From NCBI GenBank assembly GCA_964493785.1, contig CAZBPM010000002.1, positions 162,712-226,711 of the forward strand: a stretch of 64,000 nt of DNA. Reading direction: 5' to 3'. This DNA comes from an uncultured Hyphomicrobium sp. GTDB lineage: Bacteria; Pseudomonadota; Alphaproteobacteria; Rhizobiales; Hyphomicrobiaceae. The notes beneath the pieces are model-generated. The model saw only the letters and a list, made by a program, of their open reading frames with translations. It had not been told where the DNA came from and did no database searches. Position numbers and translations under genes: made by a program. Shown here one piece after another: positions 1 through 64,000 of this stretch; the stretch's first letter is position 1, and each line of letters starts with the position of its first letter.

Positions 1-1
1 G

Positions 2-616
2 ACGGTGCTCCTGTCGCCGTCGGCAGAGCAGTATCCGTTCTCCTATAGCCCGGAGGAAGCTCCGGACGTCCAACCTCTGATGATCCTCAACCGACCGGAT
101 CCCGAAGGGCGGCTAGCACTCTGGGCCAAGACCATAGCTGACGGGAGCAACGGCCGCACACTCGCCATCCTCTCAGACATGATGGATACCATTCGAAGTG
201 ACTTTCGGTATCAGCGACGGCCGAAGGCAGGAACGCAGGACCCAGTTCAAACACTGGAGCTGCGCACGGGGACGTGCCGCGATTTTGCGCTGCTCATGAT
301 CGAGGCGCTCCGATCTTTAGGTTTCGCCGCGCGCTTCGTCAGCGGATACATCTACACCCCTGGACGCTCGAACAATCAAGGCGGCGGCGCCACACACGCT
401 TGGGCACAGGTCTATCTGCCCGGATGCGGCTGGATCGAGATCGATCCCACCAATGGCATTTTCGGTAACCGCGACCTGATCCGTATCGCAGTCGCACGCG
501 ATCAGAAGCAGGCAGCGCCCTTGACCGGAAGTTTCACCGGTCCGCGCGGCTCGTATCTGGGCATGTCGGTAACGGTTTCCGTGACGGAACAAGCCGCCGG
601 GGCGTCCGCTGCATAG
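2..616 (+). CDS. Transglutaminase-like family protein, C-terminal part (5' end outside window)
   Basis: The frame is open to the window edge. Transglutaminase-core strings are present: GTCRDFA (Cys), THAWAQVYL (His), WIEIDPTNG (Asp). Confidence 0.8.
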   Translation, partial: TVLLSPSAEQYPFSYSPEEAPDVQPLMILNRPDPEGRLALWAKTIADGSNGRTLAILSDMMDTIRSDFRYQRRPKAGTQDPVQTLELRTGTCRDFALLMIEALRSLGFAARFVSGYIYTPGRSNNQGGGATHAWAQVYLPGCGWIEIDPTNGIFGNRDLIRIAVARDQKQAAPLTGSFTGPRGSYLGMSVTVSVTEQAAGASAA

Positions 617-799
617 CGAAACGACGATGTCGCACGCCGGCTGGGCGGAGCGTGTCACGGCCGGCGACTATTCGCAGTCGCGGGATAGTTCCACGCGCGA
701 GAAGCTATTTATTCCAACGCGAGCTTCTTCCAATCGGTCCAGCAAGGAGCATATCAGCTCACCCATGCGTTGCATGCGGGATATCTATGAGAGGTTGCC

Positions 800-1342
800 A
801 TGAAGGTTACGTTATTAGTAGGCGCGGCGCTGATTGCGATGGTCGCTCCTGCGGCGGCTGAGCAAATCAAGTTGAACGGCACCGTCACCGACGTGTTCGG
901 TCAGCGCTACGTGGTCGAGGATAGCGGCAAGAAATCGCTCGTCGACATCGGCCCGAAGGGCAACGAACTCGTGTCGATCAAGAGCGGTGACAAGGTCATC
1001 GTTGAAGGCGAGCTTACGGACGCGGGCGAGGTGCATGCCCTCAGCGTCGCGGTTGCCGACAAGCCAGCCGTCGAATTGCCAGGCCAGAAATCCTTGTGGC
1101 AGCGTCTCACCGGCGCGGAGCCGAAGGACAAGGTCGCGCTCACGCCGACGATGGCCAAGGAGATGGTCACCAAGGGCGGCTACGAGGTGGTCGGAGAGCC
1201 GCGCCCCGAGAAGAAGCACTTCGAAGTATTGGCTATGAAAGATGGCCACTACTACGAGGTCCACGCACATCGCAACGGCGAGCTGAAGGGCATCCACAGC
1301 GTGGATAGCAAAGATCCTAAGTGGGCCGCATTGATCAAGTAA
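800..1342 (+). CDS. Secreted hypothetical protein (weak PepSY-like C-terminal half)
   Basis: Signal peptide MKVTLLVGAALIAMVAPAAAEQ. A gagagg SD lies 5 nt before the ATG. The C-terminal HFEVLAMKDGHYYEVHAHRNGELKGIH resembles a PepSY hairpin. Confidence 0.6.
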   Translation: MKVTLLVGAALIAMVAPAAAEQIKLNGTVTDVFGQRYVVEDSGKKSLVDIGPKGNELVSIKSGDKVIVEGELTDAGEVHALSVAVADKPAVELPGQKSLWQRLTGAEPKDKVALTPTMAKEMVTKGGYEVVGEPRPEKKHFEVLAMKDGHYYEVHAHRNGELKGIHSVDSKDPKWAALIK

Positions 1343-1355
1343 GTCCACTGTGCAA

Positions 1356-1392
1356 CAGCATCGTTGGTCGCCAATGGGCGCCAACGATGCTG
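1356..1392 (+). terminator. Stem-loop after the 800..1342 gene
   Basis: Perfect 12-bp arms, cagcatcgttgg / ccaacgatgctg, begin 14 nt after the stop codon. There is no clear U-tract. Confidence 0.45.
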
Positions 1393-1557
1393 GGCTTCAG
1401 CTCCGCATCCTGACGCGCGACCGATCACCGGCCAGGTGTTTTAGTTGGCCGGCGTCCATTATTCCAGAAACTAGCTCTCGCCATTTTGCCAAGATAAGCG
1501 CATTGAGCGAGAGGCTGGCGCATTGGCTGTTGGCATGTCGACAATCAGGAGGCTTGC

Positions 1558-2724
1558 ATGACAGCGCCGACGAATGTGCTCGTCGTTGAGGACGAGATGA
1601 TACTGCGCATGCGGGCGGTCGATATCGTCGAGGATGCCGGATTCACGGCAGTGGAAGCTGTCAACGCCGATGAAGCACTGGCGATCTTGGAATCGCGCTC
1701 GGACATCACCTTGCTTTTTTCCGACATCCAAATGCCTGGTACCATCGACGGGCTGAAGCTGGCGCATGCCGTGCACGAACGCTGGCCCGCCATCAAGATC
1801 ATTTTGGTATCTGGACTAGTGAAAGTTACCGACGCGGATAAGCCGGTGGATAGTGTCTTCATTGGCAAGCCACTCGACGTGAAGCTCATGGTCGCCGAGT
1901 TGCAGGCGATGGTCGGCAAGGGTGCGCTGAGGATTGTCCCCGATGAGGCGCTGCCGCTCGCGCTGCAGGCACGCGCGGAACCAGGCGACGACGCGGGGCC
2001 CGACGCAAACTCGCTCTCCGCCGAGAACGACAGCCTACGCCTGTTGCTTGAACAGGCGAGCCTCGACGCCAAGTTGCTTCTCGCTCAGGCTGGTATTGAG
2101 GCGAAGGAACGGGAAGACGCTGACAAGTTGCAGAGGCTCATCCTCGAGGAGCTGCATCACCGCATCAAGAACACGCTCGCCACAGTGACCGCCATCGCAG
2201 CGCAGAGCTTGCGTACAGCTACGAGCATCGAACACGGGCAGCAAGCGATCGAGAGCAGACTGCTCGCGCTCGGGCGCGCACACGACCTGCTGCTGCAGGT
2301 AAGCTGGGCCAACGCCAGCCTCGTGGAAACCATTCGTGGCGCCATCAAGCCGTTCGATGGCCAAGGTTCTCATCGCTTTTCGTTGGACGGTCCCGACATC
2401 GCCATCACGTCAAGCGCCGTCATTGCACTGGCGATGACGTTGAACGAGCTTTGCACCAACACGACGAAGTTCGGTGCGCTGTCGGCGCCATCAGGCAGGG
2501 TATGGATCACCTGGACAATTGATAGCAACACCGAGCGGTTGCATCTGGCGTGGAAAGAAACGGGAGGACCTGCGGTCGAGGCGCCGACGCGACGCAGCTT
2601 TGGGACCCGCATGATGGAGGCCCTCGGAAGCCAGCTGAATGGTCGTGTCCAGCTTTCTTACGGCAGGGAAGGCTTCATCTACACGATGGATGCGCCGGTC
2701 AAATCACTGACCAGGAAAGCGTGA
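1558..2724 (+). CDS. Response-regulator receiver fused to HWE-family histidine kinase
   Basis: Canonical REC motifs are present: VVEDE, LLFSDIQMPG, ILVSG, GKPL. The H-box is LHHRIKNTLATV, followed by an HWE/HisKA_2-type ATPase region. Confidence 0.85.
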   Translation: MTAPTNVLVVEDEMILRMRAVDIVEDAGFTAVEAVNADEALAILESRSDITLLFSDIQMPGTIDGLKLAHAVHERWPAIKIILVSGLVKVTDADKPVDSVFIGKPLDVKLMVAELQAMVGKGALRIVPDEALPLALQARAEPGDDAGPDANSLSAENDSLRLLLEQASLDAKLLLAQAGIEAKEREDADKLQRLILEELHHRIKNTLATVTAIAAQSLRTATSIEHGQQAIESRLLALGRAHDLLLQVSWANASLVETIRGAIKPFDGQGSHRFSLDGPDIAITSSAVIALAMTLNELCTNTTKFGALSAPSGRVWITWTIDSNTERLHLAWKETGGPAVEAPTRRSFGTRMMEALGSQLNGRVQLSYGREGFIYTMDAPVKSLTRKA

Positions 2725-2750
2725 TCCTGCGAGCATACTCCCGCAGATCA
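2722..2750. terminator. Hairpin between convergent kinase genes, with both stop codons in its arms
   Basis: Arms tgatcctgcg / cgcagatca (9 of 10 paired) flank a 10-nt loop. It sits exactly between the convergent genes. Confidence 0.4.
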
Positions 2751-3746
2751 CCGGCACAGAGCAGTGATCTCGTAGGTGAATCCACCCGGCGCATAACCGA
2801 AGCGCGGTGGCTCGCCCAGGCTCGCTACTGCCTTTTCGAGTAGCAACGTTCCAAAGCCACGCTGCTTTGGGGGAGCCGCGCTCGGACCTCCTTGTTCAAT
2901 CCAAGTGAAGGTGACCGCGGGCTCCGCCTGACCGGAATTCAAGCACCAGCGCACTGAGACTGTGCCCGGCGGTGTGCTCAAGGCCCCGTATTTGACGGCG
3001 TTGGTCGCCAGCTCGTGAACAATGAGGGCGAAGCCTTGCGCGACGCCAGCGTTGAGAAAGACCGTAGGGCCTTCAAAGGTCACGCGTGCGCTGAAACTGT
3101 CCACGATGCGGGCCACAATATGCTCTAGCTGGGCGCCACCACCGCCGTGCTCGAAGATGAGATCCTGAGCTTTGGCCAGTGAATGCAACCGAGCGACCAA
3201 CGCCTCACCGCCACCACCTCCCTCGCGCAAGCTGGCAGACGCGATGGAGACGATCACCGACAGCATATTTTTGGTTCGGTGTTGAAGCTCGCGGGCGAGC
3301 AGCTCGTATCGCGCCAGTAGGGCGCGTGCTTCATATTGCCGACGGCGGGACCGCAGGGCTGTCGTCGCCAGGCTAACGAGCGTGGTCGGATGGAAGGGCT
3401 GCTCCAGAAAGCTGATATTGCCGAAGGCCTCTTGCCGGCTGGCGGCGGCTCGATTGCGACCCGGCGTGTCCATACGGTCGGTGACCATGATGATCGGCAG
3501 GTCTGACCACGCCTCTTGAGACTGCATCCACTGGCCGATCCCATCGAGGAAGTCCGGCTCTGCAGCGACCTCCTCGCTCAGCACCGCAATGCCCGCGCCG
3601 TTTTTGAGTTCGGCGACGAGGTCACGCGGGGTATCGCAGATTTCTACCGCAATACCGGCTTCGACCAGGAGTCGCGACGCCACTTCCGCGTTACGCCTCC
3701 GCAGCAGTATGAGTGCCCGCTCCGAGTCGGGGCCTCCAAACGGCAT
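2748..3746 (-). CDS. Pseudo-receiver domain fused to HWE-family histidine kinase
   Basis: H-box LQHRTKNMLSVIVSIASASL plus a kinase ATPase region. The N-terminal CheY-like fold lacks the acidic pocket (LLRRRN), the phospho-Asp (AVLSEEV) and the Lys (LEQPF). It starts 4 nt after the kaiC stop. Confidence 0.8.
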   Translation of the reverse strand: MPFGGPDSERALILLRRRNAEVASRLLVEAGIAVEICDTPRDLVAELKNGAGIAVLSEEVAAEPDFLDGIGQWMQSQEAWSDLPIIMVTDRMDTPGRNRAAASRQEAFGNISFLEQPFHPTTLVSLATTALRSRRRQYEARALLARYELLARELQHRTKNMLSVIVSIASASLREGGGGGEALVARLHSLAKAQDLIFEHGGGGAQLEHIVARIVDSFSARVTFEGPTVFLNAGVAQGFALIVHELATNAVKYGALSTPPGTVSVRWCLNSGQAEPAVTFTWIEQGGPSAAPPKQRGFGTLLLEKAVASLGEPPRFGYAPGGFTYEITALCR

Positions 3747-3750
3747 TGGC

Positions 3751-5265
3751 TTATTCTTTCAACAAGTCGGTGTCGGAGCCAGTTGCTCCGACGAATGTCG
3801 GGACCCCTCGCAGCACGCCGTGGAAGTCATGCAGCACCGGCCCGACTCTCATCCCATTGCTACCGATCTGGAACTCGCGAATGGTATCCTCGTGTCCGCC
3901 GGTGCGTTTTTTGACCACCGACAGCGCGCGGCGAAGGCGCCCGTTCGCTTCGAAATAGCGCATTAGAATGACCGTATCGGCCATGTACGTCACGTCGACC
4001 GGTGTTCCCATGTCGCCTACCAGGCCGTGCTGTGCCACCGTGAGGAAAGTGCTGACGCCGCGTCGATTCAGAAACTGGAGAAGTTCGTGCAGGTGAAGCA
4101 CCAGGGAGCGCTCTCCCGGCATGGAAGCTTCATATCCATTGAGGCTATCGATCACGACGACCTGGGCGCCCAGATCGATGCTCTGTCGCACCTGGCTCGA
4201 GAACTCCCCGGGTGATAGCTCGGCGGCGTCTACCTGGCTGATCTGGAGCAGGCCTTTGTCTCGCCATTGCGCGAGGTCGATCCCCATCGCCTTGGTTCGA
4301 CGGAAGAGAAGCCCCAATTCCTCATCGAACACAAACATGGCGACCTTCTCGCCTCGCCGCATCGCCGCCACGAGGAACTGCAGCACGAGAAGCGACTTGC
4401 CCGCTCCAGCAGGCCCAAGCACGACGGTGCTCGACCCCTTAGCGATGCCACCGCCCAGAAGCAGATCCACCTCGGCAATTCCGCTCTTTACCTGAGATGT
4501 CGAGAATTCACCCTTGTGCTCCGCGGCTACGAGCCGTGGAAAGACCTGGACGCCACCGGTCTTGATTGCGAAGTCATGGTAACCGCCGCGGTATCGCCTG
4601 CCGCGATACTTCATCACCTTCAGCCTGCGCCGGTCAGACCCGTATTCGGGAGACAATTCTTCCAGCCTCAGCACGCCATGGGCGATGGAATGCACCGTTT
4701 TGTCGTGCGTATCGGTGGTCAGATCATCGAGCAGGAGAACGGTCGTTCCGCGCTTTGCGAAAATATGCTTCAGCGCGAGAAGCTGGCGCCTGTAGCGCAA
4801 CGAACTCTGCGCAAGAAGCCGGATCTCCGAAAGGCTGTCGAGAACGATCAATGTGGGGTTCACACGTTCGATCTCTGCCAAGATCCGCTGCGTGGTCTCG
4901 CCGAGTTCGAGGTCTGAAGAGTAAAGGATGGTCTGCTGTTCGTCTGGATCGAGTATGCTCTCAGGCGGCTGTAGCTCGAATATCGCCAGTTCGGGGCTGA
5001 ACTCCCATCCGTGGGAGGCGGCCGTGCTTTCCAGCTCTTCCCTGGTCTCCGACAGTGTGATGTAGAGGGCTCGCTGTTTCGACTTCAAACCCTGCATGAG
5101 GAACTGAAGCGCGATCGTCGTCTTCCCTGTGCCGGGGCTTCCTTCGAGGAGGAATAGCCGCCCAAGCACCAACCCGCCGCACAGGACGTCATCCAGCCCC
5201 TCGATGCCCGTGGTTGACTCGCGCGGCTGGCTCATTCGGATCTCTCGTACCGGGTTTTGTGACAA
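3751..5265 (-). CDS. kaiC: KaiC-family double RecA-like ATPase
   Basis: Two tandem P-loop domains with Walker A GSPGTGKT and GPAGAGKS. N-terminal GIEGLDDVLCGGL and the C-terminal DTVILMRY...VVKKRTGGHEDTIREF block are typical of KaiC. Confidence 0.85.
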   Translation of the reverse strand: MSQNPVREIRMSQPRESTTGIEGLDDVLCGGLVLGRLFLLEGSPGTGKTTIALQFLMQGLKSKQRALYITLSETREELESTAASHGWEFSPELAIFELQPPESILDPDEQQTILYSSDLELGETTQRILAEIERVNPTLIVLDSLSEIRLLAQSSLRYRRQLLALKHIFAKRGTTVLLLDDLTTDTHDKTVHSIAHGVLRLEELSPEYGSDRRRLKVMKYRGRRYRGGYHDFAIKTGGVQVFPRLVAAEHKGEFSTSQVKSGIAEVDLLLGGGIAKGSSTVVLGPAGAGKSLLVLQFLVAAMRRGEKVAMFVFDEELGLLFRRTKAMGIDLAQWRDKGLLQISQVDAAELSPGEFSSQVRQSIDLGAQVVVIDSLNGYEASMPGERSLVLHLHELLQFLNRRGVSTFLTVAQHGLVGDMGTPVDVTYMADTVILMRYFEANGRLRRALSVVKKRTGGHEDTIREFQIGSNGMRVGPVLHDFHGVLRGVPTFVGATGSDTDLLKE

Positions 5266-5554
5266 TAGCCTTGGAGGGCGCGGTCCTGGGCGAAGACAAC
5301 GCTCCGATGGGGTGAATGTTCCCGCTTTGTGAGGTGACTAATGCGCGCAAAATCGGCCGACGCATCCAAGTGCGACCGGGCGAAGTCGGCGGCTTTTGAC
5401 GGTCAGCCGGCTCTCGCGCACCAGGGGCGACGAGGCGGCGTCAGCGCGGCGGACGCGGTGAGCTTGTGTTTGCCCAGCGCGTCGGAACTTTCCGGCCAGC
5501 AACCGCGAGCGCGACCGCTCTCGGTTCGCGCCTCCCAATCGCGCTGACAGCGGG

Positions 5555-8212
5555 TCAGAACCTTACGCGCACGCCTCCGTATGCAGCGAAGGGGATCGCT
5601 GGAGTGATCGTGCGCGCATTGTCCGGATCATACTTCAGCCCATTGAGCGATGGATCGGGGCCGCCAGATCCGTTTTCACCCGGGCCGGCTGCCTGCGCGA
5701 GTTCGGTATTGAAGTACGTGCCGTAGATCCCGTACTGCTCGTCAAACAGGTTCTCGATCAGGCCGTAAACTTGGACGTGGTCAGTGACGTTGTAGGATGA
5801 GTGCACGTTGACTCGCGTATAGCCGGGAAGCGGCGCATCGTTATTGCCCTCGTCGCCATAGAAGACTTGGTTGCTGACCCTGATAAGATCGGCACCCAAC
5901 GCCCACTTGGGTGTCAAAAGGTATTCAAAGCCGGCCTTGAACCGATGGCGGGGCACGCCCGGCATACGATTGCCGGGGCTTATCTCGACGCACATCGCGT
6001 CGTCTTCTGCGTCGGGGAAGAAGTCCTCGCACTCCGTCGTGACATTCGGGTTGTTCTCGGAGGCTATGATGTTCTGGGACTGGAACGTGGCGTCCACGTA
6101 CGAGTAGCTCGTGTACGCCATCCACCGCTGTGCCCGGTAGGTGGCGCTGGCTTCAATGCCCTGACGAAGCGTCTCGCCGGCATTGGCGAAGTACCCACGT
6201 CCCTGCTGGCTGTCGGCAATCTGGATGATGTCGTTCTCGTTGGTGGCGCGGAACACACCGAAGCTCCAGTCAAAGTGCTCGGCAGCGTTCCAGCTGGCGA
6301 GTTCGCCCCGCAAACCGGCTTCCCAGGTCTTGGACACCACTTGCTTCAGCGGTGGATCCGACGCGAGCGCGCTCTCGATGATGCACGGGTTCTCCGGATC
6401 GGAGCACGCGATTTCGGAGGCTGTCGGCGCGCGGTTCGCCTCCGAATAACCTCCATAGGCAGAAAGGCCAGGCAGCAGCTTATAGGTCAATCCGGCCGAT
6501 GGATTTAACCGATAGAACTCGTTGGTGCCGTTCAGCTTGTCGAGCGAGGACTCACCCGTGTTCTTGATCTCGATGCGCGCATAGTTCCAACGTCCGCCGA
6601 GTGTCAGTGAAAGACGATCGGTGAGATCGAGCGTATTGACCGCGTAGAGGCCGACGTAATCGTTCAACGTGGTGAGCGAGCGCGGCGTCACTTCCGAAGC
6701 ATTGAGTTCGTCGGCCTCGTCGGGATCGGGATCGAGATCGTCGCGACCGGTCAGCGTTATGCCCGTCCCCGCCACCACGTACTTCGGCAGGAAGTAGCCG
6801 AGTTCGCTAGAGGCCCGGTACTGGACGCGCCCATGATCGTAGCTGCTTCCCATGACGAAGTGATTGTTGAGGCCAAACAGTTTTGCCTTGTCGGCGGCTT
6901 GCAAAGCAAAGCCGTAGCTGTTCGCATCCTGTCCGGTCTTGTCGATGGACCCGAGTGCTCCGTTGCCGAGATCCTCGAGGTCGTCGACCTGCTGCTCGGT
7001 CAGCCCCCCGCCACCTACCGCGAACAGCGGCGCGCCATCCTCGGTGCAGAGTGCGGAGAGGCCGTTGGCGGGTGCCTCCTCGCACTCATCGAACTCGGAA
7101 ATGTTGCCGTCGATATGGCTCTGCCGGAAGTGGCGGTGGTAGGCGACGCCGGACAGAGCCAATGTGGGCGTGATCTCCACGATGCCATTGGCAGAGAACA
7201 TCTGCATGTCATTGTCGGTGACTTGCGGCGAAGTGAACGTCCGAGTGCGCCCGCCGAATGCCAGCAACTCTTCCGGTACGGCAGCTGTGACGCCGACAAC
7301 CCCGGTAGCGCCGGTATAGTTCAGGTGGAACTCGGATCCGGTGCCCTTGAAGCCTAGATCGGCATACCCGCGTCGCGTTTCGGTGTCGGAGAAGTCGCGG
7401 AAACCGTCGTCGTTGATCCCCTCGAACGCGCCGTAGATTGCAACGTTGCCGCTTTGCGCCCCTGCCTGTGCGCCAACTTGCCGGCGCCCGAAGGAGCCCG
7501 CCCGGGTATCGACTTCGGCGCCGTGATAGTTGAACCCGTCCTTCATCAGGACGCTGATCGCACCACCGATCGCGTTGAGACCGAACACCGGATTGGAGCC
7601 CATCACGGTGATGCCTTCTATGGCGTTGGTCGGGATGAAATCCCAGTTGACGGTATCGCCGAACGACTCGTTGATCCGCACACCGTTCTGATAAACCGCG
7701 AGACCTTGCGGCAGTCCGTTGACCGGAGACGCCTCGAAGCCGCGATACTGAATTCCACTCTGGAACTGGTTGCCCTGGAGGTCATCGACCATGACCGAGG
7801 GGATGCGGCTGTTGAGGAATTCCTGCGGAATGACCGACCCGTCACGCTGGATATCACTCGCGTTCATCGTCGAGACGCCGCGCGGGATCTTGTCGATGGC
7901 AATGGCGCCGCCTGCCAGGGGGGCCATGCGCACCAGTCCCTCGTTCGAACCCGCCGCAGGAACCGTCGCGATTGGCGGTGCCGCCGTCGGTGCAACAGGT
8001 GCTGGCGCGACGACGATCGCGGCTGGCTTCTTCTTGGGCGTTGATTTCTTCTGCGCGGTCGGAGCAGGCGGTGACTGCTTCTGAATGACGTCAACCGGTG
8101 GCAATTGCTCTGTTGCCGGAGCCGGCGTTGGCGCTTCCTGTGAGGAAGCGGGTGCGGCGAATAGCGCAGAAAACGCGGCTGCAAACGCGGCTGCAGCGTG
8201 GACAGAACGCAT
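5555..8212 (-). CDS. TonB-dependent outer-membrane receptor with long Ala/Pro-rich N-terminal linker
   Basis: Signal peptide, plug-domain strings (GIQYRGFEASPVNG, AVYQNGVRINE), an 885-aa barrel, and a terminal ...YGGVRVRF ending in an aromatic residue. Confidence 0.9.
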   Translation of the reverse strand: MRSVHAAAAFAAAFSALFAAPASSQEAPTPAPATEQLPPVDVIQKQSPPAPTAQKKSTPKKKPAAIVVAPAPVAPTAAPPIATVPAAGSNEGLVRMAPLAGGAIAIDKIPRGVSTMNASDIQRDGSVIPQEFLNSRIPSVMVDDLQGNQFQSGIQYRGFEASPVNGLPQGLAVYQNGVRINESFGDTVNWDFIPTNAIEGITVMGSNPVFGLNAIGGAISVLMKDGFNYHGAEVDTRAGSFGRRQVGAQAGAQSGNVAIYGAFEGINDDGFRDFSDTETRRGYADLGFKGTGSEFHLNYTGATGVVGVTAAVPEELLAFGGRTRTFTSPQVTDNDMQMFSANGIVEITPTLALSGVAYHRHFRQSHIDGNISEFDECEEAPANGLSALCTEDGAPLFAVGGGGLTEQQVDDLEDLGNGALGSIDKTGQDANSYGFALQAADKAKLFGLNNHFVMGSSYDHGRVQYRASSELGYFLPKYVVAGTGITLTGRDDLDPDPDEADELNASEVTPRSLTTLNDYVGLYAVNTLDLTDRLSLTLGGRWNYARIEIKNTGESSLDKLNGTNEFYRLNPSAGLTYKLLPGLSAYGGYSEANRAPTASEIACSDPENPCIIESALASDPPLKQVVSKTWEAGLRGELASWNAAEHFDWSFGVFRATNENDIIQIADSQQGRGYFANAGETLRQGIEASATYRAQRWMAYTSYSYVDATFQSQNIIASENNPNVTTECEDFFPDAEDDAMCVEISPGNRMPGVPRHRFKAGFEYLLTPKWALGADLIRVSNQVFYGDEGNNDAPLPGYTRVNVHSSYNVTDHVQVYGLIENLFDEQYGIYGTYFNTELAQAAGPGENGSGGPDPSLNGLKYDPDNARTITPAIPFAAYGGVRVRF

Positions 8213-8525
8213 TACTAGTACTCCCCCCAGACCACCTGACCTTTCGGCAAGGTGGGACGCAAACGCTACGCAGGGGCGACGGGATTATCTTATTTGATCG
8301 CGTTGTAACTGCCTTGTCGTCCCCCGAGCGCTTACACTAGTGGCTGCGAAGATTGCCAAGACATCAGATTGTTTGACAAAGTTTTCGGACGCCGAGGAAG
8401 CCGCTTTTGCCGCCGCGTCCCGGCATTGGTCGGGAATTTCAGTGTTGCAACATGAACTGAAAGTGCGCAGCGCGCCGCTCCCCGCGCTATTGCCGCCCCT
8501 ACACTTGAGGACCGCGCCTGCCTGA

Positions 8526-9110
8526 TCAGCGGATGGATTTTTCGAGAGCCGGCGCCTCGACCGTGGGCACGACCTGTCCGAACGCAATGATCTTTGTCTT
8601 GCCGTCGACCCAGGCCTGCGGAGGCTGGCGATGCAGCCTCTCGCACATAGTCAGAGCTTTTCGGATCTCCTCGTCGGGTACGAAATAGAAATGGCCCGCC
8701 TTGCCGAGGATGCGTCCTAGGTTGGTAAAATACTCCTGTGCCACTTCGAGCGCGGCTTGATCGAGGCAGTGGTCTGTCTGATTGAATGCCGACAGGGCGA
8801 CACGCGCATCGTTGAACATCGCGTGCGGAGACGAAGTGTCGGCTGACGCTGTGACGAAGCGCGTCCCGACGACCAGCGTGAGCATGTCGTCGGGGACGAC
8901 GCCTGGATCAGTGAGGGGCCGCTTTGGCGCCGACGTTTGCGCGAAGGCCCCGCAGACGCCGAGGCTCAGCAGGACAACGGACAACGCTATAGCCTGCGCC
9001 CGTCGCCTTATGACGCTCCTGGCTTTTCGCACAGACCTGCGAGCATCCACCGTCGAGAACTCGGTGCTGGAAGCCTTACGCCTGCTGCCCGTCGGCGCAC
9101 TCTGATGCAT
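8526..9110 (-). CDS. Hypothetical exported protein
   Basis: Basic N-terminus followed by the hydrophobic segment AIALSVVLLSLGVCGAFAQ. Coding-type GC3. No recognisable family, and the true start may be internal. Confidence 0.5.
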   Translation of the reverse strand: MHQSAPTGSRRKASSTEFSTVDARRSVRKARSVIRRRAQAIALSVVLLSLGVCGAFAQTSAPKRPLTDPGVVPDDMLTLVVGTRFVTASADTSSPHAMFNDARVALSAFNQTDHCLDQAALEVAQEYFTNLGRILGKAGHFYFVPDEEIRKALTMCERLHRQPPQAWVDGKTKIIAFGQVVPTVEAPALEKSIR

Positions 9111-9123
9111 TTGGACCCCACGA

Positions 9124-9141
9124 GATGATCATAACATTATC
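9124..9141. promoter_or_regulatory. Fur-box-like AT-rich element in a divergent promoter region
   Basis: GATGATCATAACATTATC compared with the Fur consensus GATAATGATAATCATTATC. The hexamers are GATGAT / CATAA / CATTATC, with a one-base deletion. It is an isolated AT-rich patch in GC-rich DNA, next to a TonB-receptor locus. Confidence 0.3.
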
Positions 9142-9281
9142 AGATATTGATTGAAAAACAGGCGATCGGAGCGGTTGCGGAACGTCAGAATCCCGGTAGC
9201 CTAACAGCAAAGAAGAAACGATTGTGGGGGTCACGTTTCTAGCGGGTTCCGTAGACGAGAACTCGCACGCGGCGGTGCCTC

Positions 9282-10061
9282 ATGATCGAGCCTCATTCTA
9301 AGCGCCTTGCAGCCCTCGGCAGCTTCTTTTCGAGATTGGCGTGCCGGCTGTTTCTCATGGTGCCGGTCTCAGTCGGGCTACAGTCAGCAGCCGCGGCAAG
9401 CGGCTTGCGCTCGGTTGAAGCCGTCATCCAGCGAAGCGATCTTGTCATCCTTGCCGACGTGAAGCATGGCGTTCGCGACCGCATCGCGTTCTACTCCTCC
9501 CCTGAACTCTTCGAAGCCATGGCCCGCTCGGCCGTTCGGCATATCGCGATCGAAATGCCGCGTGTCTTGGGGCGGCAGGCAATGGGCATAGAAACCGAAG
9601 CGGACATCGACCTGTTCGCGCAGGATGTCATACGCGTAGGCCGCTGGCATTTTGTCGATCCCGACCATGCCGACGAGGAGTCGTCGATCACGCAGTACCG
9701 GGTCGTCGAGGCACTTGGTCGACAGGTGCTGTTGGCGAAGAAGCTTGGGCTAAATCCCATCTTCTACGATTTCAACAATCCCCTCGGTGGATTCAGGACA
9801 CAGAACGATCCCGTTTACAGGTGCCTCGCACAGCTCCGCGAACGGGTCTGGTTCCAGTATGGTGTCGACGGGACAGTCACAAAGGCTCAGCGGGACGCGG
9901 CAATCATGCGCGAACGCTTCAGCCATGACGACGAGCTCGCAGCTTACGTGGAGAATGAAGTTCGCGCCAAGGGCGGCGGTAAGGTTGTCATGGTCCCGGG
10001 CTACGCACACGCCGTACTCCCGGGGGGCTTGGTTGAGCGCATGGAAACCGCCTCAACGTGA
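9282..10061 (+). CDS. Hypothetical protein, tentatively ChaN/Tiki-superfamily-like
   Basis: N-terminal hydrophobic segment. The spaced motifs LVILADVKHG ... HIAIEMPR ... VVMVPGYAHAV parallel the GExH ... LEMF ... GxxH pattern of ChaN-type haem-associated proteins. This is a by-eye comparison only. Confidence 0.5.
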   Translation: MIEPHSKRLAALGSFFSRLACRLFLMVPVSVGLQSAAAASGLRSVEAVIQRSDLVILADVKHGVRDRIAFYSSPELFEAMARSAVRHIAIEMPRVLGRQAMGIETEADIDLFAQDVIRVGRWHFVDPDHADEESSITQYRVVEALGRQVLLAKKLGLNPIFYDFNNPLGGFRTQNDPVYRCLAQLRERVWFQYGVDGTVTKAQRDAAIMRERFSHDDELAAYVENEVRAKGGGKVVMVPGYAHAVLPGGLVERMETAST

Positions 10062-10300
10062 AGGCAACGGTCGTCGCGGTGCTGAAGGACGAACAGGAGG
10101 ACAAGGCGTTCCACTCGTTCCTCTGGCAACAGGCGCGGATGCTCTCGATCGACCTATCTCGCCCGCCGCAGTACTATTACACCATTGCCAGCAACACATT
10201 GCGCCGAGACGAAGCTCCCGGCCGGTATGTTGCGCTTGACGGAACGAACGAGCGCAACATCCCCTCAGTCTGTTATCAGTTCGCGCAGCATGCGCGCTGA
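10058..10300 (+). CDS. Hypothetical protein, either GTGA-coupled to the upstream gene or its frameshifted C-terminus
   Basis: The GTG start overlaps the upstream TGA (GTGA). GC3 is high. The sequence KATVVAVLKDEQ reads like a continuation of the upstream domain. Confidence 0.45.
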   Translation: MKATVVAVLKDEQEDKAFHSFLWQQARMLSIDLSRPPQYYYTIASNTLRRDEAPGRYVALDGTNERNIPSVCYQFAQHAR

Positions 10301-10308
10301 CTAAGGGC

Positions 10309-11298
10309 TCAGCTAACGAGTTGGTGCTCTTTCGCGGCAGCCATGAGTTCGGCGAGAATGCCGACTGCCAGTGTCGCTTTGCTCTTGGCGCCCTGGATGG
10401 TGCCGACCGGCGCGCGTATTCGAGCCGTATCGGCTTCACTCAATCCAAGGTCGATGAGCGCGCGCACGCGCGACCTGTGCGCCGCTCTGCTGCCGAGCGC
10501 ACCGATGTAGAAGCAGTCACGCTTCAGCAGACGCGTCAGCAACGCAGGCTCGATATCGTGCTCATGGAAGACGAGGACGACGGCTGAAGCGGAATCTAGC
10601 CGATCGACGAGCCGCTCGGGCAGTTCCCACTCCGGGACCGATGCAACGCCGACCTCGCGCACCTGGCTACGCGTGCTGTCATCCGGGCTCCAAACTTCCG
10701 TGTCCAACCCGGTGGCGCGCGCCAGGACTGCGAGCCCAGACAACGCTGGGCCGCTGCCGAGAAGCAGTAATCGCGGCTGGGGCAGGTAGACACGCCTGAA
10801 ATGGTCACCATCGCGTACACTTTCCTCCCGAGTTCCATCATCGAGCAGGGTGATCTTGCGCGTATCGCTGGCCATATCGGTTTCGAGTGCAAAGCGCCTG
10901 CGCGCGTTGATGTGCAGAACGGTGGCTCCGAGCAGCTGGGAACTCATCGTGCAATCCACGTGGAATTCGAGACCGCTATCGCAAGGCAGGCGGAAGTCGA
11001 TGTACTTTGAGCCGCGGCCGTAGCGCACGATGCGGTTCTGCCCCGCGCGGATGACTTCGCCGGCCTCGATGGCAATTGCCCGTTCCAGACATCCACCTGA
11101 AAGGTAGCCGAAGTACCGCCCGTCCTCGGCGACGACCATCTGCGCACCCAGGGGGCGCGGCGAGGAGCCATCAATCGTCACCAGCGTGACGAGCGCGGTG
11201 CGCAGGCCATCGCAGCGCCACTTCCACATCACCGGCAGAACGCTGTCCTGTCCCAACAGACTGGCCGGCCAGCTCGACGCTTGAACTTCGATGCTCAT
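10309..11298 (-). CDS. xdhC: XdhC/CoxI-family molybdenum-cofactor insertion chaperone
   Basis: N-terminal XdhC_CoxI strings (TLVTIDGSSPRPLGAQMVV..GYLSGGCLE) and a C-terminal Rossmann-like LLLLGSGPALSGLA ... IGALGSR. Confidence 0.85.
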   Translation of the reverse strand: MSIEVQASSWPASLLGQDSVLPVMWKWRCDGLRTALVTLVTIDGSSPRPLGAQMVVAEDGRYFGYLSGGCLERAIAIEAGEVIRAGQNRIVRYGRGSKYIDFRLPCDSGLEFHVDCTMSSQLLGATVLHINARRRFALETDMASDTRKITLLDDGTREESVRDGDHFRRVYLPQPRLLLLGSGPALSGLAVLARATGLDTEVWSPDDSTRSQVREVGVASVPEWELPERLVDRLDSASAVVLVFHEHDIEPALLTRLLKRDCFYIGALGSRAAHRSRVRALIDLGLSEADTARIRAPVGTIQGAKSKATLAVGILAELMAAAKEHQLVS

Positions 11299-11355
11299 TG
11301 TCTCAACGCAACGCGGCGCTCCCCCGAGACTCCCGATGCGACGTCCTGAGCCGGC

Positions 11356-13338
11356 CTAGGTCGGCCGGTCGATGTCGAGCTTCTTCATCCAGCGATAAAG
11401 CGTCTGCCGGCTGACATTCAGTTCGGTTGCGGCGTCAGATATGCACCAGCTGTTTCGCTCCAGCACGTCGACGACATTGGGCGCGATCACATCCTCACCG
11501 CAGGGCTGGCTCGCGGAATCAGCGGCATTGAAATCGAGCCAGGTCGGCAGGCGGGTGTGCTCGATCTCATCGCGATCGGCGCAGGCGAGTGCGTAGCGCA
11601 TGGCGAGGCGAAGCTCGCGCATGTTTCCCGGCCAGGGCTGGGCGACAAGGATTTGCAGCGATCTGCTCGAGAGCCGGGGCGGATTATCGAGCCCCATGTG
11701 CGCCGCTTCGATCGCCAGCGCGCCCATAATCACATCGGCCTTGTCCGCTCGTGCGCGCAACGGCGGAAGCTCGAGCCTGATGCCCGCGATCCGGTAATAA
11801 AGATCCTGCCTGAAACGCCCCTCGGACACGAGCCGCGGCAAATCCTGGTGACTCGCGCAGATGACATTGAACTCGACCTTGGTCGGCTTGGTCGACCCTA
11901 GCGGAACGACCTCGTTTTGCGCCAGCACACGCAACAGCCTCGTTTGGAGTTGCAGCGGCATGTCGCCGATTTCGTCGAGGAACAGCGTGCCGCAGTGCGC
12001 CTCTGCGATGCGCCCCTTGCGGCCGTCGCGGCGCGCGCCGGTGAAAGTGCCGGTCTCGTAACCGAACAACTCGCTCTCGATCAGGCTTTCAGGAATCGAC
12101 GAGCAATCGATGGCAATGAACGGGCCGGAGGCACGTGCGCCGGCGAGATGGATCCCGCGCGCAAACTCCTCTTTGCCCGTGCCGGTCTCGCCGTGCAGCA
12201 GAATGGGCAGACGCTTGTCCACCAATTGCTTGATCGTTCGCAGGTGCTCCAGCATCGTGGGATCACTGCCGGAGAGAGCCTCGAGGCCCAGCCAGTCACC
12301 ATGCGCCGCAGCCGCGGCACGCTGGGATTGCGTCTGCGCTGGCTGTTTGGATGTTTTCAACGGCGAGGAGCGTCCCGCCGGCGCGATGAGGCTGGCAAAG
12401 CATGGGCGATCGCTCCCCTTCACGCGCGCAATTCCGATGCGCTCCACGCCGGCCGCGTCTTTCTGAGGATTGCCGTCCTGCCAATTGATGTCGACGAAGC
12501 CGGATAGCGGCTTTCCGATCAGGGCCTCGCGTTCCGGGAGGCGGTGGTCGGTCGCCCCTACGAGTATCTCGACCGGCGCGCCATTGTCGTCGAGGGCGAT
12601 CATCGGGCCGTTGCCCTTCATCGCACAATCGAGGCCCCATTCGATGCGCAGGATGTGCCGGTTCTTGTTCCGCTTCAGGAAGTAGCGCCGCTCGATGCGG
12701 CGCGTGGTCTCGACCACGAGATCGAGCACGAACGACTGCATCTCCTGCGGCAGGTCCGCTACGGCGGAGGCGTCGAGGGCGGCGATGACGTTCCCAGATG
12801 GATCGAAAATCGGTGCCGCCGTGCAAGTCAGGCCGAGGTAGGCGGGAAAGAAGTGCTGCGATCGGTGAACGGTGACGCCGCAACGGGATGCGATCGATGT
12901 TCCGATCCCGTTCGTGCCGGCGGCTTCCTCGCCCCAAGCAGCACCAGTGCAAACACCGACGCGGCGCAGCGCGCGGTCGGCGGGCGTCGAACTGAGCACG
13001 TCTAGCGCGATGCCATTGGGGTCCGACAGCATGAGCACATAGTTCGCCGGCGCCAGACGGTTCATCAGGCGAGCGATGTCCGGCTTGGCGACATGCGTCA
13101 GCAGATCGAGCGCATCGCTGGCCGTCCTCAGTTCCGGCTGCGTGACGATCTCCGGCCCGCTGTGGCGGTTCGGATCGAGCTTGTGCTGCGTAACGCAACG
13201 CTTCCAAGAAGAAACGACGAGATTGTCCGCCTGGTTGGCGGAACCGCTTTCGCGCGCTATCTCGTCGAATATTCTCTTCGTGTGTACGTATTCGCGAGAA
13301 CCTGGCTGCCCGGACTTTCCATGCTGCATTCCATCCAT
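11356..13338 (-). CDS. Sigma-54-dependent transcriptional activator, AcoR-like (GAF sensor, AAA+, Fis HTH)
   Basis: Walker A GETGTGKE, a sigma-54 contact loop ELFGYETGTFTGA, and a C-terminal HTH VSRQTLYRWMKK. The start is moved to ATG 13338 (GGGAGGGA SD upstream) because the track start overlaps lldR. Confidence 0.9.
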   Translation of the reverse strand: MDGMQHGKSGQPGSREYVHTKRIFDEIARESGSANQADNLVVSSWKRCVTQHKLDPNRHSGPEIVTQPELRTASDALDLLTHVAKPDIARLMNRLAPANYVLMLSDPNGIALDVLSSTPADRALRRVGVCTGAAWGEEAAGTNGIGTSIASRCGVTVHRSQHFFPAYLGLTCTAAPIFDPSGNVIAALDASAVADLPQEMQSFVLDLVVETTRRIERRYFLKRNKNRHILRIEWGLDCAMKGNGPMIALDDNGAPVEILVGATDHRLPEREALIGKPLSGFVDINWQDGNPQKDAAGVERIGIARVKGSDRPCFASLIAPAGRSSPLKTSKQPAQTQSQRAAAAAHGDWLGLEALSGSDPTMLEHLRTIKQLVDKRLPILLHGETGTGKEEFARGIHLAGARASGPFIAIDCSSIPESLIESELFGYETGTFTGARRDGRKGRIAEAHCGTLFLDEIGDMPLQLQTRLLRVLAQNEVVPLGSTKPTKVEFNVICASHQDLPRLVSEGRFRQDLYYRIAGIRLELPPLRARADKADVIMGALAIEAAHMGLDNPPRLSSRSLQILVAQPWPGNMRELRLAMRYALACADRDEIEHTRLPTWLDFNAADSASQPCGEDVIAPNVVDVLERNSWCISDAATELNVSRQTLYRWMKKLDIDRPT

Positions 13339-13387
13339 CTCGTCCCTCCCGACGAGCAACTTTTTAGTTTTTGGTCTTGGTAGTGCT

Positions 13388-14158
13388 TCATCGCGCCAGA
13401 TAATCGTTCCTGCCGACTCGCAAGAGAGACGCTTCGAGCCGCTTGGAGTCGCGGCGGATCTCCTCGACGGTTTCGAACGTGCACGCGACGTGACTTGCCG
13501 CGGCGGCCTCCGCCATCTTGGCCTTGCCGGCGATGATCGCCTCTGCAATCGCAACATGCTGCGTCAGAAGCTTTTCGCGCACACCCGGCCGCTGATAGAG
13601 CTGCTGGCGGCTGTAGAAGATGTTGCTCCGCAACAACTCGCTCAACGCCCGCATGATATGCAGCAAAACGGCATTATGGGCGGCTTCATAGATGGAAAGG
13701 TGAAAATCGACGTCGGCTTGGGATTCTTGCGTCGGATCTTCCAGCTCGTGCGCCGTTTTTATCTGGTTAATCGCGGCGCGGATCGCGTTCCGATCTAGCT
13801 CAGAGGCGCGCACCGCAGCATAGCGTGCCGCTTGAGCGTCCATCGACTGGCGAAATTCGAAGTAGTCGGCGGTCGCCTGCGGATTGTCCTCCAACAGCGA
13901 CGCCAGCGGTTTCAGCAATGGCGAGAGGAACTGGGCGATGAAGGTACCCGCGCGCGTCGTGCGCAGCAATCCTCGCTCGGCCAGCATGTCGATCGCTTCC
14001 CGAAGTGATGGCCGCGATACGTCCAACTTCTCAGCAAGCTCGCGCTCCGGTGTGAGCCGTTCGCCCGGCCGCAGCACGCCCTGCAGGATCAGTTTTTCCA
14101 GGTGATCGGCGATAGCTTCGGCGACTTTTTGAGGGCGGATGCGCTCAGTCATTTTCAC
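13388..14158 (-). CDS. lldR: GntR/FadR-family regulator, LldR/PdhR-like
   Basis: Winged HTH RLTPERELAEKLDVSRPSLREAIDMLAERGLL plus an FCD-type helical domain. It is divergent from the lactate permease gene. Confidence 0.85.
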   Translation of the reverse strand: MKMTERIRPQKVAEAIADHLEKLILQGVLRPGERLTPERELAEKLDVSRPSLREAIDMLAERGLLRTTRAGTFIAQFLSPLLKPLASLLEDNPQATADYFEFRQSMDAQAARYAAVRASELDRNAIRAAINQIKTAHELEDPTQESQADVDFHLSIYEAAHNAVLLHIMRALSELLRSNIFYSRQQLYQRPGVREKLLTQHVAIAEAIIAGKAKMAEAAAASHVACTFETVEEIRRDSKRLEASLLRVGRNDYLAR

Positions 14159-14334
14159 CCCTTTACGCCGTCGGCCGCGCCTGACACGATTTGTCGCAAT
14201 GGTGTATTGAACGACCCAACGCTGTCAATAGAAACGATCTATTGCACCATCGAGCGCGCTTGGTCTAATTATATTACCAACGGAACGAGCGGCGCGTGAC
14301 GCGACTAGCTCGTCGATTACGGGGTGGGAATGTC

Positions 14335-16005
14335 GTGTGGTCGCAAACATATGATCCCTTCGGGAACATGCTTCTCTCGGCGGGGGCTGCAGCTGTGCCT
14401 GTTGTGGTGCTGCTCGGCGCCATCGCTATCTTTGAAATCAAGGCGCACATCGCTGCTCTTCTAGGGCTCGCTGCTGCACTGCTCATTGCGACGCTCGGAT
14501 TTGGAATGCCGCCGGAAATGGCGGGGCGTGCCGCAGCATATGGCGCAGCCTTCGGCCTGTTGCCGATAGGCTGGATCGTCATCAACGTGATCTTTCTCTA
14601 TCAGCTCACCAACGAGAACGGTGAGTTCACGGTGCTGCAGCAGAGCATCCGAAACATCAGCGACGACAGGCGCCTGCAGCTTCTCTTCATCGCCTTCTCG
14701 CTGGGCGCATTTTTCGAGGGCGCTGCCGGCTTCGGCACTCCGGTGGCCGTCACTGCCGCAATGCTCATCGGCCTTGGCTTCTCGCCGCTCGCCGCGTCGG
14801 GTTTGTCGCTCATTGCCAACACCGCGCCCGTTGCCTTCGGAGCGTTGGGGTCGCCCGTCATTGCGCTGGCCGCGGTCACCGGGCTCGATCTTCACGAGCT
14901 CAGCGGAATGATCGGCCGCCAGCTTCCGTTCTTCTCGGTCATCGTTCCCTTCTGGCTCATCTGGGCCTTCGTCGGCTTCCGCCGCATGATCGAGGTCTGG
15001 CCGCCCGTGCTTGTCGCGGGCGTTTCTTTTGCTGTGCCGCAATACCTCGTCTCGAACTTTCACGGGCCATGGCTCGTCGACATCATTGCAGCGGTCTGCT
15101 CGATGATTTGCTTGGCGCTGTTCCTGCGGGTCTGGCAGCCTAAATCGCCGATGACGAGCGCTGACGCCAGCGCCACTGAAGCCCCTCCCCTCGCCGGCGC
15201 ATCGAGCGCGGGCGCAGCAGCTGCTCCGGCGGCATCGGCGTCGCGCTGGACCGTGCTCCGCGCCTGGATGCCCTGGCTCCTGCTCAGCGTCTTCGTGTTT
15301 GCCTGGGGAACGCCGCAGGGCAAAGCGTATCTCGACAGCCTCTGGATCTACAAATATCCGGTCGCAGGCCTGCACGAGCTGGTGCAGAAAGTGCCGCCGG
15401 TCGTCGCCTCGCCGCACGCCGAATCCGCCATCTACACGTTCAACGCACTTTCGGCGACCGGGACCGGCATTTTGCTCGCAGGCCTGCTGTCCGGCTTCCT
15501 GCTGGGATACGGCCCCATCAGCATCGCGCGCATCTATATGCGCAGCCTCTATCAGGTGCGCTACTCGTTGCTGACTATCGCAGGCATGCTTGCGATCGGT
15601 TTCGTCACCCGATACGCCGGCACCGACGCAACGCTTGGGCTGGCGCTCGCCAATACGGGCTGGTTCTACCCGTTCTTCGGCACGCTGATCGGCTGGCTCG
15701 GCGTCGCGCTCACCGGCTCCGATACGGCCTCAAATGTTCTTTTCGGCGGGCTGCAGAAAGTCAGCGCCGAGCAGCTCGGCATCAATCCCACGCTGATGGC
15801 GGCTGCCAACAGCTCCGGCGGCGTCATGGGCAAGATGATCGACGCTCAGAGCATCGTCGTCGCTTCGACCGCCACCCGCTGGTACGGGCACGAAGGAACG
15901 ATATTGCGCTTCGTATTCTTCCATAGTGTGGCGTTGGCCATGCTCGTCGGCCTGCTGGTGATGGGGCAGGCATACTATTGGCCCTTCAATCTGCTCGTTC
16001 ATTGA
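14335..16005 (+). CDS. lldP: L-lactate permease (LctP family)
   Basis: Collinear with my recollection of E. coli LldP: WSQTYDP, FFEGAAGFGTPVAVTAAMLIGLGF, NTAPVAFGALG. I prefer the GTG at 14335 just before WSQTYDP. The track start at 14296 is an alternative. Confidence 0.9.
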   Translation: MWSQTYDPFGNMLLSAGAAAVPVVVLLGAIAIFEIKAHIAALLGLAAALLIATLGFGMPPEMAGRAAAYGAAFGLLPIGWIVINVIFLYQLTNENGEFTVLQQSIRNISDDRRLQLLFIAFSLGAFFEGAAGFGTPVAVTAAMLIGLGFSPLAASGLSLIANTAPVAFGALGSPVIALAAVTGLDLHELSGMIGRQLPFFSVIVPFWLIWAFVGFRRMIEVWPPVLVAGVSFAVPQYLVSNFHGPWLVDIIAAVCSMICLALFLRVWQPKSPMTSADASATEAPPLAGASSAGAAAAPAASASRWTVLRAWMPWLLLSVFVFAWGTPQGKAYLDSLWIYKYPVAGLHELVQKVPPVVASPHAESAIYTFNALSATGTGILLAGLLSGFLLGYGPISIARIYMRSLYQVRYSLLTIAGMLAIGFVTRYAGTDATLGLALANTGWFYPFFGTLIGWLGVALTGSDTASNVLFGGLQKVSAEQLGINPTLMAAANSSGGVMGKMIDAQSIVVASTATRWYGHEGTILRFVFFHSVALAMLVGLLVMGQAYYWPFNLLVH

Positions 16006-16032
16006 TCCTGGCATTCAAGGTCGACGCGATTC

Positions 16033-16830
16033 ATGTCCGCATCCGAAACAGTCCGTAGCGTCGCTAACCCGCCTCCGCGGGTCGCGTTGTTCGTGACTTG
16101 TCTCGTCGACCTCTTTCGTCCCAGCGTCGGGTTTGCCGCCGTTAAGCTCCTTGAGGATGCCGGGTGCATCGTCGAGGTCCCGCCTCGGCAAGTCTGCTGT
16201 GGGCAGCCCGCCTACAACAGCGGCGATACCGATGCAGCACGGCGCATCGCCAAGCAGGTGATCGAGACGTTCGACGGCTTCGACTACGTGGTCGGGCCAT
16301 CCGGATCGTGCATGGCGACGCTTCGCAAGGATTATCCCGAGATGCTGCAGGGCGATCCAACTTGGAGCCGGCGCGCAACCTCGCTCGCCCAGCGCAGCTA
16401 CGAGCTGATGTCCTTCCTCACCGATGTCCGTGGCAGCCGCATCGAAGGCGTGTCCTACGCCGGCAAAGTCACGTACCATGACAGCTGCTCGGGACTAAGA
16501 TCGCTCGGCATCAAATCCCAGCCGCGCCAGCTGCTGGCTGACATCGATGGCCTCGAGCTATCCGAGCTGCAGGACCCGGAGACATGCTGCGGATTCGGTG
16601 GGACTTTCTGCGTCAAGTATCCGGAGATCTCCATCAAGATGGTGTCCGACAAGGTGGGCAATATCGAGATGAGCGGCGCCGACACCCTGCTCGGCGGCGA
16701 TCTTGGATGCCTCCTAAATATTGCCGGACGGCTACGCCGGGTCGGTAACGAAACCCGCGTGTTTCATGCTGCGGAGGTCCTTGCGGGCATGGCCGATGGT
16801 CCCGGCATCGGCGAGGCAGAGAAGCCCTGA
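16033..16830 (+). CDS. lutA: Lactate utilization protein A (CCG-domain Fe-S oxidoreductase)
   Basis: VALFVTCLVDLFRPSVG ... VCCGQP ... ETCCGFGGTF cysteine-rich CCG motifs. It is first in a lutABC-order cluster. Confidence 0.9.
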   Translation: MSASETVRSVANPPPRVALFVTCLVDLFRPSVGFAAVKLLEDAGCIVEVPPRQVCCGQPAYNSGDTDAARRIAKQVIETFDGFDYVVGPSGSCMATLRKDYPEMLQGDPTWSRRATSLAQRSYELMSFLTDVRGSRIEGVSYAGKVTYHDSCSGLRSLGIKSQPRQLLADIDGLELSELQDPETCCGFGGTFCVKYPEISIKMVSDKVGNIEMSGADTLLGGDLGCLLNIAGRLRRVGNETRVFHAAEVLAGMADGPGIGEAEKP

Positions 16831-18251
16831 TGGGAGCGCAAACACAAAGCTTTCATGAACGTGCTTCGCAGGCGCTGACTGACCAGAACCTGCAACGCTC
16901 GATTGGCGCCCTGAAGGGTGGCTTCGTAGCAGCGCGGGCTCGTGCCGTCGCCGCGGTGCCGGAGTTCGAGGCGATGCGCGAAGCCGGTCGCGTGATCAAG
17001 GATCATACGCTCGCCAACCTCGATTTTTACCTGACGCGCTACGAAGCCGAAGTCGTCCGACAGGGCGGCCAAGTGCACTGGGCGTCGGACGCAGAAGAGG
17101 CCTGCCGAATTATACGGGACATCTGCGCGCGCGTCGGCGCAAAAACGGTCACCAAGGGCAAGTCGATGGTCTCCGAGGAGATCGGCCTCAACGAAGCCCT
17201 CGAAGCCGACGGCTTGGAGGTCCTTGAGACGGACGCCGGCGAGTACATCGTGCAGCTCGCCAAGGAGTTGCCGAGCCACATCGTCATGCCGACGATCCAC
17301 AAGACCACCAGCCAGATCGCCTCACTCTTCCACGAGAAGCACCGCCGCTATGGATTCACCGAGCGCGTGGAGGACCCCGCCGAACTCATCGACCAAGTGC
17401 GCTCGGTGCTGCGCGAAAAGTTTTTCACAGCCGACGTCGGCATAACGGGCGCCAACTTCCTCGTCGCCGAGACCGGGTCAAACGTCATCGTCACCAACGA
17501 GGGCAACGGCGATCTCACGTCAACGCTGGCGCGCGTCCACATTGTCACGGCGGGCATCGAGAAAGTTGTGCCTACGCTGAACGACACTGCGGTGTTGTTG
17601 CGCCTGTTGGCACGCAGCGCACTCGGCCTCGACGTGACCAGCTACGTCACCTATTCCACAGGCCCGCGCAGGCCAGCCGACCTCGACGGTCCGGAAGAGT
17701 ATCACGTCGTCCTCGTCGACAACGGCCGCACGAAGATGCTCGAGGGCGCCTACCGGCCGATGCTCCGTTGCATCCGGTGCGGGGCCTGCATGAACCACTG
17801 CCCCGTCTATCTGTCCGTAGGAGGCCACGCCTACGGCGGGGTATATCCTGGGCCGATGGGCGCCGTTCTCACACCGATTATTTCCGGACACGAGAAGGCT
17901 CAGGAGCTGCCGCACGCGTGCACCCTCAACGGACGTTGCCAGCAGGTGTGCCCGGTGAAAATCCCGCTGCCGGAGATGCTCCGACGGCTGCGTCATGATC
18001 AATGGGAAGCCGGCTTTATCCGCGGCAAGGCGCGTTGGGGCATCGATGCCTGGGCGTGGCTCGCAACCCGCCCGACGCTTTACCACAACGTCACACGGTT
18101 CCTGGTTGCGGTCGGCGGCATGCTCGGCCGCTCGCGCGGTCGCTTCAACCGGCTGCCTCTGGCGTCCGGGTGGACCCTCGGGCGCGACATGCCATCCCCG
18201 CAAGGGACGACGTTCCATGCTGCGTGGGCCAAAGCAAAAAGAAAAAGGTAA
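16830..18251 (+). CDS. lutB: Lactate utilization protein B (4Fe-4S protein)
   Basis: Two ferredoxin motifs, CIRCGACMNHCP and CTLNGRCQQVCP. TGATG overlap with lutA. Confidence 0.9.
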   Translation: MGAQTQSFHERASQALTDQNLQRSIGALKGGFVAARARAVAAVPEFEAMREAGRVIKDHTLANLDFYLTRYEAEVVRQGGQVHWASDAEEACRIIRDICARVGAKTVTKGKSMVSEEIGLNEALEADGLEVLETDAGEYIVQLAKELPSHIVMPTIHKTTSQIASLFHEKHRRYGFTERVEDPAELIDQVRSVLREKFFTADVGITGANFLVAETGSNVIVTNEGNGDLTSTLARVHIVTAGIEKVVPTLNDTAVLLRLLARSALGLDVTSYVTYSTGPRRPADLDGPEEYHVVLVDNGRTKMLEGAYRPMLRCIRCGACMNHCPVYLSVGGHAYGGVYPGPMGAVLTPIISGHEKAQELPHACTLNGRCQQVCPVKIPLPEMLRRLRHDQWEAGFIRGKARWGIDAWAWLATRPTLYHNVTRFLVAVGGMLGRSRGRFNRLPLASGWTLGRDMPSPQGTTFHAAWAKAKRKR

Positions 18252-18888
18252 TCCGTTGGCACGCGAGGAGATCTTGAACCGTATCCGGTCGGCGCTCGGC
18301 GATCGCGAACGAACCGATAGCGAGGCCGCGCAACTCGATGCGCGAATGCGCGCCCGCCCCGTCGGGCCGATTGTGGATTTCGACGCCGATGTCCTGATCC
18401 AGTTCTTCGCCAAGACCGCAGCAAACAACTTCACCGTCGAGCGCATTGCCTCGCTACAGATGCTTGTATCTGCGGTGCGCGCTCTGCTGCCTGACGGAGA
18501 AGTACCCGACATCAGCATCGCTAGAACGCTGGATCACGTCGGCTGGCCCTCCGATTGGAACATAAATCGCGGCGCCGGACGTATCGTCGAGCGCGTGAGC
18601 GTTACGCAGGCGCTTGCCGGTATTGCCGAAACCGGCAGTATCGTGATGGCATCCGGCGCCGACAGTCCGACCAGCCTCAATTTCCTGCCTGACCTCCACG
18701 TCGTCGTATTGCGCGCGGACGATGTCGTTGCTCATCCCGAGGATGTCTGGCCCCGGATGCAGATGGAAAACTGGCCCCGCGCCGTCAATGTCATCTCAGG
18801 ACCATCGCGCACGGCCGACGTCGGCGGCATCATCGTGCGCCCAGCGCACGGACCCAAGCGCGTACATCTCATTGTCGTCGATTCCTGA
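18217..18888 (+). CDS. lutC: Lactate utilization protein C
   Basis: YkgG/LutC-like strings ILNRIRSALG ... GIAETGSIVM ... HVVVL. The start is trimmed to ATG 18217, because the track start at 17995 would run deep into lutB. Confidence 0.8.
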   Translation: MLRGPKQKEKGNPLAREEILNRIRSALGDRERTDSEAAQLDARMRARPVGPIVDFDADVLIQFFAKTAANNFTVERIASLQMLVSAVRALLPDGEVPDISIARTLDHVGWPSDWNINRGAGRIVERVSVTQALAGIAETGSIVMASGADSPTSLNFLPDLHVVVLRADDVVAHPEDVWPRMQMENWPRAVNVISGPSRTADVGGIIVRPAHGPKRVHLIVVDS

Positions 18889-18948
18889 CAGATCGCATCG
18901 CACGCTCGGCTGAGCTCCGCCCCGCACTCCTCGCACCCCCTCCCCCCC

Positions 18949-18977
18949 AAAAAAAGTGGGGCGACCGAAGTCGCCCC
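18949..18977 (-). terminator. Rho-independent terminator of the porin gene
   Basis: On the minus strand, GGGGCGAC-TTCG-GTCGCCCC is followed by AC and TTTTTTT. It lies 31 nt after the porin stop. Confidence 0.7.
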
Positions 18978-19007
18978 AAGGCTGCGCGAGTTTTGGAGGT
19001 AGAGCGT

Positions 19008-20354
19008 TCAGAAGAAGATGATAGCGCCGACAATGCCCATATTGAAGTTCTCGAACTTCTGCTTTCCGTCAACACCGCTGTCGGCGTAGGTGGCTTCGAG
19101 CTGGTGCATGCGCCACTTCGCCCAGAGCTGCATCGAGGCGGCATCGATGTCCTGGACGAGGCCGATACCGATGCGGGTAGCCTCGGTGCCGGTGAGACTG
19201 ACGGTCGTGTCAGCAGCACTGGAGCAAGCGCCACTGATGTTTCCACCGACACCAAAGAAGTCGGCGCACAAGCTGGCGCTTCCCGCCGGATAGGCCGAGT
19301 GCATGTCGCGGTTCTGACCGTACTCGCCGTAGACGTGCGTGTTGCCGAGCGAGACCCACTTCTGCGTCAGGCCGGCCTTGATGTAGTAGTGGTAGTCATC
19401 CTGAGTTCCGGGCAGCGAGGCGCCTTCCTCACCATAGAGGGCGTGGACCCAAAGTCCGGACGGGTTGTGCTTGATGAAGCCGCCGACCTGCGCGTACGTC
19501 GCATCGCCGAAAGCTGGATCCGACGCTGCCGTGTAAGCGCCGCTCAAGGCTAGCTGGAAGTCTTGCCACTGGCCTTTCCAGCGCGCCGACACGTCCCAGA
19601 AGTCGTCTTCGCCCCACGATGCCGACAGCACGAGCCCGCCGAAGGTCGGCGTGTCGTAGCGAATGGCATTGCGCCGATCGCCGGCGCAATCGCCGCCAAT
19701 ACCGAGCTGTGTCGACTGGCAGAAGAACGCAAGATCCCACCACGTCGCGCTCGAAAGGCCTGCCGCACCAGAGTTTCCGCCCTTTGGCCTCAGGCGGAAG
19801 GAAGCGCCGTCGAAGGTTACGGTGTTTGCGGCAATCAGCGTGCCCGAAAGATCGGAGTCGAGCGCCGCATTATCTGAAGCGTGCGACTGCTTACCGACGG
19901 TCACGCGTCCGAGGGTGTCGCTCTGCAGGTACCAGTTGGAGTGAATGAGGTCGATGCCGGTGCCGACATTCGAATTGTTCTGATCGACCAGCAGCGCGTC
20001 GGTCGCATCGAGCGACACCGTGAGCTGGTAGCCTGCCTTCCATCCTGGGCTGATGATCGCCTCGCCGGCGAACGTGAAGCGAGTCGCAAGATCAGGAGCC
20101 TGACCGTTCACGTACACGTTGCTCTCGCTGCCATCATTCCAGTACATCACCTGCTGGCTGAGAAAGCCGGAGATCGAGAACGAGACCTTGCGGTTTCCCT
20201 TGCGCACAGTCGTAGCTTCGAGCTCGGCAATTCTCTCTTCAAGATCGGCGCAGCAGTCGCCCCCGAGATCTGCGGCCGAGGCCTTGTCACCTTGGATCGC
20301 GCCTGCTGCCATCATGACGAGCGCACAGCAAAGCGTTCGTTTTCCCCCACGCAT
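19008..20354 (-). CDS. Outer-membrane porin (alphaproteobacterial porin family)
   Basis: Signal peptide, the N-terminal CCADLEERIAELEATTVRKGNRKV motif, alternating beta-strand pattern, and a C-terminal ...GAIIFF. Confidence 0.85.
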   Translation of the reverse strand: MRGGKRTLCCALVMMAAGAIQGDKASAADLGGDCCADLEERIAELEATTVRKGNRKVSFSISGFLSQQVMYWNDGSESNVYVNGQAPDLATRFTFAGEAIISPGWKAGYQLTVSLDATDALLVDQNNSNVGTGIDLIHSNWYLQSDTLGRVTVGKQSHASDNAALDSDLSGTLIAANTVTFDGASFRLRPKGGNSGAAGLSSATWWDLAFFCQSTQLGIGGDCAGDRRNAIRYDTPTFGGLVLSASWGEDDFWDVSARWKGQWQDFQLALSGAYTAASDPAFGDATYAQVGGFIKHNPSGLWVHALYGEEGASLPGTQDDYHYYIKAGLTQKWVSLGNTHVYGEYGQNRDMHSAYPAGSASLCADFFGVGGNISGACSSAADTTVSLTGTEATRIGIGLVQDIDAASMQLWAKWRMHQLEATYADSGVDGKQKFENFNMGIVGAIIFF

Positions 20355-20845
20355 TACGCTTACTCCTACAAATACTGTCGCGACTTGACGGGTCGCGTAC
20401 GCTTTTGCGTAACCCGACGCACACGGCCGGAACGCTTACGCAGAACAAGGAAGGCAAGGCGTGTGCCAAGTTTGCGCGCACGGACGCAGCGACGAGCACG
20501 ATGAGGATTTCGTGCGTGTTGAGCGCAGCAGGCTTGTTTGCGGAAACGTCCATTCCATCGAGGATAATCGCAGCGAGCGATGATCAACGCCGGCCGGCGT
20601 CAGCTGAACTTCGCGCTCGGGCTGTTGCAGGAGAGTAACGCGAAGGGGTCATCGCTGCAGGCGCAGCTGTCGAGCGAGCGTGACCGCTGTGACAGATCCG
20701 GCGGTGATGTGTAACGCGATGCCGTCGGCGGACACGCAAAGACGCGGGCGTGAGATCGCTCGCCGGCAATCTCCTTGGCAAAGACGCCAACAAACTCGGG
20801 CGATTGCGACGCCGCCCTTCCCGATTCCGCGCCGCGTTCGGTTGT

Positions 20846-20860
20846 TGGCATGGTTTATGC
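20846..20860 (+). promoter_or_regulatory. Sigma-54 (-24/-12) type promoter
   Basis: TGGCATGGTTTATGC compared with consensus TGGCAC-N5-TTGC. The GG and GC dinucleotides are at the exact consensus spacing. It lies 82 nt upstream of the Rieske ATG, and a sigma-54 activator is encoded in the window. Confidence 0.5.
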
Positions 20861-20941
20861 GTTTTCCCCATTTGCGGATGCTCGCGTCGCGTATCTCGAT
20901 GCGGGCACCGCAAACAAAAAGAGGTTGTTGGGGGAGTGAGG

Positions 20942-21562
20942 ATGCCAAAGGAGACAACGCCCGGTAGCAGTGCCGGCGTGCAGGGGGAATGCGCTTGCCA
21001 AGTGGGGCGTCGGGCAATCGTGAAGGGGCTGGCTCTCGCCGGTTGCGCGGTAGCCTCAGACATTCTGGTTGGATCGTCGTCGTTTGCTCAGTCGGGCCGC
21101 AGTCAACGTCCCGAGCCAGGTGATCGCTTGGTCTTCATGGCCGGCGACAACGAGGGCAAAACCGTCACTCCGGCGGATGTGAAACTCGGCGAGGCTCCTA
21201 TCCTCGTCTACCCTATGGACCCCAAGACGCAGACCATCATTCAGTCGCGCGCCAGCCTGCTGCTGCTCGTGCGGTTGAACGAGGACGAAATCGGGCCATC
21301 CACCAAGCCGCACTCTGCCGACGGGATAGTCGCCTACTCGGCGGTCTGTACCCACAACGGCTGCCCGATCACGAGCATCCACGAGAACAAGCACTGGATC
21401 GTCTGCAACTGTCACGGCTCAACGTTTGATGTCGGAAACGACGGAGCAGTGGCGAATGGGCCAGCCACGCGCAGACTAGCCATGCTGCCGGTCGCCATCA
21501 CCGATGGCGCCCTGCTCGTTGCGGGGAAACTGGACGGTCCGATCGGGCCGCCGGACGTGTGA
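20942..21562 (+). CDS. TAT-exported Rieske [2Fe-2S] protein (bc1/arsenite-oxidase-like, with disulfide cysteines)
   Basis: CTHNGCP ... CNCHGSTF Rieske boxes. Twin-arginine leader QVGRRAIVKGLALAGCAVA. Start at ATG 20942, preceded by GGGGAGTGAGG. Confidence 0.85.
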   Translation: MPKETTPGSSAGVQGECACQVGRRAIVKGLALAGCAVASDILVGSSSFAQSGRSQRPEPGDRLVFMAGDNEGKTVTPADVKLGEAPILVYPMDPKTQTIIQSRASLLLLVRLNEDEIGPSTKPHSADGIVAYSAVCTHNGCPITSIHENKHWIVCNCHGSTFDVGNDGAVANGPATRRLAMLPVAITDGALLVAGKLDGPIGPPDV

Positions 21563-21616
21563 GCGGCAGAACAACTGCTACTCGCAAAACCAATCCAAAA
21601 ACTCTGGGAGGACACG

Positions 21617-23341
21617 ATGCAACTACGACTACCCGTCGCCGCGCTCGCGTTGACGGTCGCAACGTCTCTGTTCGCGGCCGATTACAAGCCCGTCACAGAC
21701 GCGCGACTCGCTAATCCTGAGCCTGAGAACTGGCTGCTGGCCAAGGGGAACTACGAAGGCTGGAGCTATACGCCGCTCGACCAGATCAACACGTCGAACG
21801 TCGCTAAGCTCAAGCCTGTATGGTCGGCGGCCACCGGCGTTGCCTCGGGTCACGAGGCGCCCGCCATCATCAACGGCGACTACATGTTCGTCTCGACGCC
21901 GCGCAATCAGGTGCTGGCGTTCGACGCGAAAACAGGCCGCTCCCTGTGGAAGTACCAGCGCGAGATGCCGGAAGGCTTCAGCGCGCTGCACATGACGAAC
22001 CGCGGCGTCGCGCTCTGGGGTGATAAGGTCTATGTTGCCAGCATCGACTGCATGCTGACGGCTCTCGACCCCAAAACAGGTACGAAGATCTGGGAAGCGC
22101 AAGTCTGCGACTGGCAGAAAGAAAGCGCCTACATCACCTCGGCGCCGCTCGCAGTGAAAGGCAAAATCATCGTCGGTCCATCGGGCGGCGAGTTCGGCGT
22201 GCGTGGCTTCATCAAGGCCTTCGATGCTGAAACCGGCAAGCTGGCCTGGACGCGCTACTCGGTTCCCGCACCGGGCGAGCCGGGCTCGGAGACTTGGCCG
22301 CAGGAAGGTCGCTGGAAGGACGCCTGGAAGAACGGTGGCGGCACCATGTGGATGCCCGGAAACTATGACTCGAAAAATGACGTCATCTACTGGGGCGTCG
22401 GCAACGGCGCACCGTGGCTGGGCGATCAGCGTCCGGGAGACAACCTCTATCTTGCATCCGTTGTTTCACTCAACCCGGACAACGGCGATATCGTCGGCCA
22501 CTTCCAGTATCATTGGAACGACTCCTGGGATTGGGCGGGCATGAATGCTCCGACGCTCGTCGAATTCAATCGCGACGGCAAGAAGGTGCCTGGTCTCATC
22601 AGCGCCCAGCGCAACGGCCGCCTCTACTGGCTCGATCGCGACGAGAAGGGCAAGATCAGCTACGACAAGTCCGAAGGCTATGTGAAGAACAACGTCTTCA
22701 AGAGCATCGACCCCAAGACGGGCCGCCCGACCTACAACGAAGATGCGAAGCCCGGCACCGACAAGACTGCCACTTACTGCCCGAGCCTTTGGGGCGGCAA
22801 GGACTGGCCGTACGAAGCCTACAACCCGAAGACCGGCATGCTGTACGTGCCGTTCAACGACAATCACTGCATGACGTTGACCGGTATGATCCAGCCTGTT
22901 CTGCCGGGCCAGTGGTCGGCGGGTGTCGACATCAAGAAGCTCGACCTCAAGGTTGACGACAAGTTCCCCTTCATCGGTGGCATCCAGGCATGGAGCGTCG
23001 ATGGCGGCAAGGAGGAGTGGCGTCAGACCTATCCGCACTCCTGGAACTTCGGCTCGATCCTCACGACGGCCGGCGGACTCGTCTTCATGGGTGGCACGAA
23101 CGATCGCATGTTCCGCGCCTATGACGGTAAGAGCGGCAAGCTGCTGTGGGAGTTCCCGACGCCGTCTGGCATCATCTCTCCGCCGAGCAGCTTCTCGATC
23201 GACGGCAAGCAGTACATCGCCGTTGTTTCTGGCTGGGGTGTGGACGCCCAGTGGATCCAGGGCAAGATGCACGATCAGGCCGGCTGGGAGAAAGCCGTTC
23301 CTGAAGGCGGATCGGTTTGGGTTTTCGCACTCGGTGAATGA
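21617..23341 (+). CDS. PQQ-dependent dehydrogenase, methanol/ethanol family, lacking the vicinal Cys-Cys
   Basis: Signal peptide and eight-bladed propeller strings (GHEAPAIINGDYMFV, WGVGNGAPW, SWDWAG, RNGRLYWLDR). At the position where XoxF in this window has ACCDTVHRG, this protein has SALHMTNRG. Confidence 0.9.
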   Translation: MQLRLPVAALALTVATSLFAADYKPVTDARLANPEPENWLLAKGNYEGWSYTPLDQINTSNVAKLKPVWSAATGVASGHEAPAIINGDYMFVSTPRNQVLAFDAKTGRSLWKYQREMPEGFSALHMTNRGVALWGDKVYVASIDCMLTALDPKTGTKIWEAQVCDWQKESAYITSAPLAVKGKIIVGPSGGEFGVRGFIKAFDAETGKLAWTRYSVPAPGEPGSETWPQEGRWKDAWKNGGGTMWMPGNYDSKNDVIYWGVGNGAPWLGDQRPGDNLYLASVVSLNPDNGDIVGHFQYHWNDSWDWAGMNAPTLVEFNRDGKKVPGLISAQRNGRLYWLDRDEKGKISYDKSEGYVKNNVFKSIDPKTGRPTYNEDAKPGTDKTATYCPSLWGGKDWPYEAYNPKTGMLYVPFNDNHCMTLTGMIQPVLPGQWSAGVDIKKLDLKVDDKFPFIGGIQAWSVDGGKEEWRQTYPHSWNFGSILTTAGGLVFMGGTNDRMFRAYDGKSGKLLWEFPTPSGIISPPSSFSIDGKQYIAVVSGWGVDAQWIQGKMHDQAGWEKAVPEGGSVWVFALGE

Positions 23342-23440
23342 TCTTTGAAAGACCCCGACCCGCGCATCCCACAACGCGGGTCGGGGATTTGAGCAGGCAG
23401 GCAGGCGGGCAAACTTCTCGGGAGCGAAGGGAGAACAGCA

Positions 23441-23893
23441 ATGCTCACCATCAGTGTAAACGGCAAGGACTATAAGTTCGATGGCGATCCCAATACGCCG
23501 CTGCTTTGGTTCGTGCGCGACGAGCTTGGGCTGACAGGTACAAAATATGGTTGCGGCGCGGGACTCTGCGGCGCCTGCACCGTACATCTCGACGGTACGG
23601 CCGTGCGCGGCTGCATGACGTCGGTCAGCGACGTGGCAGGCAAGGCCGTGACGACGATCGAGGGCCTCAGCGCCGACGGAAACCACCCCGTGCAGAAGGC
23701 ATGGCGCGACCTGAACGTACCGCAATGCGGATTCTGCCAAGCCGGACAGATCATGCAGGCGGCCTCGCTACTCTCGAAGAACCGCGCACCCAGCGACGCC
23801 GAGATCGTCGAGGACATGACGGGCAACATCTGCAGATGCGGATGCTATCAGCGCATCCATGCGGCCGTGCGCGTAGCGGCGGGAGGCGTTTGA
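23441..23893 (+). CDS. (2Fe-2S)-binding small subunit of a molybdenum hydroxylase (IorA-like)
   Basis: [12 protein letters not shown] and [10 protein letters not shown] ... CRCGCY double [2Fe-2S] motifs. 150 aa. Confidence 0.9.
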
Positions 23894-23895
23894 TC

Positions 23896-26268
23896 ATGCT
23901 GCATTACTTCGACAAGCAGAACCAGGCCACTGCGGAGCCGCAGGTTCACACCATCATCGAGAACGTCAGCCGCCGCTCCTTCTTAGGTGGCGTGCTGAAG
24001 ACTTCCGGCGTCGCGCTCGCGATGCAGATCATTCCCGGAGCCGCCAACGCTTTCGACGCCTATCCGACCGGTGGCGCCGGAATGCCTCATGGGGTCGTCA
24101 GCGATCCGCATGTCTTTGTCGCCATCGATCCCGATGGCAAGGTGACGATCGTCGCGCACCGCTCCGAGATGGGAACCGGCGCACGGACCAGCCTTCCGAT
24201 GGTCGTCGCCGACGAAATGGAAGCCGATTGGCAGCGCGTGCACGTCATCCAGGCGCCTGGTGACGAACCCCGCTACGGCAACCAGGACACCGACGGGTCG
24301 CGCAGCGTCCGCCATTTCATTCAGCCCATGCGCGAGTGCGGCGCTGCAATGCGCTTCATGCTCGAGGCTGCAGCTGCTGTACAATGGGGTATCGATCGCT
24401 CCCTCTGCAAGGCCAGCAACCATGCGGTCGTCCAGCTCACGAAGGGCGCCGATGGCAAACTCGTCGAGACCGACAAGAAGCTCAGATATGGCGAGCTGGC
24501 GACGATCGCCATGTCGATGCCAGCGCCGCGGCGTGATCAGCTGGCATTCAAGCAGCCCGGCGAATTCCGTTACATGGGCAAGGGCACGACGCAGATCGTC
24601 GACCTGCACGACATCACAGTCGGCAAGGCGGTCTACGGTGCCGACGTGCGCCTGCCGGGGATGAAGTACGCGGTTGTCGCCCGTCCGCCCGTCGTCGGCG
24701 GCACGGTCAAGAAGCTCGACGCGACGGAAGCGAAGAATGTCCGCGGCGTCGAGGCCGTGCATCGATTCGGCGGGTGGAAGGCGCCGGCCAAGTTCGCTCC
24801 ACTCGGCGGAGTAGCCGTCATCGCCAATTCAACCTACGCCGCGTTGCAAGGCCGCGACAAGCTCGTGATCGAATGGGAGGATGGCCCCAACGCTGTCTAC
24901 AACACCCCGGCCTATCGCGAGGCGATGATCGCCGCGGCAGCCAAGCCTGGAAAGGTCATTCGCAACCAGGGCGACGCGGACAAAGCGTTTGCCGGCGCGG
25001 CAGAGGTCTTCTCGGCCGTCTATGCGCAGGACCATGTCGCTCAGGCATCGATGGAGCCGCCGGTTGCGCTTGCCCGCATCGTCGACGGAAAGATCGAGGT
25101 ATGGGCGCCGGTTCAGAGCCCCTACGGTACGCGCGAGGACATCGCCAAGACGATGAACGTGCCGATCGAGAACGTGACCGTGCACGTCACGCTGCTCGGT
25201 GGCGGCTTTGGTCGCAAGTCCAAGTGCGATTTCGCGATCGAGGCGGTGCTGCTTTCCAAAGAGCTTGGTGGCGTTCCCGTGCGCGTGCAGTGGACCCGCG
25301 AGGACGACCTCCAGCACGCCTTCTATCACACCGCTTCGGTTGAGCGGATCGAGGCGGCACTGGACAAATCCGGAAAGGTCATCGGCTGGCGCCACCGCAC
25401 CGTGGCTCCCTCCATCATCTCGACCTTCGCCGAGGACACCGGCTACCAGTTCAAGATCGAGTACGGAATGGGCTTGGTCGACATGCCGTTCGACATTGCC
25501 AACATCCGTTGCGAAAACGGCCAGGCGTTCGCGCACACGCGCATCGGCTGGTTCCGCTCGGTGTCGAACATCCCGCGTGCGTTCGCGGTGCAGTCGTTCG
25601 TGGCCGAACTCGCACACAAGCTCGGCCGCGATCCTAAAGACCTGCTGCTCGAGCTGATCGGTCCTGATCGCGTCATCGACATCAAGACAGCGGGGATGCC
25701 GGAGGACTTCTGGAACTACGGCGAGCCGTATCCCGAGTTCCCCATCGACACGGGGCGCTTGAAAAAGGTGCTCAATGTCGCTGCGGACAAAGCGGGCTGG
25801 GGCAAGAAGCTCCCGGCACGCCAAGGGCTCGGCATTGCCGTCCACCGCTCGTTCGTCAGCTACGTGGCAACGGCCGTGCGCGTTGCCATCGACGACGACG
25901 GCACCATCCGCGTTCCGGAAGTAACGACCGCGATCGATTGCGGCTTCTACATCAATCCGGAGCGCATCCGCTCTCAGGTTGAAGGTGCAGCCGTGATGGG
26001 CATGTCGACCGCAATGTACAGCGGCATCACCTTCAAGGATGGCCGCGTCGAGCAGTCCAACTTCGGGGACTTCTCCGTCGCGCGCATGGAGAACTTCCCC
26101 CAGAAGGTCGATGTCCACATCATCGAGCCCACATCTCCGACGCACCACGCGACAGGCGTCGGCGAGCCAGGTGTGCCTCCGTTCGCTCCGGCCCTTTGCA
26201 ATGCCATCTTTGCCGCCACCGGCCAGCGGCTGCGCAGCTTGCCGACCGGGGAGAAGATCAAGGCATAG
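23896..26268 (+). CDS. Molybdopterin-binding large subunit of an aldehyde oxidase/xanthine dehydrogenase-family enzyme (IorB-like), TAT signal
   Basis: Start at ATG 23896, 2 nt after the small-subunit stop. Twin-arginine VSRRSFLGGVLKTSGVALA. The C-terminal GVGEPGVPPFAPALCNAI motif is typical of this family. Confidence 0.9.
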   Translation: MLHYFDKQNQATAEPQVHTIIENVSRRSFLGGVLKTSGVALAMQIIPGAANAFDAYPTGGAGMPHGVVSDPHVFVAIDPDGKVTIVAHRSEMGTGARTSLPMVVADEMEADWQRVHVIQAPGDEPRYGNQDTDGSRSVRHFIQPMRECGAAMRFMLEAAAAVQWGIDRSLCKASNHAVVQLTKGADGKLVETDKKLRYGELATIAMSMPAPRRDQLAFKQPGEFRYMGKGTTQIVDLHDITVGKAVYGADVRLPGMKYAVVARPPVVGGTVKKLDATEAKNVRGVEAVHRFGGWKAPAKFAPLGGVAVIANSTYAALQGRDKLVIEWEDGPNAVYNTPAYREAMIAAAAKPGKVIRNQGDADKAFAGAAEVFSAVYAQDHVAQASMEPPVALARIVDGKIEVWAPVQSPYGTREDIAKTMNVPIENVTVHVTLLGGGFGRKSKCDFAIEAVLLSKELGGVPVRVQWTREDDLQHAFYHTASVERIEAALDKSGKVIGWRHRTVAPSIISTFAEDTGYQFKIEYGMGLVDMPFDIANIRCENGQAFAHTRIGWFRSVSNIPRAFAVQSFVAELAHKLGRDPKDLLLELIGPDRVIDIKTAGMPEDFWNYGEPYPEFPIDTGRLKKVLNVAADKAGWGKKLPARQGLGIAVHRSFVSYVATAVRVAIDDDGTIRVPEVTTAIDCGFYINPERIRSQVEGAAVMGMSTAMYSGITFKDGRVEQSNFGDFSVARMENFPQKVDVHIIEPTSPTHHATGVGEPGVPPFAPALCNAIFAATGQRLRSLPTGEKIKA

Positions 26269-26291
26269 CAGAGCCCTCTCCGCCAAAAATG

Positions 26292-26318
26292 GAATGCCGC
26301 TGCTGAAGCGGCATTCCC
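26292..26318 (+). terminator. Stem-loop after the molybdoenzyme operon
   Basis: Perfect 10-bp arms ggaatgccgc / gcggcattcc with a 7-nt loop, 24 nt after the stop codon. No strong U-tract. Confidence 0.5.
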
Positions 26319-26422
26319 AATAACCGCGAGAATTCGTGGATTCCGCCTTCGCGCTGCACACCGCACGCACGAGGGATGGATGTGCACGGCCATTTGCAGC
26401 TTGCTTTTAAGGACGACCGACG

Positions 26423-29086
<2,664 letters not shown>

Positions 29087-29111
29087 CACGCGCAACCTGG
29101 ACCATGCAGCA

Positions 29112-30410
29112 ATGAGCACGATCGAAGTCAGGGTTCCCGACATCGGCAGCTTCGCCGACATTCCAGTCATTGAGGTGCTCGTGAAGCCGGGCGACAGCGT
29201 GCGCGCGGAGGATCCGCTGGTCACGCTCGAGTCCGACAAGGCGACGATGGAGGTTCCCGCCCCCTCGTCGGGACGCGTCGCTGAGATAAACGTCGGCGTC
29301 GGAGACAAAGTCAGCCAAGGCAGCCTCATCCTCAAGCTGGAGCCGGAGGCCGCGGGCGCCAACACGCCAATCAAGGCAGCTGAGGCGCAAGCACCAACCC
29401 CTCGTTCAGTATCATCCCCGGCTCCTGTGACCTCCGACGCACAGGGCGGGCCGACCGCATCAAATCCTCCTCTCGGCAACGGACATGCGGGGCCATTCCC
29501 GGCACCGGCAGACTTCGGCGGCATTCACGCGAGCCCATCCGTGCGTCGTCTGGCGCGCGAACTCGACGTGGATGCATCAAAGCTCAAGGGTACCGGCGAC
29601 AAAGGGCGCATCACCAAAGAAGACGTAAAGCATGCACTGGCCGGTCAAACCGGGACGGGCGGCAATCAAGGATACGGCATTCCGGCCATCCCAACGCAGG
29701 ACTTCGCGAAATTCGGTCCGATCAGCACCAAGCCGCTATCGCGGCTGAAGCGGCTGTCCGGTCCCCATCTGCACCGCGCTTGGCTCAACATTCCTCACGT
29801 CACCCACACCGACGAAGCGGACATCTCCGAGCTTGAAAGCTATCGCAAGGAGCTCGACGCCGCGGCCAAAGACAAGGGCTACCGCGTCACGTTGCTGTCG
29901 TTCCTGCTGATGGCAGCGGTGACTGCGCTTAAGCAGCATCCAGAGTTCAACGCTTCGCTATCACCTGCGGGCGACGAGCTGATCTTGAAGCACTACTTCA
30001 ATATTGGCGTTGCTGTGGATACGCCCGACGGGCTCGTCGTACCCGTCATCAAGGACGTGGACCGCAAGCGCATCATTGAACTCAGCCAGGAGCTGGCCAG
30101 CGTGTCGCAGAAGATGCGAGAGGGCAAGATCGCGCCGACAGACATACAAGGTGCGACCTTCTCGATATCTTCTCTCGGCGGCATCGGCGGCACCAATTTT
30201 ACGCCCATCGTCAACGCTCCGGAGGTGGCAATCCTGGGGGTCGTGCGCGCCCGCGTGACACCCGTTTGGAATGGCGAAGCCTTCGCGCCGCGCCTCATGC
30301 TGCCGATCTGCCTCTCCTACGACCACCGTGTCATCGACGGCGCACTTGCCGCGCGATTTACCCGGCGCCTGGCCGAAGTTCTCGGCGATGTCCGCCAACT
30401 CGTTCTCTGA
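29112..30410 (+). CDS. aceF: Dihydrolipoyllysine-residue acetyltransferase (E2), single lipoyl domain
   Basis: Lipoyl motif LVTLESDKATMEVPA, an Ala/Pro linker, E3-binding ASPSVRRLARELDVD, and catalytic LSYDHRVIDGA. Confidence 0.9.
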   Translation: MSTIEVRVPDIGSFADIPVIEVLVKPGDSVRAEDPLVTLESDKATMEVPAPSSGRVAEINVGVGDKVSQGSLILKLEPEAAGANTPIKAAEAQAPTPRSVSSPAPVTSDAQGGPTASNPPLGNGHAGPFPAPADFGGIHASPSVRRLARELDVDASKLKGTGDKGRITKEDVKHALAGQTGTGGNQGYGIPAIPTQDFAKFGPISTKPLSRLKRLSGPHLHRAWLNIPHVTHTDEADISELESYRKELDAAAKDKGYRVTLLSFLLMAAVTALKQHPEFNASLSPAGDELILKHYFNIGVAVDTPDGLVVPVIKDVDRKRIIELSQELASVSQKMREGKIAPTDIQGATFSISSLGGIGGTNFTPIVNAPEVAILGVVRARVTPVWNGEAFAPRLMLPICLSYDHRVIDGALAARFTRRLAEVLGDVRQLVL

Positions 30411-30428
30411 TCAGAAGCCATCTCTGCA

Positions 30429-40039: not shown

Positions 40040-40983
40040 TCGTCTTTCCTCCCGGTGGGCCTTTGCGGCCGATTTTTGTTAAGCGGCAAGGCGAGCCGCC
40101 ATGGTCGCGTCACGCCATTGGCGTCCGCGCTAGATGCGTGAAGTTGTCGGTGTGGGACTGCATCGGGCGAGCGACGCCGCTACGTCCAAACCTGCCTTTG
40201 GAGCGCGATGCGCATGGGGTTCCCTCCCGATGTGTGCGCAGCTGTCGTGCAGCGCGCTTATTGTTTCTTTGAACGGCCCTCAATCCAAATCATTACCTGC
40301 ACCACCCCTGTCGAATGCAATACCAACTTCACTGCATGCAAAGACATCTGCCAAACCTTCCTGCTTGTTGCCGGGCAATTTCTGCGTCGCCTCTCGGGAT
40401 GGGTCGGGATGCTTGGATGTATCGTGCAGCGCTTCCGATGGGAGAGCGATCGGACGAAGTTGACGCCGGAGACGCCGGCGATCGCTTACCACCTAGTCTC
40501 CGCTGCAACCGAAGGTGCCCTCGCCGGATGATCGCGAGGGTCGGAGTGCGGCATTCTGTATTCCCGCTCATAATGATTTGTTTTTGCAACGGCTCTGCCG
40601 CAATGAGCCCTGCGCTTTCCCGCACCGGCGCGGCAATGTTCCCGCTGCGGCCCGGGAGGCCGTGGCAGATGTGAGCGGGCGGCGGCAATTAAGCTTGCAG
40701 GACCAATTGCCTATCAGCGGTAATGACAATATTGCGACGGCCGTCCAATGGCCAACAAACGAGCGCGGGTACCCGCGCCATTCGGGGGAAGCGTTGAACA
40801 ATGGGGACATCATAGAGGCAAGATAGCTGCCTCGGCGTGGCACACAGTGCGACGGCGCAATTCGATCACCCACTGAACGTTTTCACTCGGCCGCTCGAGA
40901 CGCGGCGCCGAGAACGCCGGCGGCTTGCCTGCATTTCCGCGCCACCGCGGCCAACGCGGGGCGATGCAAGGGAGGACTAAGAA

Positions 40984-41073
40984 ATGTCACTCAGCTCCAA
41001 CGACCTCAACGGCCTTTTTGGATCGATGGACCTGTCGGTCTCCTCGTCTCGTCCGTTCCAAAGCGGGGGGTGA
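40984..41073 (+). CDS. Unannotated 29-aa ORF (MSLSSNDLNGLFGSMDLSVSSSRPFQSGG), translationally coupled to the GT2 gene
   Basis: AAGGGAGGA SD 8 nt before the ATG. About 79% GC3. The TGA stop overlaps the GTG at 41070 (GTGA). It is below the track's length cut-off. Confidence 0.35.
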   Translation: MSLSSNDLNGLFGSMDLSVSSSRPFQSGG

Positions 41074-42179
41074 AAGACATGGCGCTTCTCAGTGTTCTCA
41101 TTCCCGTCCGTAATCAGGAACGCTACGTCGAAATCGCAATCCGGAGCGTCCTAAGCCAATCCTATCGGGACTTCGTCCTCCTGATCATGGACGATGGCTC
41201 TTCAGACGCTACACCCGAGATCCTGAAGCGTTACGCGGCTCAGGACGACAGGGTCAAAATCTTCCTTCGCCCGCCACGCGGGCTCCCGACGACCAGAAAT
41301 AGTCTTCTGCGGCTTGCTCAGACGCCTCTCGTTGCATGGCTAGACTCTGATGACGTAGCGATGCCGGAGCGACTTGGACTGCAAGTCGCGGCCATGACTC
41401 GCGATCCCGCGCTTTGGCTTCTCGGAACCGCATTGGCCAGCATTGACGCCGAGGGGAACATCGCCAAGCAGGCCAACACGCTCACTGGCCCTGACGTAGC
41501 TCGCCAGATGCTTCAGGGCTGCAAGGTCGCGCAAACCTCGTGCATCATGAGGCGCGAGCCTGTGCTTGCCATCGGAGGCTACCGGCCCGCGTTCGACTGG
41601 TCTCAGGATTATGACCTTTTTCTACGCATCAGCGAACGCGGAAAGATCGACAACCTCGACTATGTCGGTGTTCATTACCGCAATCACGGTAACTCGATAA
41701 CCAACAGGAACAAGCTGATGCAGAACTTGCTCGCGGATCTAGCGCGGGCAAGCCACAAATTGCGGATGTCGTCGCGACCTGATCCGACAGATCTGCTCAC
41801 ACGGTGCCCTGATCTTTTCAACGACCCCGTTCTGGACGAACTGCTTGGTGAGCAAGTCAACATCTACCGTGCGATCCATCTCGCCTCGAACAGTCCGGGC
41901 GATTGCTCTGAGGCTCTGGAACTGCTGCTGCGAAACCAACCTAGCCGCAGACTGCAGCGGCAATACCAGGACGCGCTCCTAAAATTGCTGACGGAACGAC
42001 GCTTCGATGCGTTGAGCGCACGCGCTCTTTGGCGCGCGGCCACATTGGGCCCGGGGCGCGTCGTGCGCCGCTTGGCGACCTTACAGAGTTGGGCGGGCGC
42101 GGATGCCGAAGGCGCCGAAGCGCGCAGTAGTAGCAATCCTATTCCCAGGTCAAGGCTTCCCGGACACGCTCGTCACTGA
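41070..42179 (+). CDS. Family 2 glycosyltransferase with helical C-terminal domain
   Basis: LSVLIPVRNQERYV ... LIMDDGSSD ... WLDSDDV GT-A/DxD motifs. About 140 aa of helical tail. ATG 41079 is an alternative start. Confidence 0.85.
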   Translation: MKDMALLSVLIPVRNQERYVEIAIRSVLSQSYRDFVLLIMDDGSSDATPEILKRYAAQDDRVKIFLRPPRGLPTTRNSLLRLAQTPLVAWLDSDDVAMPERLGLQVAAMTRDPALWLLGTALASIDAEGNIAKQANTLTGPDVARQMLQGCKVAQTSCIMRREPVLAIGGYRPAFDWSQDYDLFLRISERGKIDNLDYVGVHYRNHGNSITNRNKLMQNLLADLARASHKLRMSSRPDPTDLLTRCPDLFNDPVLDELLGEQVNIYRAIHLASNSPGDCSEALELLLRNQPSRRLQRQYQDALLKLLTERRFDALSARALWRAATLGPGRVVRRLATLQSWAGADAEGAEARSSSNPIPRSRLPGHARH

Positions 42180-43689
42180 CGGCAAGAGCATCGGGCGCTG
42201 GAAATGGACGATGCCAATTCTCGAAGTCGAAGCGGCCCGTTTTGCGCGTCATTCGGCGATGGAACCGTCCCACCTGGGCGCGATAGTCGCGACGATCCTT
42301 TCCGACCTCTCCGATATTAGCCGTTGTGGCAGCAGTCGTGAGCGAACCGTCGCGTCGCAATTGCACGATTAGTGGCCTGGGGCACGCCGCAACGACACGC
42401 TTGCCGTAAAGTCTGACGAGGCGCTCAATATATTCAGCGTCTGCTTCGACGCGTACGCAATCCCAGTACCCGACCATCTGCAGTGCTGCAACGCGGCGGT
42501 ACATCAGCGACGGGTAGCACGTCGCCCTTAAAAGCGTGCCCGGCCGTACCAATTCAAATCGGCCCTGCTCCGACATGCGAACTCCAACGCAGTAGCACGC
42601 GACAGCCTGCCGATTTTCTTCAAGCAGCCGCACCTGCTGCTCGATGCGTTCTGGATGGCTCCAATCGTCGGCATCCTGAGTTGTCACATACACGCCTCGA
42701 GCCGCGCGCAGTGCGCGATTGCGCGAAACATATGTGCCGACGTTCCTTTTGTTCCGCAGGAGCCGGATGCGGCTGTCGCTGCGCGCAAGCGCATTTACGA
42801 GCTCCGCAGTGTGGTCCGTGCTGCAGTCGTCAACGACCAGAACCTCCAAATTGGCGTGGGTCTGCTGCAGCAATGATCGCAGCACCGCCGTCAAATAACG
42901 CTCGCCGTTAAAGCAGCTGACGATGACAGATACCAACGGTCCGTCGAGGCTTGTCGGCAGTGCGCTACGGAAACCAGTAAGCAGGTCAAATCGGTTCGAT
43001 TCGCCCTCCCCTGGATCCCGGAATTCCGGCGCCTCAAGCCCATCGCGCGTAAAAAACTCTTGCACGTGCGCGGTCCAACGCTCTTCAACGTCGATTTGTG
43101 CGGTGGCGCGTATCAGACACGCCTCCAGGTCCAGCGAGTGCTGTGCGCCCTGAAATGATTCTGACGGTCGCATGCTATCTAAGGTGCTTAGCGCGGCACT
43201 TGGCGCAGCCCCCGACGCTTGCAGTATAGCGAGTTGTACGACGTACTGCTTCGGCAGGCCGATGCCGCGGGCGCGCATCTCGTCCAGAAAACTTAAGGCA
43301 GCCGCCTTGTCGCCGACCGCGATCCCGCATTCGACAGCGAGCGCCGCGGGCCACAGCGCGCCTGGTTCCATGCGCGCCAAATTTGCCAACTGAAGCTTGA
43401 GCCGGTCAGGTGCGAACGCCTCGATGATCTGGCGAATGCCTTTCCGCGAGAAGGATAAGCTGCCGTCGTATGCGATTGCCTTCGGCATCAGGAGGCGTGT
43501 AAGCCCAAGCCATAAGGCCGCTCCCGAAGAGCGCGACGTTCTGAGAAACAAGGCCCTTGCCAATCGCGACCGCGTGCCGGTCAGCGCCGTGCGTGCGGCG
43601 CCCGGCAAACTCGTCGCCGCCGAAATGAGACGCTGCACTCGGTGGGCCCCAACTGATCTCCCAGCGTTGGGCGAGCTTGGCGCTTTCAT
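42139..43689 (-). CDS. Family 2 glycosyltransferase with ~250-aa N-terminal extension
   Basis: VSVIVSCFNGERYL ... VVDDCSTD ... TQDADDWSHPERI in the C-terminal half. The N-terminal half is helical with no recognised family. Confidence 0.8.
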   Translation of the reverse strand: MKAPSSPNAGRSVGAHRVQRLISAATSLPGAARTALTGTRSRLARALFLRTSRSSGAALWLGLTRLLMPKAIAYDGSLSFSRKGIRQIIEAFAPDRLKLQLANLARMEPGALWPAALAVECGIAVGDKAAALSFLDEMRARGIGLPKQYVVQLAILQASGAAPSAALSTLDSMRPSESFQGAQHSLDLEACLIRATAQIDVEERWTAHVQEFFTRDGLEAPEFRDPGEGESNRFDLLTGFRSALPTSLDGPLVSVIVSCFNGERYLTAVLRSLLQQTHANLEVLVVDDCSTDHTAELVNALARSDSRIRLLRNKRNVGTYVSRNRALRAARGVYVTTQDADDWSHPERIEQQVRLLEENRQAVACYCVGVRMSEQGRFELVRPGTLLRATCYPSLMYRRVAALQMVGYWDCVRVEADAEYIERLVRLYGKRVVAACPRPLIVQLRRDGSLTTAATTANIGEVGKDRRDYRAQVGRFHRRMTRKTGRFDFENWHRPFPAPDALAVSDERVREALTWE

Positions 43690-43766
43690 AGCTGAAACTC
43701 ACTCAATACCGGTCACCGGAAATCCAGCTCTCCTAAATCAGTCCGATCTTCCGACCAGCAGGTCTT

Positions 43767-45581
43767 CTAGGCGACTCGCGGCTCCCGAAATTGCAACCGA
43801 TAGAGGCGCGCGTAAGCCCCGTCGCGCGCCATAAGCTGCTCGTGATTTCCCGCCTCGACCATGCGTCCGCCGTCGATGACGTAGATCTTCTGGGCGTTCC
43901 TCACTGTGGCGAAGCGATGCGCGATTACGATGGTCGTACGTCCGACCATCAGTTTGCTCAACGTCTCCTGGATGATCTGCTCCGTCTCGCTGTCCAGAGC
44001 CGACGTTGGCTCGTCGAGCAGCAGGACCGGAGCGTTCTTTAAGAATGCGCGTGCGATGGAAATGCGCTGGCGCTGACCGCCCGAGACCATATTCCCCAGC
44101 TCTCCCACCGGCGTGTCGTAGCCGCGGGGCAACTGCTTGATGAAGTCGTGGGCGTGCGCTGCGCGCGCCGCCTTTTCGAGTTCCGCGTCGCTGCTATTGG
44201 GATTGACCGCCAGGAGGTTGTCGCGGACCGAGCCGTCGAACAGGAACACATCCTGGCTGACAACAGAGATGCTCTTGCGCCATGACGTCAGCGAAACCGC
44301 GCTTATCGGCTGGCCGTCGATCGAGACCACTCCGGCGGCCGCCGGCCAGAAGCCCTGAAGCAATCCGAAGATCGTGGATTTTCCGCCGCCGGACGCTCCG
44401 ACAAGAGCAGTCACCTCACCGCTCTTGGCCGTGAGCGAGACGTCGCTCAGGATGGGTTTGCCCTTACGGTAAGCAAAGTCCACATGGTCGAGCGCCACGT
44501 CGCCTCGGCGTATTAAAAGCGCCGGAGCGCTCGGTTTGTCAGGCTCCGAGACCGGCGTGTCGAGGATATCGAACATGAGTCCGACTCCCACCGACAGGTT
44601 GCGCAACTGCAGGTGAAACTTTGAAAGGCGCCGTGCAGGATCGGCGGCCAGCAGCAGAGCTGTGATGAATGCGATGAAGTTGCCGGGCGTCGTCACCCCC
44701 GAACTAAGCTGCATGCCGGTGTAGGCCACGACCGCCGCCACGGAGAGGCCGCCCAGCGTCTCGATCAGCGGATTGACGCCAGCCTGGACCGTCGCAACCT
44801 TGTTCGCGCTCGCCTCCATCGTGTCGATGGCGTTCTGCATGCGCTTGCGAAAGAGGTCTTCAAGCTGGAAAGATTTGATCAGCCTAATACCCTGGGCCGT
44901 TTCCCGCACTACTCCGATGGATTTTGCTGTCGTTGCCGCCTCGACCTGTCCACCTTTGCGCGCAACGTGTCCCATCCTACGGACGGCGAAGCCTGCGATC
45001 GGCCCAACGACCAGCACGACGAGTGACATCATCGGATCCTGGGTGACCATCACGATGATGAGCCCGATCAGCGTAAGCAGGTCACGACCGAAGCTGACAG
45101 CCACTAGGTTGAGCAGACTGCGGGCTGCGCTCGCCGCTCTCGACGTGCGCATGATCAGGTCGCTCGAGTTATAATCCTCGAAGAACGACACGTTCATGCG
45201 CAAAAGATGCTCGTAGATCTTTCTCTGGAAGTCGGCGACCAGTCGGCTGCCAATGCGGCTCAGCCAGAGCTCCTGGGTATAGGACGCGGCGCCTTTCACA
45301 ACGAAGATTGCGATGATGGCAATCGGAAGCCATGTTATCGCTGACTGGTCGCGTCGGACGAAGATGTCGTTGACGATGTCCTTCATCATCCATGCGGAGA
45401 GTGCGGTCGCCCCCGAAGCTATAGCCATGAGAAGAAGCGCGAGGGCGTAACGCCACGCATACTCTCGCCAACGTTCCTGCACCAAGCGCAGCACGACAGC
45501 CCAGGGCGAAACCGCAGCCGAGGATTTGCTCTTGCGGGGCATACCCGCCCCAGGCCTCGATTCTTGCATGTGCTCACCCAC
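43767..45581 (-). CDS. ABC exporter, fused permease/ATPase (MsbA/NdvA-like)
   Basis: Six-helix TMD. Walker A GASGGGKST, signature VSGGQRQRISIARA, Walker B LLLDEPTSALD. No C39 peptidase domain. ATG 45569 is an alternative start. Confidence 0.9.
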   Translation of the reverse strand: MGEHMQESRPGAGMPRKSKSSAAVSPWAVVLRLVQERWREYAWRYALALLLMAIASGATALSAWMMKDIVNDIFVRRDQSAITWLPIAIIAIFVVKGAASYTQELWLSRIGSRLVADFQRKIYEHLLRMNVSFFEDYNSSDLIMRTSRAASAARSLLNLVAVSFGRDLLTLIGLIIVMVTQDPMMSLVVLVVGPIAGFAVRRMGHVARKGGQVEAATTAKSIGVVRETAQGIRLIKSFQLEDLFRKRMQNAIDTMEASANKVATVQAGVNPLIETLGGLSVAAVVAYTGMQLSSGVTTPGNFIAFITALLLAADPARRLSKFHLQLRNLSVGVGLMFDILDTPVSEPDKPSAPALLIRRGDVALDHVDFAYRKGKPILSDVSLTAKSGEVTALVGASGGGKSTIFGLLQGFWPAAAGVVSIDGQPISAVSLTSWRKSISVVSQDVFLFDGSVRDNLLAVNPNSSDAELEKAARAAHAHDFIKQLPRGYDTPVGELGNMVSGGQRQRISIARAFLKNAPVLLLDEPTSALDSETEQIIQETLSKLMVGRTTIVIAHRFATVRNAQKIYVIDGGRMVEAGNHEQLMARDGAYARLYRLQFREPRVA

Positions 45582-45798
45582 CTATCGACACGCGATACAA
45601 AGCCGTCTTCGAGGGCCAATGCGGCCTGGAAGTACTCCCCCACGATATCCCGTAACATCTCGCCGCAAGTGGGGGCAATTGCTGCGTTTCGAGGACCTTA
45701 ATTCGACACGCGTCAGGTCGGGACAATGGACCCACCGGAGAGGCGGGCCGGTCAAGCAGGGCGGAATTGCGGCGGCGGGTCGTGCACCAATACATCGG

Positions 45799-47427
45799 CT
45801 ATCTCAGCAGCAATGCAGCGAATAGAAGATGCGAAACGGGGGAGCCGGCAGATGCGCTCGTGAGCTGCTGCATCTCGGCTGCCTTTCGCGCAACCGTTAC
45901 TGCCTGATCGACGTACTCGGTCCGGAACAGCCCGCTGCGCCGCAGTCCGCCTTCATGACGAAGGAGGTCGTCGAGCAAGCGGGACCAGATGTCCTGATGG
46001 CCGTCGGCCGCGTCCCCCACGTCAGGCTCACCAGGCGAAGTTGACGTGTACACGATGCCCGGCTGAAGCCGATCGAGCGCATTCCTGATGTCCGTGAAGT
46101 CCCGCTTGTGCCGCCTGTCAGGTGCCTTACCGCGCGTGTCGTATGGCATATCGACGATGCCCTGCGCGCAATTCATCATCAGGTCGACAAGGAATTGCGC
46201 GCGCTTACGCTGCTTTGGTGGGCAAATGGCCGACGCCCTCCGGAAGAAGGAGCTAGAAAGTGGGGAGGCCTGATAGATGTACTGTGGCGAGCGGCCTCCG
46301 TGCATTCGATCGCGATAGTGGCGATAGTGCAGTGTAAGTGGATCGAGGTCGGCCTCGAACCCGCGCTGGAGGCCGGCGATGTCGCTCAACACCGCAGCGC
46401 GAAACTCCTCGAAATGATTGCCGGATGAAAAGACGCCGCGCTGCGCGTCCAGCATCCTTGTCAGCGTACGAGATCTGAAGAACGGCCGATGGGCTTCTCC
46501 TCCGGCTCCACCGATGGTGAGCGACATCGGATTGGGATGCTTCGACGGAAAGTAGATGGGTGTATAGATGCCAAGGCAGAGACGCCGCCACCGTTCGTAT
46601 GCGCCACGGGCTGTCAAAGGCCTATCCAGATGATGCCGGCGGCGCGAGTTCAGCGCGAGCCCGTAGTGCTTTGCCAGGCCTTTGGCGATCGCAAGATCTT
46701 GTTGCGCGGTTTCCTTGCTGACAAAGGTTACCCTGCTGAACCCTGCCGAGGACCGCTGCGCCGCTGCGAGCAGAAGGCTCAGTACCGCGCGAGAGTCTCG
46801 TCCTCCGGTCAATTTGCACGCGACGTCGAGATCGGACATTACGAGCGCGCCCATGCGGGCCACCCAGACTCGAAGCGATTCCGCCAATGCATCGGCGTAG
46901 CTGGGGCCTCTGAGATCCAGCTCTTCTACGCGATCTGTACGGGCCGTCGCCAATGAACGCTTTTTGGTGACCGGGTCCTCGCGAACGATGGCCTGCTCGG
47001 TTGCGGGGATGAGCCGGATTTCGCCCACCGCCGTCTGCAAAGAAGCAATCTGGTTTCCGAAGGCGCCCGGGATGAAGAATCCCGCCAGATGTGCGGACCG
47101 GAGTGTAACGGGTAGCGATCTAGCGCGGGCATACTCAACCAACGATACAATAGAGTTTGAGAGGGCCCAGGCATCTCCCGATCTGTAAGCGAACAGTTTA
47201 TAGTAGCCGCTGAAGTCGGTTCCTATTGTTGCCGAACCCTCGTGCGCATTGACGACGATGTACGCTCCATCTTCCCCGGGCTCGATACGTTTTCGTTCAC
47301 GCTCGGCATACTTCTGATACCCCAGGTCGCCGACAACCACGTCGGATCCAGTGAAGCAGACACCAATCAGCTTCCGTTGGGGCAGCACGCCGTCATGCGA
47401 GAACAGAACGTCGTCAGACTCTTGCAT
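45799..47427 (-). CDS. Asparagine-synthase-like PP-loop adenylating enzyme lacking the N-terminal Cys nucleophile
   Basis: PP-loop CKLTGGRDSRAVLSLLLAA in the middle of a 542-aa protein. The N-terminus MQESDDVL has no Cys2, so it is not a class II glutaminase. Confidence 0.6.
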   Translation of the reverse strand: MQESDDVLFSHDGVLPQRKLIGVCFTGSDVVVGDLGYQKYAERERKRIEPGEDGAYIVVNAHEGSATIGTDFSGYYKLFAYRSGDAWALSNSIVSLVEYARARSLPVTLRSAHLAGFFIPGAFGNQIASLQTAVGEIRLIPATEQAIVREDPVTKKRSLATARTDRVEELDLRGPSYADALAESLRVWVARMGALVMSDLDVACKLTGGRDSRAVLSLLLAAAQRSSAGFSRVTFVSKETAQQDLAIAKGLAKHYGLALNSRRRHHLDRPLTARGAYERWRRLCLGIYTPIYFPSKHPNPMSLTIGGAGGEAHRPFFRSRTLTRMLDAQRGVFSSGNHFEEFRAAVLSDIAGLQRGFEADLDPLTLHYRHYRDRMHGGRSPQYIYQASPLSSSFFRRASAICPPKQRKRAQFLVDLMMNCAQGIVDMPYDTRGKAPDRRHKRDFTDIRNALDRLQPGIVYTSTSPGEPDVGDAADGHQDIWSRLLDDLLRHEGGLRRSGLFRTEYVDQAVTVARKAAEMQQLTSASAGSPVSHLLFAALLLR

Positions 47428-47504
47428 AGGTATTCCGGTCGCCGTGTTTCGCGAGAGTCCAGCTCGCTTGCGAAGACGCAGCGCACGTTGCTTCCAGGCC
47501 CAGA

Positions 47505-48557
47505 TTACGCTTTCTCAAGAACCCAAGCCTTCCTTGCGCGTCCGTGGTGAATTTCACGAGCAGACGAGAACATTCCGTTGGCTGCGAAAGCACGGTATTC
47601 ATCGTCGGCGTTGATCTCCACCTCTGCCAGGACGAACTTCCGAATGTTCTGGGCCACTACCGCGAGACTACGTTGCAGAGATCTTGGGTCGCCTCGCTTC
47701 AGGTGCACGATCGCAGTATCGAACGCCGCGTCTCGCCCCAAAGTGCTCAAGTCGCCGTCGACTCGATAGGAAACGCTTGGATAGGCGCCATCGAACATCG
47801 CGAGGCGGGTCGCAAGATTGACCAACCGTGGCGACGTCTCCAATCCTACGCACTCCCTTGCGCCTCTCGCTTTCGCAAGCAGGCACGCCGTGCCTGCGTT
47901 GCAACCAATGTCTAGAACTGTCTTGTCTTCCAAGGTTTCGCGCGGCGCTGCCGCAATCCAGTGACGGACTTCTCCTGCTTGGCCGCGTGCGACCAACTCG
48001 CCTCTAAGGTAGATACTCTCCTTCGGTCGCTCGAACATGCCTCCATCGAAAAACTCAGGCGCCTGGGAATACATCATCAGCGCGAGATCGACCGGGAGGC
48101 GTTCGCACGCTATCGAGCGGTTCAGCGCCGCGGCAAATGACAGGCGATGATTGCCGTCGAGCGCGAAGGGAACCTTGGATGCAGCGAGGGTGACGAGCGT
48201 TGGGCGGGGCATAGCGATGCCCTTCTCATACGCCCGAAAGTGACCGGCAAATGCCCTTACTCGACCTGCAAACTCGGCTCTGCGGTCCTCGCCCCAACTC
48301 GCTGCGAGGTATGACGAATAGAATTCTTCAGCTTTCGAGAGATCAGCCTTTCCAGCCAGTGCGGCTGCCAACTGATAGTGCGGCGTATCCTTGATCGTCA
48401 CATCGGTCCGGCCAAGCCGGTTGTAGAAGAACTCCGCCGTCGACGCCTTGAACTGGTAGAAGCCGAGCTCTCCCACCTCGCTTGCGCCTATATGCACGAT
48501 CCGCCGCTGGATCAGGCGACGCAGTTGGCGCACACGCTTGGCCCCGACAAGCTTCAT
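47505..48557 (-). CDS. Two-domain protein with C-terminal class I SAM-methyltransferase fold
   Basis: VLDIGCNAGTACLLAKARGARECVGLE (motif I) in the C-terminal half. The start codon abuts the upstream stop. Confidence 0.6.
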   Translation of the reverse strand: MKLVGAKRVRQLRRLIQRRIVHIGASEVGELGFYQFKASTAEFFYNRLGRTDVTIKDTPHYQLAAALAGKADLSKAEEFYSSYLAASWGEDRRAEFAGRVRAFAGHFRAYEKGIAMPRPTLVTLAASKVPFALDGNHRLSFAAALNRSIACERLPVDLALMMYSQAPEFFDGGMFERPKESIYLRGELVARGQAGEVRHWIAAAPRETLEDKTVLDIGCNAGTACLLAKARGARECVGLETSPRLVNLATRLAMFDGAYPSVSYRVDGDLSTLGRDAAFDTAIVHLKRGDPRSLQRSLAVVAQNIRKFVLAEVEINADDEYRAFAANGMFSSAREIHHGRARKAWVLEKA

Positions 48558-49430
48558 CTATGCACGCAATCGGACGTGATCAGCGGAGGCAAACGGGCAC
48601 GCTTCCAGAAGGCGCCCTGACACTGGTGAGAGGTCGATCCTGTCCGCAGCAGAGGCTGCTTCTAAAAGAGCCATCGTTGCGGTCGGCGAACGCGGATCGA
48701 CTATGATCGCCTTCTGGGGCGCGAGGCCTGCACCGAGAAAGTAATCATCGAACTTGAAGCTCCCACCGATCACCTTATCCGACAGGACGATGCGCGCGGC
48801 AGGAACGCCATAAGCTTGCGCGATGATGATGCCGTGCAAGGAGGAAGATACGACCGCGTCGCAGGACGCAATGTCGTCGACAACGGGCTCAACGTCTCGC
48901 CGCACGTCGATGATCCGCACGTCTTCGCGATTGCCGAAAAGCGCTGATGCCAGGTCGAAATCCTTGAAGTGGGGCACAATCCCCAGCCGCTGCGTTCTCG
49001 TCTTCAAGCGCGGGGTGTAAAATCGCGGCAGCAGAATGCCAGGATCGCCGTAAACCTCTGGGCAGCTGTAGCCGAGACGGGTGCAGATCTCCCGCGAGAG
49101 GGGGCCTCGAACGGCATGGATGATCTTCGGCGCGGGGAACCGGGCATCCGGCTTTATGGCGCCACTTCCCCAGACGATCGCCTGCCCCGATTGGCGGATG
49201 TGGCCCAGGATGCTGCCGCATGTGAGATGATATGCGCCGAGCCGACGCTTGCGGGCATCCCGAAAGTGCGGTCGACGCCCTGTCAGCTTCTCGAACAGAT
49301 ACGGCCCAATCCAATCGCCGAAATTGATGCCATCAGGTTCCTTGTAATACCAATATAGACTGCGACCGGAAGCGATACCGCTGCGGGCAAGAAGGTCTGA
49401 TGGCCTGAAGCTATCCAGCGCATTCGCCAT
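48558..49430 (-). CDS. Polysaccharide pyruvyl transferase family protein
   Basis: INFGDWIGPYLFEKLTGR, GSILGHI, VWGSG, VVSSSLHGIIIAQAYGVPA. The start is trimmed to ATG 49430, and it still overlaps the upstream GT2 by 20 nt. Confidence 0.8.
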   Translation of the reverse strand: MANALDSFRPSDLLARSGIASGRSLYWYYKEPDGINFGDWIGPYLFEKLTGRRPHFRDARKRRLGAYHLTCGSILGHIRQSGQAIVWGSGAIKPDARFPAPKIIHAVRGPLSREICTRLGYSCPEVYGDPGILLPRFYTPRLKTRTQRLGIVPHFKDFDLASALFGNREDVRIIDVRRDVEPVVDDIASCDAVVSSSLHGIIIAQAYGVPAARIVLSDKVIGGSFKFDDYFLGAGLAPQKAIIVDPRSPTATMALLEAASAADRIDLSPVSGRLLEACPFASADHVRLRA

Positions 49431-50403
49431 CGGTGCCCCCCTTGATCTGCAGTCTGCGTACGTCAGACCTTCGGCCGGTCCATTCACCGTAACGCATGGC
49501 TGCAATCGTTCCATGCTTGGCGGCCTTGCGTACATTCAGGCTTACGGCGCCGCCGATTGCTTTGAGTGCGTGCACCGCGACTTTGCGAAAACCGGCGAGT
49601 TCGTCGCTTCTGCCTAAGCATGAAAGGCGCGCGGCGCGCGATCGTCCGATCCTTGCGTAGCGCTTCAACACTTCGGTGAAGCGCAGCTCGTGCGGCTTGA
49701 TGACATGGAGCACGAGAGCAGCCGGCGCGAATATCAGCGAGTTCTCTCTGCCCCGCAAAACCTCATAAGCGAACCGGACATCTTCACCACCAAATCCCCC
49801 CGCTACTCCAAAATTGTTCGAACCTTCATCAAACCTGTGTGTCGTCCCCACTGCCGATTTGCGGACCATGAGGTTCGCACCCTTGGCTTGGCTTGCACTG
49901 CATGGTCCCTCCGGGCGATCCTTGGGGCTGCACCCGTACGACAGACCGATATTCGTTAGATGCACTAGCCAATGCGGGGGCTTGGCGCAGGGCCATGCCG
50001 GCCTGATCTGCCCCGTGAACACGTCATGTCCGGGAAACCGATCGGATGCATCGCGGAAGGCTTGCAACCAGGTGCCTGACGGGATGATGTCGTCGTCGAT
50101 AAAGACGACCAATTTTCCGCGGGCTTCCGAAAGCCCCCGGTTCAGGCCAAACGATTTTCCCTTACGCGGCTCAGCTATAAGTCTGATTGGAAGGCCTGCA
50201 TTGGACACATAGTCCGTAACGGCCTCTATCGTTCGGTCGCTGCTTGCATTGTCGATTATAAGCAGCTCGGACTGGCCGGCGGCGCGCATCGCTTCAAACA
50301 CGGCCGGTAGCGTATCGCGAAGACGCGCATGTCCGTTGTGGGTTGTGATGATGACGCTGATTTCAACGTCGTGCGCGCTCCGATGTGGCTGCTTGATTTC
50401 CAT
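49411..50403 (-). CDS. Family 2 glycosyltransferase
   Basis: ISVIITTHNGHARL ... LLIIDNASSD ... VVFIDDDIIP GT-A/DxD motifs. 3 nt downstream of hlyD. Confidence 0.85.
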   Translation of the reverse strand: MEIKQPHRSAHDVEISVIITTHNGHARLRDTLPAVFEAMRAAGQSELLIIDNASSDRTIEAVTDYVSNAGLPIRLIAEPRKGKSFGLNRGLSEARGKLVVFIDDDIIPSGTWLQAFRDASDRFPGHDVFTGQIRPAWPCAKPPHWLVHLTNIGLSYGCSPKDRPEGPCSASQAKGANLMVRKSAVGTTHRFDEGSNNFGVAGGFGGEDVRFAYEVLRGRENSLIFAPAALVLHVIKPHELRFTEVLKRYARIGRSRAARLSCLGRSDELAGFRKVAVHALKAIGGAVSLNVRKAAKHGTIAAMRYGEWTGRRSDVRRLQIKGGTDGECAG

Positions 50404-50406
50404 CGA

Positions 50407-51720
50407 TCACCTTTCGCGGAAAGCGCGAGAGAACTGATCTTCGATGGGCTTTACGAGATAGGACAGCGCGGTGCGGTCGTGCGTTTTGATGTGCACCTCG
50501 GCCGGCATGCCCGGAACGAGCTTGCCGCCGTTGAGACGCTTCAGCTCGGCTTCCGTGATCTCAATGCGGCCGGTGTAATAGCTATCACCGGTTCGCGGAT
50601 CCTGCGCTAGGTCGGCCGATATCGACTTGATGGTGCCGACGAGCTCGGGCGTCGTGCGCGTGTTGAAGGCCGCAAAGCGAAGCATCGCTGTGCGGCTGGC
50701 GATCACCTGATCGATGTCATGGGGTGAGATCTTCGCCTCGACCACCAGCTTGTCGCTATCGGGCACGATGAGCAAAACCGTCTCGCCAGCATTGATCACC
50801 CCTCCGACGGTGTGAACGGCAAGCTGGTGCACCATACCGGACTGCGGTGCCTTAAGCTCAACACGCTTCAGCTGATCCTCGGCGGCAACGCGCCGCTCGC
50901 CGTACTCGGCGAGCTTGCTCTGCGTCTCGCGCAGCTCCTTAACGACCTCGGTGCGTGCATCCTGATCTATGCGCAGGATTTGTAGCTCGATCTCCGTCAC
51001 GCGCCCGCGCGTCTGGGCCGCAGAAGATTTGAGCTGGCCGTGCTCACCTTCCAGCCGGGCTGCCTCCCGGCGCAAGGCCACCATGGTGGAAGCCGTGACG
51101 AGTTTCTTTTCTTCGAGCGTCTCCAGGTCTTGGAGCTGCTTGGCAATAAGTTGTATCTCGCGCGCCTTGGCGTCGATCTGCCCGGATATACCGGCGAACT
51201 CCTGGTCGAGCTGGCTGATGCGCTCTCGAAGCTGCGACTTCTGCCCTTCCCGAGAGTCGCGGCGGCTGTCGAACAGATTGCGCTCACCCTTGAGGATCTC
51301 TTCTACATCAGCATTGGTAGCAGACGCCGACAATGCCTTAGGCAGAAGCACCTCTCGCGTACCGTCGCGCTCGGCGACCAGGCGCGCTTCGCGGATGGTC
51401 AACTCGCTGAGCTGCTTAGTGATCATCTGCAGATTGGCGCGCGTCACCGTCTCATCAAGCCGCAGCAGCAGATCGCCGGCGTGCACGAAGTCGCCATTCT
51501 TGACGAAAATCTCGCCGACGATGCCGCCCGAGGGATGCTGTACCTTCTTGACGTTGCTCTCTACGACAACGGTGCCCTGCGCGATCACTGCTCCGGCAAT
51601 CTCGGTCTGCGCGGCCCAAACGCCGACGCCGCCGACGAGCGCGAATATGATGGCGAAGCCCGCCACAAGATAGCGACCGACGCGGCCGAGATCGCCCGGG
51701 AGGGGATTGCGGTCGCTCAT
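50407..51720 (-). CDS. HlyD-family type I secretion periplasmic adaptor
   Basis: N-terminal TM helix, long coiled-coil region, and C-terminal VPGMPAEVHIKT lipoyl/beta-barrel strings. 3 nt downstream of the ABC gene. Confidence 0.9.
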   Translation of the reverse strand: MSDRNPLPGDLGRVGRYLVAGFAIIFALVGGVGVWAAQTEIAGAVIAQGTVVVESNVKKVQHPSGGIVGEIFVKNGDFVHAGDLLLRLDETVTRANLQMITKQLSELTIREARLVAERDGTREVLLPKALSASATNADVEEILKGERNLFDSRRDSREGQKSQLRERISQLDQEFAGISGQIDAKAREIQLIAKQLQDLETLEEKKLVTASTMVALRREAARLEGEHGQLKSSAAQTRGRVTEIELQILRIDQDARTEVVKELRETQSKLAEYGERRVAAEDQLKRVELKAPQSGMVHQLAVHTVGGVINAGETVLLIVPDSDKLVVEAKISPHDIDQVIASRTAMLRFAAFNTRTTPELVGTIKSISADLAQDPRTGDSYYTGRIEITEAELKRLNGGKLVPGMPAEVHIKTHDRTALSYLVKPIEDQFSRAFRER

Positions 51721-51723
51721 GGC

Positions 51724-53523
51724 CTAAGCCCCCTGACGGTCGCCGACGACCTTGAGACCGGAACTCGGTGGAGCGCTCTCGGCACGCTGAGCCCGGGCGC
51801 CCTCGCCCGCCACCGGCTGAAGCAGGCGCCGCAGCGCCTCGTCCTTGGGACCGAAAGCCTGCACGCGGCCTCCGACAAGGCCCAACACCTTGTCGACCGC
51901 GACAAGGGCGGAAGGCCGGTGTGCAACGACGACGACAATGCCACAGCGCTTGCGCACCGACAGCATGGCTTCCGTGAGGGCCGCCTCTCCAACCTGGTCC
52001 AGATTGGAGTTGGGTTCATCCAGAACGACAAGGAACGGGTCGCCGTAGAGCGCGCGAGCGAGCGCGATGCGCTGACGCTGCCCGGCCGACAGAAGCATCC
52101 CGCCTTCGCCCACCTGCGTCTGATATCCCTTCGGCAGGTGCACGATCATGTCGTGCACTCCAGCAGTCTTAGCGGCATCGACGATCGCAGCATCCTCGGG
52201 GTTCTCATCGAAGCGCGCGATGTTGTCAGCGACCGTGCCTTCGAACAGCTCGATACCTTGCGGCAGGTAGCCGATGTGGCGGCCCAGCTGTTCGGGGCGC
52301 CACTGGTCCAGCGCCGCGCCATCGATGCGTACGACGCCGCCATTCGGAACCGGCTGCCAGGCGCCAACGAGCGCGCGCACCAAGCTCGACTTGCCCGATC
52401 CGCTCGGACCGATAATGCCGAGGCCGTCGCCGGCCGCCAGCCCGAAGCTGACGCCCTGCAACACCGGCCGGTCACCACCGGGAGGTACCACGGTGAGGTT
52501 TTCCGCGATCACGTTGATCTTCGGCGCCGGAAGCTCAAGCAGTTCCTCGCCCTTGACGCCGACGACCTTGAACAGCTCGACAAGCCGACGATGCGACTGG
52601 CGAGCTCCGACAAAGCCGCGCCAATGCGTGATCGACGTCTCGATCGGAGCCAGCGCGCGCGACATGATGATCGAGCAGGCAATGATCGCTCCACCCGAGA
52701 GCTTGCCCTCGATGACCAGCAGCGCGCCGAGCCCCAACATGCCGGACTGCAGCAACATGCGCAGAACCTTGGAGATCGTGCCGACGCCGCCCACGGCATC
52801 GGATGCCTTGAGCTGGTTTGCTAGGTGGGCCGTGTTCAGCTTCTCCCAGCGCTTCTGGAGCTGGCCACCGAGCCCCATAGCGCGCACCACTTCGGCGTTG
52901 CGCCGCGCCGCCTCGCCGAATGCCAAACGCTGCGAAGCGCTTTGTGAAGCCTCGCGCATCGGCCCAGCGCTGCGCATCTCCGTCCACGCGGTCAACGCGA
53001 TGAGAAGCATCGCGCCGGCCAAGCTGAACGCCCCGAGCCATGGGTGCAGCAGGTAGATGATGGTGAGATAGACGGGGATCCACGGCAGGTCGAACAGCGC
53101 TGTCGGGCCCAGGCCAGACAGGAACGATCGGATCTGATCAAGGTCGCGGATCGGCTGAAGTCCGTCACCGGATTTGCGGAAGCGCAGTGGCATCGACTGC
53201 ACCGCCGCGAAGGTATCCTCACGCAGCGCGCTGTCGATTCTCACCCCAACGCGGCTCATCACTCGGACACGCAGGAAGTCCAGCATGCCGTTGGCCATAT
53301 AGAGGCCGGCCATCAGCACAGTGATGCCGACCAGCGTCGGAATACTGCGCGAGGTCAGGACCCGGTCGTAGACCTGCAGCATGTAGAATGAGCCGGTCAG
53401 CGCCAGGATATTGATGACGCCGGAGAACACGGCGACGCCAGCCAGCGCGAGCGAGCAGCGATAAATCGCTGCCCGCACCGGGCTTTTGCGCCAGTTCGCC
53501 GCTTGCTCCCTACGCATGGTCAT
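51724..53523 (-). CDS. Type I secretion system permease/ATPase (PrtD/AprD-like, no C39 domain)
   Basis: INILALTGSFYMLQVYDRVL N-terminal TMD signature. Walker A GPSGSGKSS, signature LSAGQRQRIALARA, Walker B VVLDEPNSNLD. Confidence 0.9.
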   Translation of the reverse strand: MTMRREQAANWRKSPVRAAIYRCSLALAGVAVFSGVINILALTGSFYMLQVYDRVLTSRSIPTLVGITVLMAGLYMANGMLDFLRVRVMSRVGVRIDSALREDTFAAVQSMPLRFRKSGDGLQPIRDLDQIRSFLSGLGPTALFDLPWIPVYLTIIYLLHPWLGAFSLAGAMLLIALTAWTEMRSAGPMREASQSASQRLAFGEAARRNAEVVRAMGLGGQLQKRWEKLNTAHLANQLKASDAVGGVGTISKVLRMLLQSGMLGLGALLVIEGKLSGGAIIACSIIMSRALAPIETSITHWRGFVGARQSHRRLVELFKVVGVKGEELLELPAPKINVIAENLTVVPPGGDRPVLQGVSFGLAAGDGLGIIGPSGSGKSSLVRALVGAWQPVPNGGVVRIDGAALDQWRPEQLGRHIGYLPQGIELFEGTVADNIARFDENPEDAAIVDAAKTAGVHDMIVHLPKGYQTQVGEGGMLLSAGQRQRIALARALYGDPFLVVLDEPNSNLDQVGEAALTEAMLSVRKRCGIVVVVAHRPSALVAVDKVLGLVGGRVQAFGPKDEALRRLLQPVAGEGARAQRAESAPPSSGLKVVGDRQGA

Positions 53524-53541
53524 GAACGGACTGCAGCGTGA

Positions 53542-54156
53542 TTACGCGGCGTCCTTCTCTTTGACTTCCAGATGGCCGACCGACAGCTTCCCGTCACGGC
53601 CACGCACGCGCATCTTGGGCTTGCTGTCCTTGAACACGCTGGCATTCAGCTGCTGGATGAGGCCGGCCAGAACGCGCATGTCGCCGCTCGCCAGGATGAT
53701 CCACGGAATGTCTCCCGAGCGCCATTCGTTCGGCTTGAGGCGCAGCGGCGTCGCCACGTCGGACAGCCGCTTGTCAACCTCCTCCGACACGAACGCCCAA
53801 AGCACGCCGCCTACCGGGCTGACCATGCCGGTTTCCTTGGACTGCGCCTCGGCCAGCGCGAACTGACGGTGCATCAGCCCGGGCACGAGCAGCCACTCGA
53901 GGTCACCCAGCGTGTGGTGCTTGTCAGCGGGAGAGCGCATGAGCAGCGTGACGAATTCGCCGAATGCCGCCGCGATCTGTTTGGCGGCAGCGGCACGCTT
54001 CTTTGCCTCCTCGGCGTCGAGATGCACCGCAGCCGGCTCGGACGCGGTGGTGGCCGGCGTAGCAGGAACGGGCGCCGCGCCATTGAGCGGCGGCATCGCG
54101 CCGGTGTCCGCCGGCTTGCTGCTTTCCTCGCTCGTGGATTTCTTGCCAAAAATCAT
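53542..54156 (-). CDS. HlyC/CyaC-family toxin-activating acyltransferase-like protein with Ala/Pro-rich N-terminal extension
   Basis: By-eye alignment to recalled E. coli HlyC: SP..H block, LVPGLMHRQFALA vs VLPAIQANQYVLL, PVGGVLWAFVSEEVDKRL vs PVAYCSWANLSLENEIKYL, EWRSGDIPWII vs DWTSGDRKWFI. Sits in the hlyC position upstream of the B/D genes. Confidence 0.6.
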   Translation of the reverse strand: MIFGKKSTSEESSKPADTGAMPPLNGAAPVPATPATTASEPAAVHLDAEEAKKRAAAAKQIAAAFGEFVTLLMRSPADKHHTLGDLEWLLVPGLMHRQFALAEAQSKETGMVSPVGGVLWAFVSEEVDKRLSDVATPLRLKPNEWRSGDIPWIILASGDMRVLAGLIQQLNASVFKDSKPKMRVRGRDGKLSVGHLEVKEKDAA

Positions 54157-54858
54157 TCTGGTTACTCCCTAGGTATTGTTGTCGAGGCCGGCGCGGCATT
54201 CGTGCCGGGCGGCTTATTGTTAGGCGTCGTAAGATTTCCGGTCGGTCAGCGCGATTTCGAGCACCAGGTCACGTCTTAAGCTGGAGGCAAGCCGCCCCCG
54301 GGCGCCGTCCACCGGTGACGGTCGCGTCACGTCCGCGATTGGTTCGATCAGGCGCGCCGAATGCCTTGGAAGCACAGCGCTATTTGCACCCTTGTCTGCC
54401 GATGGGTGCCTACCCCAAAAACAGAGCCTCCCTAATTCCGCGCCTCTTTTCAGATGGGCGCTTTGACACATTGAACTAAATTTAGATGCTATCTCCCGCG
54501 ACCGTGCGCCCTGGTGCAAGGTACTTTTAGGACTTGCAAGCAACCTTGCCATTGCCTCCCGATCCCCGTCGGGAATTTGTGGCGGTCAGCAGCGGGATTT
54601 GCCGGAGATCGTGGTTATTTGTTCTCCCGGTGCCTGCTCCCACTGGTTCCCATCAGAGGGCGAGAGACCGGCAAGGAGGCACGCGGCCGTGCAGCCGCTG
54701 TCGTGGCGGCACCGTTGCGACCCAAACCGATTTGAAGGCAGCGTGGGATGCACGCGGCGCCCGGCGGGGTGCCGCGTCTGCATCGTGGCGAAAGCTATGA
54801 GGCGACGCTCCCCCGCGGCACCGCCGTGCCCAAGAGGGCGATGCCCGGTTGTCCGCAG

Positions 54859-55422
54859 CTAGCCGCGATCGTCCGGTCCGCTCCAACGGGACAGTCGGAT
54901 GAAGCCGTAGAAGAAGCCGACCCAGATGAGGATGGAGAGGCCGTAGAAGCCAATGGTTCGCAACGACCACAGCGGCCAGGAGCCGGCGGCACCGATGGCA
55001 ATCACGTTGGGGTAGAACGAGAAGAGCGTCGAGCGCCACCCGTTCCACATAACAGTGACTTCCTGCTTGCGAGACTCGAACGTCTTGGCATCATTGAAGA
55101 CGCGCTCGCTGTTGCGCTTCAACCACCACCAGGAGTCCTCGTTGATGAGCTCGAGCCCCCGGTCGTTCCGGTTGCGCATGTAGATGTATCGGATGTCGTT
55201 CGTATTGCCGCGGGCGTCGGGGCTGCTGCGGCGAACCTCGGTTCCGGTCACGAGCCCGGAGGTCCAGGTGGGGCGAGCGTACTCCCATGCGAACCAGAGG
55301 GGGATACCGACCGCGAGCGAGGCGAAAGCCAGTACGACGGCTCCTCTTCGCCATAGGACGTAGGCCAGAACGACGATCGCCAGCAGGACGATGTAGCCGT
55401 AAGACATCCAGGCCTGGAGCAT
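54859..55422 (-). CDS. Small Trp-rich membrane protein (TM helices at both ends)
   Basis: Hydrophobic helices at residues ~8-50 and ~150-175, with a soluble middle WWWLKRNSERVF. The overlapping plus-strand ORF translates to low-complexity junk. Confidence 0.6.
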   Translation of the reverse strand: MLQAWMSYGYIVLLAIVVLAYVLWRRGAVVLAFASLAVGIPLWFAWEYARPTWTSGLVTGTEVRRSSPDARGNTNDIRYIYMRNRNDRGLELINEDSWWWLKRNSERVFNDAKTFESRKQEVTVMWNGWRSTLFSFYPNVIAIGAAGSWPLWSLRTIGFYGLSILIWVGFFYGFIRLSRWSGPDDRG

Positions 55423-55578
55423 GCCTCAAACCTCACCTTGAGCTATGTCGCAGCGATCGACCCGCAGCGGCTTGACGTGGTCTCGAGCGTTTCGGCCCCG
55501 TCCGAGGGTCGCCCCGTGGCGGATTCTCAGCCGCTCGCGAACCGGCCAGCGGACCCTATGGCAGCTTTCTCCGTTCGG

Positions 55579-58500
55579 TCAACGCGCCTCGATGGGGCCG
55601 AGAGCAGTCGGGTCGGTCCGCGCTGCGCCGTTGCGATCTGCGGTGGCGTCGGAAAGGAGCTTACCTCTGCCGAGCGCGGGGGAATTTGCGCCTGGCGTGA
55701 AGGCATTAGGGTCGCGGTTGAGCGCGGTCGAAAAGCGCGCGAACCAGGCTGGATCGAAGTCCTCAAGAGCGGTTTCTTCACCGGCGACCTCGCGGCCTTC
55801 AAGGTGGCCCGAGATGTACAGGTTGTCGCGATAGACGTTATCGCCGGCCGTATCGTCGACCTCCATCAGCAACGCCTTAGGATTTGCCGCCCCCTCCGGG
55901 GTGATACCGAGAATGATGTTGTTGGCGAATTCGTTGCGCGTGGAATTCACCTCGAACTTAACCCCGTGACGCTGCGTGGTGATGAAGAGGTTGTGGAGGA
56001 TCTTGTTGTCGCTCGAACCGAGCTTTGGGTTGTCGGTCTCCTGCCAGAAGGAGGCGTTGTGGCGCTTCTGGGGACCGATGATGTTGTTGCGCACGATGCT
56101 CCGCCGCACGCTCGTGAAGTTCGGCCCTACCTCGCTGTCGTGGAAGTAGTTGCCGTCGATGAGGAAGTAGTCTGAGGCGCCTTGGCCGCCTTCGCCCTCG
56201 CCGGCGTAGGCGTCGCAGCGTGCGTCGTTGAACGGAATTCCAACTTCCTGACAGGTGCTGGCTGGGTCCGCATTGATCTGGAAGTCACTCGAGGAGTTTT
56301 TGAACGTCTCATTGAAACGCACGATGTTCCAATCGCCGCCGTTGCTGAGGTAGATGCCATGTCCGTCGCCCTTCTTGGCGCCGGACCCTACGTTGTTCTC
56401 CCAGACGGCCCAGTCGACCTGGCCAGAGAAAAAAGGATCGCGGTCCTGGTCGTGGCCGTTGTTGTTGAGAACGGCGACACCGCGCGCGTGTTCGCTCGCC
56501 GGATATCCGGCTCCGATGGAGCGCACGCCGAACTTGCCGCCGGCGAGCTCAAATCCGTCGACGGCGACGTAATCGGCAGCTTCCAGGTTGATGCAGGTGT
56601 GCCTGCCGCTGGAGCAGCAGTTGATCTTCACACCGAGCGAGCCGTCGGAATTGCGCTCGCCGTAGATCACGACTGGATCGTCGTAGGTGCCGCTCTTGTC
56701 TTTGTCGAGTTCGTAGCAGGCGTCATAGGTGCCGGGGAGGAAGTGGATCTTGGTGCCGGGCGCGGCCGAGGCAATCGCGTCCTTCGGGGTCGTCGCAGAC
56801 TCGCGCGAGGAACCATCGCCGCCACCCTTGACGCTCGCATAGATGGTCTTGGACGGCATCCAGGAAGGGTCCGTGTAGTAGCGGTTGAACCGTTCTGGAA
56901 AACCCATGTAAGCCGCCCCGCGCTTGATTGCTGGCGGCTGAGCGACTCCGGGTGTCGCCGCCTCGGCTTCGCCACGCGGTGCAGTCGCTGGCGCTGCTTC
57001 GCTGCGATCGCTTGCTTTCGCGGCTTTGGGGACAATCGCAGGCGGCGCTGCCGCCCCGAGCTTCTTCAGAAACCCGCGCGCGATCTCGGCATAAAAACCT
57101 GTCGGGTAGCTCTCGATGAAGAGCTGCCAGCCTTCAGCGGTGTTCAGGGCCTTCGCCGCCTCGAATGCCTGCTGGGCGCTGATGCCCTCGGCCGCTGCGT
57201 TGGCCTTAGCCGGCGCAGGTGCAGGTGCAGCAGGCGCTGCGACCTTCGGCGTGGGTGCCGCCAGCGGTGGGGATGGCGGACTGGCTGCCAATGCGGCCGC
57301 GTCGATGCCGCCATAGGTGCCGAGGCCCGCGGCAGGGCTACCGTCCTGCAACCGGAAATCGCCCTTGTCGGGTGCGACGAACTTAGGATCAGCAGGCTTC
57401 ACCATGTCGGCGAAAGCGATCTTGATCGAGCCGTCGGCGTAATTGGTGTCGGCCATCGAATGATCGACCGAGACCTTGATCTGCTTGCAGCCCGAGCCAC
57501 AGGCCGTTGCGAAGTCACGTCCGGCAGCGTTGTTCCAGAAGATCGAGTTGGTAATCTTGTAGCTGTCTTGCGCGAGAGCCTCGTAGGTGTCGACGTACAA
57601 GCCGATGCCAGGTGCTTTGCAGTCGACATCGAGCGCTCCGACGCTGGTGACGTAGTCGAATGTTGCCGTGGTCGGGCCCGAGCCGCCAGAGCCACCGTCG
57701 ACCAGCACGTTGCCGCCGCAGTTTTTGTCATAGACTTCGTGAGAGGAATGACAGGTCGCGCCGTCGTCGCAGAAGAAACCGCCTCCGGAATCGCCGGCAC
57801 GGTTGCCCCGATAGACGTTCCAGGAGATCGTCGCCGTCGTGAACTGGTTGCCAGGCGTGAAGGCTCCGATGTAGAGCCCCGCGCCCCACATGGTGACCTT
57901 GTTGTCGATGAATGCGTTGCCGACCACCGTCAGCTTGTTAGCGAAGAGGTAGAACGCGCCGCCGTGCGAGGCGCCCGGCTCGGTGCCGGAGTTGCCTTCA
58001 ACCCAGTTGTTTTCGAGCAGAATATCGCTGTCGTTCGTGGGACCGTTGAGAAATACGGCGCCGCCGCGAGCGCACGCGTTCGTTTTGAAAACGTTGCCTT
58101 TGATGGTGCCAGACACGTTGACCAAAGCCACGCCGGCACCAGCCTTGTTGTCGGCGTCGCACTTGTTGTCGTGGATGAAGTTGTTCGTCACCTCGAAGCG
58201 CTGCGGCTCCCAGTAGTCGCGCAGGATCGCCTGCGAGTAGCCGGTGATCTCGAATCCATCGATCGCGGTCAGTCCCTTGGGACCGGCGGTCTCGGTGATC
58301 GAGATAAAGGAGCCCGTGCCCTGTCCCTGCGCCTTGCTGACAAAAGTTGCACTGTCGCGGATTGCGAAGCCGCTGCCCCGTTTGAAGCCCCCGGCAAGGG
58401 TGAAGTGCTTCTCGCCGGGTTTGATCTGCTCGGGATAGACGCCTTCGGCCACGCAGATGATGGTGCCGGGTTCGGCAGCATCTACCGCAGCCGCGATTGT

Positions 58501-58713
58501 CTTGTAGGGGTTCGAGGCCGATCCGTCGCCGTCGGAGGCGGTGTCGACATGCAGGGCACACGTGGGAATGGTTGTAGCGCGCGCCACCGTCACGGGCTTG
58601 GGTATGGCGGCTGCAGTCGAGGGCAACTCTTTGGCGGCTGACGCGCCCGAAAAGCCGATAATCGCTAGCAAAGTCAATACCACCGGCTTGCGCCCGTTCA
58701 TTGCAGATCTCAT
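55579..58713 (-). CDS. Secreted protein with two right-handed parallel beta-helix domains joined by an Ala/Pro-rich linker
   Basis: Sec signal peptide. A pectate-lyase-like cap string appears in each half (SASNPYKTIAAAVDAAEPGTIICVAEGVY, and later TTPKDAIASAAPGTKIHFLPGTY). N/G-rich beta-helix rungs. Linker AAPTPKVAAPAAPAPAPAKA. Confidence 0.8.
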   Translation of the reverse strand: MRSAMNGRKPVVLTLLAIIGFSGASAAKELPSTAAAIPKPVTVARATTIPTCALHVDTASDGDGSASNPYKTIAAAVDAAEPGTIICVAEGVYPEQIKPGEKHFTLAGGFKRGSGFAIRDSATFVSKAQGQGTGSFISITETAGPKGLTAIDGFEITGYSQAILRDYWEPQRFEVTNNFIHDNKCDADNKAGAGVALVNVSGTIKGNVFKTNACARGGAVFLNGPTNDSDILLENNWVEGNSGTEPGASHGGAFYLFANKLTVVGNAFIDNKVTMWGAGLYIGAFTPGNQFTTATISWNVYRGNRAGDSGGGFFCDDGATCHSSHEVYDKNCGGNVLVDGGSGGSGPTTATFDYVTSVGALDVDCKAPGIGLYVDTYEALAQDSYKITNSIFWNNAAGRDFATACGSGCKQIKVSVDHSMADTNYADGSIKIAFADMVKPADPKFVAPDKGDFRLQDGSPAAGLGTYGGIDAAALAASPPSPPLAAPTPKVAAPAAPAPAPAKANAAAEGISAQQAFEAAKALNTAEGWQLFIESYPTGFYAEIARGFLKKLGAAAPPAIVPKAAKASDRSEAAPATAPRGEAEAATPGVAQPPAIKRGAAYMGFPERFNRYYTDPSWMPSKTIYASVKGGGDGSSRESATTPKDAIASAAPGTKIHFLPGTYDACYELDKDKSGTYDDPVVIYGERNSDGSLGVKINCCSSGRHTCINLEAADYVAVDGFELAGGKFGVRSIGAGYPASEHARGVAVLNNNGHDQDRDPFFSGQVDWAVWENNVGSGAKKGDGHGIYLSNGGDWNIVRFNETFKNSSSDFQINADPASTCQEVGIPFNDARCDAYAGEGEGGQGASDYFLIDGNYFHDSEVGPNFTSVRRSIVRNNIIGPQKRHNASFWQETDNPKLGSSDNKILHNLFITTQRHGVKFEVNSTRNEFANNIILGITPEGAANPKALLMEVDDTAGDNVYRDNLYISGHLEGREVAGEETALEDFDPAWFARFSTALNRDPNAFTPGANSPALGRGKLLSDATADRNGAARTDPTALGPIEAR

Positions 58714-58934
58714 CAGGCTTGATCCATTCGAGCGTCTAGGTTGGCCTGCACGGCGATTGAGAACGTGGAGGTGGACGACCGGACTTAACCGCGTTCAGTA
58801 ACAGTCGGTTCAACGCCCGGCCCGCAGTTCGGAAGCGTTGCGGCCTGACAGAGGTGCAACTAGGATCAACAACGTCCATACGTTGGTGTTTCCAGGTCAT
58901 TTAAGCACAGCGGCGATTTCGGAGCGGATATTCC

Positions 58935-64000: not shown

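Follow-up and report, generated by a model that had tools for sequence, protein, structure and literature searches.

Among the closest described counterparts of the locus studied here are the type I quinoprotein ethanol systems, ExaA-ExaB-ExaC of Pseudomonas aeruginosa and PedE/PedH-PedF-PedI of P. putida, in which the small partner of the PQQ dehydrogenase is a cytochrome c550. Azurin is the natural acceptor of a type II quinohaemoprotein alcohol dehydrogenase (PMC8348568). A Rieske protein serves a different periplasmic enzyme, arsenite oxidase AioAB, whose electrons go to azurin or cytochrome c. We found no publication on a pairing of a Rieske protein with a PQQ dehydrogenase. Such a pair is encoded in the 64-kb stretch of DNA analysed here (the window). 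A Rieske protein in place of cytochrome c points to an undescribed swap of electron acceptor in a well-known enzyme family.

Four genes on the plus strand encode the Rieske protein, the PQQ dehydrogenase, a 2Fe-2S subunit and a molybdenum subunit, separated by gaps of exactly 54, 99 and 2 nt; the coordinates agree with the co-directional arrangement given in an earlier note on this DNA. The first gene (20942–21562) encodes a stand-alone Rieske [2Fe-2S] protein of 206 amino acids (Pfam Rieske). It carries bc/Aio-type cluster and disulfide motifs, CTHNGC and CNCHGS, with residues C136, H138, C141, C155, C157 and H158, and a twin-arginine motif, GRRAIVKG, at residues 22–29, in line with the TAT export and cluster motifs already noted for it. 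Its top sequence match in the PDB is the Thermus Rieske protein 1NYK (E = 3e-33, residues 58–202). The AF2 model has a pLDDT >90 over residues 55–206 with an unstructured leader, and 1NYK is also the closest fold by Foldseek (target-normalised TM-score 0.88, rmsd 1.8 Å). No helical membrane anchor was predicted by AF2, and in the family alignment most members have A-x-A sites; we propose that the protein is soluble or loosely tethered. The protein scores 45.6 bits with TIGR02694 (cutoff 95.65) and is thus not an AioB.

The second gene (21617–23341, plus strand) encodes a Ca-type PQQ dehydrogenase of 574 amino acids (Pfam PQQ; TIGR03075, 515 bits with a cutoff of 480) with a Sec-type leader, MQLRLPVAALALTVATSLFA before ADYKP. 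Both features bear out its earlier description as a signal-peptide enzyme of the PQQ alcohol dehydrogenase family. The top solved match is 1KV9 (E = 3.6e-94). Aligned with 1KV9, the enzyme keeps its PQQ and Ca ligands (E192, N263, D305, W245) but has A123-L124 where the vicinal Cys-Cys would stand; the ligands are likewise kept in all family members examined. Among the best 120 homologs, ALH.TNRG-type motifs lacking Cys-Cys were present wherever the motif was read, and Cys-Cys was missing from all clade members read at this position. Where paralogs encoded in the same DNA retain Cys-Cys, they have a haem domain (locus L087) or an adjoining cytochrome c (L089). The XoxF-like enzyme of the window also keeps it. 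Taken as support for the reading below, these motifs suggest that the loss of Cys-Cys tracks the type of acceptor.

The pairing of the two genes is strictly conserved. Starting from the Rieske protein, the dehydrogenase gene was found 3′ of the Rieske gene in all 49 evaluable loci of alpha-, beta- and gammaproteobacteria, at a spacing of 61–295 nt as measured in tblastn match coordinates. These loci belong to Hyphomicrobium, Methyloligella, Pseudoxanthomonas, Dokdonella, Tahibacter, Steroidobacter, Nevskia, Hydrocarboniphaga, Zoogloea, Azoarcus and Methyloversatilis. For distant dehydrogenases (approximately 60% identity, found from the dehydrogenase side) a Rieske gene was adjacent in six of six cases, on either side, so that the gene order flips in this clade. 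Between alpha- and gammaproteobacteria the Rieske protein is the faster-diverging partner (approximately 50% identity, compared with approximately 80% for the dehydrogenase). A natural fusion of the two proteins was not seen in the top 150 of 1.84 billion representative proteins, a point against the reading proposed below. As judged from this synteny, the conserved core is a two-gene unit of Rieske protein and PQQ dehydrogenase, and the Rieske protein is the best candidate for the acceptor of the dehydrogenase, as had been suggested before. The four genes do not form the single module previously assumed, which is composite: the IorAB pair occurs in only six of 52 loci, all of them in Hyphomicrobium and its close relatives, and is separated from the dehydrogenase gene by a hairpin that nearly all loci share.

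No coding-like ORF with a CxxCH motif was found anywhere in the 64-kb window, which extends the previously reported absence of such a protein from the gene cluster. A dedicated cytochrome c in orthologous clusters, which the earlier note had named as evidence against its reading, is essentially missing as well; an unfiltered CxxCH scan gave coding-like candidates in about two of 57 loci. Azurin (TIGR02695, 160 bits with a cutoff of 105) is encoded 3′ of the dehydrogenase in 12 loci of Xanthomonadales/Lysobacterales. The term "cytochrome-free" cannot be claimed, because the Rieske protein needs an onward acceptor, azurin accompanies the pair in 12 loci and only 64 kb of the genome is visible.

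The operon is preceded by a predicted sigma-54 promoter of the form TGGCAT-N5-ATGC (TGGCAT-GGTTT-ATGC, 20846–20860, plus strand). An alignment of eight Hyphomicrobium upstream regions showed that the GG and GC of this −24/−12 element are invariant, and in the majority of 57 related loci the first gene of the operon is preceded by TGGCAC-N5-TTGC; by conservation, the promoter proposed earlier is real. In the same alignment CTGTGACA (20687–20694, plus strand) and TGTAACG (20710–20716) are both invariant. Located approximately 150 bp before the promoter, they likely form the activator binding site. A gene for a sigma-54 enhancer-binding activator (11356–13338, minus strand; Pfam Sigma54_activat, 6.8e-61, AAA_lid_14 and HTH_8) starts with an ATG at 13338 behind the Shine-Dalgarno sequence GGGAGGG, and 35 of 52 loci encode an activator homolog close to the pair. 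Directly 3′ of the dehydrogenase gene and before IorA lies a perfect 12-bp hairpin (23353–23386, plus strand; −30.4 kcal/mol). Almost all related loci have a strong hairpin behind the stop codon of the dehydrogenase gene, several with T-runs; the hairpin of the window probably acts as an attenuator or stabiliser and marks the end of an ancestral two-gene unit. The earlier note had overlooked this hairpin. The closing hairpin that it did report is present at 26291–26317 (plus strand; −26.1 kcal/mol, z = −4.6), with a stem of 11 bp instead of 10 bp and with a T-run on the minus strand only, none on the plus strand.

The third and fourth genes encode an IorA-type subunit of 150 amino acids with two [2Fe-2S] clusters and no signal peptide (23441–23893, plus strand; Pfam Fer2_2 and Fer2) and an IorB-type molybdopterin subunit of 790 amino acids (23896–26268, plus strand; Pfam MoCoBD_1/2). 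Their top PDB matches are the small and the large aldehyde dehydrogenase subunit of 8GY3 (8GY3_B, E = 7e-52; 8GY3_C, E = 8e-80, full length). IorB has a twin-arginine motif, SRRSFLGG, at residue 25, and an SRR motif recurs in 77 of its 120 closest homologs; each of the seven N-termini read contains it. The domains and the leader thus match the 2Fe-2S/molybdopterin pair described before. Orthologs at 67–69% identity are located in GntR-LctP-IorAB operons with no Rieske or PQQ gene, hence IorAB does not require the Rieske protein. LctP co-occurs with IorAB in loci L007–L011 and L090–L092, but the match is imperfect, since L014 has LctP and lacks IorAB. In 37 of 52 loci an aldehyde dehydrogenase gene is found that is an AldA ortholog (NF007497, 763 bits with a cutoff of 500; E. 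coli lactaldehyde dehydrogenase 2HG2, E = 4e-194) and not of the ExaC type (337 bits, cutoff 900). IorAB is a lineage-specific add-on that takes the place of the cytoplasmic AldA-type lactaldehyde dehydrogenase found in most other lineages.

Upstream of the operon, the minus strand encodes an XdhC-type molybdenum-cofactor insertion chaperone (10309–11298; Pfam XdhC_CoxI and XdhC_C), likely the maturation factor for IorB, which also adjoins LctP-IorAB in L091 and L092, and a GntR/FCD regulator of the PdhR/LldR type (13388–14158; Pfam GntR and FCD), whose top NCBIfam matches, PdhR and LldR, are both under their cutoffs. On the plus strand follow the L-lactate permease gene lctP (14296–16005; Pfam Lactate_perm, 1e-149) and the lactate-utilisation genes lutABC (16033–18888), with LutA at 16033–16830 (Pfam CCG), LutB at 16830–18251 (LUD_dom, Fer4 and LutB_C) and LutC at approximately 18217–18888, the last called from its ORF and synteny with locus L001. 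LutAB is encoded near the pair in 27–29 loci. An outer-membrane porin gene (19008–20354, minus strand; Pfam Porin_4) is divergent from the Rieske gene and keeps this position across the Hyphomicrobium loci. Downstream lies a pyruvate dehydrogenase complex (26423–31859, plus strand), comprising E1 (26423–29086; Pfam PDH_E1_M, 2e-111), E2 (29112–30410) and E3 (30429–31859), the latter two again called from ORFs and synteny with L001.

Reading gene neighbourhood and motifs together, we consider it probable that the locus encodes a sigma-54-induced periplasmic alcohol-oxidation route in which the Rieske protein is the dedicated one-electron acceptor of a PQQ dehydrogenase lacking Cys-Cys. The dehydrogenase would oxidise a small alcohol, with 1,2-propanediol as the likeliest substrate and lactaldehyde as the product, and the reduced PQQ of the enzyme would be reoxidised by the Rieske protein in two one-electron steps. 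The Rieske protein would thereby fill the role of cytochrome c550/cL, or of the haem domain of type II alcohol dehydrogenases, and would pass electrons to a general periplasmic carrier, which would be azurin where the operon encodes it. Behind the pair, this Hyphomicrobium lineage encodes a periplasmic molybdenum aldehyde oxidoreductase of the IorAB type, which would replace the cytoplasmic AldA type. LctP would then import the lactate formed in the periplasm, LutABC would oxidise it to pyruvate, and the neighbouring pyruvate dehydrogenase complex would take over from there. The alcohol-to-aldehyde-to-acid logic proposed earlier fits these neighbouring genes. PQQ alcohol dehydrogenases are broad in specificity, and the substrate is inferred from neighbouring genes only.

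Hyphomicrobium is better known for growth on C1 and C2 compounds, which counts against a 1,2-propanediol-type route. The same architecture might instead serve ethanol oxidation via acetaldehyde to acetate, or ethylene glycol oxidation via glycolaldehyde to glycolate, with the lactate genes as unrelated neighbours. The closest characterised enzymes, PedE/PedH and ExaA, are ethanol dehydrogenases; AldA oxidises glycolaldehyde too, and the LctP family includes glycolate permeases. However, LutABC and a PdhR/LldR-type regulator repeatedly accompany the pair in alpha-, beta- and gammaproteobacteria, the pyruvate dehydrogenase complex comes directly next in the Hyphomicrobium and Methyloligella loci, and the aldehyde dehydrogenase is of the AldA type; a different substrate is possible, but we regard it as the less likely choice. 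Strict adjacency would fit a stable heterodimer just as well as a dedicated carrier, and the usually fixed gene order speaks for the heterodimer. The Rieske protein could be a tightly bound redox subunit of a quino-iron-sulfur enzyme that itself reduces azurin or cytochrome c. There is precedent in AioB, a TAT-exported Rieske subunit: TIGR02694 is named "arsenate reductase (azurin) small subunit", and 8ED4 is described as a complex with cytochrome c552. The downstream azurin of the 12 loci would agree with this. On the other hand, with one protein exported by TAT and the other by Sec, any complex must assemble in the periplasm; the faster divergence of the Rieske protein is usual for carriers, and both the flipped order in the distant clade and the lack of fusions among the top 150 proteins speak against a fixed heterodimer, which we find unlikely.

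Doubtful, too, is the version of the earlier note, in which the PQQ dehydrogenase and IorAB share the Rieske protein as acceptor and the whole chain from alcohol to acid runs without cytochrome. IorAB of the same subfamily (54–61% IorB identity) is indeed found near pairs in four arrangements (the window clade, L088, L089 and L093), and no cytochrome c subunit is encoded here, unlike in the closest solved homolog, 8GY3, a Gluconobacter aldehyde dehydrogenase of three subunits, one of them a cytochrome c. However, IorAB is absent from 43 of 49 pairs, the conserved hairpin separates it from the pair, and the LctP-linked orthologs have neither Rieske protein nor cytochrome c, so that this subfamily uses some acceptor encoded elsewhere. 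A Rieske protein shared in this way would still need its own downstream acceptor. Some bacteria are known to have alternative Rieske isoforms, and the nearest relatives by sequence and fold are the bc-complex Rieske protein of Thermus and actinobacterial QcrA; the protein might therefore be an alternative iron-sulfur subunit of a bc-type complex, or have an unrelated role and merely be co-regulated with the dehydrogenase. We give this very little credence. No locus has an adjoining cytochrome b or c1 gene, the leader is predicted to be unstructured and not a long transmembrane helix, and scores are far under the cutoffs (32 vs 97 bits for proteobacterial bc1, 103 vs 275 for QcrA). The perfect adjacency to the dehydrogenase over three proteobacterial classes also argues against such a role.

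Compared with known systems, IorA and IorB are closest to the small and large subunits of the membrane-bound aldehyde dehydrogenase of acetic acid bacteria (8GY3), and share with it and with the IorAB isoquinoline 1-oxidoreductase a twin-arginine leader on the large subunit and two 2Fe-2S clusters in the small one. The cytochrome c subunit gene of 8GY3 is absent here and from the LctP-linked orthologs. The respiratory Rieske protein of Thermus thermophilus (1NYK/3FOU), the closest solved protein to that of the window, belongs to a bc complex, whereas the Rieske gene of the window has no cytochrome b or c gene beside it, and the second cluster box is followed by GSTF instead of GGVY. As in AioAB, a TAT-exported periplasmic Rieske protein with cluster motifs and disulfide would serve a non-bc oxidoreductase, and the folds are related (Foldseek E approximately 1e-7), but the partner is a PQQ propeller and not a molybdoenzyme of the DMSO reductase family. 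Among solved structures, the dehydrogenase is closest in sequence to the type II enzyme ADH IIB of P. putida HK5 (1KV9) and shares with it the azurin link, the azurin gene being directly 3′ of the dehydrogenase in the 12 loci; a separate Rieske protein takes the place of the fused haem c domain of that enzyme, and Cys-Cys is lost. With the type I systems the locus shares a periplasmic eight-bladed PQQ dehydrogenase of the methanol/ethanol family (6ZCV/6ZCW, approximately 1e-93; 1FLG), a retained Ca-type active site (E192, N263, D305) and a dehydrogenase gene located beside genes for a small dedicated redox protein and an aldehyde dehydrogenase. It differs from them in having A123-L124 at the Cys-Cys position, a TAT-exported Rieske [2Fe-2S] partner, control by sigma-54 and an enhancer-binding activator, and an aldehyde dehydrogenase of the AldA type or, in the window, IorAB.

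The ORF listing and domain scans bore out four co-directional genes on the plus strand with gaps of 54, 99 and 2 nt. They encode a Rieske protein of 206 amino acids (20942-21562), a PQQ dehydrogenase of 574 amino acids (21617-23341), a subunit of 150 amino acids with two [2Fe-2S] clusters (IorA, 23441-23893) and a molybdopterin subunit of 790 amino acids (IorB, 23896-26268). The surrounding block comprises genes for XdhC (10309-11298), a sigma-54 activator (11356-13338) and a PdhR/LldR-like GntR regulator (13388-14158), all three on the minus strand, followed by a lactate permease (14296-16005), LutABC (16033-18888), a divergent porin on the minus strand (19008-20354) and, beyond the four genes, pyruvate dehydrogenase E1/E2/E3 (26423-31859). 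The nearest kin of the encoded proteins are found in Hyphomicrobium, and the Rieske protein is 87% identical to that of Hyphomicrobium sp. 1Nfss2.1. The window also encodes a protein of 2545 amino acids that combines subtilase, P-domain, cadherin and RTX-repeat domains (listed coordinates 32402-40039 and 50407-54156, both on the minus strand). An ABC/HlyD pair for type I secretion and a HlyC-like acyltransferase are encoded close by; this protein has no bearing on the present finding.

The four genes are preceded by a sigma-54 element, TGGCAT-N5-ATGC, at 20846-20860, with GG at -24 and GC at -12. Both dinucleotides and the Shine-Dalgarno sequence before the ATG at 20942 are invariant over eight aligned Hyphomicrobium upstream regions, and so are two motifs located further upstream, CTGTGACA at 20687 and TGTAACG at 20710. 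A near-consensus TGGCAC-N5-TTGC is found 5' of the first operon gene in gamma- and betaproteobacterial lineages. The sigma-54 promoter, which the earlier note had proposed, is thus well supported by elements conserved in Hyphomicrobium and in more distant relatives and by the presence of the activator gene. A consensus scan of 20300-26500 revealed no sigma-70 promoter sites, and no Rfam RNA family matched within 10000-32000.

The hairpin expected to close the gene group was found at 26291-26317 (11-bp stem, -26.1 kcal/mol, z = -4.6); it has no T-run on the plus strand and one on the minus strand only. A second hairpin, not among the features described previously, is located directly 3' of the dehydrogenase stop codon (23353-23386, perfect 12 bp, -30.4 kcal/mol) and is followed by ATTTGAG; IorAB sits 3' of it. 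Nearly all related loci (L001-L058) have a strong GC-rich hairpin at this place, several of them with T-runs, and it is kept also at loci where azurin or IorA is the following gene. This structure may set the ratio of the Rieske-dehydrogenase pair to the downstream genes.

The Rieske protein carries the twin-arginine motif GRRAIVKG, in line with the predicted TAT export, together with the expected cluster boxes CTHNGC and CNCHGS, which are invariant across 23 family members, both disulfide cysteines included. Among solved structures, that of the Thermus Rieske protein is closest to it (1NYK, E = 3e-33). An AF2 model with pLDDT above 90 over residues 55-206 was matched by Foldseek to 1NYK with an E-value of 1e-15, a target-normalised TM-score of 0.88 and an rmsd of 1.8 Å. 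Ser160 is kept, and Phe162 replaces the usual Tyr after the second cluster box; along with both disulfide cysteines, these residues suggest that the potential might be moderately high. Many leaders of the family contain CxC or CxCxC directly before the twin arginines, as seen in the window (20942-21010, ECACQVGRR), in the family alignment, where gamma lineages have CACACAG...GRR, and in two loci of a distant clade, L093 and L095 (SCGCKLGRR in the latter). In addition, Hyphomicrobium leaders have a lipobox-like L-A-G-C or V-S-G-C (LAGC at residues 31-34, 21032-21043, in the window), which gammaproteobacterial members do not have. In the Hyphomicrobium lineage the protein may be lipid-anchored and not freely soluble.

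The dehydrogenase has a Sec-type leader and an eight-bladed PQQ propeller domain (Pfam PQQ, 1.6e-73) and scored 515 bits against TIGR03075, the PQQ-dependent dehydrogenases of the methanol/ethanol family (curated cutoff 480). The best solved match was the type II quinohaemoprotein alcohol dehydrogenase 1KV9 (3.6e-94). Alignment to 1KV9 and PedE/PedH showed that E192, N263, D305 and W245 match the ligand, catalytic and stacking residues, and the motif WDWAG indicates a putative active site of the Ca type. At the position of the vicinal Cys-Cys stand A123-L124. Wherever the motif was read, in the best 120 homologs as well as in the distant clade (L087, L088, L094 and L095), it was of the ALH.TNRG type and had no Cys-Cys. 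Some distant Rieske-linked dehydrogenases (listed for L088, L089, L093 and L095) have WDWD, with the lanthanide-type Asp, in place of the WDWA of the window protein, so the partnership with a Rieske protein spans both metal types. In Methyloligella sp. GL2 (L057, 10549-14112), one Rieske gene is followed by two tandem Cys-Cys-less dehydrogenases with 72% and 76% identity to that of the window.

For both proteins, assignments to known families of another function had to be weighed. The next fold matches of the Rieske model after 1NYK were actinobacterial QcrA and AioB, the latter being the small arsenite oxidase subunit. Scores were below the cutoffs of the respective families, with 32 bits for TIGR01416 (proteobacterial bc1, cutoff 97), 103 bits for NF050121 (QcrA, cutoff 275) and 45.6 bits for TIGR02694 (AioB, cutoff 95.65). 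The neighbours are also the wrong ones: no cytochrome b or c gene adjoins the Rieske gene in the loci inspected, and the ORF listing shows no DMSO-reductase-family gene (AioA) beside it in the window. An identity as AioB or as a bc1 subunit was rejected on these grounds. Furthermore, AF2 predicts the first approximately 50 residues to be unstructured and without a helix, a prediction that speaks against an anchor of the bc1 kind. An 'empty' propeller that does not hold PQQ was considered for the dehydrogenase and likewise rejected, since TIGR04528 gave 337 bits (cutoff 650) and none of the PQQ and Ca ligands is lost.

Scanning one genome per species with the Rieske family alignment yielded 52 true family loci (L007-L058). 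They belong to Alphaproteobacteria (Hyphomicrobium, Methyloligella), Gammaproteobacteria (Pseudoxanthomonas, Dokdonella, Tahibacter, Steroidobacter, Nevskia, Hydrocarboniphaga, Rhodanobacter) and Betaproteobacteria (Zoogloea, Azoarcus, Methyloversatilis). Wherever the downstream sequence was sufficient (49/49 loci), a dehydrogenase with 68-94% identity followed the Rieske gene directly, at a spacing of 61-295 nt in match coordinates. Sampling from the dehydrogenase side gave the same picture, since all six distant dehydrogenases with about 60% identity have a Rieske gene adjacent, either upstream or downstream. It is very probable that the disulfide-less PQQ dehydrogenase has the Rieske protein as its dedicated redox partner. 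The Rieske family is large, with at least 134 representatives (E <= 1e-30) among sequences clustered at 50% identity. No Rieske-PQQ fusion occurred among the best 150 matches (123-328 amino acids) of the Rieske profile to 1.84 billion representatives.

The commonest operon order is a presumed outer-membrane protein of 286 amino acids, an aldehyde dehydrogenase, the Rieske protein and the PQQ dehydrogenase. Near the pair, 35 of the 52 loci encode a sigma-54 activator and 27-29 encode LutAB. The 286-amino-acid protein, which has a signal peptide (L005, 7616-8476; homologs in 37/52 loci), is encoded at the start of the gamma- and betaproteobacterial operons and gave no match in Pfam, NCBIfam or PDB. 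It is probably an outer-membrane beta-barrel and likely a substrate channel, the counterpart of the porin in the window. In the clade with about 60% identity, a conserved protein of 120-162 amino acids, absent from the window, is encoded 3' of the dehydrogenase (L088, 9900-10262; L089, 9782-10219; L093, 7793-8281; L095, 7829-8278). Three of these four proteins have a signal peptide and no Pfam match is on record for them, the one from L088 having also been scanned directly. A third component is a possible role.

The earlier note suggested that the four genes form a cytochrome-free module wired through the Rieske protein. Across the 64-kb window there was indeed no coding-like ORF with a CxxCH motif, but 64 kb is too short a stretch to establish the term 'cytochrome-free'. 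An unfiltered CxxCH scan of 57 loci, extending 6 kb to the 5' side and 8.5 kb to the 3' side of the pair, returned 16 ORFs, mostly with a non-coding third-position composition, and coding-like candidates only in L048 and L026. A GC3-filtered scan missed the positive control, the cytochrome c of L089; the unfiltered scan recovers it, and the conclusion was unchanged. A dedicated cytochrome c in orthologous clusters, which had been named as the observation that would speak against the Rieske-wired chain, was thus not found, with coding-like candidates in about two of the 57 loci. The sole recurring extra redox protein at the loci of the pair is azurin (TIGR02695, 160 bits, cutoff 105), whose gene lies directly 3' of the dehydrogenase gene in 12 Xanthomonadales/Lysobacterales loci. 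Electrons would then pass from PQQ to the Rieske protein and on to azurin or another carrier.

The four-gene module turned out to be a lineage-specific composite. IorAB is present in only six of the 52 loci, all from Hyphomicrobium or near relatives, and the sequence available for these six gave no AldA-type gene. In H. nitrativorans NL23 and L014, pyruvate dehydrogenase E1 comes directly after the dehydrogenase. IorA and IorB best match the small and large subunits of Gluconobacter aldehyde dehydrogenase (8GY3_B, 7e-52; 8GY3_C, 8e-80), in agreement with Pfam domains for two 2Fe-2S clusters in the small and MoCoBD in the large subunit, and the twin-arginine leader attributed to the latter was confirmed as SRRSFLGG. 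Neither the window nor the surroundings of the orthologs in L091 and L092 contain a CxxCH gene that could provide a cytochrome c third subunit. Two CxxCH ORFs in L090 (3030-3356 and 10361-11344) have no cytochrome c domain in Pfam, and one of them is an ADH_N gene. The orthologs of IorB in L090, L091 and L092 (67-69% identity) are encoded in operons of the order GntR-LctP-IorA-IorB, close to genes for XdhC and pyruvate dehydrogenase, and these loci contain no Rieske, PQQ or cytochrome c gene. Clearly, the Rieske protein is not obligatory for IorAB. The interpretation given in the earlier note is upheld in part, with the Rieske-to-IorAB link a hypothetical element of it. The operon structure suggests that this subfamily, for which no report was found in the literature, is a periplasmic molybdoenzyme whose product would be imported by LctP. 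Three arrangements (L088, L089 and L093) place IorAB of the same subfamily close to distant pairs of Rieske and dehydrogenase genes as well, and a pathway link between both enzymes therefore recurs.

The aldehyde dehydrogenase of the operon, found at 37 of the 52 loci, is orthologous to AldA (NF007497, 763 bits, cutoff 500) and matches E. coli lactaldehyde dehydrogenase 2HG2 with E = 4e-194, the next structure following at 1e-124. Together with LutABC, the PdhR/LldR-type regulator, LctP and the pyruvate dehydrogenase complex alongside, this indicates a route that would lead from 1,2-propanediol via lactaldehyde, lactate and pyruvate to acetyl-CoA. Ethylene glycol or ethanol is a possible substrate instead; the AldA ortholog and the neighbouring genes point to 1,2-propanediol as the putative starting substrate. 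LctP was not found in the available sequence of loci with cytoplasmic aldehyde oxidation by AldA, whereas it adjoins IorAB at loci with periplasmic oxidation, the sole exception being L014. From this context, namely that it replaces AldA and is tied to LctP, we infer that IorAB would have an aldehyde as its substrate.

PQQ alcohol and methanol dehydrogenases are textbook periplasmic enzymes, generally regarded as passing their electrons to dedicated c-type cytochromes or a fused haem domain. Paralogs in the same DNA stretches that keep Cys-Cys obey this classical rule. In L087 the paralog is a quinohaemoprotein with a fused haem domain, and in L089 it adjoins the cytochrome c gene. The window itself encodes an XoxF-type enzyme with PRACCDTVHRG and a lanthanide-type DYD motif (60726-62657), flanked by genes for a LuxR-type regulator on the 5' side (58935-60053) and a MoxJ-like binding protein on the 3' side (62680-63999), all on the plus strand; by keeping the vicinal Cys-Cys it provides an internal contrast to the Cys-Cys-less dehydrogenase. 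The role of the vicinal disulfide has been debated for decades. Anthony and co-workers reportedly found that methanol dehydrogenase needs the ring to pass electrons to cytochrome cL, and PQQ glucose dehydrogenases that use other acceptors lack it. Loss of the ring in the present enzymes fits a change of acceptor. On balance we lean slightly towards the view that a widespread quinoprotein clade has swapped cytochrome c for a dedicated TAT-exported Rieske protein, and that this was coupled to the loss of the Cys-Cys ring.

No curated family was found for the pair, and full-text literature searches revealed no publication on it, the sole paper with both terms being unrelated. If the proposed partnership is true, it would be the first case of an Fe-S protein as acceptor for a PQQ enzyme, adding a new class of physiological acceptors for quinoproteins, and a natural experiment on the purpose of the Cys-Cys ring. 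Disulfide loss with consistent gain of a Rieske gene ties both features into one testable hypothesis, of relevance to specialists in quinoproteins and respiratory chains. It would also explain a large group of genes now labelled only 'Rieske (2Fe-2S) protein' or 'alcohol dehydrogenase (cytochrome c)', the latter label being probably wrong for the Rieske-linked clade. Besides, a complete route from a diol to pyruvate is proposed, as well as a function for the IorAB subfamily tied to lactate permease. In the simplest picture, the separate Rieske protein would stand in for the haem domain or cytochrome c550. Type II quinohaemoprotein alcohol dehydrogenase has azurin as its natural acceptor (PMC8348568), and the proposed chain from PQQ via the Rieske protein to azurin would have a parallel in arsenite oxidase.

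Follow-up and report, generated by a model that had tools for sequence, protein, structure and literature searches.

Described links between RTX secretion and surface glycans

The exp (wge/wgd) cluster of S. meliloti encodes the PrtD-type ABC protein ExpD1, the MFP ExpD2 and the secreted protein ExpE1 together with the glycosyltransferases ExpE2, ExpE4 and ExpE7. Becker and colleagues reportedly placed expD and expE in separate operons in 1997. The two separate operons are also given in PMC1403797, which places expD1/expD2 and the Ca-binding ExpE1 within the galactoglucan cluster and reports that galactoglucan depends on them. The product is a pyruvylated, acetylated glycan, whose production is functionally tied to secretion (PMC1403797). 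The locus described here, part of a 64-kb stretch of DNA (the window), resembles exp by gene content, in that a PrtD/HlyD-type type I secretion system (T1SS) and a Ca-binding substrate occur among glycosyltransferase genes. Unlike exp, which has no hlyC-like gene and a small, NodO-like substrate, the window encodes a 2545-aa subtilase/cadherin substrate and carries a GT2, a pyruvyl transferase and a methyltransferase gene packed behind hlyD at intervals of 3, -20 and 0 nt. An earlier sequence-only reading of the window had contrasted it with rhizobia, whose T1SS genes were said to form separate units near polysaccharide genes; with expD1/expD2 and ExpE1 inside the galactoglucan cluster, that contrast was overstated (PMC1403797).

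A PrtD/HlyD-type T1SS that serves an RTX protein needing a specific surface glycan is also found in Caulobacter crescentus, and the window would share this feature through a putative glycan partner. Awram and Smit reportedly described O-antigen synthesis genes near rsaADE in 2001. RsaA binds the LPS O-antigen as its anchor (PMC6978808), and rsaD and rsaE adjoin rsaA (PMC3034196). Unlike the window, the Caulobacter system has no acyltransferase. In R. leguminosarum, as in the window, the T1SS genes (prsDE) neighbour EPS genes (the Pss region), and the secreted PlyA/PlyB glycanases act on or bind polysaccharide (PMC1403797). The R. leguminosarum genes, however, form separate transcription units, their substrates are small glycanases/adhesins, and pss includes a full Wzx/Wzy-type machinery that the window lacks.

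As in the window, a TAAT-fold C gene accompanies the B, D and RTX substrate genes of the classical hlyCABD and MARTX rtxHCA-rtxBDE operons. The order differs (C-A-B-D in classical RTX operons, C-B-D...A in the window), the ABC protein of the window is PrtD-type without the N-terminal C39-like domain, and its substrate is a giant protease/adhesin-like protein rather than a pore-forming toxin. In the window, moreover, the catalytic His/Asp columns are not conserved and glycan genes are inserted. Secreted RTX proteins have been linked with surface glycans before; the arrangement in the window is an unusual, lineage-restricted variant of that link.

Gene order and operon structure

The features of the locus are as follows.

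53542-54156, minus strand: HlyC-like gene; stop TAA 18 nt before the ABC ATG at 53523
51724-53523, minus strand: PrtD-type ABC gene; stop TAG 3 nt before the HlyD ATG at 51720
50407-51720, minus strand: HlyD gene; stop TGA 3 nt (TGATCGATG) before the GT2 ATG at 50403
49411-50403, minus strand: GT2 (330 aa) gene; 20-nt overlap with the pyruvyl transferase gene (ATG at 49430)
48558-49430, minus strand: pyruvyl transferase gene; stop TAG at 48558 abuts the methyltransferase ATG at 48557 (TAGATG)
47505-48557, minus strand: methyltransferase-domain gene; start abuts the pyruvyl transferase stop
45799-47427, minus strand: AsnB-like gene; 77-nt gap after the methyltransferase-domain gene
43767-45581, minus strand: MsbA-like exporter gene; 217-nt gap after the AsnB-like gene
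42139-43689, minus strand: second GT2 gene (GT2_516); 77-nt gap after the MsbA-like gene
41070-42179, plus strand: third GT2 gene (GT2_369); convergent with the operon
32402-40039, minus strand: RTX protein gene (2545 aa); presumed T1SS substrate

Coordinates re-read from the sequence agree with the gaps of 18, 3, 3, -20 and 0 nt originally given for the first six genes, and direct reading also places a Shine-Dalgarno-like run, AAGGGGGG, 5' of the pyruvyl transferase ATG. Neither a terminator nor a promoter would fit into the gaps of 3, -20 and 0 nt, so the GT2, pyruvyl transferase and methyltransferase-domain genes would be read from the hlyC promoter. Judging by this spacing, these three genes are almost certainly expressed in that way and translationally coupled. 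The proposal that all six genes form a single transcription unit appears sound, and identical junctions are kept in a second lineage. Such close packing is an ordinary operon signature; the unusual part is the combination of genes that are joined.

Secretion module and presumed RTX substrate

Profile matches bore out the gene families assigned in the sequence-only reading, weakly by sequence for the AsnB-like protein, whose fold was later confirmed. The HlyC-like protein (204 aa; PF02794, 58.7 bits against a cutoff of 25) has an Ala/Pro-rich N-terminal extension of about 60 aa, and its AF2 model (pLDDT 80) matches ApxC (4WHN; E=2e-8, TMt 0.66). In the alignment, the columns of the catalytic His23 and Asp92 are occupied by Asp78 and Leu155. 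Judging by the model, the protein is TAAT-fold, but without the canonical His/Asp dyad at the aligned positions. The ABC protein (599 aa) matches TIGR01842 (PrtD) at 710.6 bits (cutoff 510) and is 75-76% identical to the ABC proteins of two related loci, L084 and L089; HlyD (437 aa) matches TIGR01843 at 400.5 bits (cutoff 208.7) and is 96% identical to that of L175. By Pfam, the 2545-aa protein combines Peptidase_S8, a P-domain, cadherin and 14 RTX stretches. Its homologues adjoin hlyC or hlyCBD in Bradyrhizobium, Hyphomicrobium and several metagenome loci, and the HlyC-like gene is closely linked to this subtilase/cadherin/RTX family in at least nine loci.

The glycan genes

The 330-aa GT2 (PF00535), the first gene product of a low-GC3 cassette (GC3 0.64), belongs to a rare family with 32 matches at E<1e-10 among 5.8e9 proteins. 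The pyruvyl transferase (290 aa; PF04230, 46.4 bits against a cutoff of 25) is 47% identical to its best match in GTDB representative genomes. Its homologues in 80 genomes lie in ordinary polysaccharide loci, and never with HlyD or HlyC nearby. The methyltransferase-domain protein (350 aa) has a class-I SAM domain with Methyltransf_23/25 matches and no Pfam match in its N-terminal half. The AsnB-like protein (542 aa), one of a family of 24 proteins in all, matches Asn_synthase weakly by sequence (E=7e-4); a Foldseek search with its AF2 model (pLDDT 88.5) retrieves TsnB9, beta-lactam synthetase, carbapenam synthetase and AsnB (E 7e-11 to 1e-6). A TGGRDS PP-loop is present and the N-terminal Cys nucleophile is not. 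On the predicted structure, this is an AsnB-class two-domain PP-loop enzyme.

The MsbA-like protein is a half-transporter ABC exporter (604 aa; TIGR02203, 478 bits, under the equivalog cutoff of 602), and its gene has a host-like GC3 of 0.76. GT2_516 (PF00535) carries an extra non-catalytic N-terminal region of 250 aa, and GT2_369 an extra non-catalytic region of about 140 aa. We did not find a priming transferase, ligase or polymerase in the 64-kb window, or a Wzx, Wzy, PCP or OPX at the locus.

The four genes from the 330-aa GT2 to the AsnB-like gene have GC3 values of 0.64-0.68, against 0.76 +/- 0.03 in 17 host genes and 0.76-0.83 in the T1SS and RTX genes of the window (Mann-Whitney p=3e-6). 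Homologues of all four occur together in L176/L177 (GT2 56%, pyruvyl transferase 64%, methyltransferase 45% and AsnB-like protein 57% identity), again as a low-GC3 island, on an unrelated 10.4-kb contig with no T1SS genes. By composition and occurrence, the four genes are a foreign, self-standing cassette, presumably acquired horizontally. Since the cassette is foreign and is found without T1SS genes, its coupling to the secretion module most plausibly reflects an insertion or operon fusion specific to this lineage. An ancient, integrated secretion-glycan machine was set aside on the same two grounds.

Related hlyC loci

We compared 36 related hlyC loci, each of at least 8 kb, with GT2 genes found by a GT2-domain HMM. 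The conserved unit is hlyC-B-D with the giant subtilase/cadherin/RTX gene. In L084 and L089/L090 the S8-RTX gene comes 23-26 nt after hlyC-B-D; two Bradyrhizobium genomes and L096 have the order A-C-B-D, and Hyphomicrobium has A-C. In the window, about 10.4 kb of glycan genes lie between hlyD and the RTX gene.

The sequence-only reading had named conservation of the exact gene order as a check. That order is kept in one sister lineage (L174/L175, from other samples), whose hlyD-to-MsbA-like segment is collinear with the window's at a nucleotide identity of 86%, and is absent from every other relative examined. The sister junctions have the same spacing as in the window, so the arrangement is not a single-strain accident. 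There the MsbA-like gene is 92% identical and the GT2_516 homologue is inverted.

In three further close relatives the glycan genes by hlyC are different ones; two of these relatives share with the window an orthologous MsbA-like/GT2 pair and the third shares only the GT2, so that GT2_369 orthologues flank hlyC in all three. In L084 and L171, genes for GT25, GT4/GT2, an MsbA-like protein and GT2 lie directly upstream of hlyC. The L084 ABC protein is 52% identical to the window's MsbA-like protein over its full length, and the L084 GT2 is 40% identical to GT2_369 and 63% to the L171 GT2. In L083, PIG-L, GT25 and GT2 (49% identical to GT2_369) are downstream of hlyC. Overall, a GT2 is near hlyC in four of the 36 loci, all in the closest clade, and within reach of it in none of the 32 more distant ones. 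The module lacks adjoining glycan genes in half of the closest lineages and in every one of the 32 distant ones; the secretion system thus does not need them.

Functional interpretation

On balance, we lean towards an operon fusion specific to this lineage, through which the secreted RTX protein and a decorated, lipid-linked surface glycan would be expressed together. The ancestral unit would have been an hlyC-like/PrtD-ABC/HlyD module serving the giant subtilase-cadherin-RTX protein, whose gene normally abuts it. A horizontally acquired cassette (GT2, pyruvyl transferase, methyltransferase and an AsnB-fold adenylating/amidating enzyme) would then have been placed directly behind hlyD, now beside the MsbA-like exporter and two further GT2 genes, so that the RTX gene, with an upstream region to itself, now lies 10.4 kb distant. 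The most likely product of the glycan genes is a short, lipid-carried saccharide, assembled on the cytoplasmic side of the membrane and decorated with pyruvyl ketal, methyl and possibly amide groups, and the putative MsbA/PglK-like ABC exporter would flip it to the periplasm. Surface glycan and Ca-binding RTX protein would be made simultaneously, with the glycan as anchor, ligand or matrix partner. Known parallels for this proposed step are galactoglucan with ExpE1/ExpD1D2 in S. meliloti and the binding of RsaA to O-antigen in Caulobacter. Of the three functional options raised by the sequence-only reading, the one with most support is that a glycan partner is co-produced. Several points count against the fusion reading: the cassette exists elsewhere without a linked T1SS (L176), many relatives have the module without glycan genes, no priming transferase, ligase or polymerase was found in the window, the MsbA-like protein scores under its equivalog cutoff, and the evidence for co-transcription is the gene spacing.

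A less likely though credible alternative is read-through expression of a mobile glycan cassette that happened to insert behind hlyD, its glycan being functionally unconnected to the RTX protein. Horizontal exchange is notoriously frequent at polysaccharide loci. The low-GC3 island, seen in the window and in L176, where it lacks T1SS genes, fits such an event, as do the 32 of 36 hlyC loci with no GT2 nearby and the pyruvyl transferase homologues that never adjoin HlyD/HlyC in 80 genomes. Chance landing, however, sits poorly with four closest-clade lineages that have glycan genes by hlyC in three different arrangements, with GT2_369 orthologues in all four and MsbA-like orthologues in three (the window lineage, L084 and L171). 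The junctions have also stayed intact down to 86% nucleotide identity, though a neighbouring gene was inverted.

Direct modification of the RTX protein appears improbable. In such a scheme the GT2s would glycosylate the unfolded protein in the cytoplasm, with pyruvyl and methyl decoration, and the HlyC-like protein would acylate it, giving a lipo-glyco-protein. The glycan genes are co-operonic with the secretion machinery, the extra regions of GT2_516 (250 aa) and GT2_369 (~140 aa) could bind protein, and the HlyC-like gene keeps its close link to the RTX family in at least nine loci. Glycosylation has been reported for the RTX surface proteins SwmA and oscillin (PMC3034196). However, a flippase-type ABC accompanies the GT genes and in L084/L171 overlaps a GT2 gene, which suggests that a lipid-linked glycan crosses the inner membrane by a route other than that of a T1SS substrate. 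To our knowledge, every PF04230 enzyme characterised so far modifies saccharides, either in polysaccharides or in lipid-linked glycans. The cassette occurs in L176 without a T1SS or RTX gene, and the Bradyrhizobium RTX homologues have no GT genes nearby. The earlier option of an acylated and glycosylated RTX protein is weakened by this exporter and by the apparent lack of the catalytic His/Asp in the HlyC-like protein.

That the PrtD/HlyD pump exports the glycan or glycolipid as its cargo, or is required for its export, is very improbable: galactoglucan synthesis and secretion are blocked when expD1/expD2 are mutated in S. meliloti (PMC1403797), but that effect runs via the secreted protein ExpE1, the window's ABC protein belongs to the standard PrtD type of protein exporters (TIGR01842, 710 bits), a separate MsbA-like exporter is present, and in most relatives the same pump serves RTX genes without glycan genes.

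Upstream region

Two further features lie 5' of the operon.

54157-54858, minus strand: non-coding stretch of 702 nt, 5' of the hlyC-like gene; likely operon promoter/leader
54859-58713, minus strand: genes for a DUF1523 membrane protein and a 1044-aa Sec-signal beta-helix protein (Pfam Beta_helix, DUF1565, DUF1523)

In the non-coding stretch no gene was called (locus L081, the window's own copy), and we found no conserved element in common with relatives, no Rfam match and no sigma-70-like consensus. The DUF1523 and beta-helix genes were not found in related loci, their sole tblastn match in the panel being the window's own copy (L081); they may be part of the glycan context.

Gene Order and Junctions

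A sequence-only reading had described six consecutive minus-strand genes with gaps of 18, 3, 3, -20 and 0 nt. These were borne out, and the positions and junctions are visible directly in the sequence. Its family labels were all confirmed by profile searches, with the MsbA-like protein falling under the MsbA equivalog cutoff. The sample behind the window is the groundwater metagenome SRR2177362.

Features of the secretion and glycan locus (window positions)
55579-58713, operon strand: 1044-aa beta-helix protein (Beta_helix, DUF1565 and DUF5123 matches)
54859-55422, operon strand: DUF1523 membrane protein, after the beta-helix gene and just upstream of the hlyC promoter region
53542-54156, minus strand: hlyC-like gene, 18 nt to the ABC gene
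51724-53523, minus strand: ABC gene, 3 nt to the HlyD gene
50407-51720, minus strand: HlyD gene, 3 nt (TGATCGATG) to the GT2 gene
49411-50403, minus strand: GT2 glycosyltransferase of 330 aa (GT2_330), 20-nt overlap with the pyruvyl transferase gene
48558-49430, minus strand: pyruvyl transferase gene, 0 nt (TAGATG) to the methyltransferase-domain gene
47505-48557, minus strand: methyltransferase-domain protein (MT), 77 nt to the AsnB-like gene
45799-47427: AsnB-like gene, 217 nt to the MsbA-like gene
43767-45581: MsbA-like gene, 77 nt to GT2_516
42139-43689: GT2 glycosyltransferase of 516 aa (GT2_516)
41070-42179, plus strand: GT2 glycosyltransferase of 369 aa (GT2_369), convergent with the operon and followed, after a gap of about 1 kb, by the RTX gene
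32402-40039: gene of the 2545-aa RTX protein

With gaps of 3, -20 and 0 nt, neither a terminator nor a promoter would fit between hlyD and the first three cassette genes. The natural reading is that these four genes are co-transcribed and translationally coupled, on a single transcript that would start in the region upstream of hlyC. No shared element was found when the regions upstream of hlyC from six loci were aligned, and an Rfam search of the whole window gave nothing at gathering thresholds. Sigma-70 consensus-like promoters numbered 0 in the 19 kb at 40000-59000 vs. 4.0 +/- 1.7 in shuffles, which probably reflects the promoter style of GC-rich alphaproteobacteria and not the biology of the locus. 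Terminator-like sites were at chance level. A scan of this kind is not informative in an alphaproteobacterium-like genome of 61% GC.

A LuxR/GerE regulator gene is divergent from the DUF1523 and beta-helix genes. The 1044-aa protein carries a signal peptide of the Sec type, and its two beta-helix regions are connected by an Ala/Pro-rich linker. It could be a glycanase or lyase acting on the same glycan; neither it nor the DUF1523 protein was found in any related locus. The roughly 1 kb between the divergent RTX-gene and GT2_369 starts (40040-41069) holds short ORFs only, without a Pfam match, and presumably contains a promoter that belongs to the RTX gene itself; an ORF of 105-107 aa (40208-40531, plus strand) is annotated there as a gene in the source assembly. 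The remainder of the window is housekeeping, i.e., the PDH complex, lactate utilisation, PQQ dehydrogenases, a TonB receptor and KaiC with HWE kinases. In the last of these (1558-5265) a KaiC-family ATPase of 504 aa is encoded beside two HWE histidine kinases, of which one has a receiver domain; the group resembles a signalling module built around KaiC and is unconnected with the secretion and glycan locus.

The Type I Secretion Module

The ABC protein is a PrtD subfamily permease/ATPase without an N-terminal peptidase or CLD domain. It matches TIGR01842 (PrtD) at 710.6 bits vs. 510, over profile positions 5-543 of 544 and residues 24-566 of 599, and scores under the cutoffs of the HlyB and LssB models. 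The HlyD protein, encoded 3 nt away from the ABC gene, matches TIGR01843 (400.5 bits vs. 208.7). The 2545-aa protein carries Peptidase_S8, P-domain, cadherin and RTX matches in Pfam, and its C-terminal RTX nonapeptide repeats (PF00353, 14 stretches, E = 2e-75) make it a predicted type I secretion system (T1SS) substrate. No OEP/TolC family match was found in any large ORF of the 64-kb window. The gene for the TolC-type outer-membrane factor is often unlinked, and its absence is thus no argument against a T1SS.

The HlyC-like protein has about 150 relatives, proteins of Bradyrhizobium and Hyphomicrobium among them. We compared the contexts of HlyC-like relatives of 54-75% identity and of 80 metagenome loci, with the protein panel mapped onto them. 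The unit that recurs is an hlyC-like gene, a PrtD-type ABC gene, an HlyD gene and the gene of a giant S8/P-domain/cadherin/RTX protein. With the RTX substrate, hlyC-like, ABC and HlyD genes written as A, C, B and D, two Bradyrhizobium genomes and locus L096 have A-C-B-D, and Hyphomicrobium has A-C. The RTX gene begins 23-26 nt past hlyD in L089/L090 and L084, and an RTX-gene fragment is present before the contig end in L173. In farther loci unrelated genes follow hlyD, e.g., formate-THF ligase, a convergent UDP-glucose dehydrogenase or an L,D-transpeptidase. The approximately 10.4 kb of glycan genes in the window thus occupy the position that the substrate gene has in close relatives.

The pairing of giant Peptidase_S8, P-domain, cadherin and RTX proteins (2100-2750 aa) with a gene of the RTX toxin-activating acyltransferase (TAAT) fold is a conserved and apparently unstudied module, seen in loci L085/L086, L087, L088, L096, L095, L084 and L089. 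Its hosts include Bradyrhizobium sp. HKCCYLRH3099, B. ontarionense, Hyphomicrobium sp. LHD-15 and many metagenomes, and L084 has two giant S8-RTX genes. The locus thereby points to a module that is both widespread and unstudied, occurring in Bradyrhizobium and Hyphomicrobium as well as in many metagenomes of soil and groundwater.

The Glycan Genes as a Foreign Cassette

The glycan genes are, judged from composition and context, a foreign and portable cassette. GC3 is 0.76-0.83 in the hlyC-like, ABC, HlyD and RTX genes, 0.76 +/- 0.03 in 17 housekeeping genes and 0.76 in the MsbA-like gene, vs. 0.64-0.68 in GT2_330, the pyruvyl transferase, MT, AsnB-like, GT2_516 and GT2_369 genes (six-gene group vs. 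the rest, Mann-Whitney p = 3e-6). Homologs of the GT2 (56% identity), pyruvyl transferase (64%), MT (45%) and AsnB-like (57%) proteins sit together on a 10.4-kb contig (L176/L177) that carries no T1SS gene. There the cassette is again a low-GC3 island, at 0.52-0.61 vs. 0.70-0.81 in its flanks. The glycan side of the locus is a small, portable decoration cassette of four genes. A 541-aa ORF upstream of the L176 cassette was considered as an AsnB-like paralog and rejected (hhalign probability 0.2%).

Pyruvyl transferase homologs in 80 representative genomes, at ≤47% identity, belong to polysaccharide loci of the ordinary kind in Flavobacteria, Rhodobacterales and archaea and are never beside HlyD or HlyC. 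The 6.6-kb block had no megablast match among plasmids, and a plasmid tblastn with the HlyC-like protein and GT2_369 gave distant matches only, at ≤41% identity.

By family, the GT2 matches PF00535, the pyruvyl transferase PF04230 (46 bits) and the methyltransferase-domain protein Methyltransf_23/25. The extra domains of GT2_516, the methyltransferase-domain protein and GT2_369 had no Pfam match at E ≤ 1, and a search of the methyltransferase-domain protein against PDB sequences matched the SAM-binding motif only. The GT2_330 family is rare, with 32 matches at E < 1e-10 among 5.8 billion proteins, and the AsnB-like family rarer still, with 24 members in the same number, including Microvirga terrestris and M. 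terrae. The AlphaFold2 (AF2) model of the AsnB-like protein (pLDDT 88.5) matches 7YLZ, 1MBZ, 1Q19, 9B6C and 1CT9 at Foldseek probability 1.0, the closest folds being TsnB9 hydroxyamidotransferase, beta-lactam synthetase, carbapenam synthetase and AsnB. It has the two-domain fold with a PP-loop ATP pyrophosphatase domain, and its TGGRDS aligns with SGGLDS of human ASNS. The N-terminal Cys nucleophile of glutamine hydrolysis is absent, as the protein begins MQESDD and the columns conserved across the family include no invariant Cys; beta-lactam and carbapenam synthetases likewise lack an N-terminal Cys. The MsbA-like protein resembles MsbA in fold class only, scoring below cutoff on both TIGR02203 (478 bits vs. 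602) and NF008381 (374 vs. 867).

The pairing of an AsnB-like gene with an ABC gene was also considered as a lasso-peptide cluster. The lone support for that is a weak macrolactam cyclase match in NCBIfam (24 bits vs. 300), and it was rejected, as the block holds no B protease/RRE and no transglutaminase-like or PqqD-like gene.

Conservation of the Fusion

Gene order in relatives had been put forward as a check on the arrangement, and it is kept beyond a one-off, although the exact order is lineage-specific and the fusion narrowly distributed. A sister lineage, found in a JGI sample (L175) and in another run (L174), keeps the window's gene order from hlyD up to and including the MsbA-like gene, with 86% nucleotide identity. 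The protein identities are 96% (HlyD), 88% (GT2), 91% (pyruvyl transferase), 89% (MT), 84% (AsnB-like) and 92% (MsbA-like). The gaps match those of the window (3, -20 and 0 nt), with nearly the same sequence at the junctions. Collinearity ends just beyond the MsbA-like gene because GT2_516 is inverted in the sister lineage. This single-gene inversion (window 42139-43689 vs. L174 6712-8262 and L175 7994-8272) leaves GT2_516 in the direction of the MsbA-like gene in the window and, in L174, in the direction of GT2_369 and convergent to the MsbA-like gene. The only inverted repeat around GT2_516 is one 15-nt pair, probably there by chance.

In other close relatives the glycan genes beside the module are different ones. 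In L084 and L171 a GT25, a GT4/GT2 fusion, an MsbA-like exporter and an overlapping GT2 lie just upstream of hlyC; the exporter matches that of the window along its whole length at 52% identity, and the GT2 is 40% identical to GT2_369. In L083, PIG-L, GT25 and GT2 genes (the GT2 49% identical to GT2_369) lie downstream of hlyC. A scan with a GT2-domain HMM of the 36 hlyC-anchored loci of ≥8 kb (625 kb in total) found GT2 genes in four only, those of the window lineage, L084, L171 and L083, all in the clade closest to the window. The association of this T1SS clade with the MsbA-like/GT2 pair is thus found again in three arrangements. Glycan genes were absent in three annotated TAAT contexts, in Methylovirgula, R. 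leguminosarum and Phaeobacter. A transglutaminase-core protein is encoded in L171 (2158-3060) upstream of the GT25/GT4-GT2/MsbA-like/GT2 block and was not seen in the similar L084.

Function of the Glycan Genes and Known Systems

The sequence-only reading is confirmed in its observation, T1SS genes packed together with glycan-modifying genes, and supported in part in its interpretation, which offered an acylated and glycosylated RTX protein, a co-produced matrix polysaccharide or a decorated export product. Three GT2s, a ketal-pyruvyl transferase, a SAM methyltransferase, an AsnB-fold adenylating enzyme and a half-transporter fit a lipid-linked short saccharide. No Wzx, Wzy, PCP, OPX or priming transferase was found in the 64-kb window, the MsbA-like ABC exporter being the only such component; with neither polymerase, chain-length regulator nor outer-membrane exporter, a classical Wzx/Wzy exopolysaccharide does not fit. 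The short decorated saccharide would be built on a lipid carrier, flipped by the MsbA/PglK-class half-transporter and displayed as a surface glycan that would partner the secreted Ca-binding RTX protein. By analogy with known systems, such a partner glycan is most likely the purpose of the glycan genes.

The parallels are with Caulobacter, in which RsaA sits on O-antigen (PMC6978808), as the RTX protein might on a surface glycan, and with S. meliloti, in which ExpE1/ExpD1D2 go with pyruvylated galactoglucan (PMC1403797), as T1SS cargo with glycan. The exp type resembles the window in gene content, with genes for a T1SS and a Ca-binding secreted protein within a glycosyltransferase and decoration block. 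A complete assembly pathway (priming transferase, polymerase or flippase, export) is not encoded in the window.

Three alternatives to the partner glycan remain. The first is neutral hitch-hiking of a mobile cassette, in keeping with most relatives, in which the module clearly functions with no glycan genes. The second is direct glycosylation of the RTX protein. SwmA and oscillin are glycosylated RTX proteins on record (PMC3034196); the conserved flippase-type exporter and the independent existence of the cassette elsewhere count against it here. The third and least likely is that the PrtD pump itself exports the glycan.

It is already known that T1SS genes and RTX cargo occur among, and are functionally tied to, surface-glycan genes. 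Such links are established in Sinorhizobium, Rhizobium and Caulobacter, and current understanding is not overturned. What differs here is the physical fusion of the hlyC-B-D unit to a decoration cassette, the presence of a TAAT-fold gene in a T1SS/glycan context, and a cargo that is a giant subtilase-cadherin-RTX protein. Our literature search found no description of such a T1SS-glycosyltransferase operon. If the coupling is functional, the locus would be a compact natural case in which one promoter serves both a secreted RTX surface protein and the glycan that partners it.

The HlyC-Like Protein

The HlyC-like protein had been taken for an acyltransferase, and its family and fold agree with this, while its active site, as aligned, does not. 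It matches PF02794 (58.7 bits vs. a cutoff of 25, E = 7e-16, residues 64-183) and no NCBIfam model. Its AF2 model (pLDDT 79.9) convincingly matches the TAAT structure 4WHN (ApxC) alone; the top three Foldseek hits are 4WHN chains (E = 2e-8 to 1e-7, TMt 0.63-0.66) and the next best match has E = 0.17.

The catalytic dyad of TAATs is reportedly His23/24 and Asp92/93, as Trent et al. 1999 and Greene et al. 2015 are said to have described. We examined it in a HMMER alignment to ApxC and a MAFFT alignment with E. coli HlyC (reference sequence 100% identical to plasmid hlyC). The canonical His/Asp dyad was not found in the HlyC-like protein, at an alignment identity of 20-25% where a local register shift is possible. 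Throughout the S8-RTX-linked subfamily the His column is Asp/Glu (D78 in the window) and the Asp column is Leu/His/Met/Ala/Thr (L155 in the window). The catalytic Asp is kept in plasmid-borne TAAT homologs of Rhizobium, Phaeobacter and Methylovirgula. His81/His82 and Asp159, 3-4 residues off the dyad columns, might serve as substitutes. In some subfamily members (P0032, P0043, P0049, P0070 and P0085) the His column is Asp/Glu and the Asp column is His, like a swapped dyad.

Because the dyad columns are non-canonical, acylation of the RTX protein is a step not to be presumed for this putative enzyme. A fuller scheme for this clade of Hyphomicrobiales-like bacteria, in which the RTX protein would be glycosylated by the co-operonic GT2 enzymes in the cytoplasm with pyruvyl and methyl decoration, modified by the TAAT-fold protein and then exported by PrtD/HlyD as a lipo-glyco-RTX surface protein, strikes us as quite improbable. 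The hlyC-like gene adjoins the B-D genes in the window and an S8-RTX gene in at least nine related loci. A TAAT-fold protein without the textbook dyad that accompanies giant subtilase-cadherin-RTX proteins, and not pore-forming toxins, raises the question of its role. A further non-toxin context of an HlyC-type gene is found on a plasmid of Methylovirgula sp. 4M-Z18 (L178; NZ_CP149575, 143276-157540), where a TAAT gene is followed by genes for a hypothetical protein, a DUF4082 protein of 3459 aa and an ABC transporter with a peptidase domain.
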